Part shown: piece by piece, positions 1 through 64,000 of the stretch
Layout of the letters: every line of letters begins with the position of its first letter
Numbering within the stretch: position 1 is the stretch's first letter
Source of the DNA: Candidatus Omnitrophota bacterium
Lineage (GTDB): Bacteria; Omnitrophota; Gorgyraeia; Zapsychrales; Fredricksoniimonadaceae
DNA: 64,000 nucleotides
Assembly (NCBI GenBank): GCA_903860135.1
Contig: CAIOPG010000011.1
Span: 320 to 64,319, forward strand
Direction: 5' to 3'
Notes under the pieces: model-generated
Database searches by the model: none
What the model saw: the letters and a program-made list of their open reading frames with translations, nothing else
Told to the model about the DNA's origin: nothing
Position numbers and translations under genes: made by a program

Positions 1-3000
1 ATCTCTGACATCACAGCAATGTCCTGCCAATTAACACCATTACGTGTTAACACCGTAATATCAAGCCAATTAATACTTGAAGTAGTTAAAAACTGAAGTG
101 CTGACCAATTTATTCCATTGTTTGTCAATGCTGTAACATCTGTCCAATTGATCGCGGATTCTGTTAATGTGTTTAAATTATCCCAATTAACACCGGCTTC
201 TGTTAAGACATTAACATCAGACCAATTGACTCCAGCCAAGGTCAAAACGTTAATGTCTGACCAATTAACACCAGCGATGGTCATACGTGTTATATCGTCC
301 CAATTAAGACCAGCTGTGGTCAAAATATTTAAGTCATTCCAATTAACAGCGAGACTACTCATGCGCGAAATATCAACCCAATTAACACCAGCTCGCGTCA
401 TGGCATTCATGTCAACCCAATTCATACCAGCGGCAGTTAATGCGCCAACATCTAACCAATTAACTCCAGCAAGGCTCAAAACCCCAAAGTCTGACCAATT
501 GACTCCTGCGACAGACATCCTTGTTATATCAGTCCAATTGACACCAGCTAATGTTAGTCTGTTTATATCTAACCAATTAATGCCAGCACCTGAAAAAATA
601 TTTATGTCCGACCAATTAATTCCAGCATGAGAAATGGACTGAATATCATCCCAATTAACACCGGCTTGTGTCAATGTATGAATGTCCGCCCAGTTAATAC
701 CATTCGATGACATCACCGCGATATTCAGCCAATTCACACCTTGCTGTGTCATGACTGTCACATCCGACCAATTGATCGAGGCTTCCGATAATGTTTGAAT
801 GCTATCCCAATTTATTCCTGATAACGTTAATGTGTTTACATCTGACCAATTGATCCCGGCATCAGCTAAAACCTGAACGTCATCCCAATTAACTCCTGCC
901 TGACTCAATACATGCACATCCGACCAATTTAACCCTGCTATTGACATCTCAGCAATATCCTGCCAATTAACACCACGGCTCGACATCACGCCTATATCAG
1001 ACCAATTGAGACCTGATGTAGTTATTACATTGATATCAGACCAATTAACACCAATGTTGCTAAGAACATCGACATCAGACCAATTAACACCAGCGGCTGT
1101 CATCCGGCTGATATCCGACCAATTTACACCTGCATATGTTAATGCATTGATATCATTCCAATTTACGCCGTTCAAACTCAAAGCACCAATATCAGACCAG
1201 TTAATCCCTGCGATGCTCATGCGCGACACATCGTGCCAATTAATGCCTGATGCCGTCATCTCATCTATGCTTTGCCAATTGATGCCCAACGTTGTCATTG
1301 TCTGAATGTTGGCCCAATTCACGCCTACGCGGCTTAAGGCATTTAAATCTACCCAGTTAATACCAGCTTTTGAAAAAATTTGAATATCATTCCAATTCAA
1401 TCCGGTTGTTGACAGTGTTTGCACATCTGACCAATTAACCCCAGCTTTTGTAAGTTCATTAATATCTGACCAGTTAATACCTGCATGTGTCATGCTTTCT
1501 AAATCACTCCAGTTCACACCCCCCCTTGTGAGCGCATTAATATCATTCCAATTAATGCCCAAGGATGATAAACTCTGAACATCACTCCAATTGACACCTG
1601 CGCGTGTCAAAACGTTTATATCGAGCCAATTGATACCCGTGGCCGCTAACACAGCAATATCCTGCCAATTCACCCCATTACGCGACATGATTGTTATGTC
1701 ATTCCAATTAATGCCTGCCTCTGAAAATGTTTGAACACTATCCCAATTAATACCAGATAATGTTAGCGTATTTACATCCGACCAATTGATCCCAGACTTT
1801 GTTAACTCACTCACATCTAACCAATTAACACCTGCTTGAGTTAAAACACTCAGGTCTACCCAATTAATTGCAGAATACGAGATACTGTTGATATTATCCC
1901 AATTCACACCCACTGTCGTTAGAACCTGAATATCAGTCCAATTAACAGCTTGTTTAAATAATTGTTGAAAATCATTCCAATTAATACTTGAAATACTCAG
2001 TTGATTTAAGTCTTGCCAATTGATCCCTGATTGGCTCATAAACATGATATCGGACCAATTTACTCCTGAAACTGTCAAGGTGTTAATATCCGACCAATTA
2101 ACACCGGCCATCGTCAACGCACTAATATCTGTCCAGTTAACACCCACAGCACTCAATGAACCAATATCCATCCAGTTGACACCAGCCACCGTCAATCTAT
2201 TAAGATCAGACCAATTTACACCGGCCTCTGTCAGTCTGTTAACATCAGACCAGTTCACGCCAACCGAACTAAGTAGTCCAATATCAGACCAATTAACCCC
2301 GGAAACACTCAATATTGAAATATCATCCCAGTTAATCCCTGCCGACGATAATACGTCTAGGTTAGACCAGTTAATCCCAGCGATTGTCATGGTTTGAATA
2401 TTGTTCCAATTTACTCCAGATGTACTCATATTGACTATATCTTGCCAATTTACTCCTGCCATGGTCAATGCATTAACATCAGACCAATTAATGCCGGCAA
2501 CTGTTAACCTGTTAATATCATTCCAATTTAAACCACCACGTGTCAACACATTCAAATCAGACCAATTGATCCCGTTATTAGCTAAAACTTGAATATCATC
2601 CCAGTTGATACCAGCTTCAGTCAATGTGTTAATGTCTGTCCAGTTAATGCTTGTCGTTGTAAGCCTAGCTACATCCAACCAATTAATATTATTGTTTGAA
2701 AAAATATTTATATCTGTCCAATTAATACGGGCCGTGGACAAAGCATTAAAATCAACCCAGTTAATGCCAGCCACTGTTAAAGCGTTTAAATTGCTCCAAT
2801 TAACACCGGCGACTGTCATTGAATTTAAATCCAACCAATTAATACCGTTAGCCGTCAATATATTAACATCCGACCAATTGATACCGGCAATCGTTAGTTT
2901 ATTTAAATCAGACCAATTAACGCCAGCTACCGTTAACTGATTCAAATCGGACCAGTTGATTCCATTTCGCGCTAAAGCTGAAATGTCTTGCCAATTAACG

Positions 3001-6000
3001 CCATTGCGCGTCAACGCTGTTAAATCAGCCCAATTAACACCGCTTTCAGACAAAGTCTGAATATCACTCCAATTAATACCATCATTGGATAATACTTGAA
3101 TATCAGACCAATTTACCCCTGCATGCGTTAAAGACCCAACATCGAGCCAATTAACACCCGCCGTTGTGAAGACATTAATATCCGACCAGTTAACGCCAGC
3201 CATAGTCATGCGTGTAATGTCAGACCAATTAACACCCGATTGACTTAGGGCACCGACATCCAGCCAATTAACACCCGCCGCGGTTAATGTTGTCAAATTA
3301 TTCCAGTTAATACCGGTAACCGTCATGCTTTGAAGGTCTGACCAATTAATCCCTAAGCCATGCATGGCCTGGATATCCTGCCAATTGATCGCTTTTGTTG
3401 TCACCGACATGACGTCAAACCAGTTAACCCCAGCTGTGGTCAATACACTTAAATCAGACCAATTAACTCCGGCATCGCTGAGAGATTGTATGTCGTTCCA
3501 GTTCACACCCGCCAGCGTCAATTTGTTGACATCATTCCAATTAATACCGGCTGATGTTAACGTCGTGATGTTAGACCAGTTAACTCCTGATGTACTCATT
3601 CTGTTCAAATCAGTCCAGTTAACACCTACTTGCGTTATAGCACTCAGATCACTCCAGTTAACACCTGCTTCAGAAAGAGCTTGAATATTATCCCAATTAA
3701 CAGCTGATAAAGTTAAGGACGATATGTCTGACCAATTAATATTTTTAGTTGTTAATTGGTTCAAATCAGACCAGTTAATTCCTGAAAGGCTTAACACTCC
3801 TAGGTCGGACCAGTTAACACCTGTACGCGTGATCGAATTGATGTCTTCCCAATTAATACCGGCTTCACTTAAATCGGTTAAATTTTCCCAATTAACACCC
3901 GCTCTAGTTAAGGTGTTAATATCCGACCAATTAATTCCGGCATCACTAACAAGGGCAAGGTCTGTCCAATTCATTCCCGCCAAAGATAACGCACTAATGT
4001 CAGACCAATTTACACCTGCAGTAGTTAAATAATTTAAGTTAGACCAGTTTAAACCTGCCTTAGACATTGCCCCAATATCCAGCCAGTTAACGCCCGCATT
4101 AGTCAAATTGTTAATGTCATTCCAATTAATCCCTACTCTTGTTAGCACGACAGCATCTGACCAATTGATACCTGCTGACGAAATAGATTGAATATCATCC
4201 CAATTAATACCTATATTTGCTAAAGCTGAAATGTCGGTCCAGTTAATACCACGTTGGGTCATAACATTAATATCATTCCAGTTCACCCCTGCGGCAGCCA
4301 GAGCACCGACCCCGGACCAATTAACACCGCTGAGAGTCATTGTGGCTACATCATTCCAATTGATCCCTTTTTGTGAAAAAAGCTGAAGGTCACTCCAGTT
4401 CACTGCGGCATGTGTAAGTGCCGTAACATCATTCCAATTAATACCTCGATTCAAAAGGACATTCAGATCATCCCAATTAATGCCTTCGTTTGATAATGTC
4501 TGAATATCATTCCAGTTTACGCCGGCAACAGACATTGTTTGCAGATCATTCCAATTGACACCGGCAATAGATAAGGTTCCTATATCTGACCAGTTTACGC
4601 CAGCAATACTTAAATTGGCAACATCAGCCCAATTAAGACCACTGCGGCTCAATGTATTGATATCATTCCAGTTAATACCTTTTGTTGAAAAAACAGCTAG
4701 GTCATTCCAATTTATCCCTGCTAACGCCATGACCGACACATCAGTCCAATTCAATCCCGTCTTTGATAATGTTTCAATATCCAGCCAGTTTATGCCCCTT
4801 GTTGAAAGAGACTGAATGTCGCTCCAGTTAACACCACGCGTAGAAAGAAGTTCTATGTCATCCCAATTAATACCCTTGGCTGTAATATTGGCTATGTCGT
4901 TCCAATTGATCCCAGCCCCACTGAATGAACCAATATCTATCCAATTAATTCCGTTCAATGAGAGAACCTGGATATCATCCCAATTTACACCAGCAGTTGA
5001 TAATACCTGTAAATTAGACCAATTAATCGACGCTGAGGTAACAGCGGTTATGTCGCCCCAATTGATCCCTGTTAATGACATCTGCTGAATATCTGCCCAA
5101 TTAACGCCTTGCGTTGACAAGCGGTTAATATCCTGCCAGTTAATGGCGGAGCGTGTGAGCGTTTGAACATCGGTCCAGTTAATGCCTATACGCGCCATTG
5201 TTTCAATATCGAACCAGTTAACTCCGGCGGTCGTTAAATCTTGAATATCTGTCCAGTTGATCCCAGCCGTAGTCAATGTTTCAATATTAGACCAGTTAAC
5301 ACCAGTTACACTCAATACACCAATATCGATCCAGTTAACACCAGCCGTTGACCATACCCCAATATCAGACCAGTTAATACCACCGGAAGAAAGAGCATTA
5401 ACATCACTCCAGTTAACACCAGCTCCGGCCATTCTGCTGATGTCGGCCCAATTAATGCCGATGGTGCTCATGTTTTCAATATTAGCCCAGTTTACACCGG
5501 CTATACCCAAACTTGAAATATCCAGCCAATTGACACCAGCTTCTGAGAGAGCAACAATATCAGCCCAATTAACACCAGCCGTTGAAAAACGTCCGATATC
5601 ATTCCAGTTAATGCCATTCTCAGATAAAACTTGTATATCGTGCCAATTGATCCCTCGGATACTTAAAATGTTAATATCTGACCAGTTGACGCCAGCGGCA
5701 CTCATATGGCTAATATCTGCCCAATTCACTCCTGACAAAGATAAGCTTGACACATCCGCCCAATTAACACCCTTAATAGAAAGGTTTTGCATTTCATCCC
5801 AGTTAATACCAACATTTGAAAAATGCGCAATATCCAGCCAGTTTACGCCTCGCGAAGCCAATATTCCAATATCAACCCAATTAACGCCAGTTAAAGATAA
5901 GGACTGGACGTCATCCCAGTTAATGCCGCGTAGGGTCAATGATTGCAGATCATTCCAATTAACGCCCGTCATGGTTAAACGAGCAAAATCATCCCAATTG

Positions 6001-8340
6001 ATATTTCCTGTTGATAAACGACCAATATCGCTCCAATTAATATTCGCATGCGCCAAAACAGCAACATCTTCCCAATTGATACCTTTTTGAGAAAAAGATT
6101 GGATTTCAGACCAATTAACACCTGCTGTTGACAACGAACTCACACTATTCCAATTTATACCTTTTACAGTCATCGAAACGACATCATTCCAATTAACTCC
6201 GGAAAGCGTAAGCGCATTAACATCTGCCCAGTTTACACCCGCCGCTGAAAGTGCCTGTATATCATTCCAGTTGATACCTGCCCTTGAGAACACACCAATA
6301 TCCTGCCAATTCACACCAGCAGCAGAAAGAGTGGCTATATCATGCCAATTGATCCCAATTTCAGAAAAAAGTGCTAGATCTCCCCAATTAATACCATTGG
6401 TAGTCATCTGACCAATATCAGACCAGTTAATACCATTACTAGACATCGTGGATATATTATCCCAGTTAACGCCGGCGACGCCCATTCGCGTAAGATCGTC
6501 CCAATTGATCGCGCGTGTTGATAACACCAAAATGTCATTCCAGTTAATACCTGTATTTGATAATATATTTATATCATTCCAATTTACTGAAGCTTGACTC
6601 ATGCGCTGAATATCTTCCCAATTAACCCCGGCAGTTGACAACACCTGAATATCAGACCAGTTAATAGTTCCAACAGAAATCGCCTGAATATTTTCCCAAT
6701 TAATTCCAACCGTAGTCAGCGCATTAAAATCATCCCAGTTAATTCCAGCCTGACCCAACACAGCCATGTCTGACCAGTTAATTGCCGCTAAAGATATTTC
6801 CTGAACATCCGACCAATTAATACCGCGAGCGGTCATTTGTCCAATATCTAGCCAATTCACGCCGGCAATAGATAAAATAGAAATGTCATTCCAATTTACG
6901 CCAATTCGGGAAAATGATTGTATGTCAGACCAGTTAACCCCAGCCATTGATAATGACTGGATAGCATTCCAATTAACCGCCGTGTTGGACATGGCCTGAA
7001 TATCTTGCCAGTTAATACCACTGCGGGCTATAACGCCGATATCTTGCCAGTTAATTCCAGCCACAGTTAAGGCGTTAATATTGCTCCAGTTCACCCCTGC
7101 GGTTGTCAATACTTCAACATCTACCCAGTTTAGTCCTGAGGCCGACATGCTTTGCATATCGGACCAATTGATCCCCGCCTCTGCCAGCACTTGTAAATCC
7201 GACCAATTAACACCCACCGCGGACATCGAAGAAAAATCAGACCAATTAATACCTGCACGGGTTAAGGATTGAATATCCTCCCAGTTAACTCCGGTCGCAG
7301 ACAAAACATCAATATCCGACCAGTTAACACCCGCAAGGGAAAGATCCGCTATGTCTGACCAGTTAACCCCGGCAATACTTAAAGCCTGTATATCCTGCCA
7401 GTTTACCCCAGAATAAGAAAGCGCGTGAATATCATCCCAGTTAATGCCGATCTTCGCCATGGCACTTAGATCAGACCAGTTAACACCAGCTGTTGATAAA
7501 GCAGCGATATCATTCCAATTGATCTGTGCTTGTGAAATTGTGTCAATATCTGACCAATTAATTCCCGCTTTTGATAAAGATTGAACATCACTCCAATTAA
7601 CACCTGCCGCCGAGAGTGTCCCGATATCATTCCAATTGATTCCCGCTCTCGTCATCGCTTGAACGTCATTCCAGTTCAACCCTGCCCGGCTTAAGGCATC
7701 AATATCCTGCCAATTAATTCCTTTTGTAGTTAATGACTGAAGATCATTCCAGTTCACACCACTGCTGCTCATGCGCGCAATGTCATTCCAATTTATTCCG
7801 GCAACAGTCAACGAATTTAAATTATTCCAATTAATGCCTGCCCGTGTTAGCACATCAATATCATACCAATTCAATCCCCGTTCTGACATGACCGTCAGAT
7901 CATCCCAATTAATATTCGCCGTTGTGAGCTCCGCTAAATTGTCCCAATTAACCCGATCAGGCCAATTAACACCAGCACCAGTCATAATGGCAAAATCCTG
8001 CCAATTTATGCCGGCAACTGATAAGGCATTTAAATCATTCCAGTTAATGCCACTATTGGCTAAGGCCGCAATATCTTGCCAGTTAATACCAACCGTCGTC
8101 AATCTGGCAATATCCTGCCAATTCACAGCAGCTTCAGAAAAAGCACCAATATCATGCCAATTAATACCGATACCAGACATAATTTGAATATCTTGCCAGT
8201 TTATGCCTTGGCGCGTCATGGCATAAAGATCATCCCAATTGATGCCTGCCGCACTCATCGTACTGACATCGGCCCATTTAATCCCGGCTTCTGTTAATGC
8301 CTTGGCATCAGCCCAATTAACAGTCCCCATCTGATCTGTT
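1..8340 (-). repeat. Tandem array of ~39-bp coding repeats (about 200 units) inside the giant gene. The DNA units are very similar (recurring ccaattaacaccagc core)
   Basis: Periodicity of 39 nt seen directly, for example ccaattaac at 183, 222, 261 and 300. All plus-strand shadow ORFs stay in the same frame, so the array is in-frame throughout. Confidence 0.9.
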
Positions 8341-9440
8341 ACTGTCTTTATGGCCACGACATCCGAACGCAAAACACCTAAATATTCCCAGTTCACATCT
8401 GCCGCTGCCATCCTGGCCACATCATCCCAGTTAATAGCCGACTTGCTCATTTGGCCTAGGTTATCCCAATTGACTTTGTCCAAACTTGCTTTCATGGCAT
8501 TAATATTATCCCAATTCATGCCTGACGTGTTCATCGCTGTAATTTCAAGAGGAGAGTAGGCGTCATAATGCGTTCCGCTCCAATTAATACCGAATGAAAT
8601 AAAATATGAATCCGTCTTGCTGCTGGGGGTCCAGGCATCAGCACTCACCGTACCGCTGTCGTACGCACACCAGTCATTGGCATCACTGACCTTCGGATCC
8701 CAAGTCTTTTCCGTCGTTAAGCCACCAGTGCCATTCGATTTAAAAATCGTATGTGTCAAACACTCGGCATTGACGTCTGTTATGTCCTGGCGCTTGCCAT
8801 CCATTTCGATCCAGCTGTAAACAAAATAGGCACCGGCACCAGAAGCGGCACTGCCATCCCATATAGCCGCAAACTTTGCTCCTGTACCAGCAAAAACGTC
8901 AAATGCCATTGATACAGCTGAAGTAAGCCCTTCGGCTGTAGCGACCAGCGTGTACATATTGCCTGGACGGGTGATCGACGTGTTTTTAAAAGTCGCGATC
9001 CCATTAACAACCATCATACTTGTTGTTCCCGTCAACATCCCCGCACCGGGATTGTTTTGAATAGCAAGAGTAATTAGGGTTGTATTGTTGCCAGCGACGA
9101 CATTGTTATTGGCATCAAGAACGGCCACCACCGGCTGGCGTTCAAAAACATTGTCGTGCTTGGCACTCGAAGGGATGACAAGAAAAGCAAGATGTGTCGC
9201 ATCGCCATAGGCTAAAGAACCATTGGCACCTGAACTGGCACTGGTAGTTCCGGTCTGCCCACCACCTGTAAATATATCTGTACCTATGGTAGCCGTTGCA
9301 TTACCGTTTTCTGAACCACCTGAAAACTGTGCAAAAGCCAAAGGCATTACGAAAATATTAATTATAAGAAAAATAACTAATATAGCGTCGTATGCCCGCA
9401 TGGTTTGAATTGTATTTTTTGATTTTTTAAATATTATCAT
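1..9440 (-). CDS. Giant secreted/surface repeat protein, partial (3' end beyond the left window edge). Signal peptide, Ig-like (Big) N-terminal region, then ~200 tandem 13-aa repeats G-V/I-N-W-x-D-I-x-x-L-T-x-A. Start is ATG at 9440 or the in-frame ATG at 9401
   Basis: Minus-strand frame (plus triplets starting at positions divisible by 3) carries ATG at 9401-9399, preceded by ATG 9440 and a stop at 9446-9444. Hand translation from 9401 to ~8290 gives MRAYDAILVIFLIINIFVMPLAFAQ... followed by NW repeats with no stop. Spot checks at ~1-180, 1263-1320, 2403-2460, 4983-5040, 7743-7800 and 7923-7980 found no TAA/TAG/TGA in this frame. The ORF is absent from the supplied track, presumably because it has no in-window stop. 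Confidence 0.7.
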   Translation of the reverse strand, partial: MIIFKKSKNTIQTMRAYDAILVIFLIINIFVMPLAFAQFSGGSENGNATATIGTDIFTGGGQTGTTSASSGANGSLAYGDATHLAFLVIPSSAKHDNVFERQPVVAVLDANNNVVAGNNTTLITLAIQNNPGAGMLTGTTSMMVVNGIATFKNTSITRPGNMYTLVATAEGLTSAVSMAFDVFAGTGAKFAAIWDGSAASGAGAYFVYSWIEMDGKRQDITDVNAECLTHTIFKSNGTGGLTTEKTWDPKVSDANDWCAYDSGTVSADAWTPSSKTDSYFISFGINWSGTHYDAYSPLEITAMNTSGMNWDNINAMKASLDKVNWDNLGQMSKSAINWDDVARMAAADVNWEYLGVLRSDVVAIKTVTDQMGTVNWADAKALTEAGIKWADVSTMSAAGINWDDLYAMTRQGINWQDIQIMSGIGINWHDIGAFSEAAVNWQDIARLTTVGINWQDIAALANSGINWNDLNALSVAGINWQDFAIMTGAGVNWPDRVNWDNLAELTTANINWDDLTVMSERGLNWYDIDVLTRAGINWNNLNSLTVAGINWNDIARMSSSGVNWNDLQSLTTKGINWQDIDALSRAGLNWNDVQAMTRAGINWNDIGTLSAAGVNWSDVQSLSKAGINWSDIDTISQAQINWNDIAALSTAGVNWSDLSAMAKIGINWDDIHALSYSGVNWQDIQALSIAGVNWSDIADLSLAGVNWSDIDVLSATGVNWEDIQSLTRAGINWSDFSSMSAVGVNWSDLQVLAEAGINWSDMQSMSASGLNWVDVEVLTTAGVNWSNINALTVAGINWQDIGVIARSGINWQDIQAMSNTAVNWNAIQSLSMAGVNWSDIQSFSRIGVNWNDISILSIAGVNWLDIGQMTARGINWSDVQEISLAAINWSDMAVLGQAGINWDDFNALTTVGINWENIQAISVGTINWSDIQVLSTAGVNWEDIQRMSQASVNWNDINILSNTGINWNDILVLSTRAINWDDLTRMGVAGVNWDNISTMSSNGINWSDIGQMTTNGINWGDLALFSEIGINWHDIATLSAAGVNWQDIGVFSRAGINWNDIQALSAAGVNWADVNALTLSGVNWNDVVSMTVKGINWNSVSSLSTAGVNWSEIQSFSQKGINWEDVAVLAHANINWSDIGRLSTGNINWDDFARLTMTGVNWNDLQSLTLRGINWDDVQSLSLTGVNWVDIGILASRGVNWLDIAHFSNVGINWDEMQNLSIKGVNWADVSSLSLSGVNWADISHMSAAGVNWSDINILSIRGINWHDIQVLSENGINWNDIGRFSTAGVNWADIVALSEAGVNWLDISSLGIAGVNWANIENMSTIGINWADISRMAGAGVNWSDVNALSSGGINWSDIGVWSTAGVNWIDIGVLSVTGVNWSNIETLTTAGINWTDIQDLTTAGVNWFDIETMARIGINWTDVQTLTRSAINWQDINRLSTQGVNWADIQQMSLTGINWGDITAVTSASINWSNLQVLSTAGVNWDDIQVLSLNGINWIDIGSFSGAGINWNDIANITAKGINWDDIELLSTRGVNWSDIQSLSTRGINWLDIETLSKTGLNWTDVSVMALAGINWNDLAVFSTKGINWNDINTLSRSGLNWADVANLSIAGVNWSDIGTLSIAGVNWNDLQTMSVAGVNWNDIQTLSNEGINWDDLNVLLNRGINWNDVTALTHAAVNWSDLQLFSQKGINWNDVATMTLSGVNWSGVGALAAAGVNWNDINVMTQRGINWTDISALANIGINWDDIQSISSAGINWSDAVVLTRVGINWNDINNLTNAGVNWLDIGAMSKAGLNWSNLNYLTTAGVNWSDISALSLAGMNWTDLALVSDAGINWSDINTLTRAGVNWENLTDLSEAGINWEDINSITRTGVNWSDLGVLSLSGINWSDLNQLTTKNINWSDISSLTLSAVNWDNIQALSEAGVNWSDLSAITQVGVNWTDLNRMSTSGVNWSNITTLTSAGINWNDVNKLTLAGVNWNDIQSLSDAGVNWSDLSVLTTAGVNWFDVMSVTTKAINWQDIQAMHGLGINWSDLQSMTVTGINWNNLTTLTAAGVNWLDVGALSQSGVNWSDITRMTMAGVNWSDINVFTTAGVNWLDVGSLTHAGVNWSDIQVLSNDGINWSDIQTLSESGVNWADLTALTRNGVNWQDISALARNGINWSDLNQLTVAGVNWSDLNKLTIAGINWSDVNILTANGINWLDLNSMTVAGVNWSNLNALTVAGINWVDFNALSTARINWTDINIFSNNNINWLDVARLTTTSINWTDINTLTEAGINWDDIQVLANNGINWSDLNVLTRGGLNWNDINRLTVAGINWSDVNALTMAGVNWQDIVNMSTSGVNWNNIQTMTIAGINWSNLDVLSSAGINWDDISILSVSGVNWSDIGLLSSVGVNWSDVNRLTEAGVNWSDLNRLTVAGVNWMDIGSLSAVGVNWTDISALTMAGVNWSDINTLTVSGVNWSDIMFMSQSGINWQDLNQLSISSINWNDFQQLFKQAVNWTDIQVLTTVGVNWDNINSISYSAINWVDLSVLTQAGVNWLDVSELTKSGINWSDVNTLTLSGINWDSVQTFSEAGINWNDITIMSRNGVNWQDIAVLAATGINWLDINVLTRAGVNWSDVQSLSSLGINWNDINALTRGGVNWSDLESMTHAGINWSDINELTKAGVNWSDVQTLSTTGLNWNDIQIFSKAGINWVDLNALSRVGVNWANIQTMTTLGINWQSIDEMTASGINWHDVSRMSIAGINWSDIGALSLNGVNWNDINALTYAGVNWSDISRMTAAGVNWSDVDVLSNIGVNWSDINVITTSGLNWSDIGVMSSRGVNWQDIAEMSIAGLNWSDVHVLSQAGVNWDDVQVLADAGINWSDVNTLTLSGINWDSIQTLSEASINWSDVTVMTQQGVNWLNIAVMSSNGINWADIHTLTQAGVNWDDIQSISHAGINWSDINIFSGAGINWLDINRLTLAGVNWTDITRMSVAGVNWSDFGVLSLAGVNWLDVGALTAAGMNWVDMNAMTRAGVNWVDISRMSSLAVNWNDLNILTTAGLNWDDITRMTIAGVNWSDINVLTLAGVNWSDVNVLTEAGVNWDNLNTLTESAINWTDVTALTNNGINWSALQFLTTSSINWLDITVLTRNGVNWQDIAVMSE

Positions 9441-9480
9441 TAATTAAAATCATTATAAAACGGTGGTTTTTAATGTGTCT

Positions 9481-9509
9481 ATTATGTTTAATATCATTAA
9501 ATACTTCAA
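9481..9509 (-). promoter_or_regulatory. Candidate sigma70-type promoter for the giant gene (minus strand: -35 TTGAAG, 17-nt spacer, -10 CATAAT)
   Basis: Reverse complement of 9481-9509 reads ttgaag-N17-cataat, about 35-70 nt upstream of the candidate start codons, in an AT-rich intergenic region. Confidence 0.3.
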
Positions 9510-9590
9510 TAAAATTCTAAGAATCTTTTAAGAAATTATTTTTTCTTTCGGTAAGAAAGAATTAAGCATATCCTCGTCGAGGAACATGGT

Positions 9591-11219
9591 TCACGGAGAA
9601 CTCCGCGCGAATCGCGCACCATAATAAATGCCTGCCGTGGCATCACGTCTTTGTTTAAATCCTGAACTGTCAGGGTCTTTGACAGCATACGTTCTGGCAG
9701 ATATCTGGAAATTCCTGATATTGGCTGTTTGAAAATCACCGCCGCGATACCCGATACCGATGGTTTTGTTAACCCCGCAGCGCGCATCGCTCATATCTAT
9801 GCCAGGCCAATCAACATTGGTCGCATTGCCTTCATGCCCAGAAAAACTGGAGAGTTCACCATCGCCGTGTGTCCCCAAAAACTGCCGGCCTTCTGCGCGG
9901 CCTATCGTGACCACAGGCTCTGCCAGATTACCTGAAAGTTCCATATTCCCGTAGTAACCGGCGCCGCTCGTCGTGCGTGAGGTGGAACTTTCAGCAAATA
10001 TCCCCGCGCGCAAAGGGCCTTTTTGCCCTTCAGCAATGCCGCCAGCACGGCCATCGCCAGACGTCCATCCCAGGGCATTGCGGTTTAAATTCACAGCACC
10101 GTCAAAAAGTGCTTCCGTACCATTCTCGTCGTCATTTGCAGGAAAAATCTGGGCGGCTTCCGCCGCATTATAACTTGTAGTTCCCCAAGCAAATTCATCA
10201 GCGACAGGATTCACGTCGACGCCTCGCGCGGCTTTTTCAAATTCAAGTTCTGTCATCGGACGTAACCCAGCCCAGTCTGCATAAGCCGCCGCATCAGGCC
10301 AGGAAACATAACTCATCGCACGGGCCGGTCTTGTCGTGATCGCTGCCTTTGAAGGAAAAAGAGGATCCCATGCCATGGTATTGCGATCAACGACACGGGT
10401 AGAATTCTTGCCCCCCTCGACAGCGGATGTTATATCCCTGGAATGTTTGGCCGCTATTGACAATGTATTAAAGAAAGCCACCCATTCGCCTTCTGTCAAT
10501 TCATACTTCATCAAATAAAAAGACTTGTACCCTTTGGGGAATGAGTTCGGCAGTAAAAAGATACTGCCTGAATTATTTTCACCGGAAGCACCTGTTGAAT
10601 CATAATAAAATCCGCCAGAAGGCGTGCTTGTCGTGGTAATGGCATTTTCACTGGAAACATACCAAGGGCTATCATCCGCTGTCCCTTTTTTAAAACGGAA
10701 GGGTGATGCGCTGGCTCCATCGCCTGCAAAGAATGCCCCTTCGGGAATATAAACCATTTCAATCCCAAAAACTTTAGTCAATGTATTGGCCGCCATAGCT
10801 GTATCGTCAGAAAGACCATCTTGGGCATAATTCCAAACAAAATGAACCCCATTGGCTTGTACATATCCTGCCGCTATATCCGTTCTGCGAAGAAAAAAAC
10901 CTTTCAAATCCTGAGGAACAAAAACCTCAACACATTGCGGAGCAATAAATCCAGCTGGATTCAAACCCGCCCCCCCCATGCTGGCATGATGCCAAGTTTG
11001 GCCTGCATCTGTTGAATACTTCATGAATATCCATGCCGCGTCATGTGACAATATTGTCCGCCAGCTGTTATTCTGCTGGATATCAACAGTAAAAGTCATC
11101 CGATGAGCAGATGATTCATTTTTATAAAGGTCAAAATGATTTAAAACAAGATTATTAGCAAAAGCAGGGATCGTGCACGAAAGGATTACAAAAACGATAA
11201 GAACAATTTTTTTTAACAT
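9591..11219 (-). CDS. Secreted protein with C-terminal FGE-sulfatase (formylglycine-generating enzyme / SUMF1-like, GldK/PorK-type) domain
   Basis: N-terminal signal peptide MLKKIVLIVFVILSCTIPAFA. Motifs WPDAAAYADWAGLRPMTELEFEKAARG, GYYGNMELSGN and YRGGDF match the FGE-domain signature. Confidence 0.7.
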   Translation of the reverse strand: MLKKIVLIVFVILSCTIPAFANNLVLNHFDLYKNESSAHRMTFTVDIQQNNSWRTILSHDAAWIFMKYSTDAGQTWHHASMGGAGLNPAGFIAPQCVEVFVPQDLKGFFLRRTDIAAGYVQANGVHFVWNYAQDGLSDDTAMAANTLTKVFGIEMVYIPEGAFFAGDGASASPFRFKKGTADDSPWYVSSENAITTTSTPSGGFYYDSTGASGENNSGSIFLLPNSFPKGYKSFYLMKYELTEGEWVAFFNTLSIAAKHSRDITSAVEGGKNSTRVVDRNTMAWDPLFPSKAAITTRPARAMSYVSWPDAAAYADWAGLRPMTELEFEKAARGVDVNPVADEFAWGTTSYNAAEAAQIFPANDDENGTEALFDGAVNLNRNALGWTSGDGRAGGIAEGQKGPLRAGIFAESSTSRTTSGAGYYGNMELSGNLAEPVVTIGRAEGRQFLGTHGDGELSSFSGHEGNATNVDWPGIDMSDARCGVNKTIGIGYRGGDFQTANIRNFQISARTYAVKDPDSSGFKQRRDATAGIYYGARFARSSP

Positions 11220-11250
11220 AGTTTTTATTCGAGGTTAAGGGTTGATCAGC

Positions 11251-12831
11251 CTACAGGCCTTCCGCCGAACGGACACCGCGCCCGCCATAGGTAGATGTGG
11301 CATCAGAGGAACTTGATGCCGCTTCACTGCGATCTGAGATCGAAAGATGTGTTGACGCGTCATTCCATGATCCACCACGAAAACCAGCACCAGCCGTTGT
11401 TGTGATACCTCGGGACACATCCATATTTAATCCTGGCCATGAGATTGAATCAGCATTGCCTTCAAAACCTGACGCCGTTGTTAACACGCCATCACCGTTA
11501 GCACGCGTAAAAACAAGCCCCGCCGACAAACCAACGGACACGGCCCATTCTTTCGCATTGCCTGAAAGTTCCATGGCACCATAACTGCCGGCACCGGAAA
11601 GAATGCGGTCGGTAGAATCCGTGGCAAAAATACCGCCACGTAAGGTGCCCCGACGATAAGCTGTTCCAAGAGCGGCGTCTCCGCCAGAAATCAACGTTCC
11701 GCCGAAATGGGCATTAGCACCATTAGTATTTGATGACTCAAGCCCATCTTCAGCACTGTTTGAAAGTGCTGTCAGTGGCTGGATGTCCGTTGTCCCCCAG
11801 GCAAATTCACCATTTACAGGGAGATAGGGACCGCGCGCCGCTTTTTCAAATTCAAGCTCAGTGATCGGCCTTAACCCCGCCCAATCGAGAAAGGCACACA
11901 AATCAGGCCAAGATAAAAACGTCATGGCTCTGTTTGGCCGCTCACTCGAGCACATCAACGGTGACCCAGCACAGGCTATTGTATTACGGTCAATCACAGC
12001 GTCAGCATTTTTATGTGATACGTTTGTAACATCATGATTGGCACGGCCCGGCGCAGATAATGAATTGATAAATTCAACCCATTGTCCTTCTGTTATTTCA
12101 TATTTCATCATATAAAATGCTTCAAACCCTTTAGGGAAAGTAGCGGGAATTATAAATGCAGAACCTGAAGCAAATTCACCGTTATTGCCTGCTGAAACAT
12201 AATAATAGGCATTTGAAGATGCGGCTGATACATTGATGGCAGACTCACTGGTGATGGGCCAAGGATTGTTATCAACACCGCCACGTTGAAACGCAGCCGC
12301 TGACGCAGCATAATCCCCGGCGTAAAACATCCCGCGTGGAACATAGACCATTTCATAAGCTGTAACAGTGGCAGTCACTTGACTTTCAGCACTTAAACCA
12401 GCTGTTTCATAATTAACAGTCAGCATCACATTCGTTGTTGCTACAGCCGAAGACATATGATTGGAAGTACGACGAATAAAAGCACCAACTTTATCGGAAG
12501 GAATCTGAATCTCAAGTTCAGTATTGGAACCGGCGGAAACACCGGCAGGATTTAAACCATTGATCGATAGCCGGCACAGCTTCTTTTCAGGTGATGCTGC
12601 GGTTACATCCTGCAAATGAACGGTAACCCAAGCCGCATCATGATTGATCTTGTTCCGCCAAGAGTTTTGCCAGGCAAGATCAAAAAAAACAGCAATAGTT
12701 TTTGAATTAGTATCTCTTGAGCCAAGATGAACATTGGTGACTTTTAAATCATTAGCCCATGCGCCAAATGAGAAAAAAACAACACAAAAGAAAAACACAA
12801 CTCCTAAAATCCCTGAAATTCTAACGCGCAT
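11251..12831 (-). CDS. Paralogous secreted FGE-sulfatase-domain protein
   Basis: Signal peptide ...FSFGAWA/ND. WPDLCAFLDWAGLRPITELEFEKAARG, GSYGAMELSGNAKEW and FRGGSW motifs. Same architecture as the upstream paralog. Confidence 0.7.
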   Translation of the reverse strand: MRVRISGILGVVFFFCVVFFSFGAWANDLKVTNVHLGSRDTNSKTIAVFFDLAWQNSWRNKINHDAAWVTVHLQDVTAASPEKKLCRLSINGLNPAGVSAGSNTELEIQIPSDKVGAFIRRTSNHMSSAVATTNVMLTVNYETAGLSAESQVTATVTAYEMVYVPRGMFYAGDYAASAAAFQRGGVDNNPWPITSESAINVSAASSNAYYYVSAGNNGEFASGSAFIIPATFPKGFEAFYMMKYEITEGQWVEFINSLSAPGRANHDVTNVSHKNADAVIDRNTIACAGSPLMCSSERPNRAMTFLSWPDLCAFLDWAGLRPITELEFEKAARGPYLPVNGEFAWGTTDIQPLTALSNSAEDGLESSNTNGANAHFGGTLISGGDAALGTAYRRGTLRGGIFATDSTDRILSGAGSYGAMELSGNAKEWAVSVGLSAGLVFTRANGDGVLTTASGFEGNADSISWPGLNMDVSRGITTTAGAGFRGGSWNDASTHLSISDRSEAASSSSDATSTYGGRGVRSAEGL

Positions 12832-12897
12832 ACCACTCCTTTATTCGCTCGGCCTTTTCTTAGGAAAAAAAGCCTTTTCCAACAAAATAGGGATTTC

Positions 12898-13761
12898 TTA
12901 TCTGGCTACATTCTGATGACCTGAAAGTTCAGGCTTATCCAATTTTGAGTCAATATGACTCCGGAGCGCAAGCCTCGCCGCGATTATCTTTTCTTCAACT
13001 AACTTTCGATCTTCGGCCTGAGGTTTTAAATAAAGATACCATTGATAATGCTTAAGGGCCGTTTCCTGATCACCCACAAATTCACCACTGACATAGGCGA
13101 GATTGTAATGGCCATCAGCATCATAAGGTGTTAGATCAACAGCCTGATAATATTCGACCGCCGCACGCTGATACTCGCCTCGTTCAAAATATACGTTACC
13201 CATATTGTAGTGCGCCCGTGCCAGTTCTTCTTTGAACTTTTCATCTTCAGGAGCAGTATCTCCACCCTTTTGAAGAACTTCACCGGCTTTCTTTTCTACA
13301 TCAAACGCTGGAATATCCGAACTCACAGCAACGGGTTGCTGTACGACTTTTCTGTGACCTAAATCCTGCGAATCCTGCAGATCTGTTTCAAACTTCTTCA
13401 TCCGCACTTCAAAAGACTCCTGCTGTTGCGATAAACCAGATTTTAAAGCTTCGATTTCCTTTGTCTGTTTCACATTCTGGTTCTCGGCACGGCGAATTTC
13501 CTTGATAAACTCTTCCCGTTCACGGCTCATCTGTTCGACACGTTTCGCCTCAAATTCCTTTTCATTGCGCACACGCTCAAGTTCTTTCTTTAACATTTCA
13601 GGGTCAGATTGGGCGCTCTGCACAACGCCTGTGCCTGCAGCTAATACGGCGGCAGGTGCTGATAGGAACAGACCACCGATGACCGTAGCGAAAAGAAAAC
13701 CAAAATTAGTAATTCTTGATGGCCTCATAGAGAACCTCTCCCCGAAGAGTTTGACGCTCAT
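12898..13761 (-). CDS. Secreted coiled-coil / TPR-repeat protein (pilus or secretin-assembly-type accessory)
   Basis: Signal peptide, E/K-rich coiled-coil segment, and a C-terminal TPR-like YNMGNVYFERGEYQRAAVEYYQAV...YNLAYV. 4-nt overlap with the upstream secretin gene. Confidence 0.5.
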   Translation of the reverse strand: MSVKLFGERFSMRPSRITNFGFLFATVIGGLFLSAPAAVLAAGTGVVQSAQSDPEMLKKELERVRNEKEFEAKRVEQMSREREEFIKEIRRAENQNVKQTKEIEALKSGLSQQQESFEVRMKKFETDLQDSQDLGHRKVVQQPVAVSSDIPAFDVEKKAGEVLQKGGDTAPEDEKFKEELARAHYNMGNVYFERGEYQRAAVEYYQAVDLTPYDADGHYNLAYVSGEFVGDQETALKHYQWYLYLKPQAEDRKLVEEKIIAARLALRSHIDSKLDKPELSGHQNVAR

Positions 13762-15353
13762 TTGTTGTAGGCCTTAGACGGCTTTATTGTCCCGTCAGGT
13801 GCCTTGTAATTTTCTTTGCCGGTTAAAATGTGCGGTGTAATAAAAATTACAATTTCTGACGAGGAAATGCTATCCGACTCGCGACTGAACAATTTATCAA
13901 TATACGGAAGGTTCATCAGGATCGGAAGGCCTTTTTTGCTGTGGATCTTGTCGTCCTTGCGCAAACCAGCCATGATAATGGTTGTTCCATCTTCAACCAC
14001 AAGGGTGGTCTCAACTTCGGTTTTATTAACCTGCGGGATACCACCGCCCTTGGAGGTGATCTTGTCAACCACTGAAGAAATTTCAGGACGTAATTTCATG
14101 GTTATCATGCCGTCATCATTAATTGTCGGTGTAACATTCAGTTTTAAACCGACATCAATAAATCTGACATCTTCACTCGTGATCGCATTGTCACCCGTAC
14201 CGGAAACCGTGGAGATAATATACGGCACGGTATCACCAATATGGATGCGAGACTCTTCGTTATTAACAGCCATGATCTTGGGATTTGAAAGCAACTTGGT
14301 ATCACTCACCTGTTCCATGGCACGAATGTTAAAGGCAAATCTGTCCGCGTTAATATTCCCTACCGCGATCTGACCAAAGCTACTGGATAAATTATCCGTC
14401 GAAGACATACCACTTTTATCAAGAAAAATATTTTTAAACTGCAGGTTGGGAGTTGCTTTGTTACTCGAAGCGATGTTCCAGTCAATGCCGGCGTCATAAC
14501 TTGGCTTGAATATGACCTGCAGGATGCGCGCTTCGATAAGAACTTCCTTCGTTGGTTCATCTAAATGACGAACGATCTTTTCAACCTCGTCTTTACGCCC
14601 GGGGAACACACGCACCACAAGCTGGTTTGAGCGTTCATCGGCGGATATCGAACCGACGGATTTCGCATCAATACGGGCACGCAGTTTGTCTGCGATAATA
14701 TTAGCTTTGGCATACTGCAAATTGTAGACCAGTGTTTCCAACGGCTGCTCAATTTCAGCGAGAACTTTCTTCATCTTGGCAATGGAATCAGGTGTATCGA
14801 TCAATACGACCGCACCGGTATCTTCATCTATAATGATCTTTCCGACATTGCTTTTCATATTGTCAAGCGCGGCAAGGACATAACTGGGTTTGGCATATTG
14901 CAAACGGAACGTAGCCACTACGGTCTTGTCGCTGAATTGTTTGCCGAACATCGCTTCATATTCAGCCCCTGTCATCACTTGAATAATATTGTTCTGGATA
15001 CTGTAAGCCAACCGGCTTGAAATCGTTACGATATCCAGCGCATCCTTGATCGCGACATTGTCAAGGAGAACCGTTGTCCGGCCATCTACCGACGGGCTTA
15101 TAACAACATTAAACTCACCCTTCATGGCAAGGAACTTGAGCACATCTACGATATTCATGTCGCGCACATCCAGCACGATCTTGCGTGCCATGCGCTCTTC
15201 AAGTATTTCTTTCGGCTGAGTAATAACAAGTGGCTTTGGTTGTTCTGGCTCTTCAGCCGTTGCCGGGCATGATCGTGCGATCGCTATCAGCAATGCCATG
15301 CCAGCGCACAATGTCAACATGATCCTGCGGGGGGAATGTGTGTGGTTTGTCAT
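13758..15353 (-). CDS. Secretin (GspD/PilQ family outer-membrane channel)
   Basis: C-terminal secretin-domain motifs GDTVPYIISTVSGTGDNAITSEDVRFIDVGLKLNVTPTINDDGMITMKLRPEISS, VETTLVVEDGTTIIMAGL and SSEIVIFITPHIL. N-terminal signal peptide. Confidence 0.85.
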   Translation of the reverse strand: MTNHTHSPRRIMLTLCAGMALLIAIARSCPATAEEPEQPKPLVITQPKEILEERMARKIVLDVRDMNIVDVLKFLAMKGEFNVVISPSVDGRTTVLLDNVAIKDALDIVTISSRLAYSIQNNIIQVMTGAEYEAMFGKQFSDKTVVATFRLQYAKPSYVLAALDNMKSNVGKIIIDEDTGAVVLIDTPDSIAKMKKVLAEIEQPLETLVYNLQYAKANIIADKLRARIDAKSVGSISADERSNQLVVRVFPGRKDEVEKIVRHLDEPTKEVLIEARILQVIFKPSYDAGIDWNIASSNKATPNLQFKNIFLDKSGMSSTDNLSSSFGQIAVGNINADRFAFNIRAMEQVSDTKLLSNPKIMAVNNEESRIHIGDTVPYIISTVSGTGDNAITSEDVRFIDVGLKLNVTPTINDDGMITMKLRPEISSVVDKITSKGGGIPQVNKTEVETTLVVEDGTTIIMAGLRKDDKIHSKKGLPILMNLPYIDKLFSRESDSISSSEIVIFITPHILTGKENYKAPDGTIKPSKAYNK

Positions 15354-15961
15354 AACTTAATCGTTATCTCCTCGTTTGCGTAACTGAAGACCGCCCTGTC
15401 GGTGTAAATAGTCTTGACCGTAACTCCCTCAAGCTTGTCGCCTTCTCTCAGAAAACGCGTTTCTTTTGTGGTGAGATTTTCCAGCATAACTGTTGCCGAT
15501 TCTGGGATATCAAGCCAGGCTACCCCCACAAACTTGTATTTCGCCATTTTTGCCTGCATGACCACACGGTCTGAAGGCAGCGCCTGTTCAGCGGCCGCAC
15601 GCTTTTCAAAAGGCTGAAAAATATTCCGGGCCGAAACTTTGCCGAGATACCAAGAGGCTTCTTTCATCCGTGGAATAGATACCGAACCTTCGTCTTGCAC
15701 CACAGGCAAGTCAACCGCAATGCGCACCTGCGCATCGAGGCGGGAACGTCCGTTAAGCAATTCCATGACCATAAAAATAAATCCTGCCACAACGGTTAAA
15801 AAAAGAACAAGGTTGATCTGGCGCAATGAAACGGCAATCCTCGACGGAGAAGATTTTTTAGGGATCGAAGCAGGGGCAACAACCAACGCAGCCTCTTTGG
15901 CTTTTTGGGTAGCCTCGATGATCTTGAGAAGTTTTTCTTCTGCGGTTTCTTTCTTGGCCAT
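15350..15961 (-). CDS. GspC/PilP-like single-pass inner-membrane protein (secretin-associated)
   Basis: Cytoplasmic basic N-terminus, one TM helix (LVLFLTVVAGFIFMVMELL), periplasmic beta-rich C-terminus. 4-nt overlap with the secretin gene. Confidence 0.4.
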   Translation of the reverse strand: MAKKETAEEKLLKIIEATQKAKEAALVVAPASIPKKSSPSRIAVSLRQINLVLFLTVVAGFIFMVMELLNGRSRLDAQVRIAVDLPVVQDEGSVSIPRMKEASWYLGKVSARNIFQPFEKRAAAEQALPSDRVVMQAKMAKYKFVGVAWLDIPESATVMLENLTTKETRFLREGDKLEGVTVKTIYTDRAVFSYANEEITIKL

Positions 15962-16058
15962 CGTCGCTGTCGTTGGTTAAATCAGTTTTATATTAACTAC
16001 TTTTTCGTTTCAAGAACATTTTTATATTAACATAGAGGAAATGCCCCGCAAGTTGTTT

Positions 16059-17036
16059 TTAAACTTTCTTAACAGACAAAAATCTGTTGCTCATTAAAGT
16101 CATCCCGCCGGCAACAAATCCCGCACTGCGCGCAAATGCCCGCAACCACATAACCGCTCCCGCAAGCACCGCCAATATTATAGATTTGAAAATTATAATG
16201 CCAAATATAAATTCAAAAACAAGAAGTGTCCCGCCGACAACGCTCAGCCATGGCCAAAAGAACACCAGCGGCCCGTGCGCCAGTGTCCATGGCACCTCAA
16301 CAGCATCTTTCCAGAATGTATACCCGTCGCCACCCATCATGCGGGGGTGCTCCCCGTACATCTTCGCGCGCCAGAACCCATGACGAAATTGCTCGCGCAA
16401 ATACCGCCTCAACGATTCCTGATGATAATGATCGACGCGGACATCGGGTAAAAAAAGAATGCGCCCTCCGCCGGCAGCAATGCGATAACTGAGGTCATTG
16501 TCTTCCCCGCTTGCCTGGCGGTAACCGGCGTTAAATCCGCCGGCAGCTTCGAACACCGCACGGCGAACAGCAAAATTATAGCTCCCGAAGAACCGCGGAT
16601 ACTGTGGCATCAGGGTGCGGTGGCGATAGATGATTTCAGCATGAATGATGCGTGCCAGCCACGCATGAGGATTGGCGATGCCATAGCTTCCCGATACAAC
16701 CGCAATATCCGGACGGTCAAAGCCCTGCATCATACCGGCAAGCCACCCGCGCTGGGGACAGCAGTCTGCATCCGTAAAAAAAAGAAACTCCCCGCCAGCT
16801 TCCCGGGCACCACGATTGCGCGCGCCTGCCGGACCGGTATTCTCCTGACGAATAAGGCGCACCTCCGGATAACGCGCCACAACATCTTTAGTCTGGTCTG
16901 TCGAACCATCATCGACCACCACCAGCTCCACAGAACCGGCATAAGCCTGCGCCATGACAGCCTCAATGGCTGAGGCGATCGTTTCCTGCGCGTTATACGC
17001 CGGGATAATGACCGTTATCCGCGCCTCAACGGGCAT
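16059..17036 (-). CDS. Family 2 glycosyltransferase
   Basis: VIIPAYNAQETI...VVVDDGSTDQT GT-A/DXD motifs. C-terminal TM segments. Confidence 0.8.
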   Translation of the reverse strand: MPVEARITVIIPAYNAQETIASAIEAVMAQAYAGSVELVVVDDGSTDQTKDVVARYPEVRLIRQENTGPAGARNRGAREAGGEFLFFTDADCCPQRGWLAGMMQGFDRPDIAVVSGSYGIANPHAWLARIIHAEIIYRHRTLMPQYPRFFGSYNFAVRRAVFEAAGGFNAGYRQASGEDNDLSYRIAAGGGRILFLPDVRVDHYHQESLRRYLREQFRHGFWRAKMYGEHPRMMGGDGYTFWKDAVEVPWTLAHGPLVFFWPWLSVVGGTLLVFEFIFGIIIFKSIILAVLAGAVMWLRAFARSAGFVAGGMTLMSNRFLSVKKV

Positions 17037-17382
17037 CTTTGCCGCCTTTCAACTGCTTTAATTCCAGCTCGAGCAAGCCGATGGCCTGCGCCATCCGGTC
17101 ATTGCGCCTGTTTTGCTGGCAAAGAAAGACAGTCATCAAAAGGCTGACGAAAACAAACGCACACAAGATGGCGAAGAAAATAAAGTTACTGGCCAGCTCA
17201 AAACCGCAAAAAGCCGAAATAGAAAAAAGAAGGTCCTTAAAGATGGAACAGACGACGCCCGTCGACGACAGAAAAAGCCACACAAAAGCATACTTGAACG
17301 TCAATCTTTCCCGACGCACAAGCTCTACGACCAGGATCAGGACGATCAAAGAAAGAATCGCGGCAAGCCACTGGATGGTCAT
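17026..17382 (-). CDS. Small DUF2304-type membrane protein (GT2-associated)
   Basis: 118 aa with three to four TM helices, sandwiched between two GT2 genes with overlapping ends. Confidence 0.5.
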   Translation of the reverse strand: MTIQWLAAILSLIVLILVVELVRRERLTFKYAFVWLFLSSTGVVCSIFKDLLFSISAFCGFELASNFIFFAILCAFVFVSLLMTVFLCQQNRRNDRMAQAIGLLELELKQLKGGKDAR

Positions 17383-18095
17383 GGTTCATATACCTTTCTG
17401 TTCTTTAATGTATGCAAAAGAATGGCACCCGATACTTTAAGCATATAATAAAATGGCTTCAGAAAAGAGATAGAACTGATCCCGGACGTGCGTGAACGCA
17501 TCACAACCGGCACTTCAATATGAGAACCTCCCAGGCGATGAACAACCATAGCGGCTTCCGGCTCGGGGAAGTCCGACGGATAATACGTCGCAAATACGCT
17601 TATAAACCGTTTGCCGCAAGCGCGGAAACCCGATGTCGGGTCCGTCACCGTACGCCCTGTCAGAAAACTAATGAGCACGCTCAGGAACCTGATGCCAACC
17701 CGGCGGAAAGCCGAAGAACGAAACCCCTGATTGCCCGCCATAAAACGACTGCCAACAGACATATCCGCGCGGCCTTCGGCCACAGGACGCACAACGTCCA
17801 ACAAAAAAACAGGGTCGTGCTGGGCATCCCCGTCCACCTGGATAGCGATATCATAGCCATGCGCCAGGGCATAACGGTAGCCGGTCTGAACAGCACCGCC
17901 GATACCCAGATTAAAAGGCAACCGCACGGCATCGGCTCCGGCAGCCGTAGCGCGCGCGAAGGTATCGTCAGAAGACCCGTCGTCGATCACCAGCACATGA
18001 ACAGGCACCGGCTGAGCCAGCACCTCGCCGACGATCGCCCCGATCGATCCCGCCTCATTAAAAGCAGGGATAATCACAAGGACTTTGGGCGTCAT
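17379..18095 (-). CDS. Family 2 glycosyltransferase (dolichyl/polyprenyl-phosphate sugar transferase-like)
   Basis: VIIPAFNEAGSI...LVIDDGSSDDT motifs. Confidence 0.8.
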   Translation of the reverse strand: MTPKVLVIIPAFNEAGSIGAIVGEVLAQPVPVHVLVIDDGSSDDTFARATAAGADAVRLPFNLGIGGAVQTGYRYALAHGYDIAIQVDGDAQHDPVFLLDVVRPVAEGRADMSVGSRFMAGNQGFRSSAFRRVGIRFLSVLISFLTGRTVTDPTSGFRACGKRFISVFATYYPSDFPEPEAAMVVHRLGGSHIEVPVVMRSRTSGISSISFLKPFYYMLKVSGAILLHTLKNRKVYEP

Positions 18096-19345
18096 CGCCG
18101 AAGCCCCCGTGACATATACAGATACTTCGCGGCCAGGTTCACCGCTTCGCTCTTACCTGTAACTGTCAAACTCTCATCAGGCATAACCCCGTCAAACGGA
18201 AACGGTCTTCCGTCGGGAAAATGTCCGCGGGCATTGACCAGTGCCAAGGTAGATCCGTCGGAAAGATCGAACATGCTTTTCAGGAGAACCTGCCCGGCTG
18301 TCTGCTCTCCCAGGACAACAGCACGCTTGTGATCTTGCAACATGCCTGAAAAAAGCTCGGCCGCACTCCCAGTCCCTTTGTTAACAAGGACAGCCACAGG
18401 CCAGTCCACCTGAAAGCGCGCCGGAATAACGGGAATATCCAGGTCTGCGCGCGGCCGTTTGCGACCTTCAAAATAAACCAGCGCTTTCCCGTTGGGCAGG
18501 AAGAATGAAGATATGGCCCGCGCCGCCAGCGGCGGACCACCTGGATTATCCCTGAGATCAAGGACAAGACCCTTGGGATTCCTGGGGCCAATCAAGCCCA
18601 GCAACCGGCTAAAATCATCCGGGGTCCCCTTATTGAACTTGGCGATCTCAAGGCAATAAATATCCGCCACACCGGTCGGACGAAGAAAAACCGTCTGTTT
18701 AAAATATTCGCGGCAAAGCACCTCGATGGTATGCGGGGCTCTGGTTTGACCGGAGAAGAAATTAATTAAAATCGTCGTGCCTTCCAAAGGATTGAGCATT
18801 TCTTTCAGCCGCGCCTCACCGAGCTTCAGGACATCCTGATCGGCTATGCGGACGATCAAGTCATTTTCTCTCATCCCCTTCTCATAGGCATCAGACCTTG
18901 GTTCAATGAAATCGATCAGCATGCCTTTTTCCGTCAGATGACCTTCGATGCCAAGATCGATCTTCTTGCCGTAGACTTCCTTGGCAAACTCCTGCGCGGG
19001 TTTCGGCGGCAGGAAACGGGAAAATTTGTCGTCTGGCTGTTTGAGCATATCGACAAGATACGCCGCACTGCGCCAGCGGATGTAATCCTGGCTCTTGCGT
19101 TGACGCAGGATACCGGGATAAATCTGCGCATCGAAAACTTCAAGGAAACGATCGAAGTCGGAACGGTTCAGTTCAAAGAAATACTGTGCTTCCATCAATG
19201 AATAGATCTCTTCAAAGAAAGGCAGGTATTGCTGGTGAGGCGGCTCTGCCGCACGGGCAACTGTGTTCAACGCCAAAGGAGAAATAAAGAAAGCGACCAT
19301 CACAATGCCGCATAGATAAGACCGTCCTGCCTGAAATAAACGCAT
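18092..19345 (-). CDS. S41 family C-terminal processing peptidase. Start likely Met at 19345 (signal peptide MRLFQAGRSYLCGIVMVAFFISPLALNTVARA), not the track start 19474
   Basis: PDZ-like region and S41 catalytic region (GTGSAAELFSG, VLVNKGTGSAAE). The track ORF extends upstream over the neighbouring gene. Confidence 0.75.
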   Translation of the reverse strand: MRLFQAGRSYLCGIVMVAFFISPLALNTVARAAEPPHQQYLPFFEEIYSLMEAQYFFELNRSDFDRFLEVFDAQIYPGILRQRKSQDYIRWRSAAYLVDMLKQPDDKFSRFLPPKPAQEFAKEVYGKKIDLGIEGHLTEKGMLIDFIEPRSDAYEKGMRENDLIVRIADQDVLKLGEARLKEMLNPLEGTTILINFFSGQTRAPHTIEVLCREYFKQTVFLRPTGVADIYCLEIAKFNKGTPDDFSRLLGLIGPRNPKGLVLDLRDNPGGPPLAARAISSFFLPNGKALVYFEGRKRPRADLDIPVIPARFQVDWPVAVLVNKGTGSAAELFSGMLQDHKRAVVLGEQTAGQVLLKSMFDLSDGSTLALVNARGHFPDGRPFPFDGVMPDESLTVTGKSEAVNLAAKYLYMSRGLRR

Positions 19346-19389
19346 AACACACCCCGCTGAAACCACATTACGATCAAAAAGAACCTTTG

Positions 19390-20028
19390 TTACACCGCCC
19401 CCCAGGCCTGCGCCAGAGCCCGCTTGAACTGGGGGACATCCAGGCTGATATTCGTTACAAAATCCCGGTGGCATCTTCCCCGTCGGTAATCAGGCACCCG
19501 TAAAGGCATCTTTAAACACAGGCTTACCAGGGAAAGGTCCATCGCGTAAAGGATCGTCCCGTGATGAAGGACATGCCCGCGCCCGCGCCGCTGGGCATTG
19601 CCGGAAAATTTCATTTCACCAGGGTCAAGCGCAAGGTCGCAGACCGGACGAAACAAGGCCGCGACACCGCAATCTTTTAACGCCTCAGCCACTTTCCCGA
19701 GAATGAATTTATAAGAACGGGTGATCGACGCCATATCCGCATGACGCGTCTTGGCAAGAACCAGGGAAAAATTCAGGCAACCAGGCCCCTGCAATACTGT
19801 TCCTCCGCCGGATGAACGTCGCACAACAGCCACACCAAATTTCTCACAGGCAACGGTATCGACATCATCACCCAAGACGCCTGTCCGTCCCAATACCACA
19901 AAGAACGAAGGGGACTCCCAAAAGCGCAACACTTCCCCCCCTCTGCCGGCATCGGCTTCAGCCAAAAGACGGTCATCATGATCAAGATTTTCCCGGGGAT
20001 CTTCAAAAGAAAGATCTTCGCGCCTCAT
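19390..20028 (-). CDS. Lipoate-protein ligase / octanoyltransferase family protein (BPL/LPL catalytic domain)
   Basis: RRSSGGGTVLQGPG...HVLHHGTILY motifs typical of the LplA/LipB/LipM family. Adjacent to gcv genes. Confidence 0.6.
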   Translation of the reverse strand: MRREDLSFEDPRENLDHDDRLLAEADAGRGGEVLRFWESPSFFVVLGRTGVLGDDVDTVACEKFGVAVVRRSSGGGTVLQGPGCLNFSLVLAKTRHADMASITRSYKFILGKVAEALKDCGVAALFRPVCDLALDPGEMKFSGNAQRRGRGHVLHHGTILYAMDLSLVSLCLKMPLRVPDYRRGRCHRDFVTNISLDVPQFKRALAQAWGAV

Positions 20029-21482
20029 GCCGTTGGCGCGAAGAAATTAACGTTCATCTCACGCGCCGCCTTCGTCTCATCCGGACGGGAAATAGGCATG
20101 GTGCGTGGAAAATCATGGAAGGCCGCCGGGTTTGTTCTGGCCAACGCATCAGCCTCGATCATCGCGTCGACAAAAAGATCGAGTGTCTCACGGCTTTCGG
20201 TTTCTGTCGGCTCGACCATGATCGCCTCCTTGACCGTGAGCGGAAAATAAACGGTCGGGGGATGGATGCCCTGATCGATCAGGCATTTGGCAATATCGAT
20301 CGCGTGAACACCCAACGCCGTCTGGCGCGACGCCGAGAACAGGCATTCATGCATGCAAATACGGTCAAAAGCAACCTGATAATTCTTTTTCAAACGATGC
20401 ATCAGATAATTGGCATTGAGAACCGCGTGATCGCTCGTGGCCTTAAGGCCGTCTCCGCCCAAAAGGAGCATATAGGCATAAGCACGGAGGATAATGCCAA
20501 AGTTACCATAAAAAGAGGCGATGTAGCCGATCGAATCCGGGCGGTCATAATCAAGCGCGAATGATCCGTCCGCACGCTTAACGACACGCGAAACAGGCAA
20601 AAATTTCTCAAGCCTTGCCGTTACCCCCACAGGTCCAGAACCCGGCCCGCCGCCGCCGTGCGGCGTGGCAAAAGTCTTGTGAAGGTTCAGGTGTACGAGG
20701 TCAAAGCCCACATCACCCGGCCGGCAGCGGCCAAGCGTGGCGTTGAGGTTGGCACCGTCATAATACATCAAGCCATCCACAGCATGGATCAGCCGGGATA
20801 TCTCGCTGATGCTGGAATTAAAGACACCATGCGTATCCGGGCAGGTCATCATAAGTCCGGCCACCTCATCCGTAAGAACGGCCTTGAGTTTGGCGATGTC
20901 CATGCCGCCCTTCTTGTCCGACGGAACGGAAATGATCTGATAGCCCGCAACAGCCGCACTCGCAGGATTTGTGCCGTGGGCAGAGTCTGGGATAATAATA
21001 TATTTTTTGTTATTGCCCCTGGCTTTGTGGTAAGCCGCCATGAGCATGATCCCCGTCAGTTCGCCATGCGCGCCGGCCAAAGGCTGAAGGGTAAAGGCCT
21101 TCATGCCCGTGATCTCGCCGAGCCAACGCTCGGTATCATAAAGCACCTCGAGAGCGCCCTGCACATAACGCTCGCCGCCCTTAAGCTGAGGCAAGAGCGG
21201 ATGCAGGTCGGCAAAACCCGGCATGCCCGCTGCCTTCTCGGTGAACTTCGGATTGTATTTCATCGTGCATGATCCGAGCGGATAAATATTCGCATCCAAC
21301 GAAAAATTAAGGCGGGACAACCGTGTAAAATGACGCACCACATCCAGCTCGGAGACTTCGGGAAACCGCGCCGCATCCTGACGCAGATACTTGCTGTCAA
21401 GGGATGCGTTGACCGGAACATCGGATTCCGGCAGTTTGAAGCCCTGACGCCCAGGCACGTTTTGTTCAAATATGAGTTTCAT
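20025..21482 (-). CDS. gcvPB: Glycine dehydrogenase (decarboxylating) subunit 2
   Basis: PLP-binding region LNLHKTFATPHGGGGPG. Canonical length and position after gcvPA. Confidence 0.9.
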   Translation of the reverse strand: MKLIFEQNVPGRQGFKLPESDVPVNASLDSKYLRQDAARFPEVSELDVVRHFTRLSRLNFSLDANIYPLGSCTMKYNPKFTEKAAGMPGFADLHPLLPQLKGGERYVQGALEVLYDTERWLGEITGMKAFTLQPLAGAHGELTGIMLMAAYHKARGNNKKYIIIPDSAHGTNPASAAVAGYQIISVPSDKKGGMDIAKLKAVLTDEVAGLMMTCPDTHGVFNSSISEISRLIHAVDGLMYYDGANLNATLGRCRPGDVGFDLVHLNLHKTFATPHGGGGPGSGPVGVTARLEKFLPVSRVVKRADGSFALDYDRPDSIGYIASFYGNFGIILRAYAYMLLLGGDGLKATSDHAVLNANYLMHRLKKNYQVAFDRICMHECLFSASRQTALGVHAIDIAKCLIDQGIHPPTVYFPLTVKEAIMVEPTETESRETLDLFVDAMIEADALARTNPAAFHDFPRTMPISRPDETKAAREMNVNFFAPTA

Positions 21483-22816
21483 CCCAAGACCTCCGCCAGT
21501 GCCACACCATAGGCTTCAATCTCGGCCTTGGTACGTTTCTCGGTAACAGCCACGAGTAAATAGTTTTCCAGGCCCGGATAATAACGACCTAAAGGGAACC
21601 CGGCCGCAAAGCCTCTGGGGATCATGGCCTCCACGACATCTGCCGCATCGCTGGGCAAACGGACAACAAATTCATTGAATGTCGGCGATGAACGCTTAAC
21701 CTCAACACCAGGGATCTTTTGAAGGACTTGCCGCGCAAATTCGGCCTTGTCAAGATTCAAGGTGGCAAGACGACGGAAGCCTTGCTTCCCCAAGAGCGAC
21801 ATAAAAACAGAAGCCTGGATCGCGCACACCGCCGCATTGGTGCAGATATTGGATGTTGCCTTTTCACGGCGAATATGCTGTTCCCTAGCCTGCAAGGTGT
21901 TCACAAAGCACCGGCGCCCCTGGGCATCTACCGTTTCTCCGATAATACGGCCTGGCATCTGACGGATATACGCCTTGCGCGTCGCCATAAACCCAAAGTA
22001 AGGTCCTCCAAAATTAAGCGGCAGGCCCAACGACTGCCCGTCGCCCGTCACAATATCCACCCCCATCTCGGCCGGTGTTTTAAGCAGCCCCAACGCCACG
22101 GGATAAACACTGGCGATCACCAGCGCCCCTGCGGCATGCGCCTGCGCCACCACATCGGCATGGTCATCGATCACACCAAAGAAATTCGGATTCTGAACGA
22201 TCACCGCCGCCGTATCGTTGCCGATCAGCGAAAACATGGCCGCACGGTCGGTCTGCCCGTGAACAATCGGTGTTTCCATAAACTCAATATGCAAGTTGTG
22301 TGTATAAGAACGGATCAGCTTACGGTAGATCGGGCTGACACCGCCATCCATGATGATTTTCTTACGCCCGGTCACACGGATGGCCATCATCATTGCCTCA
22401 TAAAGGGCTGTGCCCCCATCGTAAAGGGAGGCGTTGGACACTTCCATGCCGGTGAGTGTGCAAATACCGCTCTGATACTCAAATAATGCTTGGAGGGTGC
22501 CTTGAGAACATTCCGGTTGATACGGCGTATAAGCCGTATAGAATTCACCGCGGCTCATGATGGCGCCGCAAGCCGCCGGGACATAATGGTCATAATACCC
22601 GCCGCCGATAAAAGGCACCAAGACCGTCGTATTACTGGCCGCAAGGCGGCGCAAACGCTCCATCACCTCAAATTCCGAAAGTCCGGCAGGAAGATCAAAA
22701 GACTGGGGGGCATGTTCCGGCTTAATATCAGCAAAAAGGGCGTCAATGGAATCAACGCCGATCACACCGAGCATGGCGCGGACATCCTGTTCTGTATTAG
22801 CAATATAGGGATTCAA
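21479..22816 (-). CDS. gcvPA: Glycine dehydrogenase (decarboxylating) subunit 1
   Basis: TAYTPYQPECSQGTLQALFEYQ signature of the P-protein N-terminal subunit. Confidence 0.9.
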   Translation of the reverse strand: MNPYIANTEQDVRAMLGVIGVDSIDALFADIKPEHAPQSFDLPAGLSEFEVMERLRRLAASNTTVLVPFIGGGYYDHYVPAACGAIMSRGEFYTAYTPYQPECSQGTLQALFEYQSGICTLTGMEVSNASLYDGGTALYEAMMMAIRVTGRKKIIMDGGVSPIYRKLIRSYTHNLHIEFMETPIVHGQTDRAAMFSLIGNDTAAVIVQNPNFFGVIDDHADVVAQAHAAGALVIASVYPVALGLLKTPAEMGVDIVTGDGQSLGLPLNFGGPYFGFMATRKAYIRQMPGRIIGETVDAQGRRCFVNTLQAREQHIRREKATSNICTNAAVCAIQASVFMSLLGKQGFRRLATLNLDKAEFARQVLQKIPGVEVKRSSPTFNEFVVRLPSDAADVVEAMIPRGFAAGFPLGRYYPGLENYLLVAVTEKRTKAEIEAYGVALAEVLG

Positions 22817-22845
22817 GGAAAGATCCTGGTTTCCGGGTCAAAAAA

Positions 22846-23259
22846 CTACTCGTCGGTGTCCACAACGCCGTTACGGTCAAGGCTCTCCAGATAGCTTGAA
22901 TATTCTTCCGCTGTCAAAAGATTGGAAGACTCATCCATATCAGCTATTTCTATCCTCGCGATCCAGCCCTTGTCTGAGCACGAACGGTTGATCAAGCCAG
23001 GATCATCGGAAAGCTTGTCATTAACATCAATGATCCGCCCCGACATGGGACAAAAAATATCGCTGGCGGATTTCACGGACTCCACCGACGTAAGCTGCTC
23101 AAACTGCTCCACTTCGCTGTCGGTGTGCGGCAGGTCAACAAACGTGATGTCCCCCAGAGCACCCTGAGCATACTCGGTGATACCCACCGTGCCTACGCCA
23201 TCTTCAATGTTGATCCATTCATGCTCTTTGGTATAAAGATAATGCTCAACGATATCCAT
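22846..23259 (-). CDS. gcvH: Glycine cleavage system H protein (lipoyl carrier)
   Basis: Lipoyl-attachment motif ESVKSASD. About 137 aa. Confidence 0.9.
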   Translation of the reverse strand: MDIVEHYLYTKEHEWINIEDGVGTVGITEYAQGALGDITFVDLPHTDSEVEQFEQLTSVESVKSASDIFCPMSGRIIDVNDKLSDDPGLINRSCSDKGWIARIEIADMDESSNLLTAEEYSSYLESLDRNGVVDTDE

Positions 23260-23278
23260 AAGCCTCTCCGCTTTCCGT

Positions 23279-24376
23279 CTAGTTCCTGAGTGTGCCCATT
23301 TTATAAAATGGCCTTGATGCCGCCTGCGCTTCTACCCTGATTTTTTCATCCCCAAATATAATATTTTTAACTGCCCCCGTAAACTCTTTTTTAATAAAAC
23401 CCATACCCACACCAATCCCTAGGGCTGGTGAAAAAGTTCCGCTGACAACGTCGCCGATCAATATCCCGCCGGCATCGTAGAGAAAATGCCCCTGACGTGG
23501 TGCCCGGCGATTAACGGAAATGAAATGAATGAGCCGGCGAGAACCATCCTTATCCCGCCGCAAAAGCGCCTCGCGGCCAATGAAACCCTTATTGACGTCA
23601 ACAAATCTTTTCAGGCCCGCTTCCAACGGGGTTATGTCTTCAGACAGCTCATGGCCATAAAGCGGATAACAAACCTCCATGCGCAGCACATCGCGCACCC
23701 CTAACCCCGTCGGACGGACACGATCGTCCGCACAAAGGGCATTCCAAATCTTTGGCGCCCTGTCCCAGGGATAATAGATCTCATACCCCAGCTCGCCGGT
23801 ATAGCCCGTCCGGCTGATGATCACCTCTTCCCCGAGAAGGGAAAAAGTCCCGAACGTGTAATACGCCAGGTCCCTGACGCCCGGCACCAGCGACACCATC
23901 ACATCCCGGGACAAAGGCCCCTGGACATCGATCTTGGCGGTTGCATGCGAAACATCCGTGAAGGCTGTGCCCGGCGCAAGATGCGTACGAAAATGGGCTG
24001 CGTCCTTGTCAATGTTTCCAGCATTGACCACCACCAGCCACTTCTTGGGTGCCAGCCGGTACACAATCAGGTCATCGATCGTCCCCCCGTCAGCATTCAG
24101 GGCCAGGCCATAACGGCACGTCCCCACAGGCTGATCTGCCAACGGTTGTGTGACAATATTCTCCAGGCCAGACGCCGCCGCCTCGCCCTCGATCAGGAAC
24201 TCGCCCATGTGAGAACAATCAAAAACAGAACACCCCTTACGATTGGCTTCATGCTCCCTGAGGATACCATCAGGATACTGAAGCGGCATCTCCCAGCCGG
24301 AAAAAGGGACCATTTTTGCGCCCAAGGCCAGGTGCGCCGCATAGAGAGGTGTCCGCCGTACAGCTGATAAGGTCAT
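23279..24376 (-). CDS. gcvT: Glycine cleavage system T protein (aminomethyltransferase)
   Basis: 365 aa. FSGWEMPLQY and GYTGELGYEIY motifs. Confidence 0.9.
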   Translation of the reverse strand: MTLSAVRRTPLYAAHLALGAKMVPFSGWEMPLQYPDGILREHEANRKGCSVFDCSHMGEFLIEGEAAASGLENIVTQPLADQPVGTCRYGLALNADGGTIDDLIVYRLAPKKWLVVVNAGNIDKDAAHFRTHLAPGTAFTDVSHATAKIDVQGPLSRDVMVSLVPGVRDLAYYTFGTFSLLGEEVIISRTGYTGELGYEIYYPWDRAPKIWNALCADDRVRPTGLGVRDVLRMEVCYPLYGHELSEDITPLEAGLKRFVDVNKGFIGREALLRRDKDGSRRLIHFISVNRRAPRQGHFLYDAGGILIGDVVSGTFSPALGIGVGMGFIKKEFTGAVKNIIFGDEKIRVEAQAASRPFYKMGTLRN

Positions 24377-24380
24377 CCCA

Positions 24381-27300
24381 TTACTCCAGTATTACATCTA
24401 TACGCATTACTTTGCCATCACGCACATCTCCCGCAAAAGGAGACGCGATACAACCGCCCGCGATCTTCTGAACTTTACCGCCGTGCGCCGCAGCGTAGGT
24501 CAAGGTCACCCGCGCGACAACAGCGGCGTGAGCGCCAAAAGTATCTGCCCGACGGCTGTTGTGATAAACAACCAATGTCCGCCCCATGAAATGAAAAGCA
24601 TACGTATGGGCCGGAAAGTCAACGATATGCCGTTCCCCCGCCAGCGTGAACACCTCTGCCGACGACTTCTTTTCCGTGAACCAGGTTCCCTTGAGTGCCG
24701 GCTTGAAATCGAGCTCGAGCACGCCGTCGGCATTGAGCTTGAAAGGCGCCGCCCCCGCATTCATCATCATCCACATGTGCGTAAACTCGGCGGTGCTGCC
24801 GGAAAGCCGCGCCACAAAACCCTGACCATGCAGATCTTTATCCGGATGGGCACTCGAAACAATGAATGAGGAATTCTCGATGATACTGCGGCCATACCGG
24901 GCAGGATCCATGAACGGAACGCAACAGGTCGCAAGATCCTGATAAAACTCATCGTAAAGCCCCTGGCGCAATAGTTCCAGCAGGTACTTGTACTCCATAT
25001 GCAGCCAGATAGACTCATTCTCAAGCCAGCCACGGGGAAACACGCGCGTGCGCCCGATCTCTTCACTCTCGGCGGCAATATTGATATTTAATTTATACAT
25101 GCCTATCTCACGGTCAAAAAGCTGGCTCTTGCGCACTTTCCGATGCAAGGCGCGTGCGTGCGCCACACTTTTCTCACTGCGCAAAGCATGAACAAATCCT
25201 TCCAAAAAGAGAGGCAGGTCATGCCGTTCAAACGCCAGCGGCTTCACATGAGGCCCTTCTTTGGCAGGCGCGAGCCCTTCGACCACCTCATGACGGGTAA
25301 CCTTGTGGGTATAATAAGTGGCAAAAAGCCCGTCGGCCTGCAACGCCCTGGCAACGCCCTTGTTGGTCTTGCCAATGACCCCTTCGAGCAGACGCCGGAT
25401 CGCGGGGATGGACAGCTCTCTTTCAACACCTGAAATGCCCTGACGTATCCGGGAACGATATGTTTCCTTGAGCGTATTTGACCTGTCCCAATATTCAAGG
25501 TCCGAAGGCTCCTGCGTCAAGAGCTCTCCCAAGCCATTACAAAAATCAGCCAGCTCTTCAAACACAGGTACCAAAACCGAAGTCTCGAGCGTTATGTGAT
25601 CAAACGCATCGAGAATAAAAGCCGCAAAGCGCCTCAATTCAAACGTCTCGGAAATGGACGATCCCAACAACCCGGGCAATCCGTTTAATGAATCATACCA
25701 GTTCGGTTTATTGCCCTCCATCTCGATACCAATGCCGCTTGGATCAAGGGTCGCCGCCTTATTGGCGATCAGGCACAGCATCTTGACCAGGAACGTTGTG
25801 CGGTAAACATCCCCCCGGCCTTCATGGACACGCAGGGAACCATCCTTCACCTCACCGGCTTCATGAAGGGAATGATACTGCCGCACCCCGCGGGTGGTCA
25901 GCACATAACGCTTTTCACGCGGCTGGACATAGATCGCATTGTGGTAAAAACTGAAACTCCTGTTGTTCAAAAGAAGATCCCGCAGATTCTCCGGGTACAG
26001 GGCCAGATAGCTTTCCACCAGATCAAGATTGTAGGTCCAGTGATCCGTCCAGAAACCTTCCCCGTGCTGGGCTGTCTCCGACTTCCGGCAGACGCTCAGC
26101 GCGCGCGCCAAGAATTCTCGCGGCTCGACTTTCAACCGGATGCCGTTGTCCGCAATGAACGTGAATACGTCCCCCGGCATAAAGCCCTTCTTCAAAAATG
26201 TCGCAAACGCCGACGTGTCGCCAGACTTGACGCACGCAGACATCAAGTCATCAACGAGAACACCGGATTCCGGCGTAAAAGCCATACCGCAGACAACCAG
26301 CGGGTTATATCCGTCCGCACGCGTGAGCGAAAAGAAATTGACCAGCGCACTGTCCTTGAGGTCGGGATTGAACCAAACGTCATTACGCCGGTTCTGGTTC
26401 ACATCGCGATAATTTCCGTTGCCCTGGGAAAGAAAGGTTGAGGCAAGTTTGAAGAAATTATAGTCGCGTTCCATATCCCCGTGCTTGCGGCTATAGACAT
26501 TGAACACGGCCGGGCCTGTGCTTGTTTTCAGGCTCACCGGCAGTCCGCCGCGCAGGACATTATCAAGGAACGTCTGACCAGCATAGGCATTGAACGCGTG
26601 ATCTGCGCTGTGTGTGAAGGCCAACGACTTGATACCCTCGACAATGGCGCGGTTGCGCTCACGCTTGAGCGCGATAAAACCCGAAGCCGTTGCCTTCTTG
26701 ACATTAACATTCAACTCGCCGACGCTACGCGCAAACCCCGTGAGGCTCACGAAATCCCTTGATGCCCCGGCCCGGAGTGAAAACACGGCATGCGCCATGG
26801 CGCACGGGGTACGATTATCCGTCTGCTGAATGGACGGGGCACTGAATTTCTTGGCATCCATAAACCGCTCTGGCACAGCAAAATCTGTGACTTGCCCGAA
26901 TACCGCCGCCGCCTCAACGACCGGTTGCAGAAGAACACCGGGCTTGGCCTGGGGATCAAACGCAAAATAAAAATTACCTTCCTTCACATGCTGTACCTGC
27001 GGCACATCGGCCGGCTCGACATTCAGCTGAAAATAAGGGGCGTCCTTGTCAAGGTTACGGACCTTATACCAGGCCTCGATGGTACGGCACATATTCTTCA
27101 TCACCCAGTCATTCTGCCCGAAAGGAATAATAAGCGGCAACCCGTCGATCATGTCCACCGCAAGAACATCCTTGGAGATGTTCTTGAACGTGACGGTACG
27201 GACAAGCCCGGCGAAGGATTCTTCAGGCATCGTAAAATAATTAACCGTCACCGAGAGACCAAGCGTCGTGTTGACCTCTTCGATTGTCAGGTCGTGAGAC

Positions 27301-27644
27301 GTGATCATCATGGATTGACGGGTGTTGTACTGATCGCTGGCGCGAAAAGGTTCGTAAAATCTGACAGCGGCACCTTTCTTAACCTTCAAAAACGTGCGAA
27401 ACCCCTGTGTGCCCGTCAAGCGGTAGGCTTTGTTGGCGGGCTGGAATTCCAAAATTGCCTTATCTTTGGATTCAATGCCAAAAGAAGCTATGCCCTGGCC
27501 GCGGTTGGTTGTGAACACCCACATTGGAATGCCCCATTCACCCGCGATCCCCGGAAAGAAATTCGAGAACGGCTTCTTGCGGCTGAAGTCCTCAATGACA
27601 AATGTACCATCTGGCCGCAAATACTGTTCTGCTGATTTTTTCAT
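24381..27644 (-). CDS. Large (1087 aa) uncharacterized protein, possibly a GH94-like glycoside phosphorylase/hydrolase ((alpha/alpha)6 barrel)
   Basis: Long uninterrupted ORF. NWYDSLNG resembles the GH94 DWNDxLN catalytic region. Assignment is weak. Confidence 0.3.
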   Translation of the reverse strand: MKKSAEQYLRPDGTFVIEDFSRKKPFSNFFPGIAGEWGIPMWVFTTNRGQGIASFGIESKDKAILEFQPANKAYRLTGTQGFRTFLKVKKGAAVRFYEPFRASDQYNTRQSMMITSHDLTIEEVNTTLGLSVTVNYFTMPEESFAGLVRTVTFKNISKDVLAVDMIDGLPLIIPFGQNDWVMKNMCRTIEAWYKVRNLDKDAPYFQLNVEPADVPQVQHVKEGNFYFAFDPQAKPGVLLQPVVEAAAVFGQVTDFAVPERFMDAKKFSAPSIQQTDNRTPCAMAHAVFSLRAGASRDFVSLTGFARSVGELNVNVKKATASGFIALKRERNRAIVEGIKSLAFTHSADHAFNAYAGQTFLDNVLRGGLPVSLKTSTGPAVFNVYSRKHGDMERDYNFFKLASTFLSQGNGNYRDVNQNRRNDVWFNPDLKDSALVNFFSLTRADGYNPLVVCGMAFTPESGVLVDDLMSACVKSGDTSAFATFLKKGFMPGDVFTFIADNGIRLKVEPREFLARALSVCRKSETAQHGEGFWTDHWTYNLDLVESYLALYPENLRDLLLNNRSFSFYHNAIYVQPREKRYVLTTRGVRQYHSLHEAGEVKDGSLRVHEGRGDVYRTTFLVKMLCLIANKAATLDPSGIGIEMEGNKPNWYDSLNGLPGLLGSSISETFELRRFAAFILDAFDHITLETSVLVPVFEELADFCNGLGELLTQEPSDLEYWDRSNTLKETYRSRIRQGISGVERELSIPAIRRLLEGVIGKTNKGVARALQADGLFATYYTHKVTRHEVVEGLAPAKEGPHVKPLAFERHDLPLFLEGFVHALRSEKSVAHARALHRKVRKSQLFDREIGMYKLNINIAAESEEIGRTRVFPRGWLENESIWLHMEYKYLLELLRQGLYDEFYQDLATCCVPFMDPARYGRSIIENSSFIVSSAHPDKDLHGQGFVARLSGSTAEFTHMWMMMNAGAAPFKLNADGVLELDFKPALKGTWFTEKKSSAEVFTLAGERHIVDFPAHTYAFHFMGRTLVVYHNSRRADTFGAHAAVVARVTLTYAAAHGGKVQKIAGGCIASPFAGDVRDGKVMRIDVILE

Positions 27645-27689
27645 AAGCCTCCTCTTTTCGCCGTAATGAAACTTGTCCCGTAAAGGTGA

Positions 27690-28457
27690 TCAAAATGAAT
27701 TCTTGACCGCCCTGAAAAGATTGTAATACCCTGAAAGTTTGAACCACAGAACAAAGCCGCTGTCTTCATCTTTAACCCGGATGCGCTTGAGCTCATAAAG
27801 ATCTTTGGCACGATGATCTTCTCCCCGATTTGTCGTTACAGCCGCCGCATAACCGGCATCTTTTAAATCTTTCTTAACCAAGGGAGTGAACCCACCGATA
27901 GGATACGAAAAAAACAGCACTTGCCGCCCAAGGCGGTATTCCATCAACCGCTTGCTTTCCCTCACCTCGAAGGCCGCCTTCTGCGGCGTAATATCAGGCA
28001 TATAAACACCGGTGAGCGTGTGACTGCCAAATGTCATACCGTGGTCGGCCATTTCCTCAACTTGAGCCCATGTCAGACGGTCTGCCGCCCCCAGCTTAGC
28101 AACCTCCACAAAAATATCGGCCGGAAAACCATACGCAACAAGCAAGGGATAAGCCTGGGTGTAATTATTTTCATACCCGTCATCAAAAGTGATCACAACA
28201 CTTCTGCGATCAAGCGTCTGGCCTTTCTTAATACGGTCAACCAACGCTGCCAACGTTATGACCTGATACCCCTGTTGATGGATATAGGCCAATTGCCGGG
28301 AAAAATTAACCGGCCGCACATTGTTGAGCGGCTCAAACCACGAAGCTTCAACCGCATGATACATCAGGATCGGCACCTGATAACGTGGCGCCAGCCACCC
28401 GGCGGCACAGCCCCAAAGAGCCAGCCCAATAGCAACGATGAAAATATTTTTCTTCAT
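27690..28457 (-). CDS. Polysaccharide deacetylase (NodB homology domain), secreted
   Basis: Signal peptide. VVITFDDGYENNY NodB motif. Confidence 0.75.
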   Translation of the reverse strand: MKKNIFIVAIGLALWGCAAGWLAPRYQVPILMYHAVEASWFEPLNNVRPVNFSRQLAYIHQQGYQVITLAALVDRIKKGQTLDRRSVVITFDDGYENNYTQAYPLLVAYGFPADIFVEVAKLGAADRLTWAQVEEMADHGMTFGSHTLTGVYMPDITPQKAAFEVRESKRLMEYRLGRQVLFFSYPIGGFTPLVKKDLKDAGYAAAVTTNRGEDHRAKDLYELKRIRVKDEDSGFVLWFKLSGYYNLFRAVKNSF

Positions 28458-28462
28458 AAACG

Positions 28463-28915
28463 TTACAACGACGCCAGTTTTTCTTTGACCAATTCACTGA
28501 CAAGCTTGCCGTCAGCGCCGCCACCGACTTTCTCGCGCACCGCTTTCATGACATTCCCCATATCTTTCAACGATGAAGCCCCCGTCTCCGCAACCACCGC
28601 ATCGATCACGCGCCTGATCTCTTCGGCCGGCATTTCAGCCGGAAGATACGTCTTCATAACGTCCAGCTCCGCCTGCTCCTTGGCCGCAAGCTCTGGCCGG
28701 CCGCCCTTTTCGAATTGCGCGATAGAATCCTGCCGCTGTTTGATCTGCTTCTTGACAACAGCGATCACGTCATCATCGCTAACAGCGTCGAGGCGCCTGT
28801 CCACCTTGACCTGCTTGATCATGGCGCGCAAATAATTGATCGTGGCAGAAAGGTCGGTGGCCTTGTTCTTCATGGCCTGAACATATTCCCTGCTGATGCG
28901 CTCTTCTAACGACAT
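28463..28915 (-). CDS. GatB/YqeY domain protein
   Basis: Typical YqeY sequence (YLRAMIKQVKVD..., KDMGNVMKAV). 150 aa. Confidence 0.8.
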   Translation of the reverse strand: MSLEERISREYVQAMKNKATDLSATINYLRAMIKQVKVDRRLDAVSDDDVIAVVKKQIKQRQDSIAQFEKGGRPELAAKEQAELDVMKTYLPAEMPAEEIRRVIDAVVAETGASSLKDMGNVMKAVREKVGGGADGKLVSELVKEKLASL

Positions 28916-28934
28916 GCCATCCCCCTCTTAAAAT

Positions 28935-29204
28935 TTATTGATTTTTTATATTAATCACTTTATGCCGCGATTTCAAACCCTTTATTATCTCTATACGCGA
29001 TGACCGTACCCCATAATGTTCAGCCAAAAAATCTGCCAACGCTTCATTGGCTTTGCCATCGACAGGCGGTGCCGTCAAATGAACCTTGATCCCGCCCTCA
29101 ACCTCATGGACCATATTCTTGCGTGCACCAGGGATCACTTTAACATTCAGGATCATGTGGCATTGCCTCAAAACAGGTACTTCCGCGCATCGGTCCTCAG
29201 CCAC
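28935..29204 (-). CDS. DUF167 (YggU family) protein
   Basis: LNVKVIPGARKN...VHLTAPPVDGKANEAL pattern. 89 aa. Confidence 0.7.
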   Translation of the reverse strand: MAEDRCAEVPVLRQCHMILNVKVIPGARKNMVHEVEGGIKVHLTAPPVDGKANEALADFLAEHYGVRSSRIEIIKGLKSRHKVINIKNQ

Positions 29205-29836
29205 AACCTGCGGGCACGCCAGTCAGGACAAAAACGCGCCACTTCAGCCCAAAACGCACGCGAATGATCCAGATGCCGGGCATGCGCTAACTCATGGATC
29301 ACAATATATTCAAGTATCGTCGCCGGGAAGGCGATCATGCGCCAGTTCAGTTGAACACTCCTGGAACCAGCACTGTAACTTCCCCAAAGCCTTTGCTGAT
29401 CCTTGATAACAACCCGGGGCAATGGCAACGCCATCCGCACGGCCCACGCCTGGACAAGCTTCGGAAATACTTTCGTCGCTGCGAGGCGGTACCACTTGAT
29501 GACCAGCCGCCGCCTGTCAGCCTCTCCACCCTGGACACTCCAACCATCGGGGAAGTCCTCTAGCCGAGGAACTCCCGTATCATCCGCAACACATTCGAGA
29601 TGGCAGGCCTCACCCTGAAAGTACAGTTGTCCGCCTGTCAAAAAAATATTACTGCCGGCTCCCGCATCAGCCCCGGACTCTGCCAAAGCCCGGCGAATCC
29701 ATGCTTCTTTGCGCCAAAGAAAATCCTGAATATCGCTGTCAGGCATTCCCGCCGGAGCATTCACCTGAACCCCCTTGATCCCGACACGAACCTGGAGCGT
29801 TGTGCGGCGCGATGAACGGATGATATTAAAATCCAT
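29168..29836 (-). CDS. YgjP/DUF45 (M48/WLM-like) zinc metallohydrolase
   Basis: HELAHARHLDHSRAFW (HExxH...H). About 220 aa. Confidence 0.7.
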   Translation of the reverse strand: MDFNIIRSSRRTTLQVRVGIKGVQVNAPAGMPDSDIQDFLWRKEAWIRRALAESGADAGAGSNIFLTGGQLYFQGEACHLECVADDTGVPRLEDFPDGWSVQGGEADRRRLVIKWYRLAATKVFPKLVQAWAVRMALPLPRVVIKDQQRLWGSYSAGSRSVQLNWRMIAFPATILEYIVIHELAHARHLDHSRAFWAEVARFCPDWRARRLWLRTDARKYLF

Positions 29837-29902
29837 AATAATTAAAAACCGAAGCAGACTTGCGCCGGCTTCGGTTCATTCACAGGAGACGGACATTTAA
29901 CT

Positions 29903-30628
29903 TTATTTGATTTCAACCTGGATATCTACCTTGGCACCCTGACGCTTGACAGACTGATTCTGACCATCCTTAAGCAAGTATCCGTTATTCCCATACAGCA
30001 TTTCAAGCCTGTCATGCTGTTTTTGAGCAGCATCCCTTACAGCCGCCGCTTCTTTTTCAAGCACACGGATATTCTTTTTCATCACCCTGATATGCTTGCG
30101 GTATGCCACAATACTTGTCCTGATGTCAGAGGCATTGGAAAGGTCGGGCTGAAAGACCGCGAGATCCTTGCGCACGGTTTCCAAATCGCCCTCAAGACGC
30201 TTGCTCTTGCTCTTGAAAGCATTGATCATCGCCTCAAGGGAATCTCCTTTAGCCTTGGCTTTTTCCTTGTAACGTTCGAACGATTGCACCGTCAAACGCA
30301 TCGCCTCGTTCATGGCCTGTACGGACGCCAGTTGAGCGCGCGAAAGATCGAGTTCAACCTTGGCGGCTTCAAGTTTTGCGGTTAATTCGGCAACCTTCTG
30401 ATCGGCCGACGCCAGAAGAGACTTCGTCTGTTGATACTCCTTCATATAATAATTCAAATTAACAGACTGTTCCTGAGCCGCCGCCTCAAGGCTAACCACG
30501 GTCTGCTGAAGTGTTTGATAATTTTTCAACCAGATAGCGAGGGTAAAAAGCGTCAGACCCCCTACCAAAATTAAGGAAATAAGACGAAATTTAGTGCTCT
30601 TTCCAATTTCTTTCATAGATGTACTCAC
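29903..30628 (-). CDS. Membrane-anchored coiled-coil protein
   Basis: N-terminal TM helix, then heptad-rich E/K/A/L sequence. Confidence 0.4.
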   Translation of the reverse strand: MSTSMKEIGKSTKFRLISLILVGGLTLFTLAIWLKNYQTLQQTVVSLEAAAQEQSVNLNYYMKEYQQTKSLLASADQKVAELTAKLEAAKVELDLSRAQLASVQAMNEAMRLTVQSFERYKEKAKAKGDSLEAMINAFKSKSKRLEGDLETVRKDLAVFQPDLSNASDIRTSIVAYRKHIRVMKKNIRVLEKEAAAVRDAAQKQHDRLEMLYGNNGYLLKDGQNQSVKRQGAKVDIQVEIK

Positions 30629-30727
30629 AGGATTGATTAACCTTGAACGTTATAGTATTTTAAACAATGAAAAAGAGTATATCTTTACTCCGAAGCAAAC
30701 ACAAGAAAATTTCATTCTACCGCGGCA

Positions 30728-32530
30728 TCACTTGCTTTTAAAAAGATCAAAGACAGCGTTCACGGCTTGCGCAGCTTCGGGCGTACCTAAAACCTCCTGC
30801 AACTTTTCACTGCCTTGCCCCGCGATCATTTTCTGCGCCAGATATTGCATGTCCGGCATAATCTTAACTTTCAGCAACGTCCCACTCACCTTGACAGGAA
30901 GATAGATCCGCCCCTGCTCATCCTTAAGCCCGGCGAGTTCTCCGGATCTCTCTGTCAGGCGGTCTGACACTTCCTTGACAATGCGTATGTCTGCCTTAAG
31001 GTCCAGCGGGCCTGCCAAATTGATCGTGCCCTGCACCTGAGCCTGCAGATCAGGCGTGGCGACATCTGCCGTAGAAATATGCACAATACCATCAGCGATA
31101 TTCGCCTGCGCAAGGCAGGTGTTCAAACGGGTTATACCCTGGCTCGAGGCCTTCTGTGTTTCAGCCGGAAGCCCTGACATGGCACTTTCAAGAACTCCCG
31201 ATAACAAGGGGATCTTGCCCAAACCAAAGGCCAATAAATTCACATTATCAATCTGCCCGTTACTGATTGCTCCCTTGACATCACCTTTAAGGGAAGCCAT
31301 CACCGCTTCAGGTGTTTTCCCCCGGAACTTCAGATCACCCGTAAAAGCCAGCGCGCCGCTGACCTTCACCGGAAGCTTATAGCTTTCAAGAAGTTCCTTG
31401 ATATCAATGCCCTCACCGTTAACAAGGGTACTGACCGCAAAATCCGTTAAGTAATCGGAAACCAGCGCCGTGGCCTTGACACTACCACCGGCCACAACAA
31501 GAGAAATATTTTTAACGTCAACATTTTGGGCATTAACATCCGCTTGAATCGCAATATTACGCAGGGTGTCAGGCGCCAGTGTAGAAACAACCTCTCCATT
31601 ATCCAGAAGAACCTGTGCCTTAAGATCCGAAAGCACGGAAGCCCCTGCGGTCAGTTCACCTATGGCAACCGTCACAATCCCCTGGAGCTTTTTCAATCCC
31701 GCAGGGCCGATCATGGGAAGTTCCTGTTTTAAGCGTGCCGGATCAATGCTGGCAAGATCAACCAGTCCCTTCAATCCACTGATGCGCACCTGTTGACGGG
31801 CCATGTCGAATGAAAAATCAGCATCGATCGTCAGATTTTGTTCTTTCGCAAATACAGCGGCCCTGATCAACCCGTGAAATGGCTGTGTGAAATTCAGGTC
31901 GTTCACCTGCAAATCAATATGTTCCAGGCGCAAGGACAGCTCAGGCGTCATCATTTTGTCACTAAAAATAATTTCCGCACCCGAGACTTTGATATCCTTG
32001 ACAAGCAACGCCAGCATAACTGCCGGCATAATGACCGGCGGAGCCTCGGTCGCCGAAGCCTTAATATCAGTTGCAACAAGTCGTTTCCCAATGCCGGCGG
32101 CATTGATCTGCCCATCCGCTGAACGGACAATGACTATCTTGGGCGCAACGACCAGCACATGGGTCACCTGCAAGCTGTGTTGGAACACAAGCGCATTAAG
32201 GTTCAACCCGACCTCTATCCGGTCGACCGTCAAGAACGGTGCCGCGGAGAATTTTGGATCATCCGCTAGGGCGATCGCGCTGATCTGGATCCCTATGCCC
32301 TGACTCAGGGAAAATCCCATGCTCGCCTGCCCGACCTTAACATCCCGTCCCAGCATGGTCGCAAGCTGACGCGTTACCTGGGGAATGTGTTTGTTCAAGT
32401 CAATAGTTTTAAAGAAAATGACAAGTCCCGCCATCAACAAAAACAAGAACGCAAATAAACTAATGAGCACGATCTTTAAAATCTTCATTATCTTCTCCAT
32501 TTTTTTACTACAGGGATCCAAATCGATCAA
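30728..32530 (-). CDS. AsmA-family outer-membrane biogenesis protein
   Basis: N-terminal TM anchor and an AsmA-like beta-rich repeat body (LNLNALVFQ..., GSLKATAL...). Confidence 0.6.
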   Translation of the reverse strand: MIDLDPCSKKMEKIMKILKIVLISLFAFLFLLMAGLVIFFKTIDLNKHIPQVTRQLATMLGRDVKVGQASMGFSLSQGIGIQISAIALADDPKFSAAPFLTVDRIEVGLNLNALVFQHSLQVTHVLVVAPKIVIVRSADGQINAAGIGKRLVATDIKASATEAPPVIMPAVMLALLVKDIKVSGAEIIFSDKMMTPELSLRLEHIDLQVNDLNFTQPFHGLIRAAVFAKEQNLTIDADFSFDMARQQVRISGLKGLVDLASIDPARLKQELPMIGPAGLKKLQGIVTVAIGELTAGASVLSDLKAQVLLDNGEVVSTLAPDTLRNIAIQADVNAQNVDVKNISLVVAGGSVKATALVSDYLTDFAVSTLVNGEGIDIKELLESYKLPVKVSGALAFTGDLKFRGKTPEAVMASLKGDVKGAISNGQIDNVNLLAFGLGKIPLLSGVLESAMSGLPAETQKASSQGITRLNTCLAQANIADGIVHISTADVATPDLQAQVQGTINLAGPLDLKADIRIVKEVSDRLTERSGELAGLKDEQGRIYLPVKVSGTLLKVKIMPDMQYLAQKMIAGQGSEKLQEVLGTPEAAQAVNAVFDLFKSK

Positions 32531-32554
32531 AACCTGTGTGCTGGCAAAAATGCA

Positions 32555-34798
32555 TCAACGGACGGCATTACGGTCGTACACATCAAGCGTGACCTTAATA
32601 TCTTTCAAACGGCCATCTTCAGCAGGCGTTTCAACGCCTTTGGCCTGCCACGCTTTTGTCTGCGCCTTTCTGGCGGCTTCCAAATAATAGGCTGTCTTTT
32701 TATATCCCTTGATCAACGCATCAACCTGACGAAAATCCTCAATAGCTTCCTGATACATTTTTTTATTATAAAGCGTAATGGCATCATTATAAAAACGATC
32801 GACCCCCTCTTCGAATTCCTTCCGGACCGCCGCGCGCTGTTCTTCAAGCTGACGTTTTTGCCGGGCAACCGCCTGCGTTACCATGACATCCGACGTGTCT
32901 TCAGTAGCCGCTCCGCCAGGAAGATCTGTCTCCGTTAATGAAAAATCTTTCTTAGGATCTGGAAATTCCCTAAGGATCGATTGAACCGTCATCCGGTTGC
33001 GGCGTAACATATCTTGCTGTTCTCGATCTCGCTGATCCCTGGAACGCTGCTCCTGCAACTGGTCAGCCACAGCCTTTGCATCCTTCTCAACCTTTCTTTC
33101 CTCCAATAACTTTTGAAGCGCCTGTAGCTTCTTCTTATCAGCTTCTTCATCCGTCTGACGAAGATATTTCGCCTGCTTACGTAGATAGCTTGATTCCAAA
33201 GCCAACGCACGTTTATCCATCAAACGCTTTTGCTCAACGGTCTTTTGCCCCACAACGACGGGTGCCTTCACAGCCTTGCGCACCTTGGCCTCAGATACCT
33301 GTTTGGCTTGGCGCACCGCCAGCTCCTGCGACTGCCTATCCTGCTCGGCGATGGATCTGGCCCTGATACTGCGTTCTTTCAAATAACGGTTTTCGAGCGC
33401 GTTGCGCTCTGCCTCAGAAACCTTCCGGTCTTTAGCCAGAGCATCCGCAACCAGTGCCATATACTTACGCGCAGAACGCTTTTGTGCCGGCGACCCGATC
33501 TCTGCCAATTCCTCAAATTTGATACCAGCCTCCCTGTAGCGCCTGGCGCTGTAAAGGCTCTTGCCCTCTTCAGCAACATTGTTCGCCCGTCTGATCACAA
33601 CCGGCAACCTGACCTGCGGAGCCTCTAGGGCAATGGCACTTTCGGCATTGATCTGCTTCTGCAAGCGCTGGGCTTCAAAGTCACGTTTAGCAAGAAACCG
33701 GTCTATACGGACAATGTAGGATTTTGCCGCATTCTCACACGAAGGATCCATCAGTGCCGCGTCAATAAACTGGGTGCGTGCCTGCACATAATCCTGGCTT
33801 TCGTAGGATTTTTGTGCGGCAGCAAAAATAGCCCCGGACTTTTCCACCGCCGCAGGATCCTGTGAATGGCTTCCTTTACGCGTTTTGCGGCCGGAAACTT
33901 TTTTCTCCCAACGGGAAACATATTGAGTTCTACGGTCTTCCACGCGTGTTTTAACAGCCTGGATGTCTTTGAGGATCGTTTCAAGATCATTGAAACGCGC
34001 TTCCACCGCCGCATATTCCCTGCGGCGCGTCAGGTCCAGGATCTCCACATTAACTGTTGTCGCTTTCCTTGCCAGAACTTGAACCGCCTCACGATCACGC
34101 GCCTCTTCGATCCGCACCTGCTCATCATCTTTAATACGTTCCAACTTGGCGAGATATACGCGGGTGTCTTTAAAGTCATGCGACGCTGTTTCAAGCTTCA
34201 AAAAACACTCGGAAGAAGCACTATAATTCTTCTCACGCCAGAACTTTAATGCCTTCTGATAAAGATCCTCCGCCACCTTATCTGTGGGCACCGGGCACGG
34301 CCTCACCGCCGGAACAACTGCCTTGACCACCGGAGCAACCGGCTTAACCGGCACCATAGCCGCCTTGACCGCCTGACGTTTTAATTTCTCATCTTCCTTA
34401 TGTTTCTGGCGTAAGGCCGCCTCTTCTTCAGACTTCTTCTGGCGCACAACAGCCTCTTCTTCAGCCCTCCGCTGACGCTCCCTATCTGCTATGGCGCGGC
34501 GACGGTCAAGCTCAAGTCCCTCAATGAACTTGTCCACATTGGCAAACGTCCTGGCCGTAGACGCGAGTTCTTTACCTTCTGACAAAGACTTGATGCGCTG
34601 AAGGATCTTTTTGGAACGCGCGGCGATCGCCGCCAACGCTTTATCTTCACGTAAACTCTTCTGGTCTAAAACCGGAGGATTGCCTTGGGAAATATTGCTT
34701 TTGTCAGAAACAGAAGGGGGCTTTTCAGCGGCACTAACAGATATTCCGCCAACAATAGAAAGCAGTGCAATAAAAATAATAAACAGATATTTTTTCAT
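32555..34798 (-). CDS. Secreted 747-aa coiled-coil protein, highly charged (R/E/K/Q/A-rich)
   Basis: Signal peptide MKKYLFIIFIALLSIVGGISVSA. Long low-complexity alpha-helical coiled coil. Confidence 0.4.
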   Translation of the reverse strand: MKKYLFIIFIALLSIVGGISVSAAEKPPSVSDKSNISQGNPPVLDQKSLREDKALAAIAARSKKILQRIKSLSEGKELASTARTFANVDKFIEGLELDRRRAIADRERQRRAEEEAVVRQKKSEEEAALRQKHKEDEKLKRQAVKAAMVPVKPVAPVVKAVVPAVRPCPVPTDKVAEDLYQKALKFWREKNYSASSECFLKLETASHDFKDTRVYLAKLERIKDDEQVRIEEARDREAVQVLARKATTVNVEILDLTRRREYAAVEARFNDLETILKDIQAVKTRVEDRRTQYVSRWEKKVSGRKTRKGSHSQDPAAVEKSGAIFAAAQKSYESQDYVQARTQFIDAALMDPSCENAAKSYIVRIDRFLAKRDFEAQRLQKQINAESAIALEAPQVRLPVVIRRANNVAEEGKSLYSARRYREAGIKFEELAEIGSPAQKRSARKYMALVADALAKDRKVSEAERNALENRYLKERSIRARSIAEQDRQSQELAVRQAKQVSEAKVRKAVKAPVVVGQKTVEQKRLMDKRALALESSYLRKQAKYLRQTDEEADKKKLQALQKLLEERKVEKDAKAVADQLQEQRSRDQRDREQQDMLRRNRMTVQSILREFPDPKKDFSLTETDLPGGAATEDTSDVMVTQAVARQKRQLEEQRAAVRKEFEEGVDRFYNDAITLYNKKMYQEAIEDFRQVDALIKGYKKTAYYLEAARKAQTKAWQAKGVETPAEDGRLKDIKVTLDVYDRNAVR

Positions 34799-34899
34799 GA
34801 AAACTCTTGGCCTCTCGACAAAGATTGAGGGATGCAGGTTAAAACGGTTTATAGTAGCACAGCCCCAGATGCTTGTTCCACATTTTTTTCAGGAAAGAA

Positions 34900-35607
34900 T
34901 TACAGGCAGCGGGAAAGAAATGCCGTCACCGCTGTTTCCACACGCAATACCCTGGGCCCAAGCCCCGCCAAAGAACAGCCCGCGGCACAAAAAGCATCGA
35001 GCTCCTGCGCGATAAACCCGCCTTCAGGCCCGATCACAAGGACTTTCGGTCCAGGCCAAGGGATACCGATCTTGTCCCCCGAAGGATCTGCGACCAACCC
35101 CCTGCGGCCCTCCAACAATTTCGGCAAGTCCTCTTGCATAAAAGACTTCTGGCAACGATGCAGAAAAACCGCAGGCATAACCGTATCCCTTGCCTGTTCA
35201 AGGCCAAGGATAAGCTGTTCCCGGATATCTGTTGCTTCAAGCGCGGTGCTTTGCCAGAAACTTTTTTCAACCCGCTGAGAGTGAAAAACGTGAATGGCCT
35301 CAACCCCCATGGCTGTGGCTGACTGCAAGACCCGCCGGAAAACAGGCGGCCGCATAAGCGCGACCGCCAGGATAACCGGTATCTTCAGTGGAGCGTCTTG
35401 CGACAAAGCAATATCCATTTCCAACTCACTGTCGGTCAATCGGACAACAACCCCCTGCCCTGTTCGGCCATTCTCAACCCCAACAATAAGCCTGTCACCA
35501 ACAACGGCGCGATGAATAGCCATCACATGGGCATGGCGACGTCCGGCAAGAATAACCCTGCTTGTAGCGGGAATAAAATCGGAAGGAAAGAGGAGGATTA
35601 GATTCAT
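34900..35607 (-). CDS. rsmE: 16S rRNA (uracil1498-N3)-methyltransferase
   Basis: RsmE-like length (235 aa) and sequence pattern (PUA-like N-terminus, SPOUT C-terminus). Confidence 0.65.
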   Translation of the reverse strand: MNLILLFPSDFIPATSRVILAGRRHAHVMAIHRAVVGDRLIVGVENGRTGQGVVVRLTDSELEMDIALSQDAPLKIPVILAVALMRPPVFRRVLQSATAMGVEAIHVFHSQRVEKSFWQSTALEATDIREQLILGLEQARDTVMPAVFLHRCQKSFMQEDLPKLLEGRRGLVADPSGDKIGIPWPGPKVLVIGPEGGFIAQELDAFCAAGCSLAGLGPRVLRVETAVTAFLSRCL

Positions 35608-35655
35608 AAAAAGCAGGGGCGTGGGCAGAGCCCTCCACCCCTGCTGATCAACACT

Positions 35656-36051
35656 TTATTCTTCCATCCTGAGGGCCTTGCGCAGGCGCGCCGGGATCAT
35701 GCGCGCGAGGGTGTGCGACTTGACCTTCTTTTTCTGACGATCAACAACAACCTCGACCTGGCGCCGGACAGCAATGAACGCATCGCGCACAACCGCCGAA
35801 AGGTTATCATGAACGTTGCGCCCGGAATCACGCTTGACCACGATCTCGTGATGCGGCGGCATGCGCACATCGATGCGGACATGATAGGTATGCCGGGCAT
35901 GCTGATGGGTCGGGTTCTGCTCGATGAATACGCGGCAGCTGATAATATGATCGCAGGAATGCTCCAGCTTTCCGAGCTTTTCCTGTACAACCGCTTCGAT
36001 CGCGGCTTTGTCATCAACGTTCTTCATGATCAGTTCTAAAGGCAGCTGCAT
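35656..36051 (-). CDS. hpf: Ribosome hibernation-promoting factor / RaiA family
   Basis: 131 aa. KLGKLE...HVRIDV pattern typical of HPF/YfiA. Confidence 0.6.
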   Translation of the reverse strand: MQLPLELIMKNVDDKAAIEAVVQEKLGKLEHSCDHIISCRVFIEQNPTHQHARHTYHVRIDVRMPPHHEIVVKRDSGRNVHDNLSAVVRDAFIAVRRQVEVVVDRQKKKVKSHTLARMIPARLRKALRMEE

Positions 36052-36107
36052 AATACCTCCGTGTTATTGTCTTGATGCTCTTCTTTATTTTCGCCATAAT
36101 TTGCCGT

Positions 36108-36136
36108 TTGTCAACGGCGTAAATGCGGATAATAAT
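36108..36136 (+). promoter_or_regulatory. Candidate promoter for the helicase gene (-35 TTGTCA, 17 nt, -10 ATAAT-like) with a small dyad gccgtt/aacggc
   Basis: ttgtcaacggcgtaaatgcggataataatt directly upstream of the ATG at ~36163 and its aaggg SD. Confidence 0.3.
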
Positions 36137-36162
36137 TGACGCCCCAAAAAACAAGGGCTAGA

Positions 36163-38331
36163 ATGACGGCACTTATGCATTTTGAAGACCTTCTTGTCCG
36201 ACACAATTTCCCTCCGGCTTACCGGCAAGCCCTGCTGGCCGGAGGCATCACCATGCTCCATCCGCCCCAGGCCGATGCCATCCACGCCGGGGTGCTTAAC
36301 GGCACCAATGTCATCCTGGCTGTGCCCACGGCCTCGGGGAAAACGCTGATCGCGGAACTCGCGATACTGAAAGCCATCTTTGAAAAAGGCGGCCGATGCC
36401 TGTATATCGCCCCTCTTAAAGCCCTGGCCAGCGAAAAATACCGCGACTTCAAAAAAAAATACGAACCGCTCGGGATCAAGGTCGGCATCGCCATCGGCGA
36501 TCTTGATTCACCCTCGGCTTATCTGAAAGATTACCAGATCATCATCGCCACCGCCGAAAAGATGGACTCGCTCCTGCGCGCGCGTTCCCCCTGGCTTTCC
36601 AACGGGATCGCCGTCACGGTATTCGATGAGGTCCATGTCATCAATGATGCCAGCCGCGGGCCGACCCTCGAAATTCTTATTACACGCATCCGGCTGATGA
36701 ACCCGGAAATGCAGGTGCTGGCGCTGTCGGCCACCGTCGCCAATGCCCGGGAAATGGCTGACTGGCTGAACGCGAAAGCCGTGATCAGCTCCTGGCGGCC
36801 CATCCCCCTCCATGAAGGTATTTATTACAACAAGCGCCTGACCTATGAAAGCGGGCGCATCAAGATCCTCCATGAAGACGCACCCGATGAAACACAACAG
36901 CTGGTCATGGACACCTTGCGCGGCCAGGGGCAGGTGCTGGTCTTTGTCAATGCCCGGCGTTCCACGCAGTCTGTCGCCCGTGAGCTGTGCCGCTGGGTCG
37001 GGCCTTTGCTCACGCCCGAAGAAAAAGACATCCTGAAAACAGTTGCCAGCGACATCGCACCGGAAACATCCGCCACCAAAGTCTGTAAAAAACTGGCCGA
37101 AGTTGTCGTCCACGGGGTGGCCTTCCACCACGCAGGGCTCAAGCCGGACCAGCGCGAAGCCATTGAGGAAAATTTCAAAAAAAACATCATCAAGGTCATT
37201 TGCTGTACACCAACGCTGGCCGCCGGCGTCAACCTCCCGGCTCGCCGCGCCATTATCCGTGATACCAAGCGCTATGTTTCCGGCGCCGGCTCTGTCTTCA
37301 TCGCGGCATCGGAATACAAGCAGTGCGCCGGCCGCGCAGGCCGCCCGCAATACGATGAATACGGTGAAGCTGTCCTGATCGCCAAATCGCTTTCGGAACA
37401 GGATGCCCTGTTTGACCGCTTTATTCTGGCGCCGCCCGAACCGGTCATCTCCAAACTTTCCGACGAAGCCCAGTTGAGGCGTCACGTTCTGGCCTCGGTG
37501 GCCGGCGGGTATGTCCATGATGTCAACGGCATGTTTGAATTCCTTGAACACACCTTCCTCGCCCATCAGCATAAAGGCGCGAACCTGATCGAACTTGTGG
37601 GCGGCATCTTTGATTTTCTGCACCGGGAACAATTCATCGACAAAAGCGGTTTTAGGTTCTTCCCGACGCCCTTTGGCGCCCGGGTCAGCCGCCTGTACAT
37701 CGACCCTGTTTCGGCTTTAGTGTTAAAGAAAGGCCTGGCCCGCATTGCCGCCGGAACCAATTTCTCGTCGATCGGCATCTTGCACCTTATCTGCTCGTGC
37801 CCGGACAGCGAACGCCTGTCCGTCGGCAAGAAAGGCCTGGAAGAACTTGAAGATTTCGGTAACAAGGTGGCCGATGAGCTGGTCATGACCCGTGAAGATA
37901 TCCAGTCCCTGCAGGATTATTACACATCGCTTGGCGTGCTTAAAACCGTCTGGATGCTGTTACGCTGGATGGATGAAGAAAAAGAAGAAGCTGTTTGCGA
38001 GCGCTTCGACATCGGGCCAGGCGACATTTTCCGCCACACCGAATCCGCCCAATGGCTCGTCTACGCCGCGCAATCGATCGCTGAAGTTTATCAGTTCAAG
38101 AAACTGACCCATTTTCTGGAAGGCTTAAAGAACCGCGTGCGCTACGGCATCAAGGCAGAACTGCTCGAACTCGCCGGGCTCAAAGGTATCGGCCGCATCC
38201 GCGCCCGCGTCCTTTTCGACCACGGCTACCAGACCCGCGCCGATTTCAAGAACGCCACCGAAACCGACCTCGCCCCCATCAAAACCATCGGCCCGGCGCT
38301 GGCGAAGGATATTTTGCGGCAGGTGGGATGA
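36163..38331 (+). CDS. Hel308/Ski2-type superfamily 2 DNA helicase (DEVH box, C-terminal HhH)
   Basis: Walker [15 protein letters not shown] ([10 protein letters not shown]), motif [15 protein letters not shown]-terminal [13 protein letters not shown] HhH. The track start 36136 is an alternative (TTG). The ATG at 36163 has an SD. Confidence 0.8.
38116..38155 (+). repeat. Left copy of an imperfect direct repeat (attL-like) inside the helicase 3' coding region
   Basis: ctggaag(gcttaaag)aaccgcgtgcgCtacggcatcaagg matches 48190-48221 except for an 8-nt indel and 1 mismatch. Confidence 0.7.
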
Positions 38332-38386
38332 TGTTCGACCTACGAAGACCAATACTTCATATTCCCATGACTCAAATGACGTAGTA

Positions 38387-38415
38387 TTGACATTGTGAAC
38401 TTTAAATAGTATCTT
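38387..38415 (+). promoter_or_regulatory. Candidate promoter of brnTA (-35 TTGACA 38387-38392, 17-nt spacer, -10 TATCTT 38410-38415)
   Basis: Read directly, 7 nt upstream of the brnT ATG region. Confidence 0.4.
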
Positions 38416-38421
38416 AACTTT

Positions 38422-38706
38422 ATGCTTTATAAATGGGACATTGATAAGAATGCCTGGCTTAAAGAACATCGAAACGTTTCTTTCGAAGAAATCATTGGGT
38501 GTATCGCAGACCAGAAGATTATCGACGTGATCGAGCATCACAATCAACGAAAATATGCCCATCAAAAGATCATGGTTGTGGCATTAAACGGATACGCTTT
38601 TCATGTCCCATACGTTGAAGATCACGAAGGAAGTTGTTTTCTTAAAACAATAATACCAAGTCGAAAATCAACCAGAAAATATTTGGAGCATACTTATGAA
38701 ACTTGA
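38422..38706 (+). CDS. brnT: BrnT-family (DUF497) ribonuclease toxin
   Basis: 94 aa. WDIDKN...N..KH.VSFEEI family pattern. Overlaps the downstream antitoxin gene by 11 nt. Confidence 0.7.
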   Translation: MLYKWDIDKNAWLKEHRNVSFEEIIGCIADQKIIDVIEHHNQRKYAHQKIMVVALNGYAFHVPYVEDHEGSCFLKTIIPSRKSTRKYLEHTYET

Positions 38707-38971
38707 TAAAGAAGAACAGGCATTATTAAATTCTATTGAGAACAAAGAATGGATGCGGATTAAGAATTTTGAAAGCGAATCAAAAAAGTTACAACAGACC
38801 GCTATCAAAACCCTACGCAAAGATCAACGCATCAGCATTCGCTTAGCCAAGTATGATCTTGATGGGCTCAAGATGAAAGCCGTCGATGAAGGCATTCCCT
38901 ACCAGACAATTATTGCCAGTCTTATTCATAAATACATCACTGGCCGGATCGGCACGAAGATAGTTGCCTAA
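38696..38971 (+). CDS. brnA: BrnA-family antitoxin
   Basis: 91 aa. ISIRL...DLDGLKMKAVDEGIPYQTIIASLIHKY typical of BrnA (RHH-like C-terminus). Toxin-first order as in brnTA. Confidence 0.65.
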   Translation: MKLDKEEQALLNSIENKEWMRIKNFESESKKLQQTAIKTLRKDQRISIRLAKYDLDGLKMKAVDEGIPYQTIIASLIHKYITGRIGTKIVA

Positions 38972-39112
38972 CTTCCTGATTGCCCCACCACTGCCTTGAC
39001 ATCATTATCATGCACGTTCCTCGAACTCATGCCTTTGCCATGGCCATGGACACCGGGTGCCCAGGATCAGAAGTACAAATGCAAGGAAAATGAGCATCTT
39101 GTATCTTCTATA

Positions 39113-39256
39113 AACCCGGATTTTGCAATAGCCAAAGAATTTGTGTCGCAAGCTATTAAAATTAAATGAGTTGTACTATTACAATGCAATAGAAACTGTA
39201 CAATTTAGTGCATTGGGTTTCAGTCGGTATTTTGAGTCTTATTGCAAAATCCGGGA
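39113..39256. repeat. 16-bp perfect inverted repeat (cccggattttgcaata) flanking ~110 bp of AT-rich non-coding DNA. Possible MITE-like element or structured RNA
   Basis: Arms at ~39113-39129 and ~39241-39256, between convergent brnA and the DUF262-HNH gene. Confidence 0.5.
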
Positions 39257-39275
39257 TAAATGTTACCAAATTCTT

Positions 39276-40445
39276 TCACCGATTTCCTTTTGCACGATTA
39301 TGCGACTTGCATAACATCTGACAATTCTTGATATTTGTCCCACCACCCTTGCTCCATGCGGCGACATGGTCAGCGTCCATTTCAGCCAACTTCCAAGACT
39401 TGCTCTTGTTAGCATCATGCCCAAGGGCACAAAGGGGACAGTTTGACGCACCTTTTGCTTCAGCTTTTTTAGTCTGTGATTCAAAAATGGATCTCTTTGT
39501 TGCATCATCAAAAACTCGAACATCCAGCAATTTCGTATCCGTCGAACCGCCAAGGATGTACTCAAAAACACCTTTTCGATTTTTGACATAAGGATCACTG
39601 TGTAACTTTTTTACCTCGTCTGATACCTTGGCTGGACTATACGCCGTTGCGTGATACTCTTCATACAATCGTCCCCACTCAAGCCCGCGCATCTCGCTTG
39701 CAACATCGATAAAGACACTGGAAACCCATTCGATCACGCTGTTGAAATACCTTTTAAGTTCGTTGATATCTGTGTCACGGCGATGCCGACACATATAATC
39801 GCCAATATTACCCTTACTAACCCAATCCAGCGCACATTCCAGAAATTCCTGCCGATTGGCACTACCAGAAATATACGAGCTCCATTTTTGGATATTGGCA
39901 TTTTGACTATTACTAAATTCTTCCTTACCAAGTGTAACAAATGACCCTGAATACACGGCGTTGAGTCGTTCTTGAGCATTGAGTGGGACGCCGACAATAT
40001 TAATTGTTTCGAACCACTCTTTTATCTCACTTTCCGTCCCTTCACATTCATAAATAAGCAGCTTTGTTTCCAATAGCCTATCTTTCTTATCTTTTGCCAT
40101 ACCACTAAAATACTGTGGCATACCGCTTTCATCTGTAATGGCAAATTTCCCCGTCACAAATCGTCCAAGACTGGTAATGCGCTGTTGCCCGTCTAAGACT
40201 TCCAGTTTACTATCGTTGACTTTATTGAAATAAATCAATCCTATAGGGTACCCCTTGAGGACTGATGCGATGACAGCCATTTCTTTCCTGCCGCCGTCAG
40301 AAACATAAATGTAGTTACGCTGATACTCTGGTTGGATAGTCAATTTACCAGATAAGCCGAATAGACCCTTGCCTTCAAGTTCGTTATAAACAAAACCTTC
40401 GCAAATATCTCTAACAGTAATACTCGTCTTAAGCGTTGCTTCCAT
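39276..40445 (-). CDS. DUF262 (ParB-like/GmrSD N-terminal) - HNH nuclease fusion protein
   Basis: N-terminal DGQQRITSL motif (DUF262 DGQQR). C-terminal CPLC...[35 protein letters not shown] motif. ATG overlaps the methyltransferase stop by 17 nt. Confidence 0.75.
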
Positions 40446-41634
40446 AATTCTTCCTATGTCTTATAAGTACTCTTTGATAAACTTTCTCCATTAATCCGTT
40501 TTGAATAATCACCCCACTCGCATTCAAATCATATGTTCCCTTTTTCCCAAATTTATCTAGATATGCCGTCTTGCATTCTACAGTTGAATATTTTTTACTT
40601 TTTAAATTATAAAGATCTTCATTCTCACACATACCCAGTATCTCAAATTGATCAGGATTATACTTGTCCAGAAAACTAATCGGCACTCCCATTACGCCGT
40701 CATAATCACTCGGGATAGAATCGGTAAACGATACTTCTATAGCATCATAATTATCGTATTTATCATACTTTCTTTTGCCGTTGATTTCTTTATGTTTACT
40801 GTGTTTTAGATTTTCCTTCATTGTCATTAGCGGTAGCGGTTTATGACGCCGCCCGTGGTCGAGATTAGTGAACCAACAAACACCCGGAACACGATTTACT
40901 TTTACGCCATTTCGTTCTCGTTCAAATTTATACGTATCATTATAAACAAAATCACTAGAAACTTGGAAATACATGCCTGTGTTAAAATTCGTTGCACCAA
41001 GCCACAATTTATTTTCCTTAATTTCTGGGAAAACATCTTTGTAAGTAATCGCATTCATATTGCCAATAATGACGAACTTCTTATTGTACTCAAAAAGTTG
41101 TTTAACATACTGCCGAAACAGGCTGAATGGTGGATTTGTTACGACAATATCTGATTGTTTAAGCAAATTTATACATTCATCACAGCGAAAGTCGCCATCA
41201 CCTTTTAGCGGCGTCCATTCGTTGTTTTTGTTTGCCTTTAACTGCCTGGCAACATCCTTCAAGTTAAACTCGCCATCACCATCGATGTCGTGCGCCTCGT
41301 TAATAATAAACTTGTTGGCGGTTACCTTGGGACGACCTTTTGATTTTGTGAAAGTTTCGTCACCAAACAATTCCAGCTGTGTATTAGCCACGGGCGAGGG
41401 TTTGTAGCTGGTGGTGATAAGCTGTTTTAGCCCAAGCTTATTAAAATTTAGCACGAAATAACGAAAAAAATTGCTTTCGAACGGATCATCACAATTGCAA
41501 TACACTACCTTGTCGCGAAATGTATCGGGGTCGTACTCCAAATACGCTTCCATCTCCTTCTGAATATCGCCGTACTGAGTATAAAACTCGTCATTCTTGG
41601 CCCTTTTCGCACTTGTAAGATTATCGTTTGCCAT
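40429..41634 (-). CDS. EcoRI-family N6-adenine DNA methyltransferase
   Basis: N-terminal [18 protein letters not shown]...VVYCNCDDP resembles the M.EcoRI N-terminus. NPPF catalytic motif ([10 protein letters not shown]). Confidence 0.7.
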
Positions 41635-41728
41635 ATTGTTTCCTGTTATTGAATCAGTTTCTCATATTCTCTGTGCGTCCCAATCCAAAACCAAACAGTA
41701 TCTCCTCATTAACTCGATGTTAAAATCT

Positions 41729-41762
41729 AGTATAACATTTCACGAATTAACTCCCCCCCCCC
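41729..41762 (-). promoter_or_regulatory. Putative mod-operon promoter region: poly-G(10) tract (plus-strand poly-C 41753-41762) 18 nt upstream of a TATACT -10 box (41734-41729), ~95-125 nt upstream of the methyltransferase ATG
   Basis: Homopolymer cccccccccc read directly. The tract occupies the -35 position relative to the TATACT box. Confidence 0.35.
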
Positions 41763-41774
41763 ACACACATCCTC

Positions 41775-43136
41775 CTACGTCGGAAGAATATAACTAAATC
41801 CATCTTTCCCCAGCCGCGCGGTCAACTTGTCGATGATGGCCTGTGGATCATCCTCTGGCCCTGCCATAAATAACGGCTTGCCGTCGGGGCCGCCGAATTT
41901 AAACACGCGTTCCTTGCAGTCTTCGTCTTTCTCACCCAGCACATGCCGCGCCACCTCAAAATCAGGGTGCGGATCAAATCCCAGATTTTGCGCGTACGCC
42001 ACCGCCTGGTTCACCAGCCGCTGGGCACATCCGATGCAGAAATCATCCATAACCCCTGGATAATGCATCACCATGACGTCGATCTGTTTCCGGGTAAGTC
42101 CCGCTCCATAAGACGCTTGCTTGACGCCAAGACATTGCAAATCAATCAAATACACGCCAAAAATATAATGCGACGCACCCATCGCCCTTATCACCATAAC
42201 AGTCGCAAAAGCCCGCTCTTCCCAATCCTCATTAACAAGCACGTACCGCAACGGGTATTTTTCTGAAGCCTTGACTGCCTCCTTTATTTCCTGTTCTGTC
42301 AGATCCAGAGGAACCGGCGTCCGGACAGCGTCATCTTTGGCCATGCAACATTTCTTATATTTCTTGCCGCTACCACAATAGCAGGGCTCATTCCGGCCGA
42401 TCTTGGTTTTTGGTTCAGGCACTTCATCGTGATCGCCAGGACGCAGGCTTCTGCGCGGATATGTTCGCTTGGCTTTTACACCCAAAGCGATTTCCACATC
42501 CTCCAGATCACCCTGCACAGAGCAATCAACCTTGTCATACGCGAATGCTTCACGTATACAGTCGAGCGATTCCAGTGCGTTCAATCCTGTCAATCCATCG
42601 ATCAGGAATGCATTCAATGTCGAATCATTGATGAAAAAATACTTTAATTCATCTGTCAGGATCGTTACACAGCGATCTCTGACAGAACCACCTTCCTTAC
42701 CAATCAGACAAAGACTGCTCTCCGCCGCTACCCGCGCGAATAACCCGTTCCGGCGATCTTTCAAATACAAGGACAGACCCTCGATGGCACCAGCCCCGAT
42801 CATGGCCATAACCTCCGGCAATTCCTCGCCCACCCAATCGTCATCCTCCTCGTCGATCCGCCGCAATAAAGACAGCAATGCCCCGACAGCGTCAACGGCT
42901 TTCAGCTGTCCCAGCGCCCGCCACCCGTGCACCGATGCCCAGATAGTCAACGTATCACGCCCGCCTGAATGCAGGCGTTCATCCTCGATCATCCTGATCA
43001 GTTCAGGAACATGCTGTTCCCCCAGCCCCAGGCTTAAATAATCCGGCCATTCATCACCCAATTCACATTCCCCATAAACAAGTAATTGATCTACCGGACT
43101 GGCATACGCCGTATCAGCTGTCTCTTCACGCATCAA
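41775..43136 (-). CDS. SEC-C motif (zinc-binding) domain protein, 453 aa, function unknown
   Basis: Central EPCYCGSGKKYKKCC SEC-C motif. AGGGGG SD before the ATG. Confidence 0.55.
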   Translation of the reverse strand: MMREETADTAYASPVDQLLVYGECELGDEWPDYLSLGLGEQHVPELIRMIEDERLHSGGRDTLTIWASVHGWRALGQLKAVDAVGALLSLLRRIDEEDDDWVGEELPEVMAMIGAGAIEGLSLYLKDRRNGLFARVAAESSLCLIGKEGGSVRDRCVTILTDELKYFFINDSTLNAFLIDGLTGLNALESLDCIREAFAYDKVDCSVQGDLEDVEIALGVKAKRTYPRRSLRPGDHDEVPEPKTKIGRNEPCYCGSGKKYKKCCMAKDDAVRTPVPLDLTEQEIKEAVKASEKYPLRYVLVNEDWEERAFATVMVIRAMGASHYIFGVYLIDLQCLGVKQASYGAGLTRKQIDVMVMHYPGVMDDFCIGCAQRLVNQAVAYAQNLGFDPHPDFEVARHVLGEKDEDCKERVFKFGGPDGKPLFMAGPEDDPQAIIDKLTARLGKDGFSYILPT

Positions 43137-43183
43137 AGCCCCCCTGGTTTTAAAATTTGCGGAGATTCAATCGCATTCTGCAT

Positions 43184-43209
43184 CTCATTTGGCAAACACG
43201 TGTTTACAT
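43184..43209. promoter_or_regulatory. Palindrome cluster upstream of the SEC-C gene: AAACACGTGTTT (12-bp perfect) followed by ACATGT and GTCGAC
   Basis: Read directly in the 43137-43411 intergenic region. Confidence 0.3.
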
Positions 43210-43411
43210 GTGTCGACATCCCGACCTTTTAGACTTTTTTATCAAACAGCCATCAATTTATACGTATCGCCGAAATTGACATTCCACCATGTGAATGCAG
43301 GCGGCATCCGTGATATACGCCGACGTATAAATGACCGGATGATGCGGATCCAGCTGATGCACTTCCTGGATCAGTTTCTCTAAAAACCAACAAAAGCCTA
43401 CCCGCTCCTTT

Positions 43412-43645
43412 TCATTCTTTCCCCGCCCACGCGCCTTTAATGTAGTACGGCTTGCCATTGACCATCAACACCCATTGCCCCTTGTCACCGGCGACTTTAA
43501 CAATATTGCCGGCGTGTTTTTCCTGGGCAAAGATGGGATTTGAAATAATGGTAGATACTGCGAGATTGATGATGATTGCCAGTATCAGGAGGGATTTTGA
43601 CATAATGGCCTCTTTCTTAATATAGCCTTGTTTTCTCAAAATCAT
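43412..43645 (-). CDS. Small secreted hypothetical protein (77 aa)
   Basis: Signal-peptide-like MSKSLLILAIIINLAVSTIISNPIFA, then a short beta-rich mature part. Could be spurious. Confidence 0.3.
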   Translation of the reverse strand: MILRKQGYIKKEAIMSKSLLILAIIINLAVSTIISNPIFAQEKHAGNIVKVAGDKGQWVLMVNGKPYYIKGAWAGKE

Positions 43646-43776
43646 CTACATCCCATTCAACGATACACATGCTCCGCAATGACCTCGCCGTTCTCATCAT
43701 AAAAATTTCCGTCAGCTGCCATCATAATGAAGCTCTGATACTTTTGCGCCACTTTTGAAAAAACCAGCGCCGCCCC

Positions 43777-44652
43777 TCAACCCAATTCAAGTCGATCAAA
43801 GCGTTCAATCAGGATTTTATCAAAGTTTTTAGCGAGATCATGAGGAAGCCGGGATGCCTTGATCTTTTTGCGGAAATTTTCTTTCTGCCCGATAAAACGC
43901 GCCAAGCGTACTTTCTCAGGAACGCCTAGATTGTCAGCCAAAAGGTCGATCTCTTTTCTTCGGATATTGCTCTTGCGACCCTGGATGGTCAATGCTGACT
44001 CATCAGCCTCGTTCGGTAAAACAATCCTGGAACACACCAGATCATACGCAGGAGCAAGTCGGACATGACCTTCCTCGTCGTAAATGACCGAGTAATTCTT
44101 CATGTGCGCATCGCCGTTGGCAACAAGAAAGTTATAAACAATACGCTCAAAAAAAAGCTGTGTATCCAGCCCCGGGACTTCGGAAACAGCTTTCAATTTC
44201 CGCCCGATCTCCTCGACCGAACCGTCATATTTATTTTCTTTCCCAAGGATCTGCGCAAAATCTTCCTGATGGATCTTACGGCGTCCTTCCCGGTCAAAAC
44301 GCTTAACCACATACGCCAGACTCTTATCCTTCAAAGGCACCAGGCAATGCACAGGCACATCAATCCCAATATCTCCGGCAATATTCATGCAGAGTTCTTC
44401 ATTCTCCGGCAAATTCGCGAATGCTTGCACTTGCGGCTTCAAAATATACTGACCTCCCTCGCCAGCAACTTCAAGGCGAGGCTCACTATCTTTATCCGCA
44501 AGCCGGACTGAAAGCTTGGGCTGAACGCCGGAAATAGACATCTTCCCGACCATCTCCTGGGCTTTCAGAGAAACCCCGGCTAGCGTCAGATCAATGAACG
44601 GCTCACGATCGACACCAAAAACTTCTCGCCATATTGATCGCTCATGCTTCAT
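43777..44652 (-). CDS. hipT: HipT-like HipA-family Ser/Thr kinase toxin (kinase core only, lacking the HipA N-domain)
   Basis: SGVQPKLS, VKRFDR and LVANGDAHMKNYS (HipA catalytic GDxHxKN) motifs. 291 aa. Confidence 0.75.
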   Translation of the reverse strand: MKHERSIWREVFGVDREPFIDLTLAGVSLKAQEMVGKMSISGVQPKLSVRLADKDSEPRLEVAGEGGQYILKPQVQAFANLPENEELCMNIAGDIGIDVPVHCLVPLKDKSLAYVVKRFDREGRRKIHQEDFAQILGKENKYDGSVEEIGRKLKAVSEVPGLDTQLFFERIVYNFLVANGDAHMKNYSVIYDEEGHVRLAPAYDLVCSRIVLPNEADESALTIQGRKSNIRRKEIDLLADNLGVPEKVRLARFIGQKENFRKKIKASRLPHDLAKNFDKILIERFDRLELG

Positions 44653-44981
44653 ACAGCCCCGCTTTCTTTCACGGTAACAGCACCGATCGTATTCTTCCCT
44701 GTCACCAATAATATTCCGAATTCATCAGCCGGATCGATCTTCCTTGTCGCACAGACGATATCCCGATACCAACCCTCAGCGTTCATTCCCGCAAAGAAAG
44801 AAAATAATACCGCCGACTCAAAAGGCTCTGCCTGCAACGGCAAAGACAAAGAGACCGGTTTACCCGTCTTTAAATAATCAGCCCCATATACAAACCTGTA
44901 CCCGTCACCTGTTTCTTCCAGGATACCGGCCAGCTGATCATGAAGGAACACATCTGCTTTACGCTTCCTAACCCTTATCAT
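44649..44981 (-). CDS. hipS: HipS-like protein (stand-alone HipA N-terminal domain)
   Basis: VFLHDQLAGILEE...YRFVYGADYL resembles the HipA N-terminal domain. Likely start Met at 44981 (track start 45065 overlaps hipB). 4-nt overlap with hipT. Confidence 0.6.
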   Translation of the reverse strand: MIRVRKRKADVFLHDQLAGILEETGDGYRFVYGADYLKTGKPVSLSLPLQAEPFESAVLFSFFAGMNAEGWYRDIVCATRKIDPADEFGILLVTGKNTIGAVTVKESGAV

Positions 44982-45171
44982 TGCGCATAACCTCAAGATG
45001 ATGCCCCAAAAAATCCAGAACCTGATTGACCTTATCCAGGCGCACCGTAGCCTTGCCCTGCTCAAGCTCTCTCAGAAAACGAAGACCAACACCAGCACGC
45101 CGTGCAAACTCAACCTGGTCAAGGCCAGCCTTCTTCCGAAGTCCCTGTATTATTTTTCCGATGTCTTTCAT
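44968..45171 (-). CDS. hipB: HipB-like XRE-family HTH antitoxin of the tripartite system
   Basis: MKDIGKIIQGLRKKAGLDQVEFARRAGVGLRFLRELEQGK HTH. ATG at 45171 preferred over the TTG at 45276 because two operator-like dyads lie just upstream. Confidence 0.6.
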   Translation of the reverse strand: MKDIGKIIQGLRKKAGLDQVEFARRAGVGLRFLRELEQGKATVRLDKVNQVLDFLGHHLEVMRNDKG

Positions 45172-45180
45172 GATTAAAAT

Positions 45181-45272
45181 ATACACCCTGAAGGGTATAA
45201 AAGCAAGGCGCGTTGTTCGAGATATGGAGAATTTGGAAGATAAAAATGATTTATATACCCTTTCGGGTGTAT
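45181..45272 (-). promoter_or_regulatory. Two operator-like imperfect dyads upstream of hipBST: ATACACCC-tgaa-GGGTATA (45181-45199) and ATACCC-tttc-GGGTGTAT (45255-45272)
   Basis: Both share the half-site ATAC(A)CCC, spaced ~75 bp apart, 10-100 nt upstream of the hipB-like ATG. Confidence 0.45.
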
Positions 45273-45307
45273 TCAACTATTGTTTAAAGACAATATTTTC
45301 TGCCCTC

Positions 45308-45595
45308 TCACGTCGGGCGGAATATCTTTAATTTAATATCAGGGATCATTCGGAAATGTTTTTCATTGCCGGAAACAAGCAGAAGGTCATTCTCTGCCGC
45401 CGTTGCGGCGATGATGGCGTCCCCCGCCGTTAACCCATGCGACAACGCATATTGCTCCATATAAATCATGGCTCTGTGACCAATATTTTCAGTAATAGAA
45501 AGAACTGAAAAATGATACACGCTCAAGAACGACTTGCAAGAAGCCAATTGTTGTATGAACGTGTGGAGCGAGGTGGCGGCTATGTGACTATACAT
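45308..45595 (-). pseudogene. Remnant of a PIN-domain (VapC-like) toxin gene. Only the C-terminal part is present
   Basis: C-terminal PIN-like LTAGDAIIAATAAENDLLLVSGNEKHF. No N-terminal catalytic Asp region and no cognate antitoxin. Confidence 0.45.
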
Positions 45596-45627
45596 ATTTA
45601 TATATGCGTATACGGTATAAATACATC

Positions 45628-45680
45628 ACAACACATATTTATTCATGTGTTGTTGACATTAACTATATTCATGGTATCCT
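45628..45680 (+). promoter_or_regulatory. hipBA promoter/operator: 9-bp perfect dyad ACAACACAT-N8-ATGTGTTGT (45628-45653) overlapping -35 TTGACA (45653-45658). 16-nt spacer. Extended -10 TGgTATCCT (45672-45680)
   Basis: Read directly. Lies ~170 nt upstream of the hipB ATG with an AAGGAG SD. Confidence 0.5.
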
Positions 45681-45849
45681 TTTGATAGAAAGAAGCCGAA
45701 CATGTTTAGCCTATGTCTTTTTTCGCCGGCCTTACCGCGCCACTCTTTCGGCTTCTCTCGGGGGATAAACCCCCTCGTTCCAGGCGAAAAAGCACTCGGT
45801 GCTCGGCGCGGCGAACGCGCAAACCGCTAAATATGCACAAGGAGCCAGT

Positions 45850-46170
45850 ATGGATTTTTTATTTGCAGGCGACAGGGATATCCTTAAAGAATTAGGATCC
45901 CGTGTCCGTCGTGCACGACTTGAAATGAACATATCCCAGTTAAAGTTTGCTTTGCAAGCCGGCGTTGCCATTGGCGTTGTTCAGAACTTTGAAGCCGGGA
46001 AGGCCTGCTCCCTCAAAAGTTTTATCCGAATGCTCAGGGTCACGCACAACCTGGCCAATCTTGCCTTACTGGTCCCTGAACCACTTCCAAGCCCTATTGA
46101 AGTAGCAAAAATGTCCGGAAAACAGCGACGTCGCGCCGGAGCTGCCAAAATAAATAAGGATAATCTATGA
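45850..46170 (+). CDS. hipB: HipB antitoxin (XRE-family HTH)
   Basis: ATG at 45850 preceded by AAGGAG. HTH LEMNISQLKFALQAGVAIGVVQNFEAGK. 4-nt overlap with hipA. Confidence 0.7.
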   Translation: MDFLFAGDRDILKELGSRVRRARLEMNISQLKFALQAGVAIGVVQNFEAGKACSLKSFIRMLRVTHNLANLALLVPEPLPSPIEVAKMSGKQRRRAGAAKINKDNL

Positions 46171-47498
46171 GCCCGGCAAATAAAGCCATTGATCAGGCCA
46201 ATGTATTTCTTTGGGGGGCACCAGTCGGGACGGTCATATGGGACAAAAACAGGGACCTTGGCATTTTTCAGTATGACAAGTCATTCGTAAGCAAAGGACT
46301 GCAGATCTCCCCGCTCTTGATGCCGCTTAGTGTTGATACGAAGTATTCGTTCCCGGCATTGGACAGGGTAACCTATTATGGCCTTCCGCCACTCCTGGCC
46401 GATGCGCTACCTGACAGATTTGGCAACGCTCTTATTGATATTTGGCTTCGGGATCAAGGAAGAGAGTTAAATTCTTTTTCTCCCGTTGAGCGACTTTGTT
46501 ATATGGGACAGCGCGCTATGGGCGCACTTGAATTCCGCCCGGCTACGGCACGGGTCTTGGATGAATCTATTAAGATCTCCATTGATGAAATGAGCGCACT
46601 TGCTCAAAAAATTCTTACTAAAAAGGCGCAACTGTCGGTGAATAGAAACAAGGACAGCGCCATGGCCATCCGATCCATTATTGAAATCGGCACCTCGGCC
46701 GGCGGCAACAGGGCAAAAGCTGTCATCGCCTGGAATAAAGAGACTGGGGAAATCCGTTCTGGTCAAGCAGATGCCTCAACAGATTTTGAACATTGGATCA
46801 TTAAATTCGATAATGCCAGTGAAAAGATATTGGGTGATCCGCATGATTATGGGCGCGTGGAACACGCTTACTACAATATGGCCATTGCGGCCGGGATTAA
46901 TATGAGCCCCTGTCATTTGTGGGAAGAAAACGACCAAGCGCATTTTATGACGCGCAGATTCGACAGGGGGAAAAGTGGCCAGCGACTCCACATGCAGTCC
47001 CTCTGTGCCTTGGCAGGGTATGACTTCAATCAGATCGGCAAATATCATTACGAAGAAGTTTTTGGAATCATTCAGAAGTTGCGACTTTGGCATCAAGCAA
47101 TCCAGGAGCAATACCGTCGCATGGTGTTTAATGTGATGGCACGGTGCCAAGATGATCATACAAAGAATATATCATTCCTGATGACCCCGGAAGGGAAGTG
47201 GGATCTATCCCCTGCTTATGATAACGCCTGGTCGTATAGTCCCAGGGGGCTTTGGACTGGTCAGCATCAAATGCGGGTCAATGGCAAGCGAGATGAGTTT
47301 ACCGTGCAGGATTTGATAGAAGCTGGGAAATCTTATGAGATTAGTAAAGCGAAGAATATGTGTGAACAAGTTGGCGATGCCGTAGCCCGTTGGTCAACAT
47401 TTTCCAGGCAATCAGGTGTTTCCAAGGAAATGACTCACCGCATTGCAAAAACACACAGGAAAGAACTGTTTATAAAAAGAAAATCTGGTTTAAAATAA
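46167..47498 (+). CDS. hipA: HipA Ser/Thr kinase toxin (full length)
   Basis: 443 aa. HipA N-domain plus kinase core (GAQLKF-like region, DDHTKNISF catalytic loop). Confidence 0.85.
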   Translation: MSPANKAIDQANVFLWGAPVGTVIWDKNRDLGIFQYDKSFVSKGLQISPLLMPLSVDTKYSFPALDRVTYYGLPPLLADALPDRFGNALIDIWLRDQGRELNSFSPVERLCYMGQRAMGALEFRPATARVLDESIKISIDEMSALAQKILTKKAQLSVNRNKDSAMAIRSIIEIGTSAGGNRAKAVIAWNKETGEIRSGQADASTDFEHWIIKFDNASEKILGDPHDYGRVEHAYYNMAIAAGINMSPCHLWEENDQAHFMTRRFDRGKSGQRLHMQSLCALAGYDFNQIGKYHYEEVFGIIQKLRLWHQAIQEQYRRMVFNVMARCQDDHTKNISFLMTPEGKWDLSPAYDNAWSYSPRGLWTGQHQMRVNGKRDEFTVQDLIEAGKSYEISKAKNMCEQVGDAVARWSTFSRQSGVSKEMTHRIAKTHRKELFIKRKSGLK

Positions 47499-47679
47499 CA
47501 TAAAACAATGGGCTTTTTCCAAGAATCAATACTGCGTTCAATATATACAGGGCCATTATTTGCCACATCAATCTCTAAATTCAAGAATAAACGCCGACTC
47601 TTATGGCAATTATTTGAACTTCAATGAGAACTTATCAATGGGGGAATGTTAAATTTCTCTGACCAGACATCACTCACAA

Positions 47680-48183
47680 CTATTTGCGCGCAACAGCAGG
47701 AAGGCCCAATAAACTACGCAGATCCGAGACAGGACTGATATCAACAACCTCCGGCACAAAGCCTGGCGCGCGCATCAAACCGTCAAATGTCGTGTACTCA
47801 GGAAGTTTAAAATCAACACCTGCACCCGAAAGCGTCACATTCATATTTTTGCCTTTAAAATCGATACCACCTTCGTGGCGGGCAATTCCGGCATCATCAT
47901 GCGGAACGATCTCCCGCAATTTCTGCATCACCTCCCGCCTTACCAACTCTCGTTGCTCTAACGGAAGCAAGGCATACTCCCTCACGCTACCTGAAAAACT
48001 ATCTTGGGATATTCCCCATTCACGATCTGGATTAAACTTGCCATCATCAGATCTTCCAATTTCTTCTTTGGTTAACACATTCAACATACCAATAAAGAAA
48101 TCAAGTTGATCAAAATGCGGATTCCTTAAGACACTCTCTCGCAAAAAAATTGGGGCACATTGGTTCTTAATTGCTGGGGGCAC
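47680..48183 (-). CDS. Hypothetical protein (167 aa), GTG start abutting the right-hand direct repeat
   Basis: ORF only. No recognisable motifs. Confidence 0.3.
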   Translation of the reverse strand: MPPAIKNQCAPIFLRESVLRNPHFDQLDFFIGMLNVLTKEEIGRSDDGKFNPDREWGISQDSFSGSVREYALLPLEQRELVRREVMQKLREIVPHDDAGIARHEGGIDFKGKNMNVTLSGAGVDFKLPEYTTFDGLMRAPGFVPEVVDISPVSDLRSLLGLPAVARK

Positions 48184-48189
48184 ACAAGA

Positions 48190-48221
48190 CTGGAAGAACC
48201 GCGTGCGTTACGGCATCAAGG
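48190..48221 (+). repeat. Right copy of the direct repeat (attR-like). Helicase 3'-end remnant reading [10 protein letters not shown]...AK-stop
   Basis: ctggaagaaccgcgtgcgTtacggcatcaagg matches the helicase internal segment. Confidence 0.7.
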
Positions 48222-48478
48222 TCGCATGTTGCGACCTCGTAGCCAAATAGTGTGTCCCGATTTTCCCTTCACGCCCACAGCTCATCGAGTGCCAATACGC
48301 CAATTCTCCTTGCCCTTTATATGCAGAATACATCTTCAATTCCTGAAATATAAACGCCTCAAAACATTCTCCGTATTCCTTGGAACCAACGGCAATTTCC
48401 TTGCGGTTTTGCAGGAAGCGTGCGAGGCCGATATCAAAGAAATTTTACAATTTACAAGTTAAAGCCCGTATCGGGGTC

Positions 48479-49537
48479 TCAAATTCTTGTTTGAGCCATA
48501 AAATCTCTGAAATCTTTGGCATTGGCAATAGCCACATCATAAGTAATAATTCCCTGGCGATACAATGTTGCCAACGACCTATCCAAGCCAACCATGCCCT
48601 CCGCGCCGCCCGTCAATATAACTCCGTTCAATTGATTGGTATCCCCGTTGCGTATGACATGACGGACGGCCGAATTTGTGATCAGTATTTCCAAAGCCAG
48701 TGCTCTGCCTGTTTTATCTATACGCGGCAATAGCCGTTGCGAAATAATTCCTTGCAACACCCCCGCCAACTGCATCCTCACCCACTCTTGCTGACCTTGA
48801 GGGAACACATCAACAATTCTATCCAGTGCCACGATGGTATCGGAGGAATGGAGTGTGGCTAATACCAAATGTCCGGTTTCTGCTGCTGTCAATGCAATGC
48901 TGATCGTTTCTAAATCCCGCATTTCACCGATACATATACAATTAGGGTCTTGCCGTAAGGCTTGCCGCAATCCTTCATTAAAAGACCTTGTATCTTTTCC
49001 CACTTCCCTTTGTATGATAACCGAATTAATGGACGAATGAACGTACTCAACCGGATCTTCGATCGTTATGACGCGCGATCGGCGATCATCACGATTAATA
49101 CAGTCGATCATCGCCGTCATTGTTGTTGTCTTCCCCATGCCCGCCGCCCCTGTGATCAAGATCAAGCCATTGGGTCTTCGTGTAAGTTTCTTGACAATAA
49201 GAGGCAACCCCAACTGTTCCAAAGAAGGAATGCGTATAGGAATAATGCGAATGGCGGCTTCCACATTCCCCATTCGATAATAAACATTCATGCGAAAATA
49301 CGCCACTTTCTTCAGGTTGAAGGAAACATTCAACTCTTTATTTTGTTCAAAGTGCATAATTTGCTCTTCAACAAGACACTCGTAAATGAGTTGTTGTGTC
49401 ATATCCGAAGAAAACTTATCGTACGCCATGGTTTCTAATAAACCATTGACCCTCATGGTTGGCGGCATCCCCACCATCAGATGGACATCCGAAGCATGGT
49501 GAGATATGGCATCACATAATATTCTTTCTAATTTCAT
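48479..49537 (-). CDS. pilT: Type IV pilus retraction ATPase (PilT/PilU family)
   Basis: Walker A GAAGMGKTTT, Asp box, His box. N-terminal ASDVHLMVGMPPTMRVNG. Confidence 0.8.
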   Translation of the reverse strand: MKLERILCDAISHHASDVHLMVGMPPTMRVNGLLETMAYDKFSSDMTQQLIYECLVEEQIMHFEQNKELNVSFNLKKVAYFRMNVYYRMGNVEAAIRIIPIRIPSLEQLGLPLIVKKLTRRPNGLILITGAAGMGKTTTMTAMIDCINRDDRRSRVITIEDPVEYVHSSINSVIIQREVGKDTRSFNEGLRQALRQDPNCICIGEMRDLETISIALTAAETGHLVLATLHSSDTIVALDRIVDVFPQGQQEWVRMQLAGVLQGIISQRLLPRIDKTGRALALEILITNSAVRHVIRNGDTNQLNGVILTGGAEGMVGLDRSLATLYRQGIITYDVAIANAKDFRDFMAQTRI

Positions 49538-49747
49538 GGAAAGACCGCCTTTCTGTATCTCTTGACCCTAGTCCGTGCATTAAACATCTTTTTCCAACAC
49601 CTTGATCAACGTCCTGCCAGAAAAACCATCACATCGTTCATGAGCTTAACACTAATAATAACAGACATGAGCCAATTTGCACACTGCAATCGCTCAACAT
49701 GCCATTCAATACCTCAGCAGAAACTGGAGTGTTAAAGAAATAAGATG

Positions 49748-50485
49748 TTATTCCAAATACTTCGCCGCTTTGATGTTTTTTTCGAGGTGGTAGAGGAGGA
49801 AATTGTTGAGGATGTTCTTGAGTTCCTTGCGGACAGAGGGGGCAAGGGTGAGTTTGAGGCATTGAAGCCAGGGGTGTTTTTCGATGTAAATAAGGGACGC
49901 GAGGGCACCGGGAGATACGGGAATGAGACCGGGCTCCCTGCGTTCACAGCGCGGGCAAACGAGACCACCCTGTCGCGTGCTGAACTTGGCTTTGTGTGTA
50001 ACAGCGCAGGCGCACTGGACGCACGAATCAATGTGCGGGCGAAAGCCTGACAGGGCCAGAAGCTTGATCTGGAACATGTGCACGAGCCGCCCCGGATCCC
50101 TGGCCTCGCCGAGCGAACGGCAATAATCCAGGAGCAAGGTATACACAGGTTCGTTCTTCTGCTCCACCGGCATGATCTTGTTTAAAAGTTCACAGGCATA
50201 ATCAGCGGCGGTCATACGCTTGATGTCCACACGGATCGCCGGGAAATGTTCTTTCATGTCGCAATGGCTGATCAGGTGGATGTCGCTGTTGCGGTACTGG
50301 TAGAAAATGATGTCATTGACGGAAAGTTTGTCGAGGCTGGTGCGGAACTTGCGCGGATCCTTGCGGATGCCCTTAAGGACACCGTTGACCTTGCCGTGCG
50401 AACGCGTGAAAAAAAACGCGATCACGCTCGTCTCGCGCAGGGGCACCGTCCTTAAGACTACAGCTTCCGTCGATATAATGGCCAT
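49748..50485 (-). CDS. recO: DNA repair protein RecO
   Basis: N-terminal OB fold EAVVLRT...L..HGKV. C-terminal Cys4 zinc motif CVQC...CPRC. Confidence 0.8.
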   Translation of the reverse strand: MAIISTEAVVLRTVPLRETSVIAFFFTRSHGKVNGVLKGIRKDPRKFRTSLDKLSVNDIIFYQYRNSDIHLISHCDMKEHFPAIRVDIKRMTAADYACELLNKIMPVEQKNEPVYTLLLDYCRSLGEARDPGRLVHMFQIKLLALSGFRPHIDSCVQCACAVTHKAKFSTRQGGLVCPRCERREPGLIPVSPGALASLIYIEKHPWLQCLKLTLAPSVRKELKNILNNFLLYHLEKNIKAAKYLE

Positions 50486-50500
50486 AATAGATCCATGCTC

Positions 50501-50938
50501 CTACATGACCAAAGCAAGCCATGCCTCTTCACGCGCGCGCATGACGGCACGCTGTTTTAACGTGGCATCATCCTGCCCCAGCAAATGCAAGATGCCGTGC
50601 GCGAGGTACCGCAACAGCTCACGTTCCTCCGGCTCGCCGTAGATCCGCGCATTGCGGCGCGCTTCCGCCGGGCAAATATAGATCTCGCCATCGATGCGCC
50701 CGGGGACAACCCCTTCACCCAGATTAAATGTAATCACATCGGTCACATAATCATGACCCAGGCGGGCGCGATTGACAGCACGGATACGGCTTCCGGTAAC
50801 AAAGACCAGCGAAAGCTCCGCCGCATTGACACCGCTATGGGTCAGGAACACCTTAGCGGCCTGCGTGATCTTCCGGGGCGTCAGCGTGATCGTCGCCGCC
50901 GAAAGGCTTACCGTGATGTCCATTTGTTTTTTTAGCAT
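50501..50938 (-). CDS. ybeY: rRNA maturation endoribonuclease YbeY (start uncertain)
   Basis: HGILHLLGQDD metal-binding motif. The track ORF (to 50992) overlaps the upstream gene by 140 nt. Confidence 0.75.
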   Translation of the reverse strand: MLKKQMDITVSLSAATITLTPRKITQAAKVFLTHSGVNAAELSLVFVTGSRIRAVNRARLGHDYVTDVITFNLGEGVVPGRIDGEIYICPAEARRNARIYGEPEERELLRYLAHGILHLLGQDDATLKQRAVMRAREEAWLALVM

Positions 50939-52259
50939 GGGGATATTTGACACGGGCATGGTACATGGCCGCCAGCTCACGCGCGAAAACACCCGAGATG
51001 GCTTCGATCTCGCGCAAGGTCAGGTTACACGCGTCCAGCTGGCCGTCAATAAATTTATTGTTGATGATCTTGCGGACAAGTTCGCTGATCCTGACCGGCG
51101 TATGTTCGTCGAGCGCACGCGTCGCGCCTTCGACCGAGTCAGCCAGCATGATGATCGCCGCTTCCCTGGTCTGTGGCTTAGGCCCGGGATATCGGTAATT
51201 CTCTTCGAGAACAGAATCCGTATCATCTTCGGTGAGTGCTTTCTGATAAAAATAATAGATCAGACTTGTCCCGTGATGCTCCTGGATAAACTCGATCAGC
51301 CGGGGATTCAGCTTGTACCTGTTGGCGATCTCGACGCCTTCCTTCACATGATTCAGGATAACAAGGCGGCTCATCGACGGTTCAAGGCTATCGTGCTTGT
51401 TGTCGGTCATCATCTGGTTCTCGTTGAAATACTCCGGCTTTACCAGTTTGCCGATATCATGGTAATAAGCACCGACCCGGACCAACAGCGCATTGGCGCC
51501 AATGGCATCGGCCGCCGCTCCGGCAAGATTGCTCAAGACCAGGCTGTGGTGATACGTGCCGGGAGCTTCAAGTGCCAAACGCTTCAACAGCGGCTGGGTG
51601 AGCGCGTCGGAAAGTTCCAGCAGGCTAAAATGCGTCAATTCGCCAAACAGGCTTTCAAATATCTTAAGGGTCACCATAACAACCGCCGCTGATATGATCC
51701 CGCTGATCAGCAGTGGTCTGATACCGTCATAGAATACTTCCCGCGACAAATAAGGATGCTCCAGAAAAAACGCAAAAGCCTGTATCCCTCCAGCGATAAG
51801 CCCCGCCGCCAAGACCTTGCCGCGGGTACGGGCCTGACGCACCATATAAGAACCGGCCAACCCGCCAATAAACATGATCAGGCACACCTGCAGGGAAAGC
51901 CCAAGGACAAGGCTGAGCAAGGCCGACGCCATGAACGCCATGGAAAACGCCAACTGAAAATCATTGAAAAGCAGCATGGCCAGCATGGCCACACTGGCCA
52001 CCGGGATGTAATAAGCCGAAAGATGGGCGTATTCCATCATGGCCTGCCCCGACGCTGTCAAAAGGACCAACAAAAGGCCGCAATGCAGGAAACGTTTTCT
52101 CTGCACCCCACGGAACATCGCCAGATAACAGCCATAAAACACCAGCAACAGCGGGATCATCAATGAGAAACCACCCGCCAGGCAATAAAAAAGCAGTGCC
52201 GCAAAGATCCATGCCGCCATGATAATATTTTCTTTTTTATTACTTTTGATATCTGCCAT
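50853..52259 (-). CDS. 7TM-HD (PgpH/YqfF-type) membrane-bound HD phosphohydrolase. Start probably Met at 52259
   Basis: Seven TM helices followed by an HD domain (HHSLVLSNLA..., YYHDIGK). Confidence 0.7.
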   Translation of the reverse strand: MADIKSNKKENIIMAAWIFAALLFYCLAGGFSLMIPLLLVFYGCYLAMFRGVQRKRFLHCGLLLVLLTASGQAMMEYAHLSAYYIPVASVAMLAMLLFNDFQLAFSMAFMASALLSLVLGLSLQVCLIMFIGGLAGSYMVRQARTRGKVLAAGLIAGGIQAFAFFLEHPYLSREVFYDGIRPLLISGIISAAVVMVTLKIFESLFGELTHFSLLELSDALTQPLLKRLALEAPGTYHHSLVLSNLAGAAADAIGANALLVRVGAYYHDIGKLVKPEYFNENQMMTDNKHDSLEPSMSRLVILNHVKEGVEIANRYKLNPRLIEFIQEHHGTSLIYYFYQKALTEDDTDSVLEENYRYPGPKPQTREAAIIMLADSVEGATRALDEHTPVRISELVRKIINNKFIDGQLDACNLTLREIEAISGVFARELAAMYHARVKYPHAKKTNGHHGKPFGGDDHADAPEDHAGR

Positions 52260-52264
52260 AAGCC

Positions 52265-53662
52265 TTACTTCTTCTTCAACGCCACAAGGCCAAGATCCTG
52301 CAGTTGGCCGGCATCTACCGACGACGGCGCATCGGCCAGCGGGCACCAGCCGCGCTGGGTCTTGGGGAAAGCGATGGTGTCGCGGATCGAATCAAGGCCG
52401 GTCAACAACGCCACCAGGCGGTCAAGGCCATAGGCAACACCCGCATGCGGCGGAGCCCCATATTCAAACGCACGCAACAAAAACCCGAATCGAGAATTGA
52501 TCTCTTCTTCGCCGAGACCAATGATGTCGAAGATCCTCTTTTGAATATCACGGCGATGGATACGCACCGAGCCAGAACCGATCTCACTGCCGTTTAATAC
52601 CAGGTCATAAGAACGAGACCGTACTTTGGAAAGATCCTGCCCGTCAAGGAGCGCCACATCATCCGGATGCACCGACGTGAAGGGATGATGCTCGCTTTCC
52701 CAGCGGTTCTCGCCGGGATTATGCTTAAATAAAGGAAAATCCACGACCCACAAGAAGGCAAACTCATTCTTGTCCGTCTTGTCCTTACGGACGTCCGGCT
52801 TGTCGCACCCATACTGCGCCATGGCCTCGGCATGCGTCATGCGCGGGAACGGGATCGGCAGATCAATGCCCTTAACTTCCTTCAGGATCTTCTGGAACAT
52901 GCGTTCCGTGAGGCTGTACACATCTTCCTCATCAACAAACGACATCTCCATATCGATCTGGGTGAACTCCGGCTGTCTGTCTGAACGAAGATCCTCGTCG
53001 CGGAAACATTTGACAATCTGATAATAACGATCCATGCCCGACACCATCAACAGCTGTTTGAAAAGCTGTGGCGACTGGGGCAGGGCGTAAAACTGACCAA
53101 AATTAAGGCGTGACGGCACCAGAAAATCGCGCGCGCCTTCGGGCGTGGATTTCGTCAGGACCGGCGTCTCTACTTCAATAAAATTCTCGTTATTCAGGAA
53201 TGTCCTGACCGTGGCGGCCAGTTTATGACGGGTCAATAGCGCCGCACGCATCTGATCACGACGGATATCAAGGTAACGGTATGTCAGGCGGATCTCCTCG
53301 GTGACATTGGCGTCGCCGGCGATCTCAAACACAGGCACCTTGCTCTCGTTGAGGATCTCAAGCTCTTTGGCAAGGAGTTCAACTCCGCCGGTGGCCATAT
53401 CAGGATTGATATTCTTGTCGGGGCGGACGCTCACGGAACCACGGATACGCACCACAAACTCAGGCCCGAGCTTCTGCGCATTCAGATGCGCTTCTTTCGC
53501 CACCGAAGGCACAAACACGACCTGGGTGATGCCATAACGGTCACGGATATCAATAAAAATAAGTTTGCCGTGATCCCGGCGGCAATGTACCCATCCGGTC
53601 AAAACCACGTCCTGATCTTTGTGTGTAGGTCTTAATTCTCCGCATGTGTGTGTCCGCAGCAT
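52265..53662 (-). CDS. aspS: Aspartate-tRNA ligase, short bacterial-type form without the GAD insertion domain
   Basis: Class II motifs (FRDEDLR, GAPPHAGVAYGLDR). GCDKPDVR is followed directly by FLWVVDFPLF, with no ~100-aa GAD insert. Confidence 0.85.
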   Translation of the reverse strand: MLRTHTCGELRPTHKDQDVVLTGWVHCRRDHGKLIFIDIRDRYGITQVVFVPSVAKEAHLNAQKLGPEFVVRIRGSVSVRPDKNINPDMATGGVELLAKELEILNESKVPVFEIAGDANVTEEIRLTYRYLDIRRDQMRAALLTRHKLAATVRTFLNNENFIEVETPVLTKSTPEGARDFLVPSRLNFGQFYALPQSPQLFKQLLMVSGMDRYYQIVKCFRDEDLRSDRQPEFTQIDMEMSFVDEEDVYSLTERMFQKILKEVKGIDLPIPFPRMTHAEAMAQYGCDKPDVRKDKTDKNEFAFLWVVDFPLFKHNPGENRWESEHHPFTSVHPDDVALLDGQDLSKVRSRSYDLVLNGSEIGSGSVRIHRRDIQKRIFDIIGLGEEEINSRFGFLLRAFEYGAPPHAGVAYGLDRLVALLTGLDSIRDTIAFPKTQRGWCPLADAPSSVDAGQLQDLGLVALKKK

Positions 53663-53676
53663 AACAGGATGCCTTT

Positions 53677-54984
53677 CTAAGGATTAAATTGCCTGACCAG
53701 ATTGCCTATCAAGGCATCGGTAATTTGATCTAACTTTTGCTCTCCCGTCACCATATCTTTAACCGTGACAGTTCCGTTCTTCATCTCTTCAGCGCCAAGG
53801 ACAAAAACCTGTTTAGCACCAAGTCTGTCGGCCTGTTCAAACTGCTTTCTGATATTATGGCTGCCACTAAAATCCATGTCCGCAGCAATCCTTTCTTTGC
53901 GTAACTTGTCCACCAGCAAAAATGTTGCCTGTTCCGCTTCAGCCGTACCGGATACAACAAAAACATCGAGCGACCGTCGCGCCTTCACCGCCGCCCCCTG
54001 CGCTTCGAGCGCCAGCAGGATGCGCTCCATCCCCAACGCAAACCCGATGGCACCGATCGTTTGCGGGAATCGGCGATCCCCACCGCCCAGCTGTTCAATG
54101 AGCCCGTTATAACGTCCGCCCGCCCCCAGCGCGTCCTGGGTGCCAAGCTTGGCGCAGGAAATTTCAAAAACTGTGTGGGTATAATAATCAAGCCCGCGCA
54201 CCAGCTGGGCAGACACTTCATAATCAATGCCCAAACAATCCAGTCCCGCGCGCACCCGCTCAAAATAAGCCCTGCCGCTCTCGGACAGATGCCGGGTGCC
54301 GATATCAAGCCGCCCGATCACCTCCCGACAAGCCTCATCTTTTGAATCAAGCAGGCGGAACACATTGCGTTCATATTGATCCTTACACAGATCACTCAAA
54401 TGCTCGATCTTGCCCCTCAATTCATCCCTCAGCCATTGCGCAAAATGCTGTTTATCTTCAGCACTGCCCAGGCTATTGATCTTGAGTTTAAAATCGTTGA
54501 CACCCAAAGACTTAAGGATATTGACCGCTAAGGCGATCATCTCGGCATCGAGCAAAGGATGATCCGCGCCGCGCCCGATAGCTTCCGCGCCAATCTGGTG
54601 AAACTGACGCAAGCGCCCTTTTTGCGGGCGTTCCCCACGGAACATGGGACCGATATAAAATAATTTCGATAATAAATCTTCACGACCAAGGTTGTATTGA
54701 TTATACGCGCGCACCACCGCCGCTGTGCCTTCAGGCCGAAGACAAAAACCCGCCTCTTCAGCATCCGCACGCTGGCTTCTAACTTCCAGGAGCTGTTTAT
54801 TGACCACCTCGGTTGTCTCGCCGAGCGAACGCTTGAACAAGCCGGTTTCTTCAAAAACAGGCGTACGCAATTCGCTGTAACCGTAGGTTTTAAAAAGCGT
54901 GCGGGCAGTTACTTCAAGGTTTTGCCATGCGGCGATCTGTTCGGGCAAGATATCGCTGGTGCCGCGGGGAGAGGAAATTTTCAC
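53677..54984 (-). CDS. hisS: Histidine-tRNA ligase
   Basis: GGRYNGL motif 3, class II motifs. 435 aa. Confidence 0.9.
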   Translation of the reverse strand: MKISSPRGTSDILPEQIAAWQNLEVTARTLFKTYGYSELRTPVFEETGLFKRSLGETTEVVNKQLLEVRSQRADAEEAGFCLRPEGTAAVVRAYNQYNLGREDLLSKLFYIGPMFRGERPQKGRLRQFHQIGAEAIGRGADHPLLDAEMIALAVNILKSLGVNDFKLKINSLGSAEDKQHFAQWLRDELRGKIEHLSDLCKDQYERNVFRLLDSKDEACREVIGRLDIGTRHLSESGRAYFERVRAGLDCLGIDYEVSAQLVRGLDYYTHTVFEISCAKLGTQDALGAGGRYNGLIEQLGGGDRRFPQTIGAIGFALGMERILLALEAQGAAVKARRSLDVFVVSGTAEAEQATFLLVDKLRKERIAADMDFSGSHNIRKQFEQADRLGAKQVFVLGAEEMKNGTVTVKDMVTGEQKLDQITDALIGNLVRQFNP

Positions 54985-54985
54985 G

Positions 54986-55267
54986 TTATTTGATCTTCTG
55001 TTTCATCTCAAGCCCGGGTTTGAACACAACCACGCGGCGCGGCGGCACAGGCACACTGGCGCCAGTGCGCGGGTTCCGCCCGAAACGGGCCCGGCGTTCC
55101 TTGATCTTGAACACGCCAAAATTACGTAACTCTACTTTTTCGTTACGGTTAAGGCTGTCGACGATAACATCGAATGTTTTCTGGACGATCTTCTTCACAT
55201 CTACCTGCTTGATGCCTGTCATGTCGGTGATCTTAAGTACAATGTCTTTCTTTGTCATATGTGTCAA
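54986..55267 (-). CDS. hupB: HU/IHF-family DNA-binding protein
   Basis: 93 aa. RNFGVFKIKERRARFGRNPRTG arm motif. Confidence 0.85.
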   Translation of the reverse strand: MTHMTKKDIVLKITDMTGIKQVDVKKIVQKTFDVIVDSLNRNEKVELRNFGVFKIKERRARFGRNPRTGASVPVPPRRVVVFKPGLEMKQKIK

Positions 55268-55407
55268 CCTCCTAAATTTTGTAAATATCGTACCAACAAG
55301 GACTTATGGTGTCAAGGAGAAAGCCTTTCTCCTTGCGGCGCGGATTGGATCTGCCTCAACCAACTGTCATCAAGTGTAGAATATTGCGCCCCAAAAAACA
55401 ACCCCCC

Positions 55408-58400
55408 TCAAAGCACGACGTGAAAAGCATTCTCACCCACGATCACTTTGATCTCGTCCATGAGCACTTCACTGGGGGTAACATAGAGGTTGCGGCCCAC
55501 TTTGATCTCGACACTTTTATGGTTGCGGGTATCGATCTGAAGATGAACGGGAACCTGGCCGGGAAAATGTTCCAATTTCTTTTTGATCAGGGGAAGCTTA
55601 TCCGGGCTGATCCCTGTGGTGTCAATGCGGATCAACTTAACAAGCTGGTAAATCTCGTTGATGTCGCGCAGTTCATCGATGATGATGTTGCGCGGCCCTG
55701 ACAATTTACCGTCTTTCCCTTTGCGTGACAGCATCTTGCCTTTGACGACAATGATCACACCTTCCTTGAGGTAAGAATTCACGGTCTTGAAAACTTCAGG
55801 GAAGGCCACCGCCTCGACCGAGCCCTCCAGGTCTTCGAGCGTCAGGATCGCCATACGCTCGCCACGGCTTTTGGTCACCGTATGCCGTACGGCCGCGACC
55901 ATGGCGATCATGGCCACAGACTGATTTTCCGCCATACCGCTGATCTTTGAAGTTGTAGCATTGGTGAACGTCCGGATCTCAACCCCGTAACGATCGAGCG
56001 GATGCCCGCTCAGGAAAAAACCCAGCAACTCTTTCTCAAAAGAAAGCACCTGGGGTTGCGGCCACTCTTTCATCGACGGAAAAACATCCGCCACATCAGA
56101 GAAACCCCCTGATGCCGCGCCGATGGAAAAAAGTGAAAGCTGGCCGGACAGCGCGTCTTTCTGACGGCTCGCGCCGGCGCTCAACGCCTGGTCAAGAACC
56201 GCCATCATCTGTGACCGCAAGGCACCCAGACCGTCAAATGCCCCGCACTTGATGAGAGACTCGATCACCTTGCGATTGCACGAACGCAGGTCCACCCGCT
56301 GGCAAAAGTTATAAATGGAGGCAAAGGCCCCGCCCTTTTGCCGTTCCGCCACGATCACGTCAATGGCTGCAGACCCGACGTTCTTGATGCCCAGCAATCC
56401 GTAGCGGATCACGTTCTTGCCGACAACGCTGAACAGCGACCGGCTCTGATTCACATCAGGTGGCAGCACCGCAATGCCCATCGCGGCCGAAGCTTTGACA
56501 TAACCGACGATCTTGTCCATATTATCTTTTTCATTGGTCAGCAGAGCGCACATGAATTCGACAGGATAATTCGCTTTGAGAAAAGCTGTCCTGTAGGTGA
56601 TGACCGCATAGGCCGCCGAATGGGAACGGTTGAAGCCATAACCGGCGAATTTATCAATAAGGTCAAACAAGCGGTTGGCTTCCTCGTCGAGGATCTGGCT
56701 GACCTTGAGGCAGCCATCGACGAAGTAAGCGCGCATCTTGTCCATCTCGCTGGCTTTCTTCTTCGACATGGCGCGGCGCAAATTATCAGCGTCGGCCATG
56801 GAAAACCCGGCGAGTTCACACGCCATCTGCATGACCTGTTCCTGATAGATCGCGACCCCGTAACTGTTCTTCAAAACCTTTTCAAGCTTAGGATGCGGAT
56901 ACTGCACCGTAGCCTCGCCGCGCTTGCGCTTAATGAAATCATCAACCATGCCACTGCCCAAAGGCCCCGGGCGATAAAGCGCGAGCAGGGCAATAATATC
57001 TTCAAACTCCGTCGGTTTACTGCGGATAAGCAGGTTGCGCATCCCGTCGCTTTCAACCTGAAAGATACCGGCACTGTCACCCTGGCCCAAAAGGTCAAAT
57101 GTCTTCTTATCATCGAGCGCGATCTTGCGCAGGTCCAGGTCAACGCCACGCGTTTCCTTGATGATCCGCTGGGCATCCTGGATCAACGTCAGCGTTTTTA
57201 GCCCCAGGAAGTCCATCTTGAGAAGGCCGATCTTCTCAACCCCCTTCATCGTGTAAGCCGTGGTGACCTGATCGTCCACTTTATAGAGAGGGACATAATT
57301 TGTCAGGGCTTTGTCAGAAATAACAACGCCCGCCGCATGCACCGACGCGTGCCGGCTTAACCCTTCAAGGACACGCGCGATCTCCATCATGCGCCGGGCG
57401 GTATCGTCAGCGGCAATGATCCCCTTGAGCTGAGGCTCAGTTTCAATGGCAAGGTCAACCGTCACATGCATGGCCTCCCCGTTATCATCCATCACGCGGT
57501 CAGGGATCAATTTGGCAATGCGGTCAACGTCGGCATAAGGAAGGCCCAGCGCACGCCCCACATCACGCACAACGGCTTTCGCCTGCATGGTACCGAACGT
57601 GATGATCTGCGCCACATTTTCACGACCGTATTTGCGCGTCACATAATCCACAACCTCGCCGCGGCGTTCGAAACAAAAATCAATATCAATATCCGGCATG
57701 CTTTTACGGCTGGGATTTAGAAAGCGTTCAAAGAAAAGCAGATACTTGATCGGATCCAGATCCGTGATGCCCAGCAGGTAACTGACCAGACTGCCTGCTG
57801 CCGAACCACGGCCTGGCCCGACGGGAATGCCACTGCTCTGGGCATAATGCACAAAGTCCCAGACGATCAAAAAGTAACCGATGAAGCCAAGGTCGGCAAT
57901 AACCTTGAGTTCAAAGTCTAGTTTATCAAACACTTCCGCCGGAGCCTGCGCGCCGTAGCGTTCGGTAACCCCATCAAGGCAAAGGCGGCGAAGATAGGTC
58001 GACGGCGTCTCTCCCGCCGGGCAGGCATAGTCGGGCACATGATACTTGCCGAACTCCAGTTTAACCTGGCACTTGTCGGCAATGACCAGCGTATTGTTCA
58101 ACGCTTCAGGCGCCCAGGCGAAAAGGGCAGCCATTTCTTCGGCGCTCTTGAAATAAAACTGGTCAGAGTTCATGCGCATGCGTTTGGGATCAGAAAGCGT
58201 TGTCTGCGTCTGGATGCACAACAGCGCCTCATGCGCCTCGTAATGCGCGTATTCAACGTAATGGACGTCATTGGTAGCCACCAGAGGTAGCACCATTTCG
58301 CGCGACAACTTCAGAAGCCCTTCATTCACAGCCCGTTGATCGGGCAAACCATGATCCATGACCTCCAGATAAAAATCGCCGGGCGTAAATATCTGCCGGA

Positions 58401-58884
58401 ACTGATCGGCCGCACGGCAAGCTTCGTCATATTTCCCCGCGCTCAGCCTTGAGGCGATTTCGCCCTTCAGGCACGCCGAAAGACCGATCAAACCAGCGGC
58501 ATGCGTGGCCAGCAATGCTTTATCAATGCGCGGCTTGTAATAAAATCCGTCGGTATAACCCAAGGACACAAGCTTCATCAGATTAGCATAACCGGTGATG
58601 TCTTTGGCCAAAAGGATCAAATGCGCCGTACCGCGCTGGTCACCACCGCGCTCAAGCCTGGAACCGGGCGCCACATACACCTCACAGCCGATAATGGGCT
58701 TGATCCCCGCGTTGACAGCTTCCTCGTAAAACTCAAGGGCACCGAACATATTGCCGTGATCGGTCATGGCCAGCGCCGCCATCTTGTGCGCTTGAGCCTT
58801 GCGGACAAGATCCTTCAGCCGGCAGGCACCGTCAAGGAGGCTGTACTGGGTATGGACGTGGAGATGAACAAAGGAAGAAGCCAT
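55408..58884 (-). CDS. dnaE: DNA polymerase III alpha subunit
   Basis: PHP domain (HLHVHTQYSLLDG). Polymerase core motifs. 1158 aa. Confidence 0.95.
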   Translation of the reverse strand: MASSFVHLHVHTQYSLLDGACRLKDLVRKAQAHKMAALAMTDHGNMFGALEFYEEAVNAGIKPIIGCEVYVAPGSRLERGGDQRGTAHLILLAKDITGYANLMKLVSLGYTDGFYYKPRIDKALLATHAAGLIGLSACLKGEIASRLSAGKYDEACRAADQFRQIFTPGDFYLEVMDHGLPDQRAVNEGLLKLSREMVLPLVATNDVHYVEYAHYEAHEALLCIQTQTTLSDPKRMRMNSDQFYFKSAEEMAALFAWAPEALNNTLVIADKCQVKLEFGKYHVPDYACPAGETPSTYLRRLCLDGVTERYGAQAPAEVFDKLDFELKVIADLGFIGYFLIVWDFVHYAQSSGIPVGPGRGSAAGSLVSYLLGITDLDPIKYLLFFERFLNPSRKSMPDIDIDFCFERRGEVVDYVTRKYGRENVAQIITFGTMQAKAVVRDVGRALGLPYADVDRIAKLIPDRVMDDNGEAMHVTVDLAIETEPQLKGIIAADDTARRMMEIARVLEGLSRHASVHAAGVVISDKALTNYVPLYKVDDQVTTAYTMKGVEKIGLLKMDFLGLKTLTLIQDAQRIIKETRGVDLDLRKIALDDKKTFDLLGQGDSAGIFQVESDGMRNLLIRSKPTEFEDIIALLALYRPGPLGSGMVDDFIKRKRGEATVQYPHPKLEKVLKNSYGVAIYQEQVMQMACELAGFSMADADNLRRAMSKKKASEMDKMRAYFVDGCLKVSQILDEEANRLFDLIDKFAGYGFNRSHSAAYAVITYRTAFLKANYPVEFMCALLTNEKDNMDKIVGYVKASAAMGIAVLPPDVNQSRSLFSVVGKNVIRYGLLGIKNVGSAAIDVIVAERQKGGAFASIYNFCQRVDLRSCNRKVIESLIKCGAFDGLGALRSQMMAVLDQALSAGASRQKDALSGQLSLFSIGAASGGFSDVADVFPSMKEWPQPQVLSFEKELLGFFLSGHPLDRYGVEIRTFTNATTSKISGMAENQSVAMIAMVAAVRHTVTKSRGERMAILTLEDLEGSVEAVAFPEVFKTVNSYLKEGVIIVVKGKMLSRKGKDGKLSGPRNIIIDELRDINEIYQLVKLIRIDTTGISPDKLPLIKKKLEHFPGQVPVHLQIDTRNHKSVEIKVGRNLYVTPSEVLMDEIKVIVGENAFHVVL

Positions 58885-58943
58885 CAGCTAAAACCTTGAC
58901 CGCAACGGCAGCCGGCATTTTCCGGCCACCGCGGCGGTAAAGA

Positions 58944-60692
58944 TCATTCCCATTCGATGGTCGCGGGAGGCTTTGAACTGATATCGTAAACCACGCGGTT
59001 CACCCCGCGCACTTCATTGATAATGCGGTTGGAGATCTTGCCCATCAATTCATAAGGTAAATGCACCCAGTCAGCGGTCATCCCGTCGATACTGTTGACG
59101 CACCTTAACGCAATAACATTTTCATACGTGCGCTGATCACCCATGACCCCCACGGTCTTGACCGGCAGGAGTACGGCAAACGACTGCCAGACTTCATTGT
59201 AAAGCCCGGCGCGCTTCATTTCCTCAAGGACACGTTCGTCGGCTTCACGTAAAATTTCCAAACGCTCCTCGGTCACTTCGCCCAGGATACGGATGGCCAA
59301 GCCAGGACCAGGGAACGGCTGACGCTTGAGGATGGATTCGGGTACCGCCAGATGCTTGCCAATAACACGCACCTCATCTTTGAAAAGATCACGGAAAGGT
59401 TCGAGCAATTTTAGTTCAAGGGTCTCGGGAAGGCCGCCCACATTATGATGGCTCTTGATAACAGCCGAAGGACCGCCTGTCGGAGATATCGACTCGATGA
59501 CATCAGGATAAAGCGTCCCCTGTCCGAGAAAGTCAACGCCTTTTATCTTTTTAGCCGCTTCCTGAAAAACCTCCACAAAAACACGTCCAATGATCTTGCG
59601 TTTCTGCTCCGGATCCGTAATGCCTTTGAGTTCATCCAGGAATCGCTTCTGGGCGTCGACCACCGTCAGATTGATCTTGTAATAACCTTTAAAAGTCTTC
59701 TGAACCGAGGCCACCTCGTTCTTGCGGAGAAGGCCGTTATCCACGAAAATGCAGTAAAGATTATTGCCGATGGCCTTATGGATAAGCACCGCCGCCACCG
59801 AAGAATCAACGCCGCCGGAAAGCCCCAAGACAACCTTACTCTTGCCAATGTCTTCGGTCATTTTACGCAACGAAGCTTCAATGAAACGATCCATGGTCCA
59901 GCGCGGCAAACAGCCGCAGATCTGATTCACAAAGTTCTGGATGACCTGCACCCCGCGCTGGGTATGCACTACTTCCGGATGGAACTGAACACCAAATATC
60001 TTCTTGCCGCGATGCCCCATGGCCGCGCAACTGTTGTTGAGCGTGTGCGCCAGTTTCTCAAACCCGGCTGGCAATTCAACGATCTCATCGCCATGGCTCA
60101 TCCAGGACGTCAGGTTCGTGGGCAGGTTCATGAAAAGATCGCGGCTGGAATCAACAAAAAGTTCGGCACGCCCGTATTCCCGATCCTTGCATTTATTGAC
60201 CTTACCGCCAAGAAGCTGTGTAATAAGCTGCATACCGTAACATACGCCTAAGACAGGAATCCCGAGCTTGAAAATATCCTTATCCGGATACGGGGCGTCC
60301 TTGTCATAAACACTCATGGGTCCACCCGAAAAAATGATCCCCTTCGGGCCAATCTCCTTGATCTCGGCCAGCGATATATTGTACGGAACAATGCGGCTAA
60401 AAACTTTGTTCTCACGGATACGCCGGGCGATCAACTGGGTGTACTGGGAACCAAAATCAAGGACAAGAATAACATCCTTGGTCTTTACTTGTTTGACCTT
60501 GATATTCACCGTTTTGGTAGACCCTGCCAACAAATTGACCTTCTTATGCTCCATCCGGTGAAAACCATGCGCTGGCCTAATCACAGAAGATTTGTGTGTC
60601 CCTGCAGAAACCTTGACAGCCTGTTTTCCTGCATTCTTTGAAGCTGACTTAACAACCGGCTTTGCACCAGGATTTTTAACAGCGTTAGGCAT
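58944..60692 (-). CDS. guaA: GMP synthase (glutamine-hydrolysing). Track ORF has a ~65-aa basic N-terminal extension. True start may be internal
   Basis: GATase [20 protein letters not shown]-PPase SGGVDSSV, C-terminal dimerisation domain. Confidence 0.9.
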
Positions 60693-60768
60693 TTATTTCT
60701 CTCTTTCCCTTAAAGTTATCGTCGCGCGCAAAGCACCGGAAACACACGGGACCGCCAGCGGGCACAGC

Positions 60769-61929
60769 TCATTTTCCCATACCGATCTTCTGGCTCATCT
60801 GGAAAACCTTCCCTTCGCTCTGGAAGGAATGGGCAATAATGATCTCAACATCATGCATTTCCTTGATGTTACTGGCACCGAGCGATCCCATGGATGTCTT
60901 AAGAGCGCCAACAAGATTCTGCGAACCGTCATCAACCTTGGCAGGACCCAGAAGAATTTCCTTGAGCGTCCCGGCCTGCCCAACCTTGACACGCGTACCG
61001 CGCGGTAAATTGGCATTGGATGTGGCCATGCCCCAGTGATAGCCTCGCCCGGGCGCCTCAAAAGATTTTGCGAAAGCAGAACCGACCATACAGGCATCAC
61101 CGCCGGCCGCGATGGCCTTGCAGATCTCGCCGCCGATGCGCATGCCGCCATCAGTGATGATCGGAACATACTTGCCTTTGCGCTTGAAGAAATAATCACG
61201 CGCCGCCGCACAATCGACCGTTGCCGTGATCTGCGGGACGCCGATCCCCAGGACACCACGGCTGGTGCACGCCGCGCCAGGGCCGATACCCACCAGGATC
61301 CCAGCCACACCGGCCTCCATCAGCTCCAGCGATACATCATAACTAACCGTATTCCCAAGGATCACGGGGATCTTTATTTCACGGCAGAACTTCTCGATAT
61401 CAAAAGCCTTGTATTCCGTGGCCACATGCCGCACCGTCGCAACGGTTGACTGGACAACGAACATATCACAACCGGCTTCCGTGGCAATATCAGCAAATTT
61501 CTTAGCATTTTGAGGGATACAGCTGACCACAGCGGGAACCTTGTGCTTCTTGATCTCTTCGATACGCCGGGCGATCAACGCATCCTTGACCGGCTTGGTG
61601 TAAAGCGTCTGGATCAGCTTGGTGGCTTCATCGGGGCTGGCTTCTGCGATTTGGTCGAGGATCTCGTCAGGATTTTCATAGCGCGTCTGGATACCATCAA
61701 GATTCAATACGGCAATACCACCGAGCTTGCCCATTTCGATGGCGAACTTGACATTCACAACCCCGTCCATCGACGCCGCCAGGATAGGAATATTAAATGT
61801 CATTTCGCCGATCGACCAGCTAGTATCGACCTCATTGGGATTAACCGTTTTGTCGCCAGGAACAAGGGCAACCTCATCGAAACCATAACAACGGCGAGCT
61901 CTGCGATTAATACCTATCCAGTCGGCCAT
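60769..61929 (-). CDS. guaB: IMP dehydrogenase-family protein lacking the CBS subdomain
   Basis: TIM-barrel motifs (ILAASMDGV, GIGPGAACTSR catalytic Cys loop). 386 aa, with no CBS pair. Confidence 0.7.
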   Translation of the reverse strand: MADWIGINRRARRCYGFDEVALVPGDKTVNPNEVDTSWSIGEMTFNIPILAASMDGVVNVKFAIEMGKLGGIAVLNLDGIQTRYENPDEILDQIAEASPDEATKLIQTLYTKPVKDALIARRIEEIKKHKVPAVVSCIPQNAKKFADIATEAGCDMFVVQSTVATVRHVATEYKAFDIEKFCREIKIPVILGNTVSYDVSLELMEAGVAGILVGIGPGAACTSRGVLGIGVPQITATVDCAAARDYFFKRKGKYVPIITDGGMRIGGEICKAIAAGGDACMVGSAFAKSFEAPGRGYHWGMATSNANLPRGTRVKVGQAGTLKEILLGPAKVDDGSQNLVGALKTSMGSLGASNIKEMHDVEIIIAHSFQSEGKVFQMSQKIGMGK

Positions 61930-62043
61930 GAAACATAACCTCCAGTGTTTAAATCATTTATAAGAAATAAACGTATTTTATACTAAATATTAAGTATTAT
62001 ATTATTAAGAATAACGATGAATGTCAAATGGAAAAATCCAGCC

Positions 62044-63720
62044 TCATATCTTTCGTCGACGCCAACCAAGAAAGAATCCGCCGCCCAACAGGCATAAAAC
62101 GGTCAGCCAAGAGATCAATTCTCCTGCCACACGCACCGGTGTGTGGCCGAACGTGATCCGGATATCATGAACCCCGGGGGGCACCGCAAAAACAATAAGG
62201 CCGTAAGGATTTTCAGGATGAATAGCCGTTTCCTGCCCGTCAATAAATACCTTCCAGCCTGGGAAATAAAAATGATGAAAACAAACAATGGCCGGCGTCG
62301 TGGCATTAACCGTAAACGCGTGGTGAACCCCCGAGATCTTTTGAGGAGCACTAATGATCGCCTGCCCCTGCATGACCAAATACCGTGCGGGTGGTGGCGC
62401 CATCGGGATCTTCTGGACCCATCGAGGAAGATATTCCATATTATCCATCGGCCAATGTGACCCTAAAAACGCGCGTGGCGAGGCCAGGTCGAGCGCATAA
62501 GTGGCATTGGGTTTGGCATAAGAAAAATTCAAAGCCAGGATCAGGGCAATGGCGCAAGGAACGATCCAGGCTGACGCACGGCCCGGTTTCCAGAGAACGA
62601 TAGCGCCGGACAAAAAAGACAGCACAAAAGCGATCAGCACGATCAAACGCCACGGCGCGGCGACATACTTGACCAGCGGCAACGATTCCCATACAAAGGC
62701 CGATGCCTTGAGCATCATAAACCCGCAGGCCACCCCCACCACCACCCAGAAAAACATGTGCCAGGATGTCTTTTTATCCGCACGCCACAGGATGGGGATC
62801 ACCGCCAGGGCGATCACAGTCAAAAACAAATGCCCGATGCCGATCTGAAAAGAATGCCCGTACCCCATCCCCCAATGCGCGTAAGTCCAGGCCGCAAAAA
62901 GCAGCTGGTACAGGCTCATCATGTGCACATGAAAATCCCAGTTGCCCTGGGTGATCTTGTTGATCATGACATACTGTTTTTCCGCTAGGGCGGGCAACCA
63001 GTAATAAGCTGTCAAGGCAAACGCACAGGTCATGGCCCCGCCGGACCAGATGATTTTCATCCATGATTTTGGGGAATCGATCACATACTGAAAAACAACA
63101 TACGCCACCATCACCGGAAAAAAGAAAAGCGCGATGGCATTATGGCTGATGATCAGCCCCGCAAACGCCAGCGCGGCCCAAACAAAATAAGCAAAGCGAG
63201 TATCCACCCAGAGCCGGTAAAAACCCCAGGCCGATAGCGGTAAAAAAACAAATGACAAAAACTGGGCATCGGCCGAACGCTGGTAAATATCACAGAGATG
63301 GAACGGCGCAAACACATACGCCACTGCCGATAAAAGAGCCCCCTGCCGCCCCCAGAAGTCACGGGCGAACAGGTACATCGCAAACCCGGAACCAATAAAC
63401 CCCAGGATCAAAATAATGTTGGTTCCAACCATGTAATTATTAACAATCAGCGAGGCAATAGCGGTGAGATAAGAAAAAAGCGGCGGATAAAAATTGAGCA
63501 GAGGATACCCGTACCCGTAATTGATATCCGGCAACCAGCGCCCCGCGACCTGCCCGTCCTGCCAGACCATGGCCAACCCCACGGTCTTGACCATGGCGCA
63601 GAAACTATCATTGAACTGAACGATCTCCGCCTTAAACAGCGGCAATGACGCCAACAGGGACACGAGGAGAATCACCCCCAGACAAAGCAGATCCTTAAAC
63701 GCCCATTTCCCCTTGCCCAT
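62044..63720 (-). CDS. Polytopic membrane protein, GT-C-like glycosyltransferase / YfhO-PMT-like
   Basis: More than 10 predicted TM helices. Large periplasmic C-terminal region. No firm motif. Confidence 0.35.
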   Translation of the reverse strand: MGKGKWAFKDLLCLGVILLVSLLASLPLFKAEIVQFNDSFCAMVKTVGLAMVWQDGQVAGRWLPDINYGYGYPLLNFYPPLFSYLTAIASLIVNNYMVGTNIILILGFIGSGFAMYLFARDFWGRQGALLSAVAYVFAPFHLCDIYQRSADAQFLSFVFLPLSAWGFYRLWVDTRFAYFVWAALAFAGLIISHNAIALFFFPVMVAYVVFQYVIDSPKSWMKIIWSGGAMTCAFALTAYYWLPALAEKQYVMINKITQGNWDFHVHMMSLYQLLFAAWTYAHWGMGYGHSFQIGIGHLFLTVIALAVIPILWRADKKTSWHMFFWVVVGVACGFMMLKASAFVWESLPLVKYVAAPWRLIVLIAFVLSFLSGAIVLWKPGRASAWIVPCAIALILALNFSYAKPNATYALDLASPRAFLGSHWPMDNMEYLPRWVQKIPMAPPPARYLVMQGQAIISAPQKISGVHHAFTVNATTPAIVCFHHFYFPGWKVFIDGQETAIHPENPYGLIVFAVPPGVHDIRITFGHTPVRVAGELISWLTVLCLLGGGFFLGWRRRKI

Positions 63721-63850
63721 AGGTCTTTCTCCGGTTAATAATAAGACTTAATTCAAAAACAACACTCTTTCCTGCGGCAACTATATCACAGAGCATGCCG
63801 GGCAATCAACGCAAATAACACGCAAAAAGCGAACTTGGGGATAAATAATA

Positions 63851-63884
63851 AAAAAATCCCCGGGGATTAGCCGGGGATTTTTTG
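63851..63884. terminator. Bidirectional rho-independent terminator (A7-TCCCCGG ... CCGGGGA-T6)
   Basis: aaaaaaatccccggggattagccggggatttttt, 33 nt downstream of the groEL stop on the minus strand. Confidence 0.55.
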
Positions 63885-63916
63885 AACTCTTGCAACGGGT
63901 GCGTGTTCGGGAATTA

Positions 63917-64000
63917 CATCATCCCGCCCATGCCGCCGCCCATACCACCCATACCGCCGCCCATCGGAGGCATGGACGGTTTGTCTTTTTCAGGAGCATC
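63917..64000 (-). CDS. groL: Chaperonin GroEL, C-terminal end (partial, continues beyond the window)
   Basis: Reverse complement encodes ...APEKDKPSMPPMGGGMGGMGGGMGGMM-stop, the characteristic GGM-repeat C-terminus. Confidence 0.7.

Follow-up and report, generated by a model that had tools for sequence, protein, structure and literature searches.

A conserved Omnitrophota gene array whose probable outer-membrane half lies upstream of a giant NW-repeat gene

Five co-oriented minus-strand genes in a 64,000-nt stretch of DNA from a Candidatus Omnitrophota bacterium (the window) encode a GspC-like protein, a secretin, a TPR protein and two FGE-like paralogs (FGE_B and FGE_A). They are the outer-membrane half of an array of about 50 kb that is conserved across Omnitrophota. 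They probably constitute the outer-membrane-proximal module of a split T2SS-like machine of the type IV filament superfamily, dedicated to the giant NW-repeat protein encoded next to them. The number of [YF]xGG motifs at the N-terminus of this giant protein equals the number of FGE-like paralogs, which is a new result of this analysis.

The five ORFs span positions 9591-15961 in the order GspC-like, secretin, TPR, FGE_B and FGE_A. Their tight packing upstream of the giant repeat gene, described in an initial annotation made from the letters of the sequence, was confirmed by ORF coordinates and profile matches. The GspC-like/secretin and secretin/TPR junctions are 4-nt overlaps, and the gaps are 66 nt between TPR and FGE_B, 31 nt between FGE_B and FGE_A, and 150 nt between FGE_A and the giant ORF. 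From its start at 9440 this ORF, of more than 3146 residues, continues past the left edge of the window; because the window stops before the giant gene does, the content past that gene is invisible here. No GspE/PilB ATPase or pilin gene adjoins the cluster within the window. The sole T2SSE-family gene in the window is a PilT-like ORF (352 aa, 48479-49537) about 33 kb off, with housekeeping and defence genes between, and no retraction ATPase PilT is linked to the locus. The 150 nt ahead of the giant gene contain a promoter-like site, TAGACA-18-TATAAT (9452..9481, minus strand), with 11 of 12 consensus matches, and a second one (16177-16204, likewise 11 of 12) precedes the GspC-like gene; both are no more than matches to the consensus, and the total of 17 such sites is not clearly above the 12.0 +/- 3.5 of shuffled sequence.

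The GspC-like protein (203 aa, 15350..15961, minus strand) has a short cytoplasmic N-terminus, one transmembrane helix and a C-terminal beta domain. It matches NF041515 (GspC_delta) weakly in the window copy (E=2.5e-4, below the 150-bit cutoff), while 18 of 19 orthologs match this model independently, the best at 4.6e-6. A weak T2SSB match was also obtained by profile search, and the PDB gave no sequence match. The secretin of the GspD/PilQ family (531 aa, 13758..15353, minus strand) is composed of a signal peptide, an N0/STN-like domain, two Secretin_N domains (PF03958, 1.2e-20, two copies) and a C-terminal secretin domain (PF00263, 2.5e-46). Its scores against the NCBIfam models for PilQ (TIGR02515, 243.8 bits, cutoff 284.35) and GspD (223.7 bits, cutoff 351) are both below cutoff, and its best PDB match is the T2SS GspD 5wln (1.2e-34), with PilQs near 1e-31. 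The TPR protein (287 aa, 12898..13761, minus strand) carries an N-terminal signal or anchor and a coiled coil, and has two or three TPRs (TPR_11, 2.2e-10) in its C-terminal part. It matches PilW (4e-6, 26.5 bits, cutoff 154) and Tgl (4e-4, 19.8 bits, cutoff 225) weakly; its PDB matches are generic TPR proteins and PilF 2fi7 (0.0066), a lipobox Cys is absent, and it is possibly a secretin-assembly or scaffold factor. No cluster protein matched PilP by profile search.

Of 77 related loci in Omnitrophota genomes sampled at species level, 52 keep the order GspC-like, secretin, TPR, FGE_B, FGE_A and giant, and the remainder are mostly contig-end truncations with identical gene order. The secretin, the FGE pair and the NW-repeat giant are found together in these relatives, and the proposed tie of the cluster to the giant gene stands as a conserved unit. 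The 3' end of the giant gene is visible in six neighbourhoods, and in each it is followed by P435, a membrane-anchored protein of 435 aa from an Omnitrophota-only family, and by an F-type-ATPase-like operon. The 1.34-Mb contig CAZNDZ010000001.1 carries the upstream half (L032) and, behind it, a giant gene of 8087 aa, P435, F-type ATPase-like genes (alpha, epsilon, c-like, OSCP, gamma and beta), GspE after a 2-nt gap, GspF, a peptidase MA and GspG (T2SSG, 8.7e-33). The last members of the array there are N_methyl pseudopilins, a GspJ-like gene, GspK (1.8e-11), a PilM/N fusion, PilO, a TPR gene and a 1130-aa ORF. This downstream half contains no second secretin or GspC, indicating that the cluster supplies GspC and GspD to a single T2SS-like machine whose genes are split in two. 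The succession of the giant 3' end, P435, the F-type ATPase-like operon, GspE, GspF and GspG recurs in four further neighbourhoods, and in L038 the order is the same up to the ATPase beta subunit, where the flank ends. Three downstream neighbourhoods belong to MAGs that carry the five-gene cluster at the end of another contig (L040/L086, L023/L087 and L062/L088). The junctions in relatives are tight (3-9 nt for giant-P435, 2 nt for ATPase beta-GspE), and the L/M roles are filled by the PilM/PilN fusion and PilO. The lack of an ATPase and pilins in the initial annotation was an artefact of the window edge, since GspE, GspF, GspG and minor pseudopilins follow the giant gene in relatives. The contigs of close relatives all break inside the giant gene, so that the downstream half is out of sight in the window's own clade; the genome of the window presumably carries it.

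The locus shares with the T2SS a secretin and a GspC-like protein, translationally coupled here, and in relatives GspE (MshEN+T2SSE), GspF, GspG, a GspJ-like protein, GspK and PilMN/PilO as L/M equivalents. GspC and GspD are commonly encoded apart from GspE-M, for example as xcpPQ in Pseudomonas, and the C/D genes are likewise apart from E-M here. Unlike in the T2SS, the two halves are 8-35 kb apart with the two FGE-like genes, the giant gene, P435 and the F-type-ATPase-like operon between them, neither the secretin nor the GspC-like protein reaches an NCBIfam equivalog cutoff, and the presumed cargo is a fibre of 0.9-8 k residues. The platform proteins of relatives match PilM/N/O and not T2SSL/M models, which makes the choice between the names "T2SS" and "T4P-like" a matter of judgement. 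Compared with the type IVa pilus, the PilQ score is below cutoff, the PilP models give no match, the TPR protein lacks a lipobox and PilT is unlinked. The locus type is almost certainly that of the "F-type ATPase/T4aP loci" reported in Omnitrophota by Seymour et al. (2023; PMC10066038), who found non-respiratory F-type ATPases encoded no more than 10 kb from type-IV-filament genes in all classes of the phylum. They call the machine T4aP and tie it to attachment and motility, and their main text is silent on P435, the two FGE-like genes, the giant with its NW repeats and the N-terminal motif; the words sulfatase, formylglycine and secretin do not occur in it (PMC10066038). The earlier impression that this is not a described system holds for the FGE-like genes and the repeat protein and fails for the locus type. 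"Archaeovorin" loci of the same phylum are similar in that a giant gene adjoins type-IV-filament secretion genes (West-Roberts et al., 2023). These T2SS/Tad-like loci have gspD/E/F, rcpC and a Rotamase_2 PPIase upstream and pilZ and sugar importers downstream, and their giants are multi-TM, SecA-DEAD and enzyme-rich proteins (bioRxiv 10.1101/2023.11.21.568195), whereas the giant here is a signal-peptide-only fibre of 13-residue repeats accompanied by FGE-like genes and an F-type ATPase.

Right behind the predicted cleavage site between AFA and Q, the mature N-terminus of the giant protein (9261..9326, minus strand) bears two [YF]xGG motifs, FSGG and FTGG, which are 18 residues apart. An Ig-like (Big-type) domain follows at about aa 77-205 (8826..9212, minus strand); it has no Pfam match and resembles tandem domains in thousands of large proteins. 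A second non-repeat domain, to which no fold could be assigned, then extends to about aa 285. The 13-residue repeat unit x-G-[IV]-N-W-x-D-[ILV]-x-x-[LM]-[ST]-x is present in 204 uninterrupted in-register copies in the window (3..7958, minus strand) and has no Pfam or PDB relative; an AF2 model gives one short helix per repeat at low confidence (pLDDT 47.6). Across loci, the giant protein varies from 0.9 to 8 k residues. Two [YF]xGG motifs, 17-19 residues apart, are present in all 57 loci with two FGE paralogs and a single motif in all three loci with one FGE-like gene (background frequency 1.1e-3 per residue), although this 2:2 and 1:1 match rests on few independent events because the 57 loci are phylogenetically related. 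Giant T1SS adhesins of the LapA/MpIBP type have N-terminal retention modules, which offer an analogy only, with no sequence relationship to the proteins here. The same is true of the C-type-lectin-fold receptor binders of DGRs (Mtd, TvpA), there being no DGR here.

FGE_B (526 aa, 11251..12831, minus strand) is a secreted protein with a signal peptidase I site between A and ND, an N-terminal beta-sandwich and an FGE/C-type-lectin fold, and FGE_A (542 aa, 9591..11219, minus strand), with the mature N-terminus NN[LV], is its paralog (41% identical). The domains named in the initial annotation were recovered by profile search, PF00263 in the secretin and PF03781 (FGE-sulfatase) in both paralogs, with GspC only weakly; the PF03781 matches (1.1e-13 and 1.3e-12) cover only model positions of about 35-150 of 255. 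The structure model of FGE_A is partly confident (mean pLDDT 61). All 12 diverse members aligned have a signal peptidase I site between xA and NN, no lipobox is found, and a Cys within the signal peptide is not conserved. Their 58 invariant columns include many Asp, Glu, Arg and Lys and no Cys or His, and no invariant or near-invariant Cys appears in alignments of 22, 38 and 12 sequences. The absence of invariant Cys or His excludes Cu-FGE chemistry for FGE_A and FGE_B. No sulfatase was found among the window ORFs scanned, nor a CxPxR motif in the giant or the secreted cluster proteins. The paralogs share the PF03781 core and the overall fold with SUMF1 FGE and with EgtB/OvoA/SenA, from which they differ by an extra N-terminal beta-sandwich. 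A canonical FGE was rejected for want of the catalytic Cys pair, a sulfatase and a CxPxR target nearby, in line with the expectation that they are not sulfatase maturases; an EgtB/OvoA/SenA-type enzyme was rejected as well, the beta-sandwich being found where the DinB-like iron-binding domain should stand and the NCBIfam EgtB/SenA-type models giving 23-26 bits against cutoffs of 360-420. FGE_A and FGE_B are best read as partners that bind the N-terminus of the giant and that seem to lack catalytic activity, while a non-redox enzymatic activity is conceivable. Their median identity across 56 loci is 61% for FGE_A, about equal to that of the secretin (62%), and 52% for FGE_B, and is lower for the N-terminal region of the giant (41%).

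Six Bacteroidota FGE homologs are 31-39% identical to FGE_A, and in all six the next gene encodes a secreted protein with [YF]xGG just past the signal peptide. The downstream protein starts with AQ[YF]xGG in five cases and with GKYYGG in L067. A T9SS C-terminal sorting domain was detected in four of the six motif-bearing proteins (L083 being truncated by the contig and L078 outside the scan) and is absent from the FGE-like members themselves. As these homologs pair with T9SS cargo, the conserved partner of FGE-like proteins is the cargo and not the secretin. One FGE-like gene goes with 4-5 motif copies in Bacteroidota, so the one-to-one stoichiometry of motif and FGE is not general.

In the machine proposed here, the inner-membrane-anchored GspC-like protein and the secretin would form the conduit, and the TPR protein would probably serve as an assembly factor or scaffold for the secretin. 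Given its Sec signal peptide, the giant protein should enter the periplasm, and we infer that it would there be handled by the T2SS-like machine. FGE_B and FGE_A, predicted to be targeted to the periplasm and catalytically inactive, may each bind one aromatic-x-Gly-Gly motif of the giant. Such binding might produce a bulky complex that targets or retains the giant's N-terminus at the secretin, or the FGE-like proteins might exit with the giant as the distal lectin-like tip of the fibre. GspE, F, G, H/I, J, K, PilMN, PilO and the F-type-ATPase-like complex would be supplied from past the giant gene, outside the window. To our knowledge, there is no precedent for a secretin/T2SS substrate of 3000-8000 aa, and the giant protein may leave the cell by a different route or remain in the periplasm.

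The initial annotation compared the paralogs with the FGE-domain ring components of the GldJ/GldK/PorK family, and a self-contained secretin system with no ATPase or pilins, in which they form a periplasmic ring or track round the secretin, would fit the conservation of FGE_A at the level of the secretin. PorK/GldK/GldJ likewise have the FGE fold without FGE chemistry, and their paralogous pair GldJ/GldK is functionally associated with a giant repeat adhesin, SprB (Liu et al., 2025; PMC12635249), much as the pair here adjoins a giant protein of surface type. These are lipoproteins whose invariant Cys (GldK Cys343, PorK Cys356) is essential and forms disulfide bonds with outer-membrane partners, and they polymerise with PorN/GldN (PMC12635249). 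FGE_A and FGE_B, in contrast, have a signal peptidase I site, neither lipobox nor invariant Cys, and no PorN/GldN-like partner among the window ORFs scanned; the GldK model TIGR03525 scores 17.3 bits (cutoff 350) with FGE_B only, and the GldJ model matches neither paralog nor any of the six homologs. Membership of this family was rejected on these grounds, and with the ATPase, platform and pseudopilin genes past the giant in relatives (six neighbourhoods, the flank of L038 ending at ATPase beta) and the pairing of the Bacteroidota homologs with T9SS cargo, a ring system is very unlikely. It is less improbable, while still rather unlikely, that the paralogs are enzymes that modify the giant before export, for example at [YF]xGG or at the invariant Asn-Trp of the repeats. 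Most of the FGE superfamily consists of enzymes (FGE, EgtB, OvoA, SenA), the invariant Asp, Glu, Arg and Lys are numerous, and the genes strictly adjoin a substrate-like gene; against this stand the missing Cys/His, DinB-like domain and CxPxR and the low EgtB/SenA scores, and two paralogs tracking two motifs suit stoichiometric binding better than catalysis.

Substrates of the T2SS are often encoded beside the machine, and a signal peptide, a beta-sandwich and a C-type-lectin-like fold are typical of secreted lectins; in L076 the FGE-like module is fused to the surface-type domains DUF2341, Gly_rich_2 and Laminin_G_3. The paralogs would then be lectin-like cargo with no specific link to the giant, which is quite unlikely in view of the match between motif and paralog counts, the cross-phylum pairing with motif-bearing downstream proteins and a secretin-level conservation that is unusual for cargo. 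It is very unlikely that the locus is mere synteny, with ordinary T4aP or T2SS genes into which the giant, FGE-like and F-type ATPase genes were inserted without a shared function. The promoter-like site before the giant gene and the separation of GspC/GspD from GspE-M elsewhere would suit it, as would the classification of these genes as T4aP (Seymour et al., 2023; PMC10066038). The order of the supposed insertions is fixed across lineages only 43-62% identical, the junctions (giant-P435, ATPase beta-GspE) are very tight and the Omnitrophota-only P435 always follows the giant, all of which argue against mere synteny.

A bolder extension, which we consider unlikely, is that the array encodes a surface apparatus of a kind not recognised before, a "single-polypeptide pilus" in which one 13-residue-repeat fibre of 0.9-8 k residues is threaded through a T2SS-type secretin. 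P435 would keep the conserved C-terminal module of the fibre at the inner membrane, in connection with a rotary F-type-ATPase-like motor, and its N-terminal [YF]xGG motifs would be capped by the two FGE-fold lectin-like subunits contacting prey or host cells. If so, elements that occur apart elsewhere, in the T2SS, in Mycoplasma gliding by an F1-like ATPase and in the FGE-fold track/adhesin systems of Bacteroidota, would be united in one machine. Separately, an FGE-like protein and a surface protein tagged with [YF]xGG would constitute a new recognition module serving both T2SS and T9SS across phyla.

Upstream of the cluster, four minus-strand genes identified by profile matches form a syntenic block (16059..19474): a GT2 (16059-17036), DUF2304 (17026-17382), a GT2 resembling polyprenyl-phosphate sugar synthase (17379-18095) and an S41 C-terminal processing peptidase (18092-19474). 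Their order is kept beside the cluster in 50 loci.

In the window, an array of five minus-strand ORFs encodes a GspC-like protein (15350-15961), a secretin (13758-15353), a TPR protein (12898-13761) and two paralogous secreted proteins of FGE-like fold, FGE_B (11251-12831) and FGE_A (9591-11219); ORF calls reproduced exactly the positions assigned to them in the initial annotation. The GspC-like/secretin and secretin/TPR junctions are 4-nt overlaps. After the TPR gene there are gaps of 66 and 31 nt, and then 150 nt to a giant NW-repeat ORF that starts at 9440 on the minus strand and leaves the window at its left end after more than 3146 aa. Profile search confirmed the TPR protein and the secretin, the latter with PF00263 (2.5e-46) and two Secretin_N domains. 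FGE_A and FGE_B, which are 41% identical, match the FGE-sulfatase family PF03781 partially (1.1e-13 and 1.3e-12, model positions ~35-150 of 255). The 203-aa GspC-like protein matches the GspC model NF041515 weakly (E=2.5e-4), and 18 of 19 orthologs independently match the same model; a profile of the orthologs found no match among PDB sequences. GC is 40-48% across the giant gene and the cluster (1-16000) against ~53% in the flanking housekeeping genes (16000-38000), which may be due to the amino-acid composition of the repeats or to transfer within the phylum. Since a tRNA scan of the window found none, there is no evidence for an integrative island, the lower GC notwithstanding.

Relatives of FGE_A number in the thousands; the 120 best matches are full-length proteins, 59-92% identical, and those with a name are all labelled Candidatus Omnitrophota. 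Scanning GTDB with a single genome for each species yielded 77 loci, whose six-frame ORFs were searched with the window proteins. The cluster is clearly kept as a unit in relatives, with the order GspC-like, secretin, TPR, FGE_B, FGE_A and giant gene in 52 of the 77; in 50 of these 52 it is preceded, as in the window, by genes for an S41 peptidase, a GT2, a DUF2304 protein and a further GT2. Most remaining loci contain the same array truncated at a contig end, three (L058, L064 and L065) have a single FGE-like gene, and in nine a lone FGE-like gene lies in another context. Median identity to the window proteins over 56 loci is 62% for the secretin, 61% for FGE_A, 55% for TPR, 52% for FGE_B, 48% for S41, 41% for the N-terminal region of the giant protein and 39% for the GspC-like protein. 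FGE_A and the secretin are ~60% identical between species whose neighbouring housekeeping genes are less than 50% identical, and the locus is among the most conserved surface-machine arrays of the phylum. Some Omnitrophota have a second, lone FGE_A-like gene elsewhere (L072, 9962-12684; L074), which is followed by a gene for a far more canonical FGE-domain protein (PF03781, 1.1e-41) and not by a giant gene.

The cluster had been described as having no ATPase or pilins. This proved to be an artefact, because the window stops inside the giant gene and relatives carry GspE, GspF, GspG and pseudopilin genes past it. Nearly all contigs of relatives (L002-L071) likewise end 2-10 kb inside the giant gene. 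Short-read MAG assemblies systematically split the two halves of the locus, and they usually hide how large the giant gene is (868 to 8087 aa in complete copies). The "giant" of L038 is short, at 868 aa, and the following genes are readable: one for P435, a protein of 435 aa that starts with a signal peptide and is anchored by a C-terminal transmembrane segment, and then F-type-ATPase-like genes. The P435 family is confined to Omnitrophota (123 clusters), and five further P435 neighbourhoods all have one order: the 3' end of an NW-repeat gene, P435, ATPase alpha, epsilon, c-like, a 75-aa ORF, OSCP/delta, gamma and beta, then GspE, GspF, often a peptidase MA, GspG and N-methyl pseudopilins. No a-subunit of the F-type-ATPase-like operon was recognisable among precomputed Pfam hits. 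GspE of this half has the architecture MshEN+T2SSE, sometimes with PilZ; the fused, c-di-GMP-binding PilZ is found in some lineages (L086, 9059-11278; L088, 10776-12728).

The 1.34-Mb contig CAZNDZ010000001.1 carries the two halves together (L032 and L079), with a giant gene for 8087 aa between them; a version of 7686 aa occurs on a JGI contig. In three MAGs the halves lie at the ends of separate contigs broken within the giant gene (L040/L086 of Ca. Zapsychrus exili, L023/L087 and L062/L088). A metagenome scan with GspF gave one extra usable locus, L081, from the same organism as L079, which sufficed to show the end of the operon. There, GspG (T2SSG, 8.7e-33) is followed by an N_methyl protein, a GspJ-like protein, GspK (T2SSK_1st, 1.8e-11), a PilM/PilN fusion and PilO, and the array closes with a TPR protein and a 1130-aa ORF without Pfam match before a gene on the opposite strand. 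Neither a secretin nor GspC is encoded in this downstream half as read to its end in L081. As the upstream half supplies the GspC-like protein and the secretin, and the downstream half the E-to-M equivalents without these two, the two add up to a single, complete T2SS-like set. We infer the downstream half in the window's own genome from relatives 43-61% identical in FGE_A; among close relatives of the window's clade, every contig breaks inside the giant gene.

FGE_A and FGE_B could be canonical formylglycine-generating enzymes acting on a sulfatase, or, as the initial annotation proposed, kin of the gliding and type IX secretion proteins GldJ, GldK and PorK. In an AF2 model of FGE_A (mean pLDDT 61, pTM 0.72), residues 23-158 at the N-terminus form a confidently predicted beta-sandwich, after which comes an FGE/C-type-lectin fold with long insertions of low confidence. 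Alignments of 22, 38 and 12 FGE-like sequences, the last spanning Omnitrophota and Bacteroidota, contain no invariant Cys or His, so that the copper-binding Cys pair of FGE is absent. No sulfatase was found among the ORFs scanned, and neither the giant nor the secreted cluster proteins contain a CxPxR motif; canonical FGE beside its sulfatase is rejected on these grounds. PorK/GldK are defined by an invariant Cys and a lipid anchor (Liu et al., 2025, PMC12635249). In contrast, the FGE_A/FGE_B family has no invariant Cys, and all aligned members lack a lipobox and carry the signal peptidase I site xA|NN[LV]. With the NCBIfam GldK model the score is 17 bits (cutoff 350), and the GldJ model does not match; the proposed kinship is not supported. 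By sequence, the FGE-like proteins fall outside both the canonical FGEs and the PorK/GldK/GldJ family, and the database names "formylglycine-generating enzyme" and "nonheme iron enzyme" are not supported for them. This corrects the annotation of thousands of proteins labelled "formylglycine-generating enzyme" or "SUMF1/EgtB/PvdO nonheme iron enzyme" that lack the catalytic residues.

The giant protein consists of a signal peptide, a conserved mature N-terminus, an Ig-like domain (aa ~77-205), a second non-repeat domain and a repeat array. The repeat, x-G-[IV]-N-W-x-D-[ILV]-x-x-[LM]-[ST]-x, is 13 residues long and occurs in the window in 204 consecutive copies with zero indels; relatives have ~35 to ~600 copies and a conserved helical C-terminal module ending in ...VVVK[AST]W[YF]ES[DE]. 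Pfam gave nothing, or spurious low-complexity matches (Ntox33, CW_7, etc.), for the N-terminus and repeats, and a PDB sequence search with the NW repeats gave chance-level LDL-receptor matches only. HMMER with the first 330 residues against 1.84 billion representatives was swamped by the ubiquitous tandem Ig-like domain and was uninformative on the NW family. AF2 of 20 repeats, run on an alignment of the window's own repeats, suggests one short helix per repeat, at an unreliable pLDDT of 47.6. An N-glycosylation sequon N-W-[ST] is not systematic, S/T following NW in only 83 of 218 repeats. Genes for a GT2 resembling polyprenyl-phosphate sugar synthases (17379-18095) and DUF2304 (17026-17382) adjoin the cluster, and a PMT_2/PTPS-related (GT-C-like) membrane protein is encoded at the opposite end of the window (62044-63720); together they could support periplasmic glycosylation.

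Wherever both paralogs are present and the N-terminus of the giant protein is visible (57 loci), the mature protein starts with A|Q[YF]xGG and a second [YF]xGG follows 17-19 residues on (spacing of 18 in 47); the window sequence is FSGGSENGNATATIGTDIFTGG. The three loci with one FGE-like gene have one motif (AAIYTGG). The background frequency of [YF]xGG is 1.1e-3 per residue, and this 2:2 and 1:1 pattern of motifs and paralogs rests on few independent events, the Omnitrophota loci being related. Lone FGE_A-like genes were examined in six Bacteroidota loci (three of Flavobacterium, and one each of Pedobacter, unclassified Bacteroidetes and Reichenbachiella). Their products, 31-39% identical to FGE_A, share the N-domain and the A|NN site and lack a T9SS C-terminal domain. 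Each of the six genes is followed by one for a secreted protein with the motif just past the signal peptide, as GKYYGG in L067 and as AQ[YF]xGG in the other five. In these five, the motif repeats as 4-5 tandem [FY]xA[YF][FLM]GG units, so that, unlike in Omnitrophota, there are several motifs per FGE-like gene. Por_Secre_tail was detected in four partners; L083 is cut by a contig end and L078 lay outside the scan. As the pairing occurs in both phyla, the conserved partner of the FGE-like family is, on this comparison, the N-terminus of the downstream surface protein, with either translocon, secretin or T9SS. The pairing provides a concrete, testable hypothesis of protein-peptide recognition, and Flavobacterium species amenable to genetics, in which the same pair of genes occurs with T9SS cargo, allow testing.

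In Flavobacterium and other Bacteroidetes, a LuxR-type response regulator precedes the FGE-like gene and the gene for the motif-bearing T9SS protein with PKD, Ig_7 repeats and Por_Secre_tail (L075, 2943-16305; L085, 3626-11383; L084, 6122-13105), and L075 and L085 additionally have a TPR histidine kinase. This arrangement suggests a regulated two-gene module. In another Bacteroidetes locus (L076), the FGE_A-like N-domain and FGE domain are fused to DUF2341, Gly_rich_2 and Laminin_G_3 (9965-14395), followed by a gene for a 2185-aa Big_1/CarboxypepD_reg repeat protein (14473-21027). In L068, a protein rich in beta-propellers apparently has the FGE_A N-domain motif at its C-terminal end.

The data support the proposal that the cluster is part of an export or assembly system dedicated to the giant gene. 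Around the observed gene content and order, complementarity of the halves, loss of catalytic residues and motif/paralog correspondence, a mechanism may be sketched. The giant fibre would enter the periplasm via Sec, where one [YF]xGG motif would be clamped by FGE_B and one by FGE_A, the FGE fold serving as a peptide- and ligand-binding scaffold. The fibre would then pass through the GspC-like/secretin conduit, assembled probably with the aid of the TPR protein and powered by the GspE-M half, perhaps also by the F-type-ATPase-like complex. The FGE-motif complex might be a periplasmic stopper or targeting adaptor that holds the N-terminus at the secretin, comparable to the retention modules that giant T1SS adhesins have. 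Alternatively, the FGE-like proteins might be exported together with the giant protein and form a lectin-like tip on it; T2SS and T9SS alike transport folded proteins, and the surface domains fused in L076 mildly favour an extracellular location. Bacteroidota partners are anchored through their own C-terminal domain; in Omnitrophota, the membrane-anchored P435 is encoded directly past the giant gene.

The uncultured bacteria of the phylum Omnitrophota are ultra-small and probably live as predators or parasites. At this locus, a T2SS-like machine is combined with an F-type-ATPase-like complex, with a giant fibre whose 13-residue repeat is perfectly periodic and with FGE-fold proteins that appear to be catalytically dead, four elements that are not known to cooperate. 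Seymour et al. (2023, PMC10066038) found genes for a non-respiratory, Mycoplasma type-2/3-like F-type ATPase no more than 10 kb from "type-4a pilus" genes; this was so in 57 of 66 contigs, and all classes of the phylum were represented. These are almost certainly loci of the same type, and the locus is a T2SS/T4P-like machine already noticed as the "F-type ATPase/T4aP locus"; the main text of that paper does not mention secretin, sulfatase or formylglycine. The locus adjoining multi-TM "Archaeovorin" giants has gspD/E/F, rcpC and PPIase upstream and pilZ and sugar importers downstream (West-Roberts et al., 2023), and identity with this T2SS/Tad-like locus is rejected on its published description, the gene content being different. 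FGE-like genes also go unmentioned in a 2026 preprint on complete genomes of Omnitrophota, and a literature search found no paper combining Omnitrophota with formylglycine. To our knowledge, the FGE-fold pseudoenzyme pair, the 13-residue-repeat fibre and the cross-phylum [YF]xGG pairing are undescribed.

Elsewhere, the only type-IV-filament ATPase gene within the window (48479-49537, minus strand) encodes a 352-aa T2SSE-family protein of PilT size (PF00437, 5e-46) and stands alone beside recO/ybeY-type housekeeping genes. The stretch 38000-48200, low in GC (40-47%), contains genes for GmrSD_N+HNH (39276-40445), an EcoRI-type adenine methylase (40429-41634, 7.8e-130), a SEC-C motif protein (41775-43136) and two HipA-like kinases (43777-44652 and 46167-47498), and with these defence and toxin genes it looks like a defence island, with no tRNA near. 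A 1087-aa ORF without Pfam match (24381-27644, minus strand) lies directly upstream of a polysaccharide deacetylase gene and downstream of glycine-cleavage genes. Among the few large plus-strand genes is one for a Hel308-like DEAD helicase (36136-38331) with "archaeal helicase domain 4" (PF21280, 8.9e-31).

Follow-up and report, generated by a model that had tools for sequence, protein, structure and literature searches.

A variable, integrase-less gap between convergent Hel308 and RecO genes of an Omnitrophota bacterium, and a helicase-derived 36-nt repeat that is probably a recombination scar

A 64-kb stretch of DNA from a Candidatus Omnitrophota bacterium (hereafter the window) carries a series of TA/defence genes downstream of a Hel308-family helicase gene, and a short segment of that gene recurs beyond them. 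Does this repeat delimit an element that integrated into the helicase gene? A preliminary description had read it so, as the two ends of a single island, decayed or mobilised in trans, inserted in the 3' end of the gene. The repeat does exist where it was described, and a repeat finder returned it as two 36-nt direct copies (L and R, Table 1) with an ungapped identity of 32/36. The gapped alignment first proposed, with an 8-nt deletion and one mismatch, covers the same bases, but the ungapped version is better because the R copy of a second strain, L041, matches the helicase of the related genome L002 at 35/36 positions without a gap. The dead-end reading frame that follows R is likewise legible in the sequence and is matched by blastx.

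Hel308 and RecO are convergent core genes, both intact, that flank a variable intergenic gap. The order RsmE-HPF-Hel308, gap, RecO-YbeY-7TM-HD-aaRS is kept in about 20 Omnitrophota loci, and across the phylum the gap ranges from ~28-30 bp to 6 kb, with contents that are unrelated between genomes. Nucleotide homology between the window and about 20 related Omnitrophota genomes stops at the helicase stop codon (38331/2) and restarts at the RecO stop codon (~49747). The variable segment of the window is 38332-49747, or 11.4 kb, and neither breakpoint coincides with a repeat copy, R being located 1.5 kb inside the segment in non-coding DNA. The relatives, which had been predicted to lack the island, indeed lack its genes at all of the ~20 loci, but the repeats do not bound it.

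Nor is the helicase gene interrupted. All five Hel308 domains are present, with Pfam matches to DEAD, Helicase_C, Helicase_dom4_arc and HHH_5 (aa 677-728 for the last), and the protein aligns over nearly its full length with PDB entries 2zj2 (E 3e-152) and 2p6r (E 4e-137); gene callers place the start at 36163, which gives 722 aa. Homology to L002 and L001 extends as far as 38331/38332. The 176 nt of the gene past L are 86.4% identical to those of the closest relative, L002, compared with a gene average of 86.1%, and they rank the relatives as the rest of the gene does. The 3' end is native and vertically inherited, with the same ancestry as the remainder of the gene, and no displaced helicase 3' end lies downstream of R, contrary to the proposal that the target had been duplicated or replaced. 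As already noticed in the preliminary description, no integrase or other recombinase is encoded anywhere in the 64-kb window.

Table 1. Features of the Hel308-RecO locus, in window coordinates.
Feature	Coordinates	Strand	Basis or remark
Hel308/Hjm-family helicase, core gene, left wall of gap	36136..38331	+	Pfam, PDB, synteny, nucleotide homology
Left repeat copy (L)	38120..38155	+	native helicase codons ~662-673; both flanks colinear with orthologues
TA/defence accretion block, helicase stop to BSP stop	38332..47679		missing from this position in all relatives
BrnT-like toxin	38422-38706	+	Pfam BrnT_toxin 24.9 bits, below cut-off 34.5; weak
CopG/BrnA-like antitoxin	38696-38971	+	Pfam CopG_antitoxin 27.8 bits, below cut-off 28; weak
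Type II REase, DUF262/GmrSD_N + HNH	39276-40445	-	PADLOC REase_II E 9e-81
EcoRI-family N6-adenine methylase	40429-41634	-	PADLOC MTase_II E 4e-105; Pfam EcoRI_methylase E 8e-130
SEC-C motif protein, no assigned function	41775..43136	-	GC3 0.55, core-like composition
HipBST tripartite TA	43777..45171	-	HipB 44968-45171, HipS 44649-44981, HipT 43777-44652
PIN-domain remnant, C-terminal half only	45308..45595	-	Pfam PIN profile positions 64-114 of 120
MITE-like ~140-nt element	45700..45840	+	10-bp terminal inverted repeats
hipB-hipA cassette	45841..47524	+	HipB 45850-46170, HipA 46167-47498; Pfam; missing in strain L041
BSP (big secreted protein) gene 3' remnant, last ~154 codons	47680..48139	-	tblastn 85% identity to BSP aa 995-1148
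Leftover BSP upstream region + 25-nt insertion at deletion junction	48140..48185		base-level comparison with L041
Right repeat copy (R)	48186..48221	+	isolated helicase-derived 36-nt patch between BSP promoter and PilT module
Quasi-palindrome over 3' edge of R	48212..48244		perfect 8-bp stem AGGTCGCA-tgt-TGCGACCT at 48219-48237; 15-nt arms 80% complementary
PilT module	48222..49747	-	257-nt spacer + PilT-family ATPase 48479-49537 + 210 nt to RecO stop
RecO, core gene, right wall of gap	49748..50485	-	Pfam RecO_N + RecO_C; homology resumes at 49744-49748

The left part of the gap is a block of TA and defence genes. The BrnTA-like pair, the methylase with its DUF262-HNH partner, the SEC-C protein, HipBST, the partial PIN domain and HipBA had all been recognized; only the supposed orphan ORF (47680-48183) proved to be something else, the C-terminal remnant of the BSP gene. 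The accessory nature of the genes from BrnTA to HipBA was borne out by their GC3, 0.35-0.55 against 0.62 in the core and falling into at least three composition classes, and by their absence from the locus in the ~20 relatives, where no protein of the block has a match at any related locus. Neither a close copy of the block elsewhere nor flanking repeats above chance around it were found. The tract between the two repeat copies is AT-rich, as had been described, but low GC continues to ~50,000, past R. According to PADLOC, the REase and methylase (39276..41634) form a type II MTase/REase pair. HipBST matches the Pfam profiles HTH_3, Couple_hipA and HipA_C and the NCBIfam profile couple_hipA. 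Metagenomic relatives of the SEC-C protein reach ≤45% identity only, and none lies alongside other island genes.

The right part of the gap was compared with strain L041 (97% identical to the window), whose Logan contig ends within the gap. Over this part, the two strains differ by a single discrete hipBA cassette and by a single deletion, of 3 kb, in BSP. BSP is intact in L041, with 1148 aa, and the window is without ~3.04 kb of it, the deletion junction being 48139|48140. A 25-nt insertion at this junction is a partial duplication of GGGGCACA; a template for it was searched for and none was found. In L041, the end of the MITE-like element joins the BSP 3' flank via 'CTAT' alone, and there is no hipBA; this cassette is a presence/absence polymorphism between strains. 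Short filler is thus present at both of these junctions. In six relatives (L001, L003-L006 and L022), the BSP N-domain immediately follows RecO, and BSP, transcribed after RecO, is the ancestral occupant of the gap in this clade. Not everything between L and R is therefore accessory DNA of one element. The strain differences, together with the composition classes, indicate piecemeal turnover rather than the decay of a single element.

Between R and RecO lies a PilT-family ATPase (NCBIfam pilT_fam 422 bits, cut-off 319; GC3 0.47). PilT is absent from the Hel308-RecO gap in all relatives examined, and its closest homologues, 59-68% identical, are found in unrelated contexts. This PilT paralog is species-specific at the locus.

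We consider it probable that the locus is an integrase-less accretion hotspot and that R is a scar of illegitimate recombination. In the species of the window, the gap has probably been enlarged to its present size through separate additions: a PilT paralog is placed between RecO and BSP, and selfish or defensive cassettes (the BrnTA-like pair, type II R-M, SEC-C, HipBST, the PIN remnant, the MITE-like element and HipBA) are strung between BSP and the helicase stop. Turnover is continuing, with one strain having hipBA and the BSP deletion and another having neither. Cargo would most likely be gained and lost both through homologous recombination within the core genes on either side and through illegitimate joins inside the gap. 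On the other side, the island is present in every sampled contig of the species, and a decayed element that has shed its integrase is a less likely alternative.

R itself would be a non-functional scar of an illegitimate event where the PilT module adjoins the BSP promoter. It might have been copied, as a short templated patch, from the helicase close by when the PilT module joined, or it might be all that is left of a 3' piece of the helicase gene that homology-facilitated illegitimate recombination (HFIR) had displaced. Templated patching is a plausible idea rather than a demonstrated origin, because the 25-nt BSP filler has no traceable template. R matches the L002 helicase at 34/36 positions and includes a perfect 29-nt match to an L002-type helicase allele; against L, its best-aligned 29 nt score 27/29. 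L carries two derived synonymous changes where R keeps the ancestral bases, which means that R was not freshly duplicated from L. Neither flank of R has helicase similarity, nor is R embedded in a longer helicase pseudogene. Reading the sequences of the window and of L041 shows no microhomology at the edges of R. No genome in an intermediate state was found, either with PilT but lacking R or with an R whose helicase homology is longer.

Other origins of R have to be weighed against a scar. The 36-nt sequence could be a relic att core, derived from the attP of an element that targeted the 3' part of Omnitrophota Hel308 and came into the gap, possibly through a secondary site, its integrase since lost; in that case L and R represent either an attB-like/attP-like pair that has not recombined or the remains of attL/attR. 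Tyrosine-recombinase islands, which use the 3' ends of tRNA or protein genes, are similar in that one of the direct repeats falls within a conserved gene, in its 3' part, the accessory cargo is AT-rich, and the distal repeat carries a short dead-end frame. In addition, the match far exceeds chance, R is exactly where the PilT module meets the BSP promoter, and a hairpin is found at its edge. Unlike in such islands, however, there is no integrase here, the repeats are off the homology breakpoints, the helicase has its own 3' end and not one supplied by an element, with none displaced after the distal copy, and the two copies are separated by an ancestral resident gene. A helicase-core repeat occurs in the gap at none of ~20 other loci, the core sequence is missing from 2.9 million viral contigs, and the sole candidate element is the PilT module, 1.5 kb with one housekeeping-type gene. 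We thus regard a relic att site as unlikely.

It is very improbable that R is functional, either as a 36-nt stretch antisense to codons 662-673 of the Hel308 mRNA, carried by a minus-strand RecO-PilT-BSP transcript and modulating helicase expression, or with L as a deletion substrate removing Hel308 domain 5 and the 10-kb block. R lies between two co-oriented genes, ~83 nt upstream of the BSP start in L041, and so could plausibly be transcribed antisense to the helicase; it matches an L002-type allele perfectly over 29 nt and is kept in both strains at 35/36 identity. This conservation is nevertheless no better than that of the neighbouring spacer (97% vs 96.5%), with no step in strain divergence across R. 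R does not follow the helicase allele of its own genome, matches no Rfam family, shows neither a significant fold nor a terminator signal, and occurs once, in one species, with no counterpart in other genomes. That the repeat arose by chance or through misassembly can practically be dismissed; the preliminary description had already called chance unlikely. Short exact matches between the helicase 3' end and the gap do occur in L005 and L015, where they were rejected as coding coincidences, and an apparent second helicase patch at 47976-48002 was rejected as being at chance level. R, however, is in non-coding DNA, and its 29-mer with ≤3 mismatches matches only the L and R sites in the window, with 0 matches expected from 100 dinucleotide-preserving shuffles. 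It is also found, with unique flanks, in L041, which was assembled independently (Logan) from another sample, and the gene order is identical in three samples.

Integrase-less hotspots have published precedents (PMC10121019, PMC10250203). In E. coli hotspot #37, 68% of cases are without a detectable MGE (PMC10121019), and core defence hotspots (cDHS) have been described in P. aeruginosa (PMC10250203). As in these, the Hel308-RecO gap is a fixed site between conserved syntenic core genes, its occupancy varies from empty to many kb, its cargo is mostly R-M and TA/defence genes, and a mobility gene is often unidentifiable. The present locus differs in belonging to uncultivated Omnitrophota, in its convergent Hel308 and RecO flanks, and in also holding non-defence genes (the ancestral BSP and the PilT paralog). 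Because of these genes, and because the gap has no recognisable defence genes in most relatives, it is a general variable gap and not a dedicated defence hotspot.

For R, a published precedent is HFIR, which leaves orphaned 3' fragments behind (PMC5361080). As with the 3'-displacement scars of V. cholerae T6SS effector-immunity arrays and Rhs orphan C-termini, new cargo is followed downstream by an orphan fragment that stems from a conserved gene's 3' part, without a recombinase, and the conserved gene is a possible homologous anchor (PMC5361080). Here, in contrast, only 36 nt survive, followed by neither the rest of the gene nor an orphan partner, the ancestral gene separates the fragment from the helicase, and the event is single rather than serial.

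The MITE-like element next to hipBA folds into a long hairpin and matches nothing in Rfam. Its copies in L002 and L001 occupy non-homologous sites, an empty site is found in the window at 50486-50500, and a further copy is located at the end of the L041 contig. ERIC and Correia elements are MITE-type intergenic repeats. The element, and it alone at this locus, is like them in architecture: ~140 nt, terminal inverted repeats, a long hairpin, intergenic insertion co-oriented with operons, different sites in related genomes and an identifiable empty site.

The variable DNA at this locus is bounded by the stop codons of two core genes, those of the Hel308 helicase and of the convergent RecO. Nucleotide homology covers 36355-38331 in the alignment to the closest relative (L002) and 35012-38332 in that to another related Omnitrophota locus (L001), and resumes at the RecO stop (49744-49748). 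The variable segment, hereafter the gap, is thus 38332-49747 (11.4 kb) and not the 38116-48221 of the preliminary description, in agreement with a low-GC tract that reaches position ~50,000. The direct repeat taken there as bounding the inserted DNA, with copies L (38120-38155, in the helicase gene) and R (48186-48221), does not coincide with the breaks in homology at 38331/2 and 49744-8. The window itself lies within a 75-kb ENA scaffold. Comparison of ~20 loci by tblastn revealed the conserved order RsmE(-), HPF(-), Hel308(+), gap, RecO(-), YbeY(-), 7TM-HD(-), aaRS(-). The gap measures ~28-600 bp in L019, L018, L010, L002 and L030, and 1.3-6 kb elsewhere, where it holds unrelated genes. The contents of these other gaps include two-component systems, nucleases, a RAYT-like transposase fragment and large secreted proteins, and tblastn against the related loci placed none of the window proteins from BrnT through PilT in any relative's gap.

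The helicase has near full-length structure matches to 2zj2 (E 3e-152), 2p6r (E 4e-137) and 2va8. Hel308 is generally considered a helicase of archaea and eukaryotes; for Methanomassiliicoccales and Aenigmatarchaeota, which gave the nearest archaeal matches, identity is ~40-42%. A genome scan with the protein returned 34 loci, almost all from Candidatus Omnitrophota MAGs, and the full five-domain protein is conserved and syntenic across this group (window 36136-38331, loci L001-L030). The window shares 86% nucleotide and 95% amino acid identity with L002, and 79% nucleotide identity with L001. The idea that an integrating element had supplied the 3' end of the gene beyond L is contradicted by this comparison, as identity to L002 is 86.4% over 38156-38331 and 86.1% over the gene as a whole, with an unchanged ranking of seven orthologues. 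Nor was an original 3' end displaced beyond R, since no helicase-like sequence follows R.

Recognised defence and toxin-antitoxin (TA) cargo in the gap comprises a type II restriction-modification (R-M) system, HipBST, HipBA, a BrnTA-like pair and a PIN remnant. The R-M nuclease combines DUF262/GmrSD_N with HNH, an architecture better known from type IV enzymes, and its gene overlaps the EcoRI-family methylase gene by 17 nt. The putative HipB-HipS-HipT system matches the tripartite HipBST architecture, with HipT as a predicted kinase. GC3 values fall into at least three classes, namely BrnTA and R-M (0.35-0.45), SEC-C (0.55) and the Hip modules (0.44-0.52), compared with 0.62 +/- 0.06 for 14 core genes. 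No repeats above chance flank the TA/defence block. A metagenome scan with the SEC-C protein, run for the block as a circulating unit, returned only relatives at ≤45% identity and no co-occurring island genes.

Features of the Hel308-RecO locus (window positions)
Feature	Position	Strand	Remarks
Hel308/Hjm helicase	36136-38331	+	Pfam DEAD, Helicase_C, Helicase_dom4_arc, HHH_5 (Ski2-like core, archaeal domain 4, C-terminal HhH domain 5)
TA/defence block	38332-47679		Helicase stop to BSP stop
BrnT-like/CopG-like pair	First in block from helicase side		Both just under Pfam cut-offs
Type II R-M pair	39276-41634		PADLOC REase_II E 9e-81, MTase_II E 4e-105
SEC-C motif protein	Central in block		GC3 0.55
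77-aa ORF	Between SEC-C protein and HipB-HipS-HipT		
HipBST	43777-45171	-	HTH_3, Couple_hipA, HipA_C on consecutive overlapping genes
PIN remnant	Between HipBST and 140-nt element		Half a PIN domain
MITE-like ~140-nt element	45700-45840	+	Copies at L002 3163-3294, L001 8569-8710, L041 15038-15070
hipB-hipA cassette	45841-47524		Window only, absent from L041
BSP remnant	47680-48139		Last ~154 codons of BSP
PilT module	48222-49747		Species-specific at locus
PilT-family ATPase paralog	48479-49537		Between RecO and BSP, in this species only; GC3 0.47 vs core 0.62

A 99% identical PilT led to L041, a contig from a different sample (SRR14761150) that is ~97% identical to the window over 48177-59496. 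Where the window has ~37 nt (48140-48176), L041 has 3.06 kb, which corresponds to a 3.04-kb deletion in the window within the gene of a big secreted protein (BSP). No template was found for the 25-nt filler at the deletion junction. In L041 the BSP gene is intact (11436-14882) and encodes 1148 aa with a signal-peptide-like N-terminus; the protein has no Pfam or NCBIfam match. The ORF at 47680-48183, formerly described as an orphan, is therefore the end of this gene (85% identity over the last ~154 codons). The BSP N-terminal domain (43-46% identity) is encoded on the minus strand immediately after RecO in L001, L003, L004, L005, L006 and L022, from which we infer that BSP is the ancestral resident of the gap and that the near-empty gap of L002 reflects a secondary loss. 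The view that everything between the repeats is foreign thus has to be abandoned, because the remnant belongs to a family resident in the gaps of six relatives. The ~20 nt nearest the BSP start hold a motif, TTTAATGGTGG, common to the BSP upstream regions of relatives.

Members of the BSP family are 600-1150 aa long and share a conserved N-domain of ~340 aa (...DLWVNLSPYE.DRIV...) and a short conserved C-terminal motif (GGIDL...GF.P.I...). In many Omnitrophota their genes adjoin RecO on its downstream side, and L006 has as many as three tandem paralogs. Between the two strains, the remnant has diverged by 7-10%, versus ~3% for the adjoining non-coding DNA.

The L041 contig terminates with the 3' end of the 140-nt element, which is linked by only CTAT to the BSP 3' flank. 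In the window, the same two points are separated by exactly hipB-hipA. One TA cassette and one 3-kb deletion thus distinguish the two ~97% identical strains, which is direct evidence of piecemeal turnover. The 140-nt element has 10-bp terminal inverted repeats (TGTTTAGCGC/GCGCTAAACA) and folds into a long imperfect hairpin (-53 kcal/mol). It occupies differing intergenic sites in three related genomes, always co-oriented with the adjoining operon. As in a MITE, it is short and non-coding, is bounded by terminal inverted repeats, lies at non-homologous sites and has an identifiable empty site, at window 50486-50500, which is filled in L002. At the edges of the L002 insertion, only a fuzzy TGCT(CC) similarity is a candidate target-site duplication. 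Neither Rfam nor viral contigs yielded a match to the element. The presence/absence polymorphism of hipB-hipA adjoins its end (L041, reverse-complemented, 1-40).

These observations fit an integrase-less variable gap, or accretion hotspot, between core genes. The flanks are syntenic, occupancy is variable and includes near-empty gaps, cassettes turn over between strains, and the cargo includes R-M and TA systems. The absence of any recombinase, as first reported, was confirmed over the 64-kb window with Pfam, PADLOC, NCBIfam and precomputed Pfam annotations. Integrase-less variable gaps between core genes are a known pattern, which the locus shares with E. coli hotspot #37 and the P. aeruginosa core defence hotspots (PMC10121019, PMC10250203). 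Exchange of cargo would proceed by homologous recombination within Hel308 and RecO on either side, together with illegitimate joins within the gap. No empty-site variant was found within the species, as all contigs with an identical RecO or PilT or a near-identical helicase carry the island.

The repeat pair is nonetheless real. The repeat finder placed it where it was originally described, with 32/36 positions identical in an ungapped alignment that covers the same bases as the earlier gapped one, and the short dead-end frame at R was likewise recovered (18 residues, then a stop). With a 29-mer from R and ≤3 mismatches, L and R are the sole sites in the window and 0 are expected in 100 dinucleotide-preserving shuffles, which rules out a chance match. 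An assembly artefact is ruled out by the independent assembly of L041, where R is also found (AAGACTTGAAGAACCGCGTGCGTTACGGCATCAAGG; 35/36 vs the L002 helicase), ~83 nt upstream of the BSP start and between BSP and PilT. At two positions, the resident helicase has derived synonymous changes and R has the bases common to L002 and L001; R is thus no recent duplicate of the helicase allele now in place.

With R masked, blastx and blastn detected no helicase-like sequence after or around R at the nucleotide or protein level, ruling out a degraded longer helicase pseudogene in which R would be embedded. A second apparent helicase patch at 47976-48002 (21/27) does not exceed chance in an empirical null. 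Exact helicase matches in the gaps of L005 (16 nt) and L015 (18 nt) are coding coincidences, as they fall within real genes with similar peptides (LIKEEL, LASIKA). A strain recombination breakpoint at R is ruled out by the lack of a divergence step between window and L041 (97% identity for R, 96.5% for the spacer, 99.3% for PilT and 96.3% for RecO). The template/variable repeats of a diversity-generating retroelement were rejected because the window encodes no reverse transcriptase and only 1/4 L/R mismatches has an A in R. A CRISPR spacer or transposon homing guide was discarded in the absence of an array, flanking direct repeats, and cas or tns genes.

R is best read as the small scar of one illegitimate join. 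It lies between the ancestral BSP promoter and the PilT module, and thus at their seam. The PilT protein scores above the NCBIfam PilT/PilU cut-off; the homologues nearest to it (59-68% identity) occur in ordinary pilus or housekeeping contexts unrelated to this locus, and no R-like sequence lies beside other PilT homologues. In one route (a), R would be a short templated patch, copied from the helicase a few kb away as the PilT module joined the BSP promoter. In the other (b), a 3' fragment of the helicase would have been displaced by homology-facilitated illegitimate recombination, and R might be its last 36 nt; this mechanism has been proposed for orphaned 3' fragments at T6SS and Rhs loci (PMC5361080). 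Route (a) requires fewer events than route (b); route (b) explains why R differs in allele from L. No microhomology is visible at the edges of R. A quasi-palindrome at 48212-48244 straddles the 3' edge of R, with a perfect 8-bp stem (AGGTCGCA-tgt-TGCGACCT) and 15-nt arms that are 80% complementary; no T-run follows it.

Two other origins of R were weighed against this scar. R could be the relic att core of a decayed element that targeted Hel308, as the pattern of the repeat had suggested in the preliminary description, but this is unlikely. Four of the five defining tests of a site-specific integrative island (boundaries, integrase, 3' end and foreign content) went against it, so that the reading of the locus as an att-bounded island is not supported. 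The R core, sought as an attP in viral or mobile contigs, has no match in the viral collection, and nothing similar to the helicase-core repeat occurs in the gaps of ~20 other loci. A function for R itself, suggested by its position, is less probable still. R would then act either as a minus-strand antisense within a RecO-PilT-BSP transcript against the Hel308 mRNA, or as a partner of L in a programmed deletion. R is, however, no better conserved than the spacer, and neither an RNA family nor a significant fold was detected at R or in the gap (no Rfam match at E ≤ 1 except a spurious snoRNA; fold z-score -1.1). If the antisense were real, R would pair with Hel308 codons 662-673, just before the autoinhibitory HhH domain, and gap DNA would tune or cut the message of a repair helicase. 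If L and R recombined, a Hel308 without domain 5 would result and the 10-kb TA/defence block would be shed as a circle; the deletion product would read helicase ...TTTTCTGGAAGGCTTAAAGAACCGCGTGCG.TACGGCATCAAGG joined to TCGCATGTTGCGACC, and the circle junction GGGGGCACACAAGACTGGAAGAACC...CATCAAGG joined to CAGAACTGCTCGAACTC.

The locus is best read as an ordinary accretion hotspot that carries a small scar of recombination. Its significance is modest: it provides an example, from the uncultivated phylum Omnitrophota, of a variable gap that lies between two DNA-repair genes, has no integrase and gains R-M and TA cassettes singly, with cassette-level differences visible between ~97% identical strains. 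It also calls for caution in island calling, as a direct repeat that is highly significant and has one copy within the 3' end of a gene can mimic attL/attR and yet fail every comparative test. Separately, tandem coding repeats with periods of 39 and 117 nt were observed at 963-3238, within a giant minus-strand ORF of >2100 aa that crosses the left end of the window.

Follow-up and report, generated by a model that had tools for sequence, protein, structure and literature searches.

An EcoRI-family adenine methyltransferase and its coupled DUF262-HNH nuclease as a probable two-gene restriction-modification module with a hypervariable modification subunit

The window, that is, the whole stretch of DNA analyzed in this study, comprises 64,000 nucleotides of a Candidatus Omnitrophota contig (CAIOPG010000011.1, positions 320 to 64,319). 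A low-GC island of the window, rich in toxin-antitoxin modules, contains two overlapping genes encoding a predicted DNA methyltransferase (M) and a predicted nuclease (R), and both ORFs and their 17-nt overlap, as first described, match the ORF list exactly. A Shine-Dalgarno-like hexamer for R sits within the 3' end of the M gene. The following features were identified at this locus:

40429..41634, minus strand: M gene, encoding a 401-aa EcoRI-family N6-adenine DNA methyltransferase (ORF, Pfam PF13651, PADLOC MTase_II)
39276..40445, minus strand: R gene, encoding a 389-aa nuclease composed of a DUF262 (ParB/Srx-fold), a helical, and an HNH domain (ORF, Pfam GmrSD_N and HNH, PADLOC REase_II, AlphaFold model)
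40429..40445, minus strand: 17-nt overlap of the M stop region and the R start, a probable translational coupling (ORF coordinates)
40450..40455, minus strand: AGGAAG, a hexamer resembling a ribosome-binding site, 4 nt upstream of the nuclease ATG (read from the sequence; putative function)

A G10 tract lies upstream of the M gene, and phase variation of M was rejected because the tract is of equal length in three independent assemblies.

The 401-aa protein matched the Pfam family EcoRI_methylase (PF13651) over the full length of the model (433.6 bits vs a cutoff of 26.4, E=7.8e-130, model positions 1-344 of 345), as well as the PADLOC model MTase_II (PDLC03297, E=3.7e-105), so its original identification as an EcoRI-family adenine methyltransferase stands. 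The protein contains VVYCNCDDP and the catalytic motif TNPPF (residues 166-170), and the DEFYT, CDDP, and TNPPFS motifs were at least 98% conserved across 129 methyltransferase homologues. Two segments of the protein are hypervariable:

41125..41139, minus strand: TNPPF codons (residues 166-170), catalytic motif IV of N6-adenine methyltransferases (direct sequence reading; invariant in two alignments)
40885..40995, minus strand: hypervariable cassette 1 (about residues 214-250), putative target-recognition element (identity comparison, alignments)
40480..40629, minus strand: hypervariable cassette 2 (about residues 336-385), putative target-recognition element (identity comparison, alignments)

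Identity to the window methyltransferase was 23% in cassette 1, compared with 52-79% in the core, and this cassette occurs as discrete unrelated types framed by near-identical flanks (29 types in 129 genes). Cassette 2, which follows a conserved FEILG motif and precedes the terminal YxRILIKHKK strand, showed 11-33% identity with about 40% gaps, and 66 types ranging in length from 0 to 218 aa were found among the same 129 genes. The two cassettes assort independently of each other, and their pairings amount to 102 combinations. Both were assigned by sequence only, as a single-sequence structure model of the methyltransferase (pLDDT 31.5) was discarded. Because of their position and allele-like behaviour, the cassettes are read here as putative specificity elements that would determine the target of the methyltransferase.

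The nuclease was predicted to consist of three domains, as follows:

39951..40340, minus strand: DUF262 / ParB-Srx-like putative NTP-binding domain (residues 36-165), including DGQQR at 40179-40193
39441..39950, minus strand: all-helical middle domain (residues 166-335; secondary structure of the AlphaFold model)
39279..39440, minus strand: zinc-ribbon HNH nuclease domain (residues 336-389), with C336-x2-C339, D359 H360, N374 C375-x3-C379, and N383 in this order

In the Pfam search, residues 36-165 matched GmrSD_N/DUF262 (PF03235, E=3.9e-19) and residues 354-389 matched HNH (PF01844, E=2e-6), which bears out the N-terminal DUF262 and C-terminal HNH domains recognized earlier, and no match to PF07510 (DUF1524) was obtained at E<=0.01. 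The DGQQR motif (residues 85-89) lies within LEVLDGQQR. Fold comparison with the AlphaFold model (pLDDT 92.5) placed the N-terminal domain nearest to the NTPase domains of BrxU, SspE, and DndI and gave no informative match for the helical middle domain. The middle domain contains the conserved residues W240, F245, R310, and F312 and may bind DNA or the methyltransferase. The nuclease homologues conserve the Cys ligands and the HNH residues D359, H360, N374, and N383; in their DUF262 domain the pocket residues do not vary, and DGQQR is invariant or nearly so. The dN/dS ratio of the nuclease was estimated at about 0.05 with saturated dS, and this estimate shows that R is under strong purifying selection; recent horizontal spread as the source of its approximately 80% cross-phylum identity is ruled out by the saturated synonymous sites.

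The nuclease also matched nearly the whole PADLOC model REase_II (PDLC03418, E=9.3e-81, model positions 6-371 of 372), and this model spans 10 diverse nuclease relatives as well, with 222-391 bits. A sequence search of PDB chains with both proteins gave no match, NCBIfam has no model for either, and the PHROGs matches were to families of unknown function only.

The arrangement of the two genes is conserved across genomes. An EcoRI-family methyltransferase gene was found upstream of the nuclease gene on the same strand in 73 of 80 genome loci, in all 21 viral loci, and in 78 of 80 distant metagenomic relatives with a nuclease identity of 35-42%. In total, M preceded R in 172 of the 181 loci found with the nuclease as seed, including relatives with as little as 35% nuclease identity, and the remaining nine loci were not assessable owing to missing upstream sequence or cargo genes inserted upstream. 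Since the same order recurs in these independent loci, the arrangement is no chance juxtaposition. Among 128 fully extracted pairs, 34 showed the most common spacing, a 4-nt overlap, and 90 were within about 26 nt of abutting. No conserved third gene was found around the pair among the loci, and some of them carry cargo of a defence type between M and R (OLD-like ATPase, PIN, Fic, RhuM, or Bro-N). Additionally, in-frame methyltransferase-nuclease fusions were identified (3 among about 1,000 scored relatives); P0271 (717 aa) and P0272 have the methyltransferase at the N-terminus and the nuclease at the C-terminus, and one of them retains intact methyltransferase motifs.

Viral contigs retrieved with the methyltransferase comprised 44 pairs, 2 nucleases that were truncated, and 24 cases in which the methyltransferase stood alone despite 2-4 kb of available sequence. 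M occurred without R in 24 of 68 assessable contigs. Pairing is thus effectively obligate from the side of the nuclease, whereas the methyltransferase is often solitary. This asymmetry points to protective methylation and speaks against a type IV enzyme.

The two adjacent genes, with catalytic motifs intact in both products, matched curated restriction-modification (R-M) profiles, the "Type II" models of PADLOC, over their full lengths. We consider it probable (roughly 85%) that they form a protective-methylation R-M module, in which the upstream EcoRI-family N6-adenine methyltransferase would mark host DNA, and the HNH domain of the coupled downstream restriction subunit would cut unmarked DNA. 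Methylation would then block cleavage, and the overlapping frames, with M first, would tie nuclease synthesis to methyltransferase synthesis. The original prediction had preferred protective methylation coupled to a ParB-like NTPase/HNH effector over a type IV enzyme, and this preference is supported by the dependence of R on M, by the solitary methyltransferases, and by the best PADLOC matches, which were to MTase_II and REase_II and not to models of the GmrSD type. The same prediction would have been overturned if profile searches had placed the nuclease in a family that has an established canonical partner and needs no methyltransferase, or by a lack of co-conservation, and neither was observed. 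It had also called the pair unusual, which does not hold in the sense of rare, as the two-gene module is widespread, with relatives in more than 544 species genomes as well as on plasmids and in a phage, and PADLOC already lists it as type II R-M. Cultured carriers include Enterococcus faecium (pBN83-1-type megaplasmids), Pediococcus pentosaceus (XY62 plasmid), Apilactobacillus kunkeei (plasmids), Campylobacter concisus, and Helicobacter sp. MIT 21-1697.

A marked difference in variability separates the two subunits. One nuclease subfamily, about 81% identical and without gaps, was accompanied by 47 methyltransferase cassette combinations, and eight nucleases that align gap-free with 90% column identity had partner methyltransferases with unrelated cassettes. 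Nuclease identity (%) was the same whether or not cassettes matched (84.1 vs 84.1 and 84.2 vs 83.8). Conversely, cassettes 72-76% identical were found beside nucleases of only 40-44% identity. Provided that the cassettes do determine specificity, the joint change of R and M specificity regions expected of a classical type IIP pair was not seen, and the nuclease has no variable segment. A modular hypervariable M together with an invariant R argues against a classical pair in which the nuclease would read its site independently.

These observations led us to a proposal in which the nuclease, itself without specificity, is switched by nucleotide binding and takes its direction from the methyltransferase, in the manner of type III or type IIC systems. 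This version is favoured because the cassettes vary, R is invariant and uncoupled from cassette type, and in-frame M-R fusions exist, and we regard its chances as evenly balanced. The nuclease would be a conserved generic effector without a matching sequence-recognition module, and the methyltransferase would send it to unmethylated sites in a proposed complex of M and R. Specificity would be set by the two swappable cassettes, much as Mod specifies the target of Res in type III systems or a shared recognition domain serves both activities of fused type IIC enzymes. As a nucleotide-dependent switch, the DUF262 ParB/Srx-fold domain would license the HNH domain, in analogy to BrxU, SspE, and GmrSD, so that NTP binding or hydrolysis would gate cleavage. 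It might also act as a nucleotide-gated clamp letting the nuclease leave the recognition site.

Several points weigh against methyltransferase-directed cleavage. The cassettes could be surface loops diversified by pressure from phage inhibitors, with one site for all variants, and the conserved 170-residue helical domain of the nuclease could read a fixed sequence. The type II catalogue label implies, by default, NTP-independent and self-sufficient recognition, and the fusions are rare. In addition, word avoidance in host DNA gave no signal: no consistent depletion pointing to a recognition site was found in the window and about 1.1 Mb of host flanks when every 4- and 6-bp palindrome and the words with an AATT core were scored by Markov-corrected observed/expected counts. 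The AATT-core words correspond to the specificities of EcoRI, MunI, and ApoI.

The competing account with the strongest claim is a classical type IIP-like pair, in which the nuclease itself reads a fixed sequence through its helical middle or DUF262 domain and cuts unless an independent methyltransferase has methylated the site. The cassettes would then leave the core specificity unchanged, and DUF262 would serve DNA binding or dimerisation instead of an NTP switch. HNH type II enzymes with separate methyltransferases, such as KpnI, are well established, both proteins fall under PADLOC type II models, and the genes are separate and coupled with M first; the dependence of R on M is equally expected of such a pair, and the uniform conservation of the nuclease suits a single fixed specificity. 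However, this account requires that at least 47 unrelated cassette combinations in one nuclease subfamily all specify one site, and it leaves unexplained the invariant NTP-pocket motifs, the M-R fusions, and the cassettes common to nuclease lineages only about 40% identical. The conserved motifs of the putative DUF262 NTP pocket cast doubt on strict type II NTP independence. We regard a classical pair as rather unlikely.

A smaller chance is given to a modification sensor of the SspE/DndI type, in which the nuclease would bind m6A host sites and the mark would allosterically control its NTPase and nuclease activities. The mark would either hold the nuclease off self DNA or prime it to attack unmarked DNA, instead of simply blocking the cleavage site. 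The closest relatives of the N-terminal domain are all modification-reading DUF262 nucleases, and the obligate tie of R to a modification enzyme parallels SspABCD-SspE. Two reports on SspE describe phosphorothioate recognition coupled to NTPase-driven activation (PMC10952713; PMC13251355). Nevertheless, the nuclease has a classical HNH and not a DUF1524 domain, an m6A-reader domain is not recognisable in it, and the invariant protein would have to recognise the many sequence contexts set by variable cassettes. The sensor is improbable on these grounds, and the original alternative, an allosteric licensing or inhibition of the nuclease by methylation, still fits the data.

A purely selfish addiction or homing cassette without a defence role, kept on plasmids and islands by post-segregational killing, would fit the genomic settings of the pair, which include small cryptic plasmids, megaplasmids where it adjoins resistance genes, and a phage genome, as well as the toxin-antitoxin-filled island of the window. 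This mobility is nonetheless compatible with restriction, since classical R-M systems do both, and the cargo between M and R is of the kind found in defence operons. Furthermore, the solitary methyltransferases of viral contigs hint at phage countermeasures against the pair, and a purely selfish role is very improbable.

A type IV GmrSD-like modification-dependent nuclease beside a functionally independent methyltransferase is close to refuted: the DUF262 domain with DGQQR, weak partial PADLOC matches to HEC-05/06, NsnA, and PD-T4-2_A, and the label McrA given to some homologues by JGI auto-annotation speak for it, but the methyltransferase is clearly absent from none of the nuclease-seeded loci, in-frame fusions occur, the nuclease lacks DUF1524 and has REase_II as its full-length best match, and an m6A-dependent nuclease adjoining an m6A methyltransferase would be suicidal.

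The R-M module was also compared with known systems. The original statement that DUF262-HNH architectures are usually type IV conflates two architectures, as GmrSD/BrxU enzymes combine DUF262 with DUF1524/EHxxP in about 580 aa, whereas the nuclease here combines DUF262 with a zinc-ribbon HNH (PF01844) in about 390 aa. Thus, the nuclease shares DUF262 with DGQQR with the GmrSD family but lacks the (D/E)HxxP motif of DUF1524 and is not a stand-alone enzyme; being always linked to a methyltransferase, it would also have the opposite polarity toward modification, as judged from this linkage. SspE (SspABCD-SspE) and DndI (DndBCDE-DndI) belong to multi-gene phosphorothioate systems, whereas a single methyltransferase is predicted to produce m6A here, and the pair differs from them in its nuclease domain, its two genes, and the lack of a conserved third gene. 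The same lack separates it from Menshen (NsnABC) and PD-T4-2, for which only the N-terminal DUF262 part of the nuclease matched (NsnA positions 63-243 of 385; PD-T4-2_A positions 49-233 of 363).

In type III R-M systems such as EcoP15I, Mod bears the recognition domain and Res is a conserved NTP-dependent nuclease. The pair resembles this arrangement, in logic only, by its modification subunit with hypervariable swappable cassettes, its conserved restriction subunit with an NTPase domain, and its mod-first order. Unlike type III, R combines a ParB/Srx fold with HNH and not an SF2 helicase with PD-(D/E)XK, and M belongs to the EcoRI family (PF13651); the SF2 helicase-type ATPase and a type III Mod are both absent. 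Type IIC/IIG enzymes are single polypeptides with one recognition domain serving both activities, and the natural single-chain M-R versions resemble them. In contrast, the window pair and nearly all relatives are separate proteins, and the nuclease is an HNH enzyme with DUF262. The pair shares with the EcoRI system the Pfam family of M.EcoRI and the type II assignment in PADLOC, but R.EcoRI is a PD-(D/E)XK enzyme unrelated to the nuclease here. A DUF262 NTPase-type domain was not found in characterised HNH type II enzymes in the literature searched.

A mis-filed R-M class is tentatively proposed, at somewhat less than even odds, in which a polymorphic two-cassette methyltransferase would recognise DNA and an invariant subunit with a ParB/Srx-fold NTP switch and HNH would cleave it. 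Such a system would not be a type II pair but would divide labour as type III systems do, with completely different parts. No paper on the pairing of a DUF262-HNH nuclease with an EcoRI-family methyltransferase, and none characterising these proteins as a family, was found in full-text literature searches. The pair as such is already known, being catalogued as type II R-M in PADLOC, and the proposed derivation of nuclease specificity from M is the new reading.

DUF262 (ParB/Srx-fold) nucleases have so far been understood through modification-triggered or modification-sensing enzymes, namely GmrSD, BrxU, SspE, and DndI. The M-R pair would place this module in a two-gene methylation-protected system with the modification enzyme next door, and could provide a simple and very abundant model for a nucleotide switch coupling modification status to HNH cleavage. 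If the pair does represent a mis-filed class, its nuclease would be the first DUF262 nuclease repelled, not attracted, by DNA modification. If the methyltransferase directs cleavage, the pairs would form a natural compact platform of reprogrammable specificities and a further case, besides types I, III, and IIG, of specificity diversified by the shuffling of recognition domains.

Annotation pipelines label the nuclease merely as "DUF262 domain-containing protein", and R-M is therefore under-called in many genomes, including those of Patescibacteria, enterococcal resistance megaplasmids, and plasmids of lactic acid bacteria, among others.

The window carries an EcoRI-family N6-adenine methyltransferase (M) and a DUF262-HNH nuclease (R), and the positions, sizes and 17-nt overlap of the two ORFs in the original prediction were exact:

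40429-41634, minus strand: M ORF, 401 aa, from the ORF listing
39276-40445, minus strand: R ORF, 389 aa, sharing 17 nt with the M ORF
4 nt 5' of the R start codon, minus strand: AGGAAG, a ribosome-binding-like hexamer read in the sequence

The predicted domains were borne out by Pfam, which assigned M to the EcoRI methylase family across its whole length (E=7.8e-130), the N-terminus of R to GmrSD_N/DUF262 (residues 36-165, E=3.9e-19) and its C-terminus to HNH (E=2e-6), with no DUF1524 detected in R. The motifs cited in the prediction, [25 protein letters not shown] and DADH...N...CKSHN, were found in the sequence. Among 50 aligned full-length R homologues (33-62% identity), Q42-R43, D85-G86-(Q-Q)-R89 and Q158-E159-N162 on the side of the putative nucleotide pocket, and C336/C339, D359-H360, N374, C379 and N383 on the HNH side, were invariant or nearly so; therefore, the putative pocket and the zinc-ribbon HNH site both appear intact.

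More than 544 species genomes, from Patescibacteria, Chloroflexota, Bacteroidota, Omnitrophota, Actinomycetota, Bacillota, Pseudomonadota, and other groups, contain close relatives of R (77-85% identical). Co-conservation of the pair, proposed as a check on the prediction, held across genomes, with an EcoRI-family methyltransferase upstream of R on the same strand in 73 of the 80 retrieved close-relative loci. Four of the other seven lacked upstream sequence, and three had cargo genes immediately 5' of R (an ATPase, Fic, and a transposase-like ORF), where the methyltransferase may lie beyond the retrieved DNA. The methyltransferase was likewise present in 21 of 21 viral-contig R loci (R identity as low as 59%) and upstream in 78 of 80 metagenomic loci with R 35-42% identical to that of the window, which came from a scan seeded with distant representatives and included two loci with no upstream room. 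The commonest spacing in 128 fully extracted pairs was a 4-nt overlap, and no third gene was recurrent, the best neighbour family occurring in 8 of 181 loci. Viral contigs retrieved with the methyltransferase as seed gave 44 pairs, 24 M-only loci, as judged from 2-4 kb of downstream sequence per locus, and 2 loci with truncated R remnants. Such gene content, with R never alone in assessable loci and M often solitary, is the signature expected of protective methylation and supports the predicted reading of the pair as a protective-methylation restriction-modification (R-M) system, to which we assign a probability of roughly 0.85.

In the window's subfamily, median pairwise identity was 80.9% for R vs 60.6% for M, and R was the more conserved in 99% of pairs. 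The dN/dS ratio was about 0.05 for R and 0.10 for M with synonymous sites saturated, indicating that R is conserved by selection rather than recent spread. The divergence of M was focused in two segments (window residues ~214-250 and ~336-385), both being discrete, mutually unrelated cassettes of varied lengths between near-identical flanks. Greedy clustering at 50% identity of 129 methyltransferases yielded 29 types of cassette 1, 66 of cassette 2, and 102 combinations, including 47 combinations among the 70 methyltransferases partnering the single ~81%-identical R subfamily. The cassettes assort almost independently (228 pairs shared only cassette 1, 84 only cassette 2, and 28 both). No comparable variable segment was found in R, each 20-residue stretch being 62-98% identical to the window copy, and eight R proteins whose partners carried four and seven or eight cassette types aligned over 389 columns with zero gaps and a mean column identity of 90%. 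At matched M-core identity, R identity with matching vs non-matching cassettes was 84.1 vs 84.1 and 84.2 vs 83.8, and cassettes 72-76% identical also accompanied R proteins only 40-44% identical.

In addition, single-chain fusions of M and R were identified:

L265:5001-7154: P0271, in-frame M-R fusion
L264:5001-7067: P0195, in-frame M-R fusion

P0271 (717 aa) joins an M part with intact DEFYT, CNCDD, and TNPPFS in frame to R, and a third fusion, P0272, has the same junction and keeps TNPPFS. In P0195 the M-like part is degenerate (FPSF replacing NPPF, DEFYT lost) and may serve DNA recognition only. The L264 fusion gene translated under table 11 differs from the P0195 query, and an alternative genetic code may be used. 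P0271 lies in a cluster (L265:1853-9256) of C-C_Bond_Lyase, PRTase_2/TRSP, StiP/PELOTA_1, and ATPgrasp_Ter proteins, whose families make up Ter-associated stress or defence clusters.

Hypervariable, recombining segments outside the catalytic motifs of N6-adenine methyltransferases are target-recognition domains, which come after motif VIII in the gamma-type motif order. If the cassettes are such domains, one invariant R would serve M proteins of many specificities. The simplest reconciliation would be a version of protective-methylation R-M in which M, as the modification subunit, recognises the target site and the conserved NTPase-carrying R is recruited to unmethylated sites, following the principle at work in type I, III, and IIC systems; we give it even odds. 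This M-directed version fits the invariant DUF262 pocket, the translational coupling, the natural fusions, and the structural kinship of R to the NTP-gated BrxU and SspE. We infer all four of its elements, namely the link between cassettes and specificity, an M-R complex, NTP dependence, and the block of cleavage by methylation; no trace of a recognition sequence was found in host word usage. A classical type IIP pair is less likely, since R would recognise the site independently and many M specificities on one invariant R would be intolerable, provided that the cassettes set specificity. An SspE-like modification-sensing mechanism and a purely selfish cassette share the small remainder. The type IV reading, in which R merely happens to sit beside an unrelated methyltransferase, is nearly excluded; the M-R asymmetry is the reverse of that expected for a modification-dependent enzyme.

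Both proteins matched type II R-M models in PADLOC, one of the catalogues suggested for checking the prediction: MTase_II was the top match for M (E=3.7e-105) and REase_II, end to end, for R (E=9.3e-81). REase_II also covered ten diverse family members (222-391 bits), and HEC-05/06 (GmrSD-type), Menshen NsnA, and PD-T4-2_A matched weakly and only in the DUF262 part of R. PADLOC thus already files the R family under type II restriction enzymes, a label presumably taken from REBASE. No NCBIfam model was found for either protein, and the RefSeq names are "DUF262 domain-containing protein" for R and "adenine-specific methyltransferase EcoRI family protein" for M. A representative search recovered 429 clusters (50% identity, E<1e-30). 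Widespread and catalogued, the pair is common, which qualifies the first claim that it is unusual, and the window copy taken alone is a typical family member. At the family level, a conserved R with a ParB-like nucleotide-binding domain and no variable segment tracking M specificity, together with an M carrying two swappable cassettes, points to an uncharacterised R-M variant. This property, not visible from one sequence, raises the interest of the pair; such a variant would also lend itself to work on how modification status is linked to cleavage by DUF262 domains. A full-text literature search found no paper characterising the architecture; DUF262 reviews cover GmrSD, BrxU, SspE, Menshen, Dazbog, and PD-T4-2 (PMC10952713), and HNH fusions were termed novel in a 2025 ParB-CTPase fold survey (PMC12704722).

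The pair was found on 9-10 kb plasmids of Pediococcus, Apilactobacillus, and Moraxella, on Enterococcus faecium megaplasmids, where it adjoins optrA and erm(A) within a few kb, and in an isolated phage:

NZ_CP142416.1 41992-53152 (L187), E. faecium pBN83-1: pair with optrA, erm(A), and a fragment bearing a type ISP R-M annotation
NC_048834.1 10219-12581 (L185:3778-6140), Flavobacterium phage vB_FspS_laban6-1: complete pair, R 75% identical, 4-nt overlap

At least nine E. faecium plasmids carry this same R sequence. The laban6-1 pair adjoins the tape-measure gene and is complete, so the virus carries a full R-M system, beyond an escape methyltransferase. About one fifth of the close loci (L010, L019, L024, L030, L041, L045, L049, L051, L061, L071, L076, L080, and others) have same-strand inserts of 0.6-3.6 kb between M and R, encoding Bro-N, RhuM, T5orf172, OLD-like AAA_15/TOPRIM, PIN_8, or Fic. 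Embedded defence cargo is known for type I R-M, BREX, DISARM, and Hma systems, and a two-gene pair of this kind is absent from that report (bioRxiv 10.1101/2024.01.29.577857).

The window pair lies within a lower-GC stretch (~38-50 kb, GC 0.37-0.49 vs ~0.52-0.55 around) crowded with toxin-antitoxin modules (38422-38971, 43777-45276, 45308-45595, and 45799-47498), comprising a BrnT/CopG-type antitoxin, a split HipA (Couple_hipA + HipA_C) with an HTH partner, a PIN protein, and a second HipBA pair. Other nearby features are as follows:

41775-43136: SEC-C-motif protein, directly upstream of M
41753-41762, minus strand: G10 homopolymer after (GT)3, in the spacer (140 nt) separating the SEC-C gene from M, ~120 nt 5' of the M start
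36136-38331: 731-aa Hel308/Ski2-type helicase with "archaeal helicase domain 4"

The G10 tract has the appearance of a phase-variation tract, yet its length is the same in three independent assemblies. The helicase adjoins bacterial-type genes (ribosome hibernation factor, RsmE-like methyltransferase, and AsmA/TamB-like); its NCBIfam scores are high, yet under the equivalog cutoffs, and its HamB-like PADLOC matches probably reflect generic helicase similarity. Positions 1-16000, with a GC of 0.39-0.49 vs 0.50-0.55 at 16-38 kb and strongly negative GC skew, may be another acquired region.

Follow-up and report, generated by a model that had tools for sequence, protein, structure and literature searches.

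Upstream of a restriction-modification (RM) operon in Omnitrophota DNA lies a run of ten guanines, and its position raises the question of whether changes in the length of the run switch the operon between expression states. A first-pass annotation had placed the tract at the -35 region of the operon's promoter and described it as a candidate phase-variable switch. Here we ask what the tract, the DNA on either side of it and the related loci say about that proposal. The window refers throughout to the whole 64-kb stretch of DNA that was analyzed.

The G10 tract and its neighboring genes

Read directly from the sequence, C10 on the plus strand, equivalent to G10 on the minus (coding) strand, occupies 41753-41762 and is the only homopolymer of at least 10 nt in the window. 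The plus strand at this point runs ...ACT CCCCCCCCCC ACACACA.... On the minus strand, the TAG stop codon of a SEC-C gene (41777-41775) is followed by the 12 nt GAGGATGTGTGT, the G10 tract, the 18 nt AGTTAATTCGTGAAATGT, a TATACT box (41734-41729) and, 118 nt from the tract, the ATG of a methyltransferase gene (41634). An A(TG)4 run (41763-41770, minus strand) places (TG)4 directly 5' of the tract, and the whole intergenic spacer between the two genes measures 140 nt (41635-41774, minus strand). The interval 41729-41762 that had drawn attention to the locus extends from the TATACT box through the far end of the tract. The ten consecutive C's and the distances of 18 nt to TATACT and 118 nt to the ATG were all as first described; the distance from the SEC-C stop codon, given as 13 nt, is 12 nt.

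Several smaller features were seen in the same DNA. The sequence GAGTTAAT occurs twice in the leader (41708-41715 and 41746-41753, 38 nt apart) with one copy abutting the G10 tract, and a 5-bp palindrome, TTAAC-N5-GTTAA, lies at 41709-41723; as operator or methylation sites, both are too short to tell from chance. A plus-strand ORF of 66 aa that crosses the tract (41597-41797) had no family match and was taken as spurious. Elsewhere in the window, the second-longest G/C run is a C8 on the plus strand (G8 on the coding strand) at 10970-10977, which falls about 80 codons from the start of a 542-aa minus-strand ORF (9591-11219) and is a possible frameshift-prone site.

Downstream of the tract, the minus strand carries an EcoRI-family N6-adenine DNA methyltransferase gene (40429-41634; 401 aa, with an NPPF motif; PF13651, E 7.8e-130; PADLOC MTase_II, 3.7e-105) and a gene for a DUF262 (GmrSD_N) and HNH nuclease (39276-40445; 389 aa; PF03235 and PF01844; PADLOC REase_II PDLC03418, E 9.3e-81, matched over profile positions 6-371 of 372). 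The two genes are separate, adjacent and co-oriented, with an overlap of 17 nt, and by these profile matches they are a Type II RM pair, as had been suggested from the sequence, with predicted cleavage and protection activity. Upstream of the tract lies the gene for a DUF1186/SEC-C-motif protein (41775-43136, minus strand; 452 aa from the ATG at 43133; Pfam SEC-C; GC 0.52), whose relatives carry PF06685 and PF02810 and are at most 60% identical to it. A BrnT/BrnA-like toxin-antitoxin pair follows the nuclease gene on the plus strand (38422-38971; gene calls with precomputed Pfam hits on contig L001). The window is chromosomal, with dnaE, guaA, hisS and recO; its DnaE is 89% identical to that of a metagenome-assembled genome (MAG) labeled Candidatus Omnitrophota, and the contigs holding the locus come from stratified-lake metagenomes.

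We then compared the tract with what chance would produce. An independent-base model gave an expectation of 0.13 C/G runs of at least 10 nt per window. Under dinucleotide-preserving shuffling, the G9 pattern, scored as a 9-mer, gave a mean of 0.86 matches, and 24 of 100 shuffles contained at least two, which is the number observed. The G10 tract therefore exceeds chance only weakly, and the earlier argument that chance rarely maintains a tract of at least nine G's finds no support in these figures. No other such tract occurs in the 64 kb of the window or in about 85 kb of contigs from sister lineages. In approximately 1 Mb of homologous loci, about six G/C runs of at least 8 nt were found, all in gaps between evident genes; one tract per roughly 38 kb of sequence upstream of methyltransferases is close to the background rate, without cassette-specific enrichment, this background being a rough one because the six-frame ORF mask was too liberal for a clean split of coding from non-coding DNA. 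Tracts of ten G's are long enough for high slippage rates in several bacteria. Since unselected tracts of this length tend to decay, the presence of G10 could reflect either selection or a very recent origin.

The compositional seam and related cassettes

The tract lies at an abrupt change in base composition. Over the last 300 nt of the SEC-C gene GC content is 0.54, and only a few bases from the tract it drops to 0.33, the value for the 118-nt leader; it stays at 0.38-0.43 across the methyltransferase, the nuclease and the BrnT/BrnA pair, and then rises to 0.57 in a helicase gene. The resulting low-GC block spans approximately 38.33-41.75 kb and is completed by the BrnT/BrnA pair. Judged from its sequence, this block of BrnTA, RM pair and leader is probably an import, with its seam placed by composition only, as the nearest methyltransferases (82-85% identity: P0002-P0004, L083 and L084) have no upstream DNA in common with the window and the nearest SEC-C relative is 60% identical.

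Sister Omnitrophota contigs (L168, L170 and L171) carry recO, a single 902-aa gene, the helicase gene and an S30AE gene in this region; among precomputed hits, the 902-aa gene has no Pfam hit on record. In the window, the place of this one gene is taken by about 11 kb with toxin-antitoxin, RM and other genes, and we therefore regard 38.3-49.6 kb as a variable island. Its content (38300-49600) includes BrnT/BrnA, the RM pair, the DUF1186/SEC-C gene, a split module of HTH, HipA(N) and HipA(C), a full-length HipA, a PIN-like gene and a PilT-like ATPase, flanked by the helicase and S30AE genes on one side and recO on the other.

To place the operon in its family, we assembled 156 homologous loci with usable upstream sequence and scored the 250 nt upstream of each methyltransferase ATG. 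The methyltransferase family is very widespread and highly conserved, with relatives at 70-85% amino acid identity in Patescibacteria, Verrucomicrobiota, Desulfobacterota, Bacteroidota, Omnitrophota, an archaeon and Gram-positive plasmids, and also on plasmids of Enterococcus, Moraxella and lactobacilli. A DUF262-HNH homolog lies directly downstream in 114 of the 156 loci. DNA homology to about 160 cassettes reaches no more than 35 nt beyond the ATG on the upstream side and runs to about 10 nt past the nuclease stop codon, which leaves the leader, the putative promoter and the G10 tract outside the shared two-gene module. The segment at 39267-41669 is a very compact Type II RM cassette of high mobility, in which no mobility gene can be seen and homology is confined to the two genes.

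The tract itself does not recur with the cassette. The longest G/C run upstream of the ATG was 2-5 nt in 147 loci, 6 nt in six, 7 nt in one and 9 nt in two, and a conserved upstream poly-G can be rejected for this family, as 154 of the 156 loci have no G/C run longer than 7 nt. Both loci with longer runs (L149 and L150) belong to one lineage, the only other one with a run of at least 8 nt, and carry a G9 on the coding strand about 115 nt upstream of the homologous ATG, with flanks unrelated to those in the window. The G9 in L149 is part of a locally repeated intergenic element of about 130 nt, of which another copy, with G8, follows the previous gene.

Two further observations concern poly-G or poly-C sequences near such cassettes. 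The element of about 130 nt occurs at L149:1110-1300, L149:2845-3000 and L150:1650-1803, following the stop codons of two consecutive genes, a GNAT gene and an ATPase_2/DUF234 gene. Immediately after the second copy comes the EcoRI-family methyltransferase, and the element resembles a cassette-boundary or promoter/terminator repeat. Separately, C11 or C9 followed by A7, written C(9-11)AAAAAAAG, lies beside the homologous RM cassette in two unrelated MAGs (Geobacter and Elusimicrobiaceae; L017:5387-5404 and L065:2740-2755), at one site 39 nt past the nuclease stop codon and at the other 253 nt upstream of the methyltransferase ATG.

Promoter geometry and the readings of the tract

The TATACT box is preceded by TGt, making TGtTATACT (41729-41737, minus strand; 18 nt 3' of the tract) a match to the consensus of an extended -10 element and the sole candidate core promoter element in the spacer. 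The pattern TGNTATAMT occurs once in the window against 2.6 expected, and at least once in 97 of 100 shuffles. A scan with the two-hexamer consensus called no promoter at this site, which it would miss since GGGGGG is not a -35 hexamer. Extended -10 promoters function without a -35 element.

To see what a change in tract length would do, we modeled tracts from G7 to G13. From about -36 downstream to the start, all of the modeled sequences are identical. The tract always ends, on its 3' side, 18 nt before the -10 box, and its length therefore cannot change the spacing between -35 and -10. Upstream of the tract, no -35-like hexamer was found at a usable distance; the DNA there consists of the last part of the SEC-C gene with its stop codon. 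The one effect that tract length may have is opc-like, a shift of this upstream DNA relative to the -10 box.

A known RNA element or structured leader was rejected, as an Rfam search of the spacer had no match and its predicted fold was not significant (z = -0.18). No terminator-like site was found between the SEC-C and methyltransferase genes; with neither a hairpin nor a T-run, the spacer was rejected as the terminator of the SEC-C gene, and read-through from that gene into the methyltransferase gene is possible. A mini-ORF of seven codons, MCVGGGS*, starts at an ATG with AGGAGG at 41776-41771 and crosses the G10 tract. After a change of one G its peptides are 9 to 14 aa long, none of which extends into the methyltransferase ORF, whose frame is closed by a TGA 27 nt ahead of its ATG; the tract therefore affects no reading frame of the operon.

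With modest confidence, we read G10 as an incidental and possibly unstable tract at a horizontal-transfer seam, beside an imported promoter that would act independently of it. At this seam, a host-like DUF1186/SEC-C gene (GC 0.52-0.54) would meet the imported low-GC block (GC 0.33-0.43) right at the tract. Transcripts of the RM operon would start from the TGtTATACT box, come from read-through of the SEC-C gene, or both. Slippage during replication may lengthen or shorten the tract by a G, as with any G10, leaving the core promoter unaltered and the methyltransferase frame unopened, and because such changes would spare both, the tract would probably not be a dedicated expression switch.

A somewhat unlikely alternative, drawn by analogy, is slipped-strand transcriptional phase variation or 'volume control', in which tract length would alter the promoter strength of the RM operon and give rise to subpopulations of high and low restriction. 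This could come about by opc-like replacement of the -35 element, by a shift of upstream DNA relative to the -10 box or by local DNA structure. The position and nature of the tract speak in its favor: it is a coding-strand G10 of slippage-prone length, solitary in the window and in the sister contigs, and it precedes the only good -10-like box. At 118 nt from the ATG, it also passes the PhasomeIt screen, in which a repeat within 200 bp of a start codon marks a 'transcriptional' phase-variable gene (PMC5953494). RM genes are the class most often phase-variable (PMC5953494, PMC5084427), and in Neisseria, intergenic repeats accompany 57 of the 248 phase-variable genes of RM systems (PMC5953494). 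A precedent exists in the opc promoter of Neisseria meningitidis, where, according to a statement in PMC3447861 that cites Sarkari 1994, a C/G tract stands at the -35 position and the step from C11 to C12 raises expression. The G9 of the L149/L150 lineage, at nearly the same distance from a homologous ATG, points the same way.

Against this reading, the core promoter is constant across tract lengths and its extended -10 needs no -35, no -35-like hexamer stands at a usable distance upstream of the tract, 154 of 156 homologous loci lack the tract, and it is statistically unexceptional. The nature of the operon also argues against it. In a Type II system with separate methyltransferase and nuclease, turning the operon off risks self-restriction, as in post-segregational killing. 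The well-documented phase-variable RM systems are mostly of Type I, III or IIG, in which cutting depends on the methyltransferase subunit, in part because of this hazard. The fuller proposal that the tract is a working contingency element, with opc-like slippage tuning an acquired Type II RM operon in Omnitrophota and giving mixed subpopulations of high and low restriction, is in our view unlikely.

The locus was found in a 75-kb ENA scaffold (two samples), a Logan contig and a 13-kb ENA/NCBI contig. Every assembly with DNA at the locus reads G10; the 13-kb contig, for which gene coordinates are at hand, has the same 140-nt gene spacing. The retrievable copies have no mismatches to the window over up to 11.2 kb and are therefore one clone, and all are consensus sequences, which show only the commonest tract length. 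As a result, the absence of any length difference counts weakly against a switch, and the uniform G10 is uninformative, neither for nor against switching. An exact 24-mer from the leader had no match in JGI metagenome contigs or viral contigs. In exact-protein look-ups with the methyltransferase, the nuclease and the SEC-C protein, every contig recovered was 100% identical to the window. No variant tract length was seen in these searches of public sequence.

Contigs from other samples break repeatedly in this region. Two of them, L165 and L166, start at position 40850 within the methyltransferase gene, and the ends of L002 (39079), L166 (38973) and L165 (38851) all fall between the nuclease gene and BrnA. 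These recurring breaks suggest that the community has strain-level heterogeneity or shared sequence around the nuclease gene.

Overall, the switch reading rests on the position of the tract, and it gains no support, and loses some, from the tests of chance, conservation and promoter geometry. Of the earlier proposal, the geometry and the RM gene pair held up, and the tract passes the PhasomeIt screen; chance, recurrence (one other lineage among 156 loci) and promoter geometry spoke against it. The tract does stand 18 nt from TATACT, where a -35 element had been assumed, but GGGGGG is not such an element and the -10 is of the TG-extended kind. Because the inference from position fails these checks, the locus ought to be kept off lists of phase-variable genes unless reads provide evidence.

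We consider it very improbable that the tract derives from a former gene start or belongs to a leader mini-ORF (MCVGGGS*), either as the truncated 5' end of a gene displaced by insertion of the low-GC block or as a leader peptide of tract-dependent length. A perfect AGGAGG does overlap the SEC-C stop codon, with a GTG at 41764 just 6 nt downstream, and the mini-ORF spans the tract, with one G more or less making it 9 or 14 codons long instead of 7. However, the peptides are tiny and end well before the ribosome-binding region of the methyltransferase, the spacing between AGGAGG and the ATG is zero, no homolog or family was found for any part of the spacer, and the junction is unique to one clone, without a comparative counterpart. 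Finally, it is extremely improbable that G10 is a sequencing or assembly artifact, such as two-color Illumina poly-G joining unrelated contigs at the GC seam: the tract does coincide with an abrupt compositional change, but the independently built ENA scaffold and Logan contig agree on both the junction and the tract length in several samples, contigs joined at poly-G k-mers would show k G's or more rather than 10, and gene order and strand run smoothly across the seam.

Comparison with known phase-variable systems

On present evidence, the incidental tract that we favor is an ordinary bioinformatic candidate, one homopolymer by one promoter-like box. Were it a true switch, it would be a rare case of promoter-level phase variation in a classical Type II RM pair and an early indication that Omnitrophota of stratified lakes have contingency loci. 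Bet-hedging based on simple sequence repeats would then reach past host-adapted pathogens and include free-living bacteria of a candidate phylum as well as a Type II system of the classical kind. Set beside the usual description of a contingency locus, the tract is above the length of frequent slippage (about 8-9 or more for G/C) and lies less than 200 bp from a start codon in a promoter region, the promoter being a consensus match only; between G7 and G13, neither the spacing nor the sequence of the core promoter is altered.

A phasevarion consists of a Type III mod or Type I hsd gene with repeats in its reading frame, whose switching rewires a regulon. The window resembles such systems in pairing a DNA methyltransferase gene with a simple sequence repeat. 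It differs from them in that its methyltransferase is a Type II enzyme of the EcoRI family with a separate nuclease (PF13651; PADLOC Type II methyltransferase and restriction endonuclease), and in that its tract is intergenic, with the TGA upstream of the ATG and no ORF affected. The phasevarion label that had been applied to the locus does not fit on either count.

Among Type II systems, the operon is typical of cassettes that match PADLOC MTase_II and REase_II PDLC03418, with full-length matches and overlapping genes in the order M then R. Unlike the other MTase_II/REase_II cassettes examined, it has a unique upstream region, and a long G tract is shared with one other lineage.

The porA poly-G and fetA poly-C tracts of Neisseria and the TA repeats of hif in Haemophilus lie between -35 and -10, so that each repeat unit alters the spacing. 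The tract in the window is likewise intergenic and in a promoter region, and like those of porA and fetA it consists of G/C. Unlike all three, it stands upstream of the 18-nt spacer and leaves the spacing unaffected; as the sequence from about -36 downstream is constant from G7 to G13, their mechanism is inapplicable here. Tracts of the fetA kind, C(10-14), are listed as intergenic (PMC5953494).

The opc (opcA) promoter differs from the window in that variation of its tract has been shown and sets expression, whereas the tract in the window is known from sequence alone. Even a long tract is no guarantee of observable switching, since a mutS+ strain showed no change in 89 colonies (PMC3447861). 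Also unlike opc, the -10 in the window has a TG extension, the gene belongs to a Type II RM operon, and the host is from a free-living or episymbiotic Omnitrophota lineage that is apparently not rich in such repeats. What the two loci have in common is their arrangement, in which a G/C homopolymer of about 10-13 nt stands directly upstream of the -10 box in the place of a -35 hexamer.
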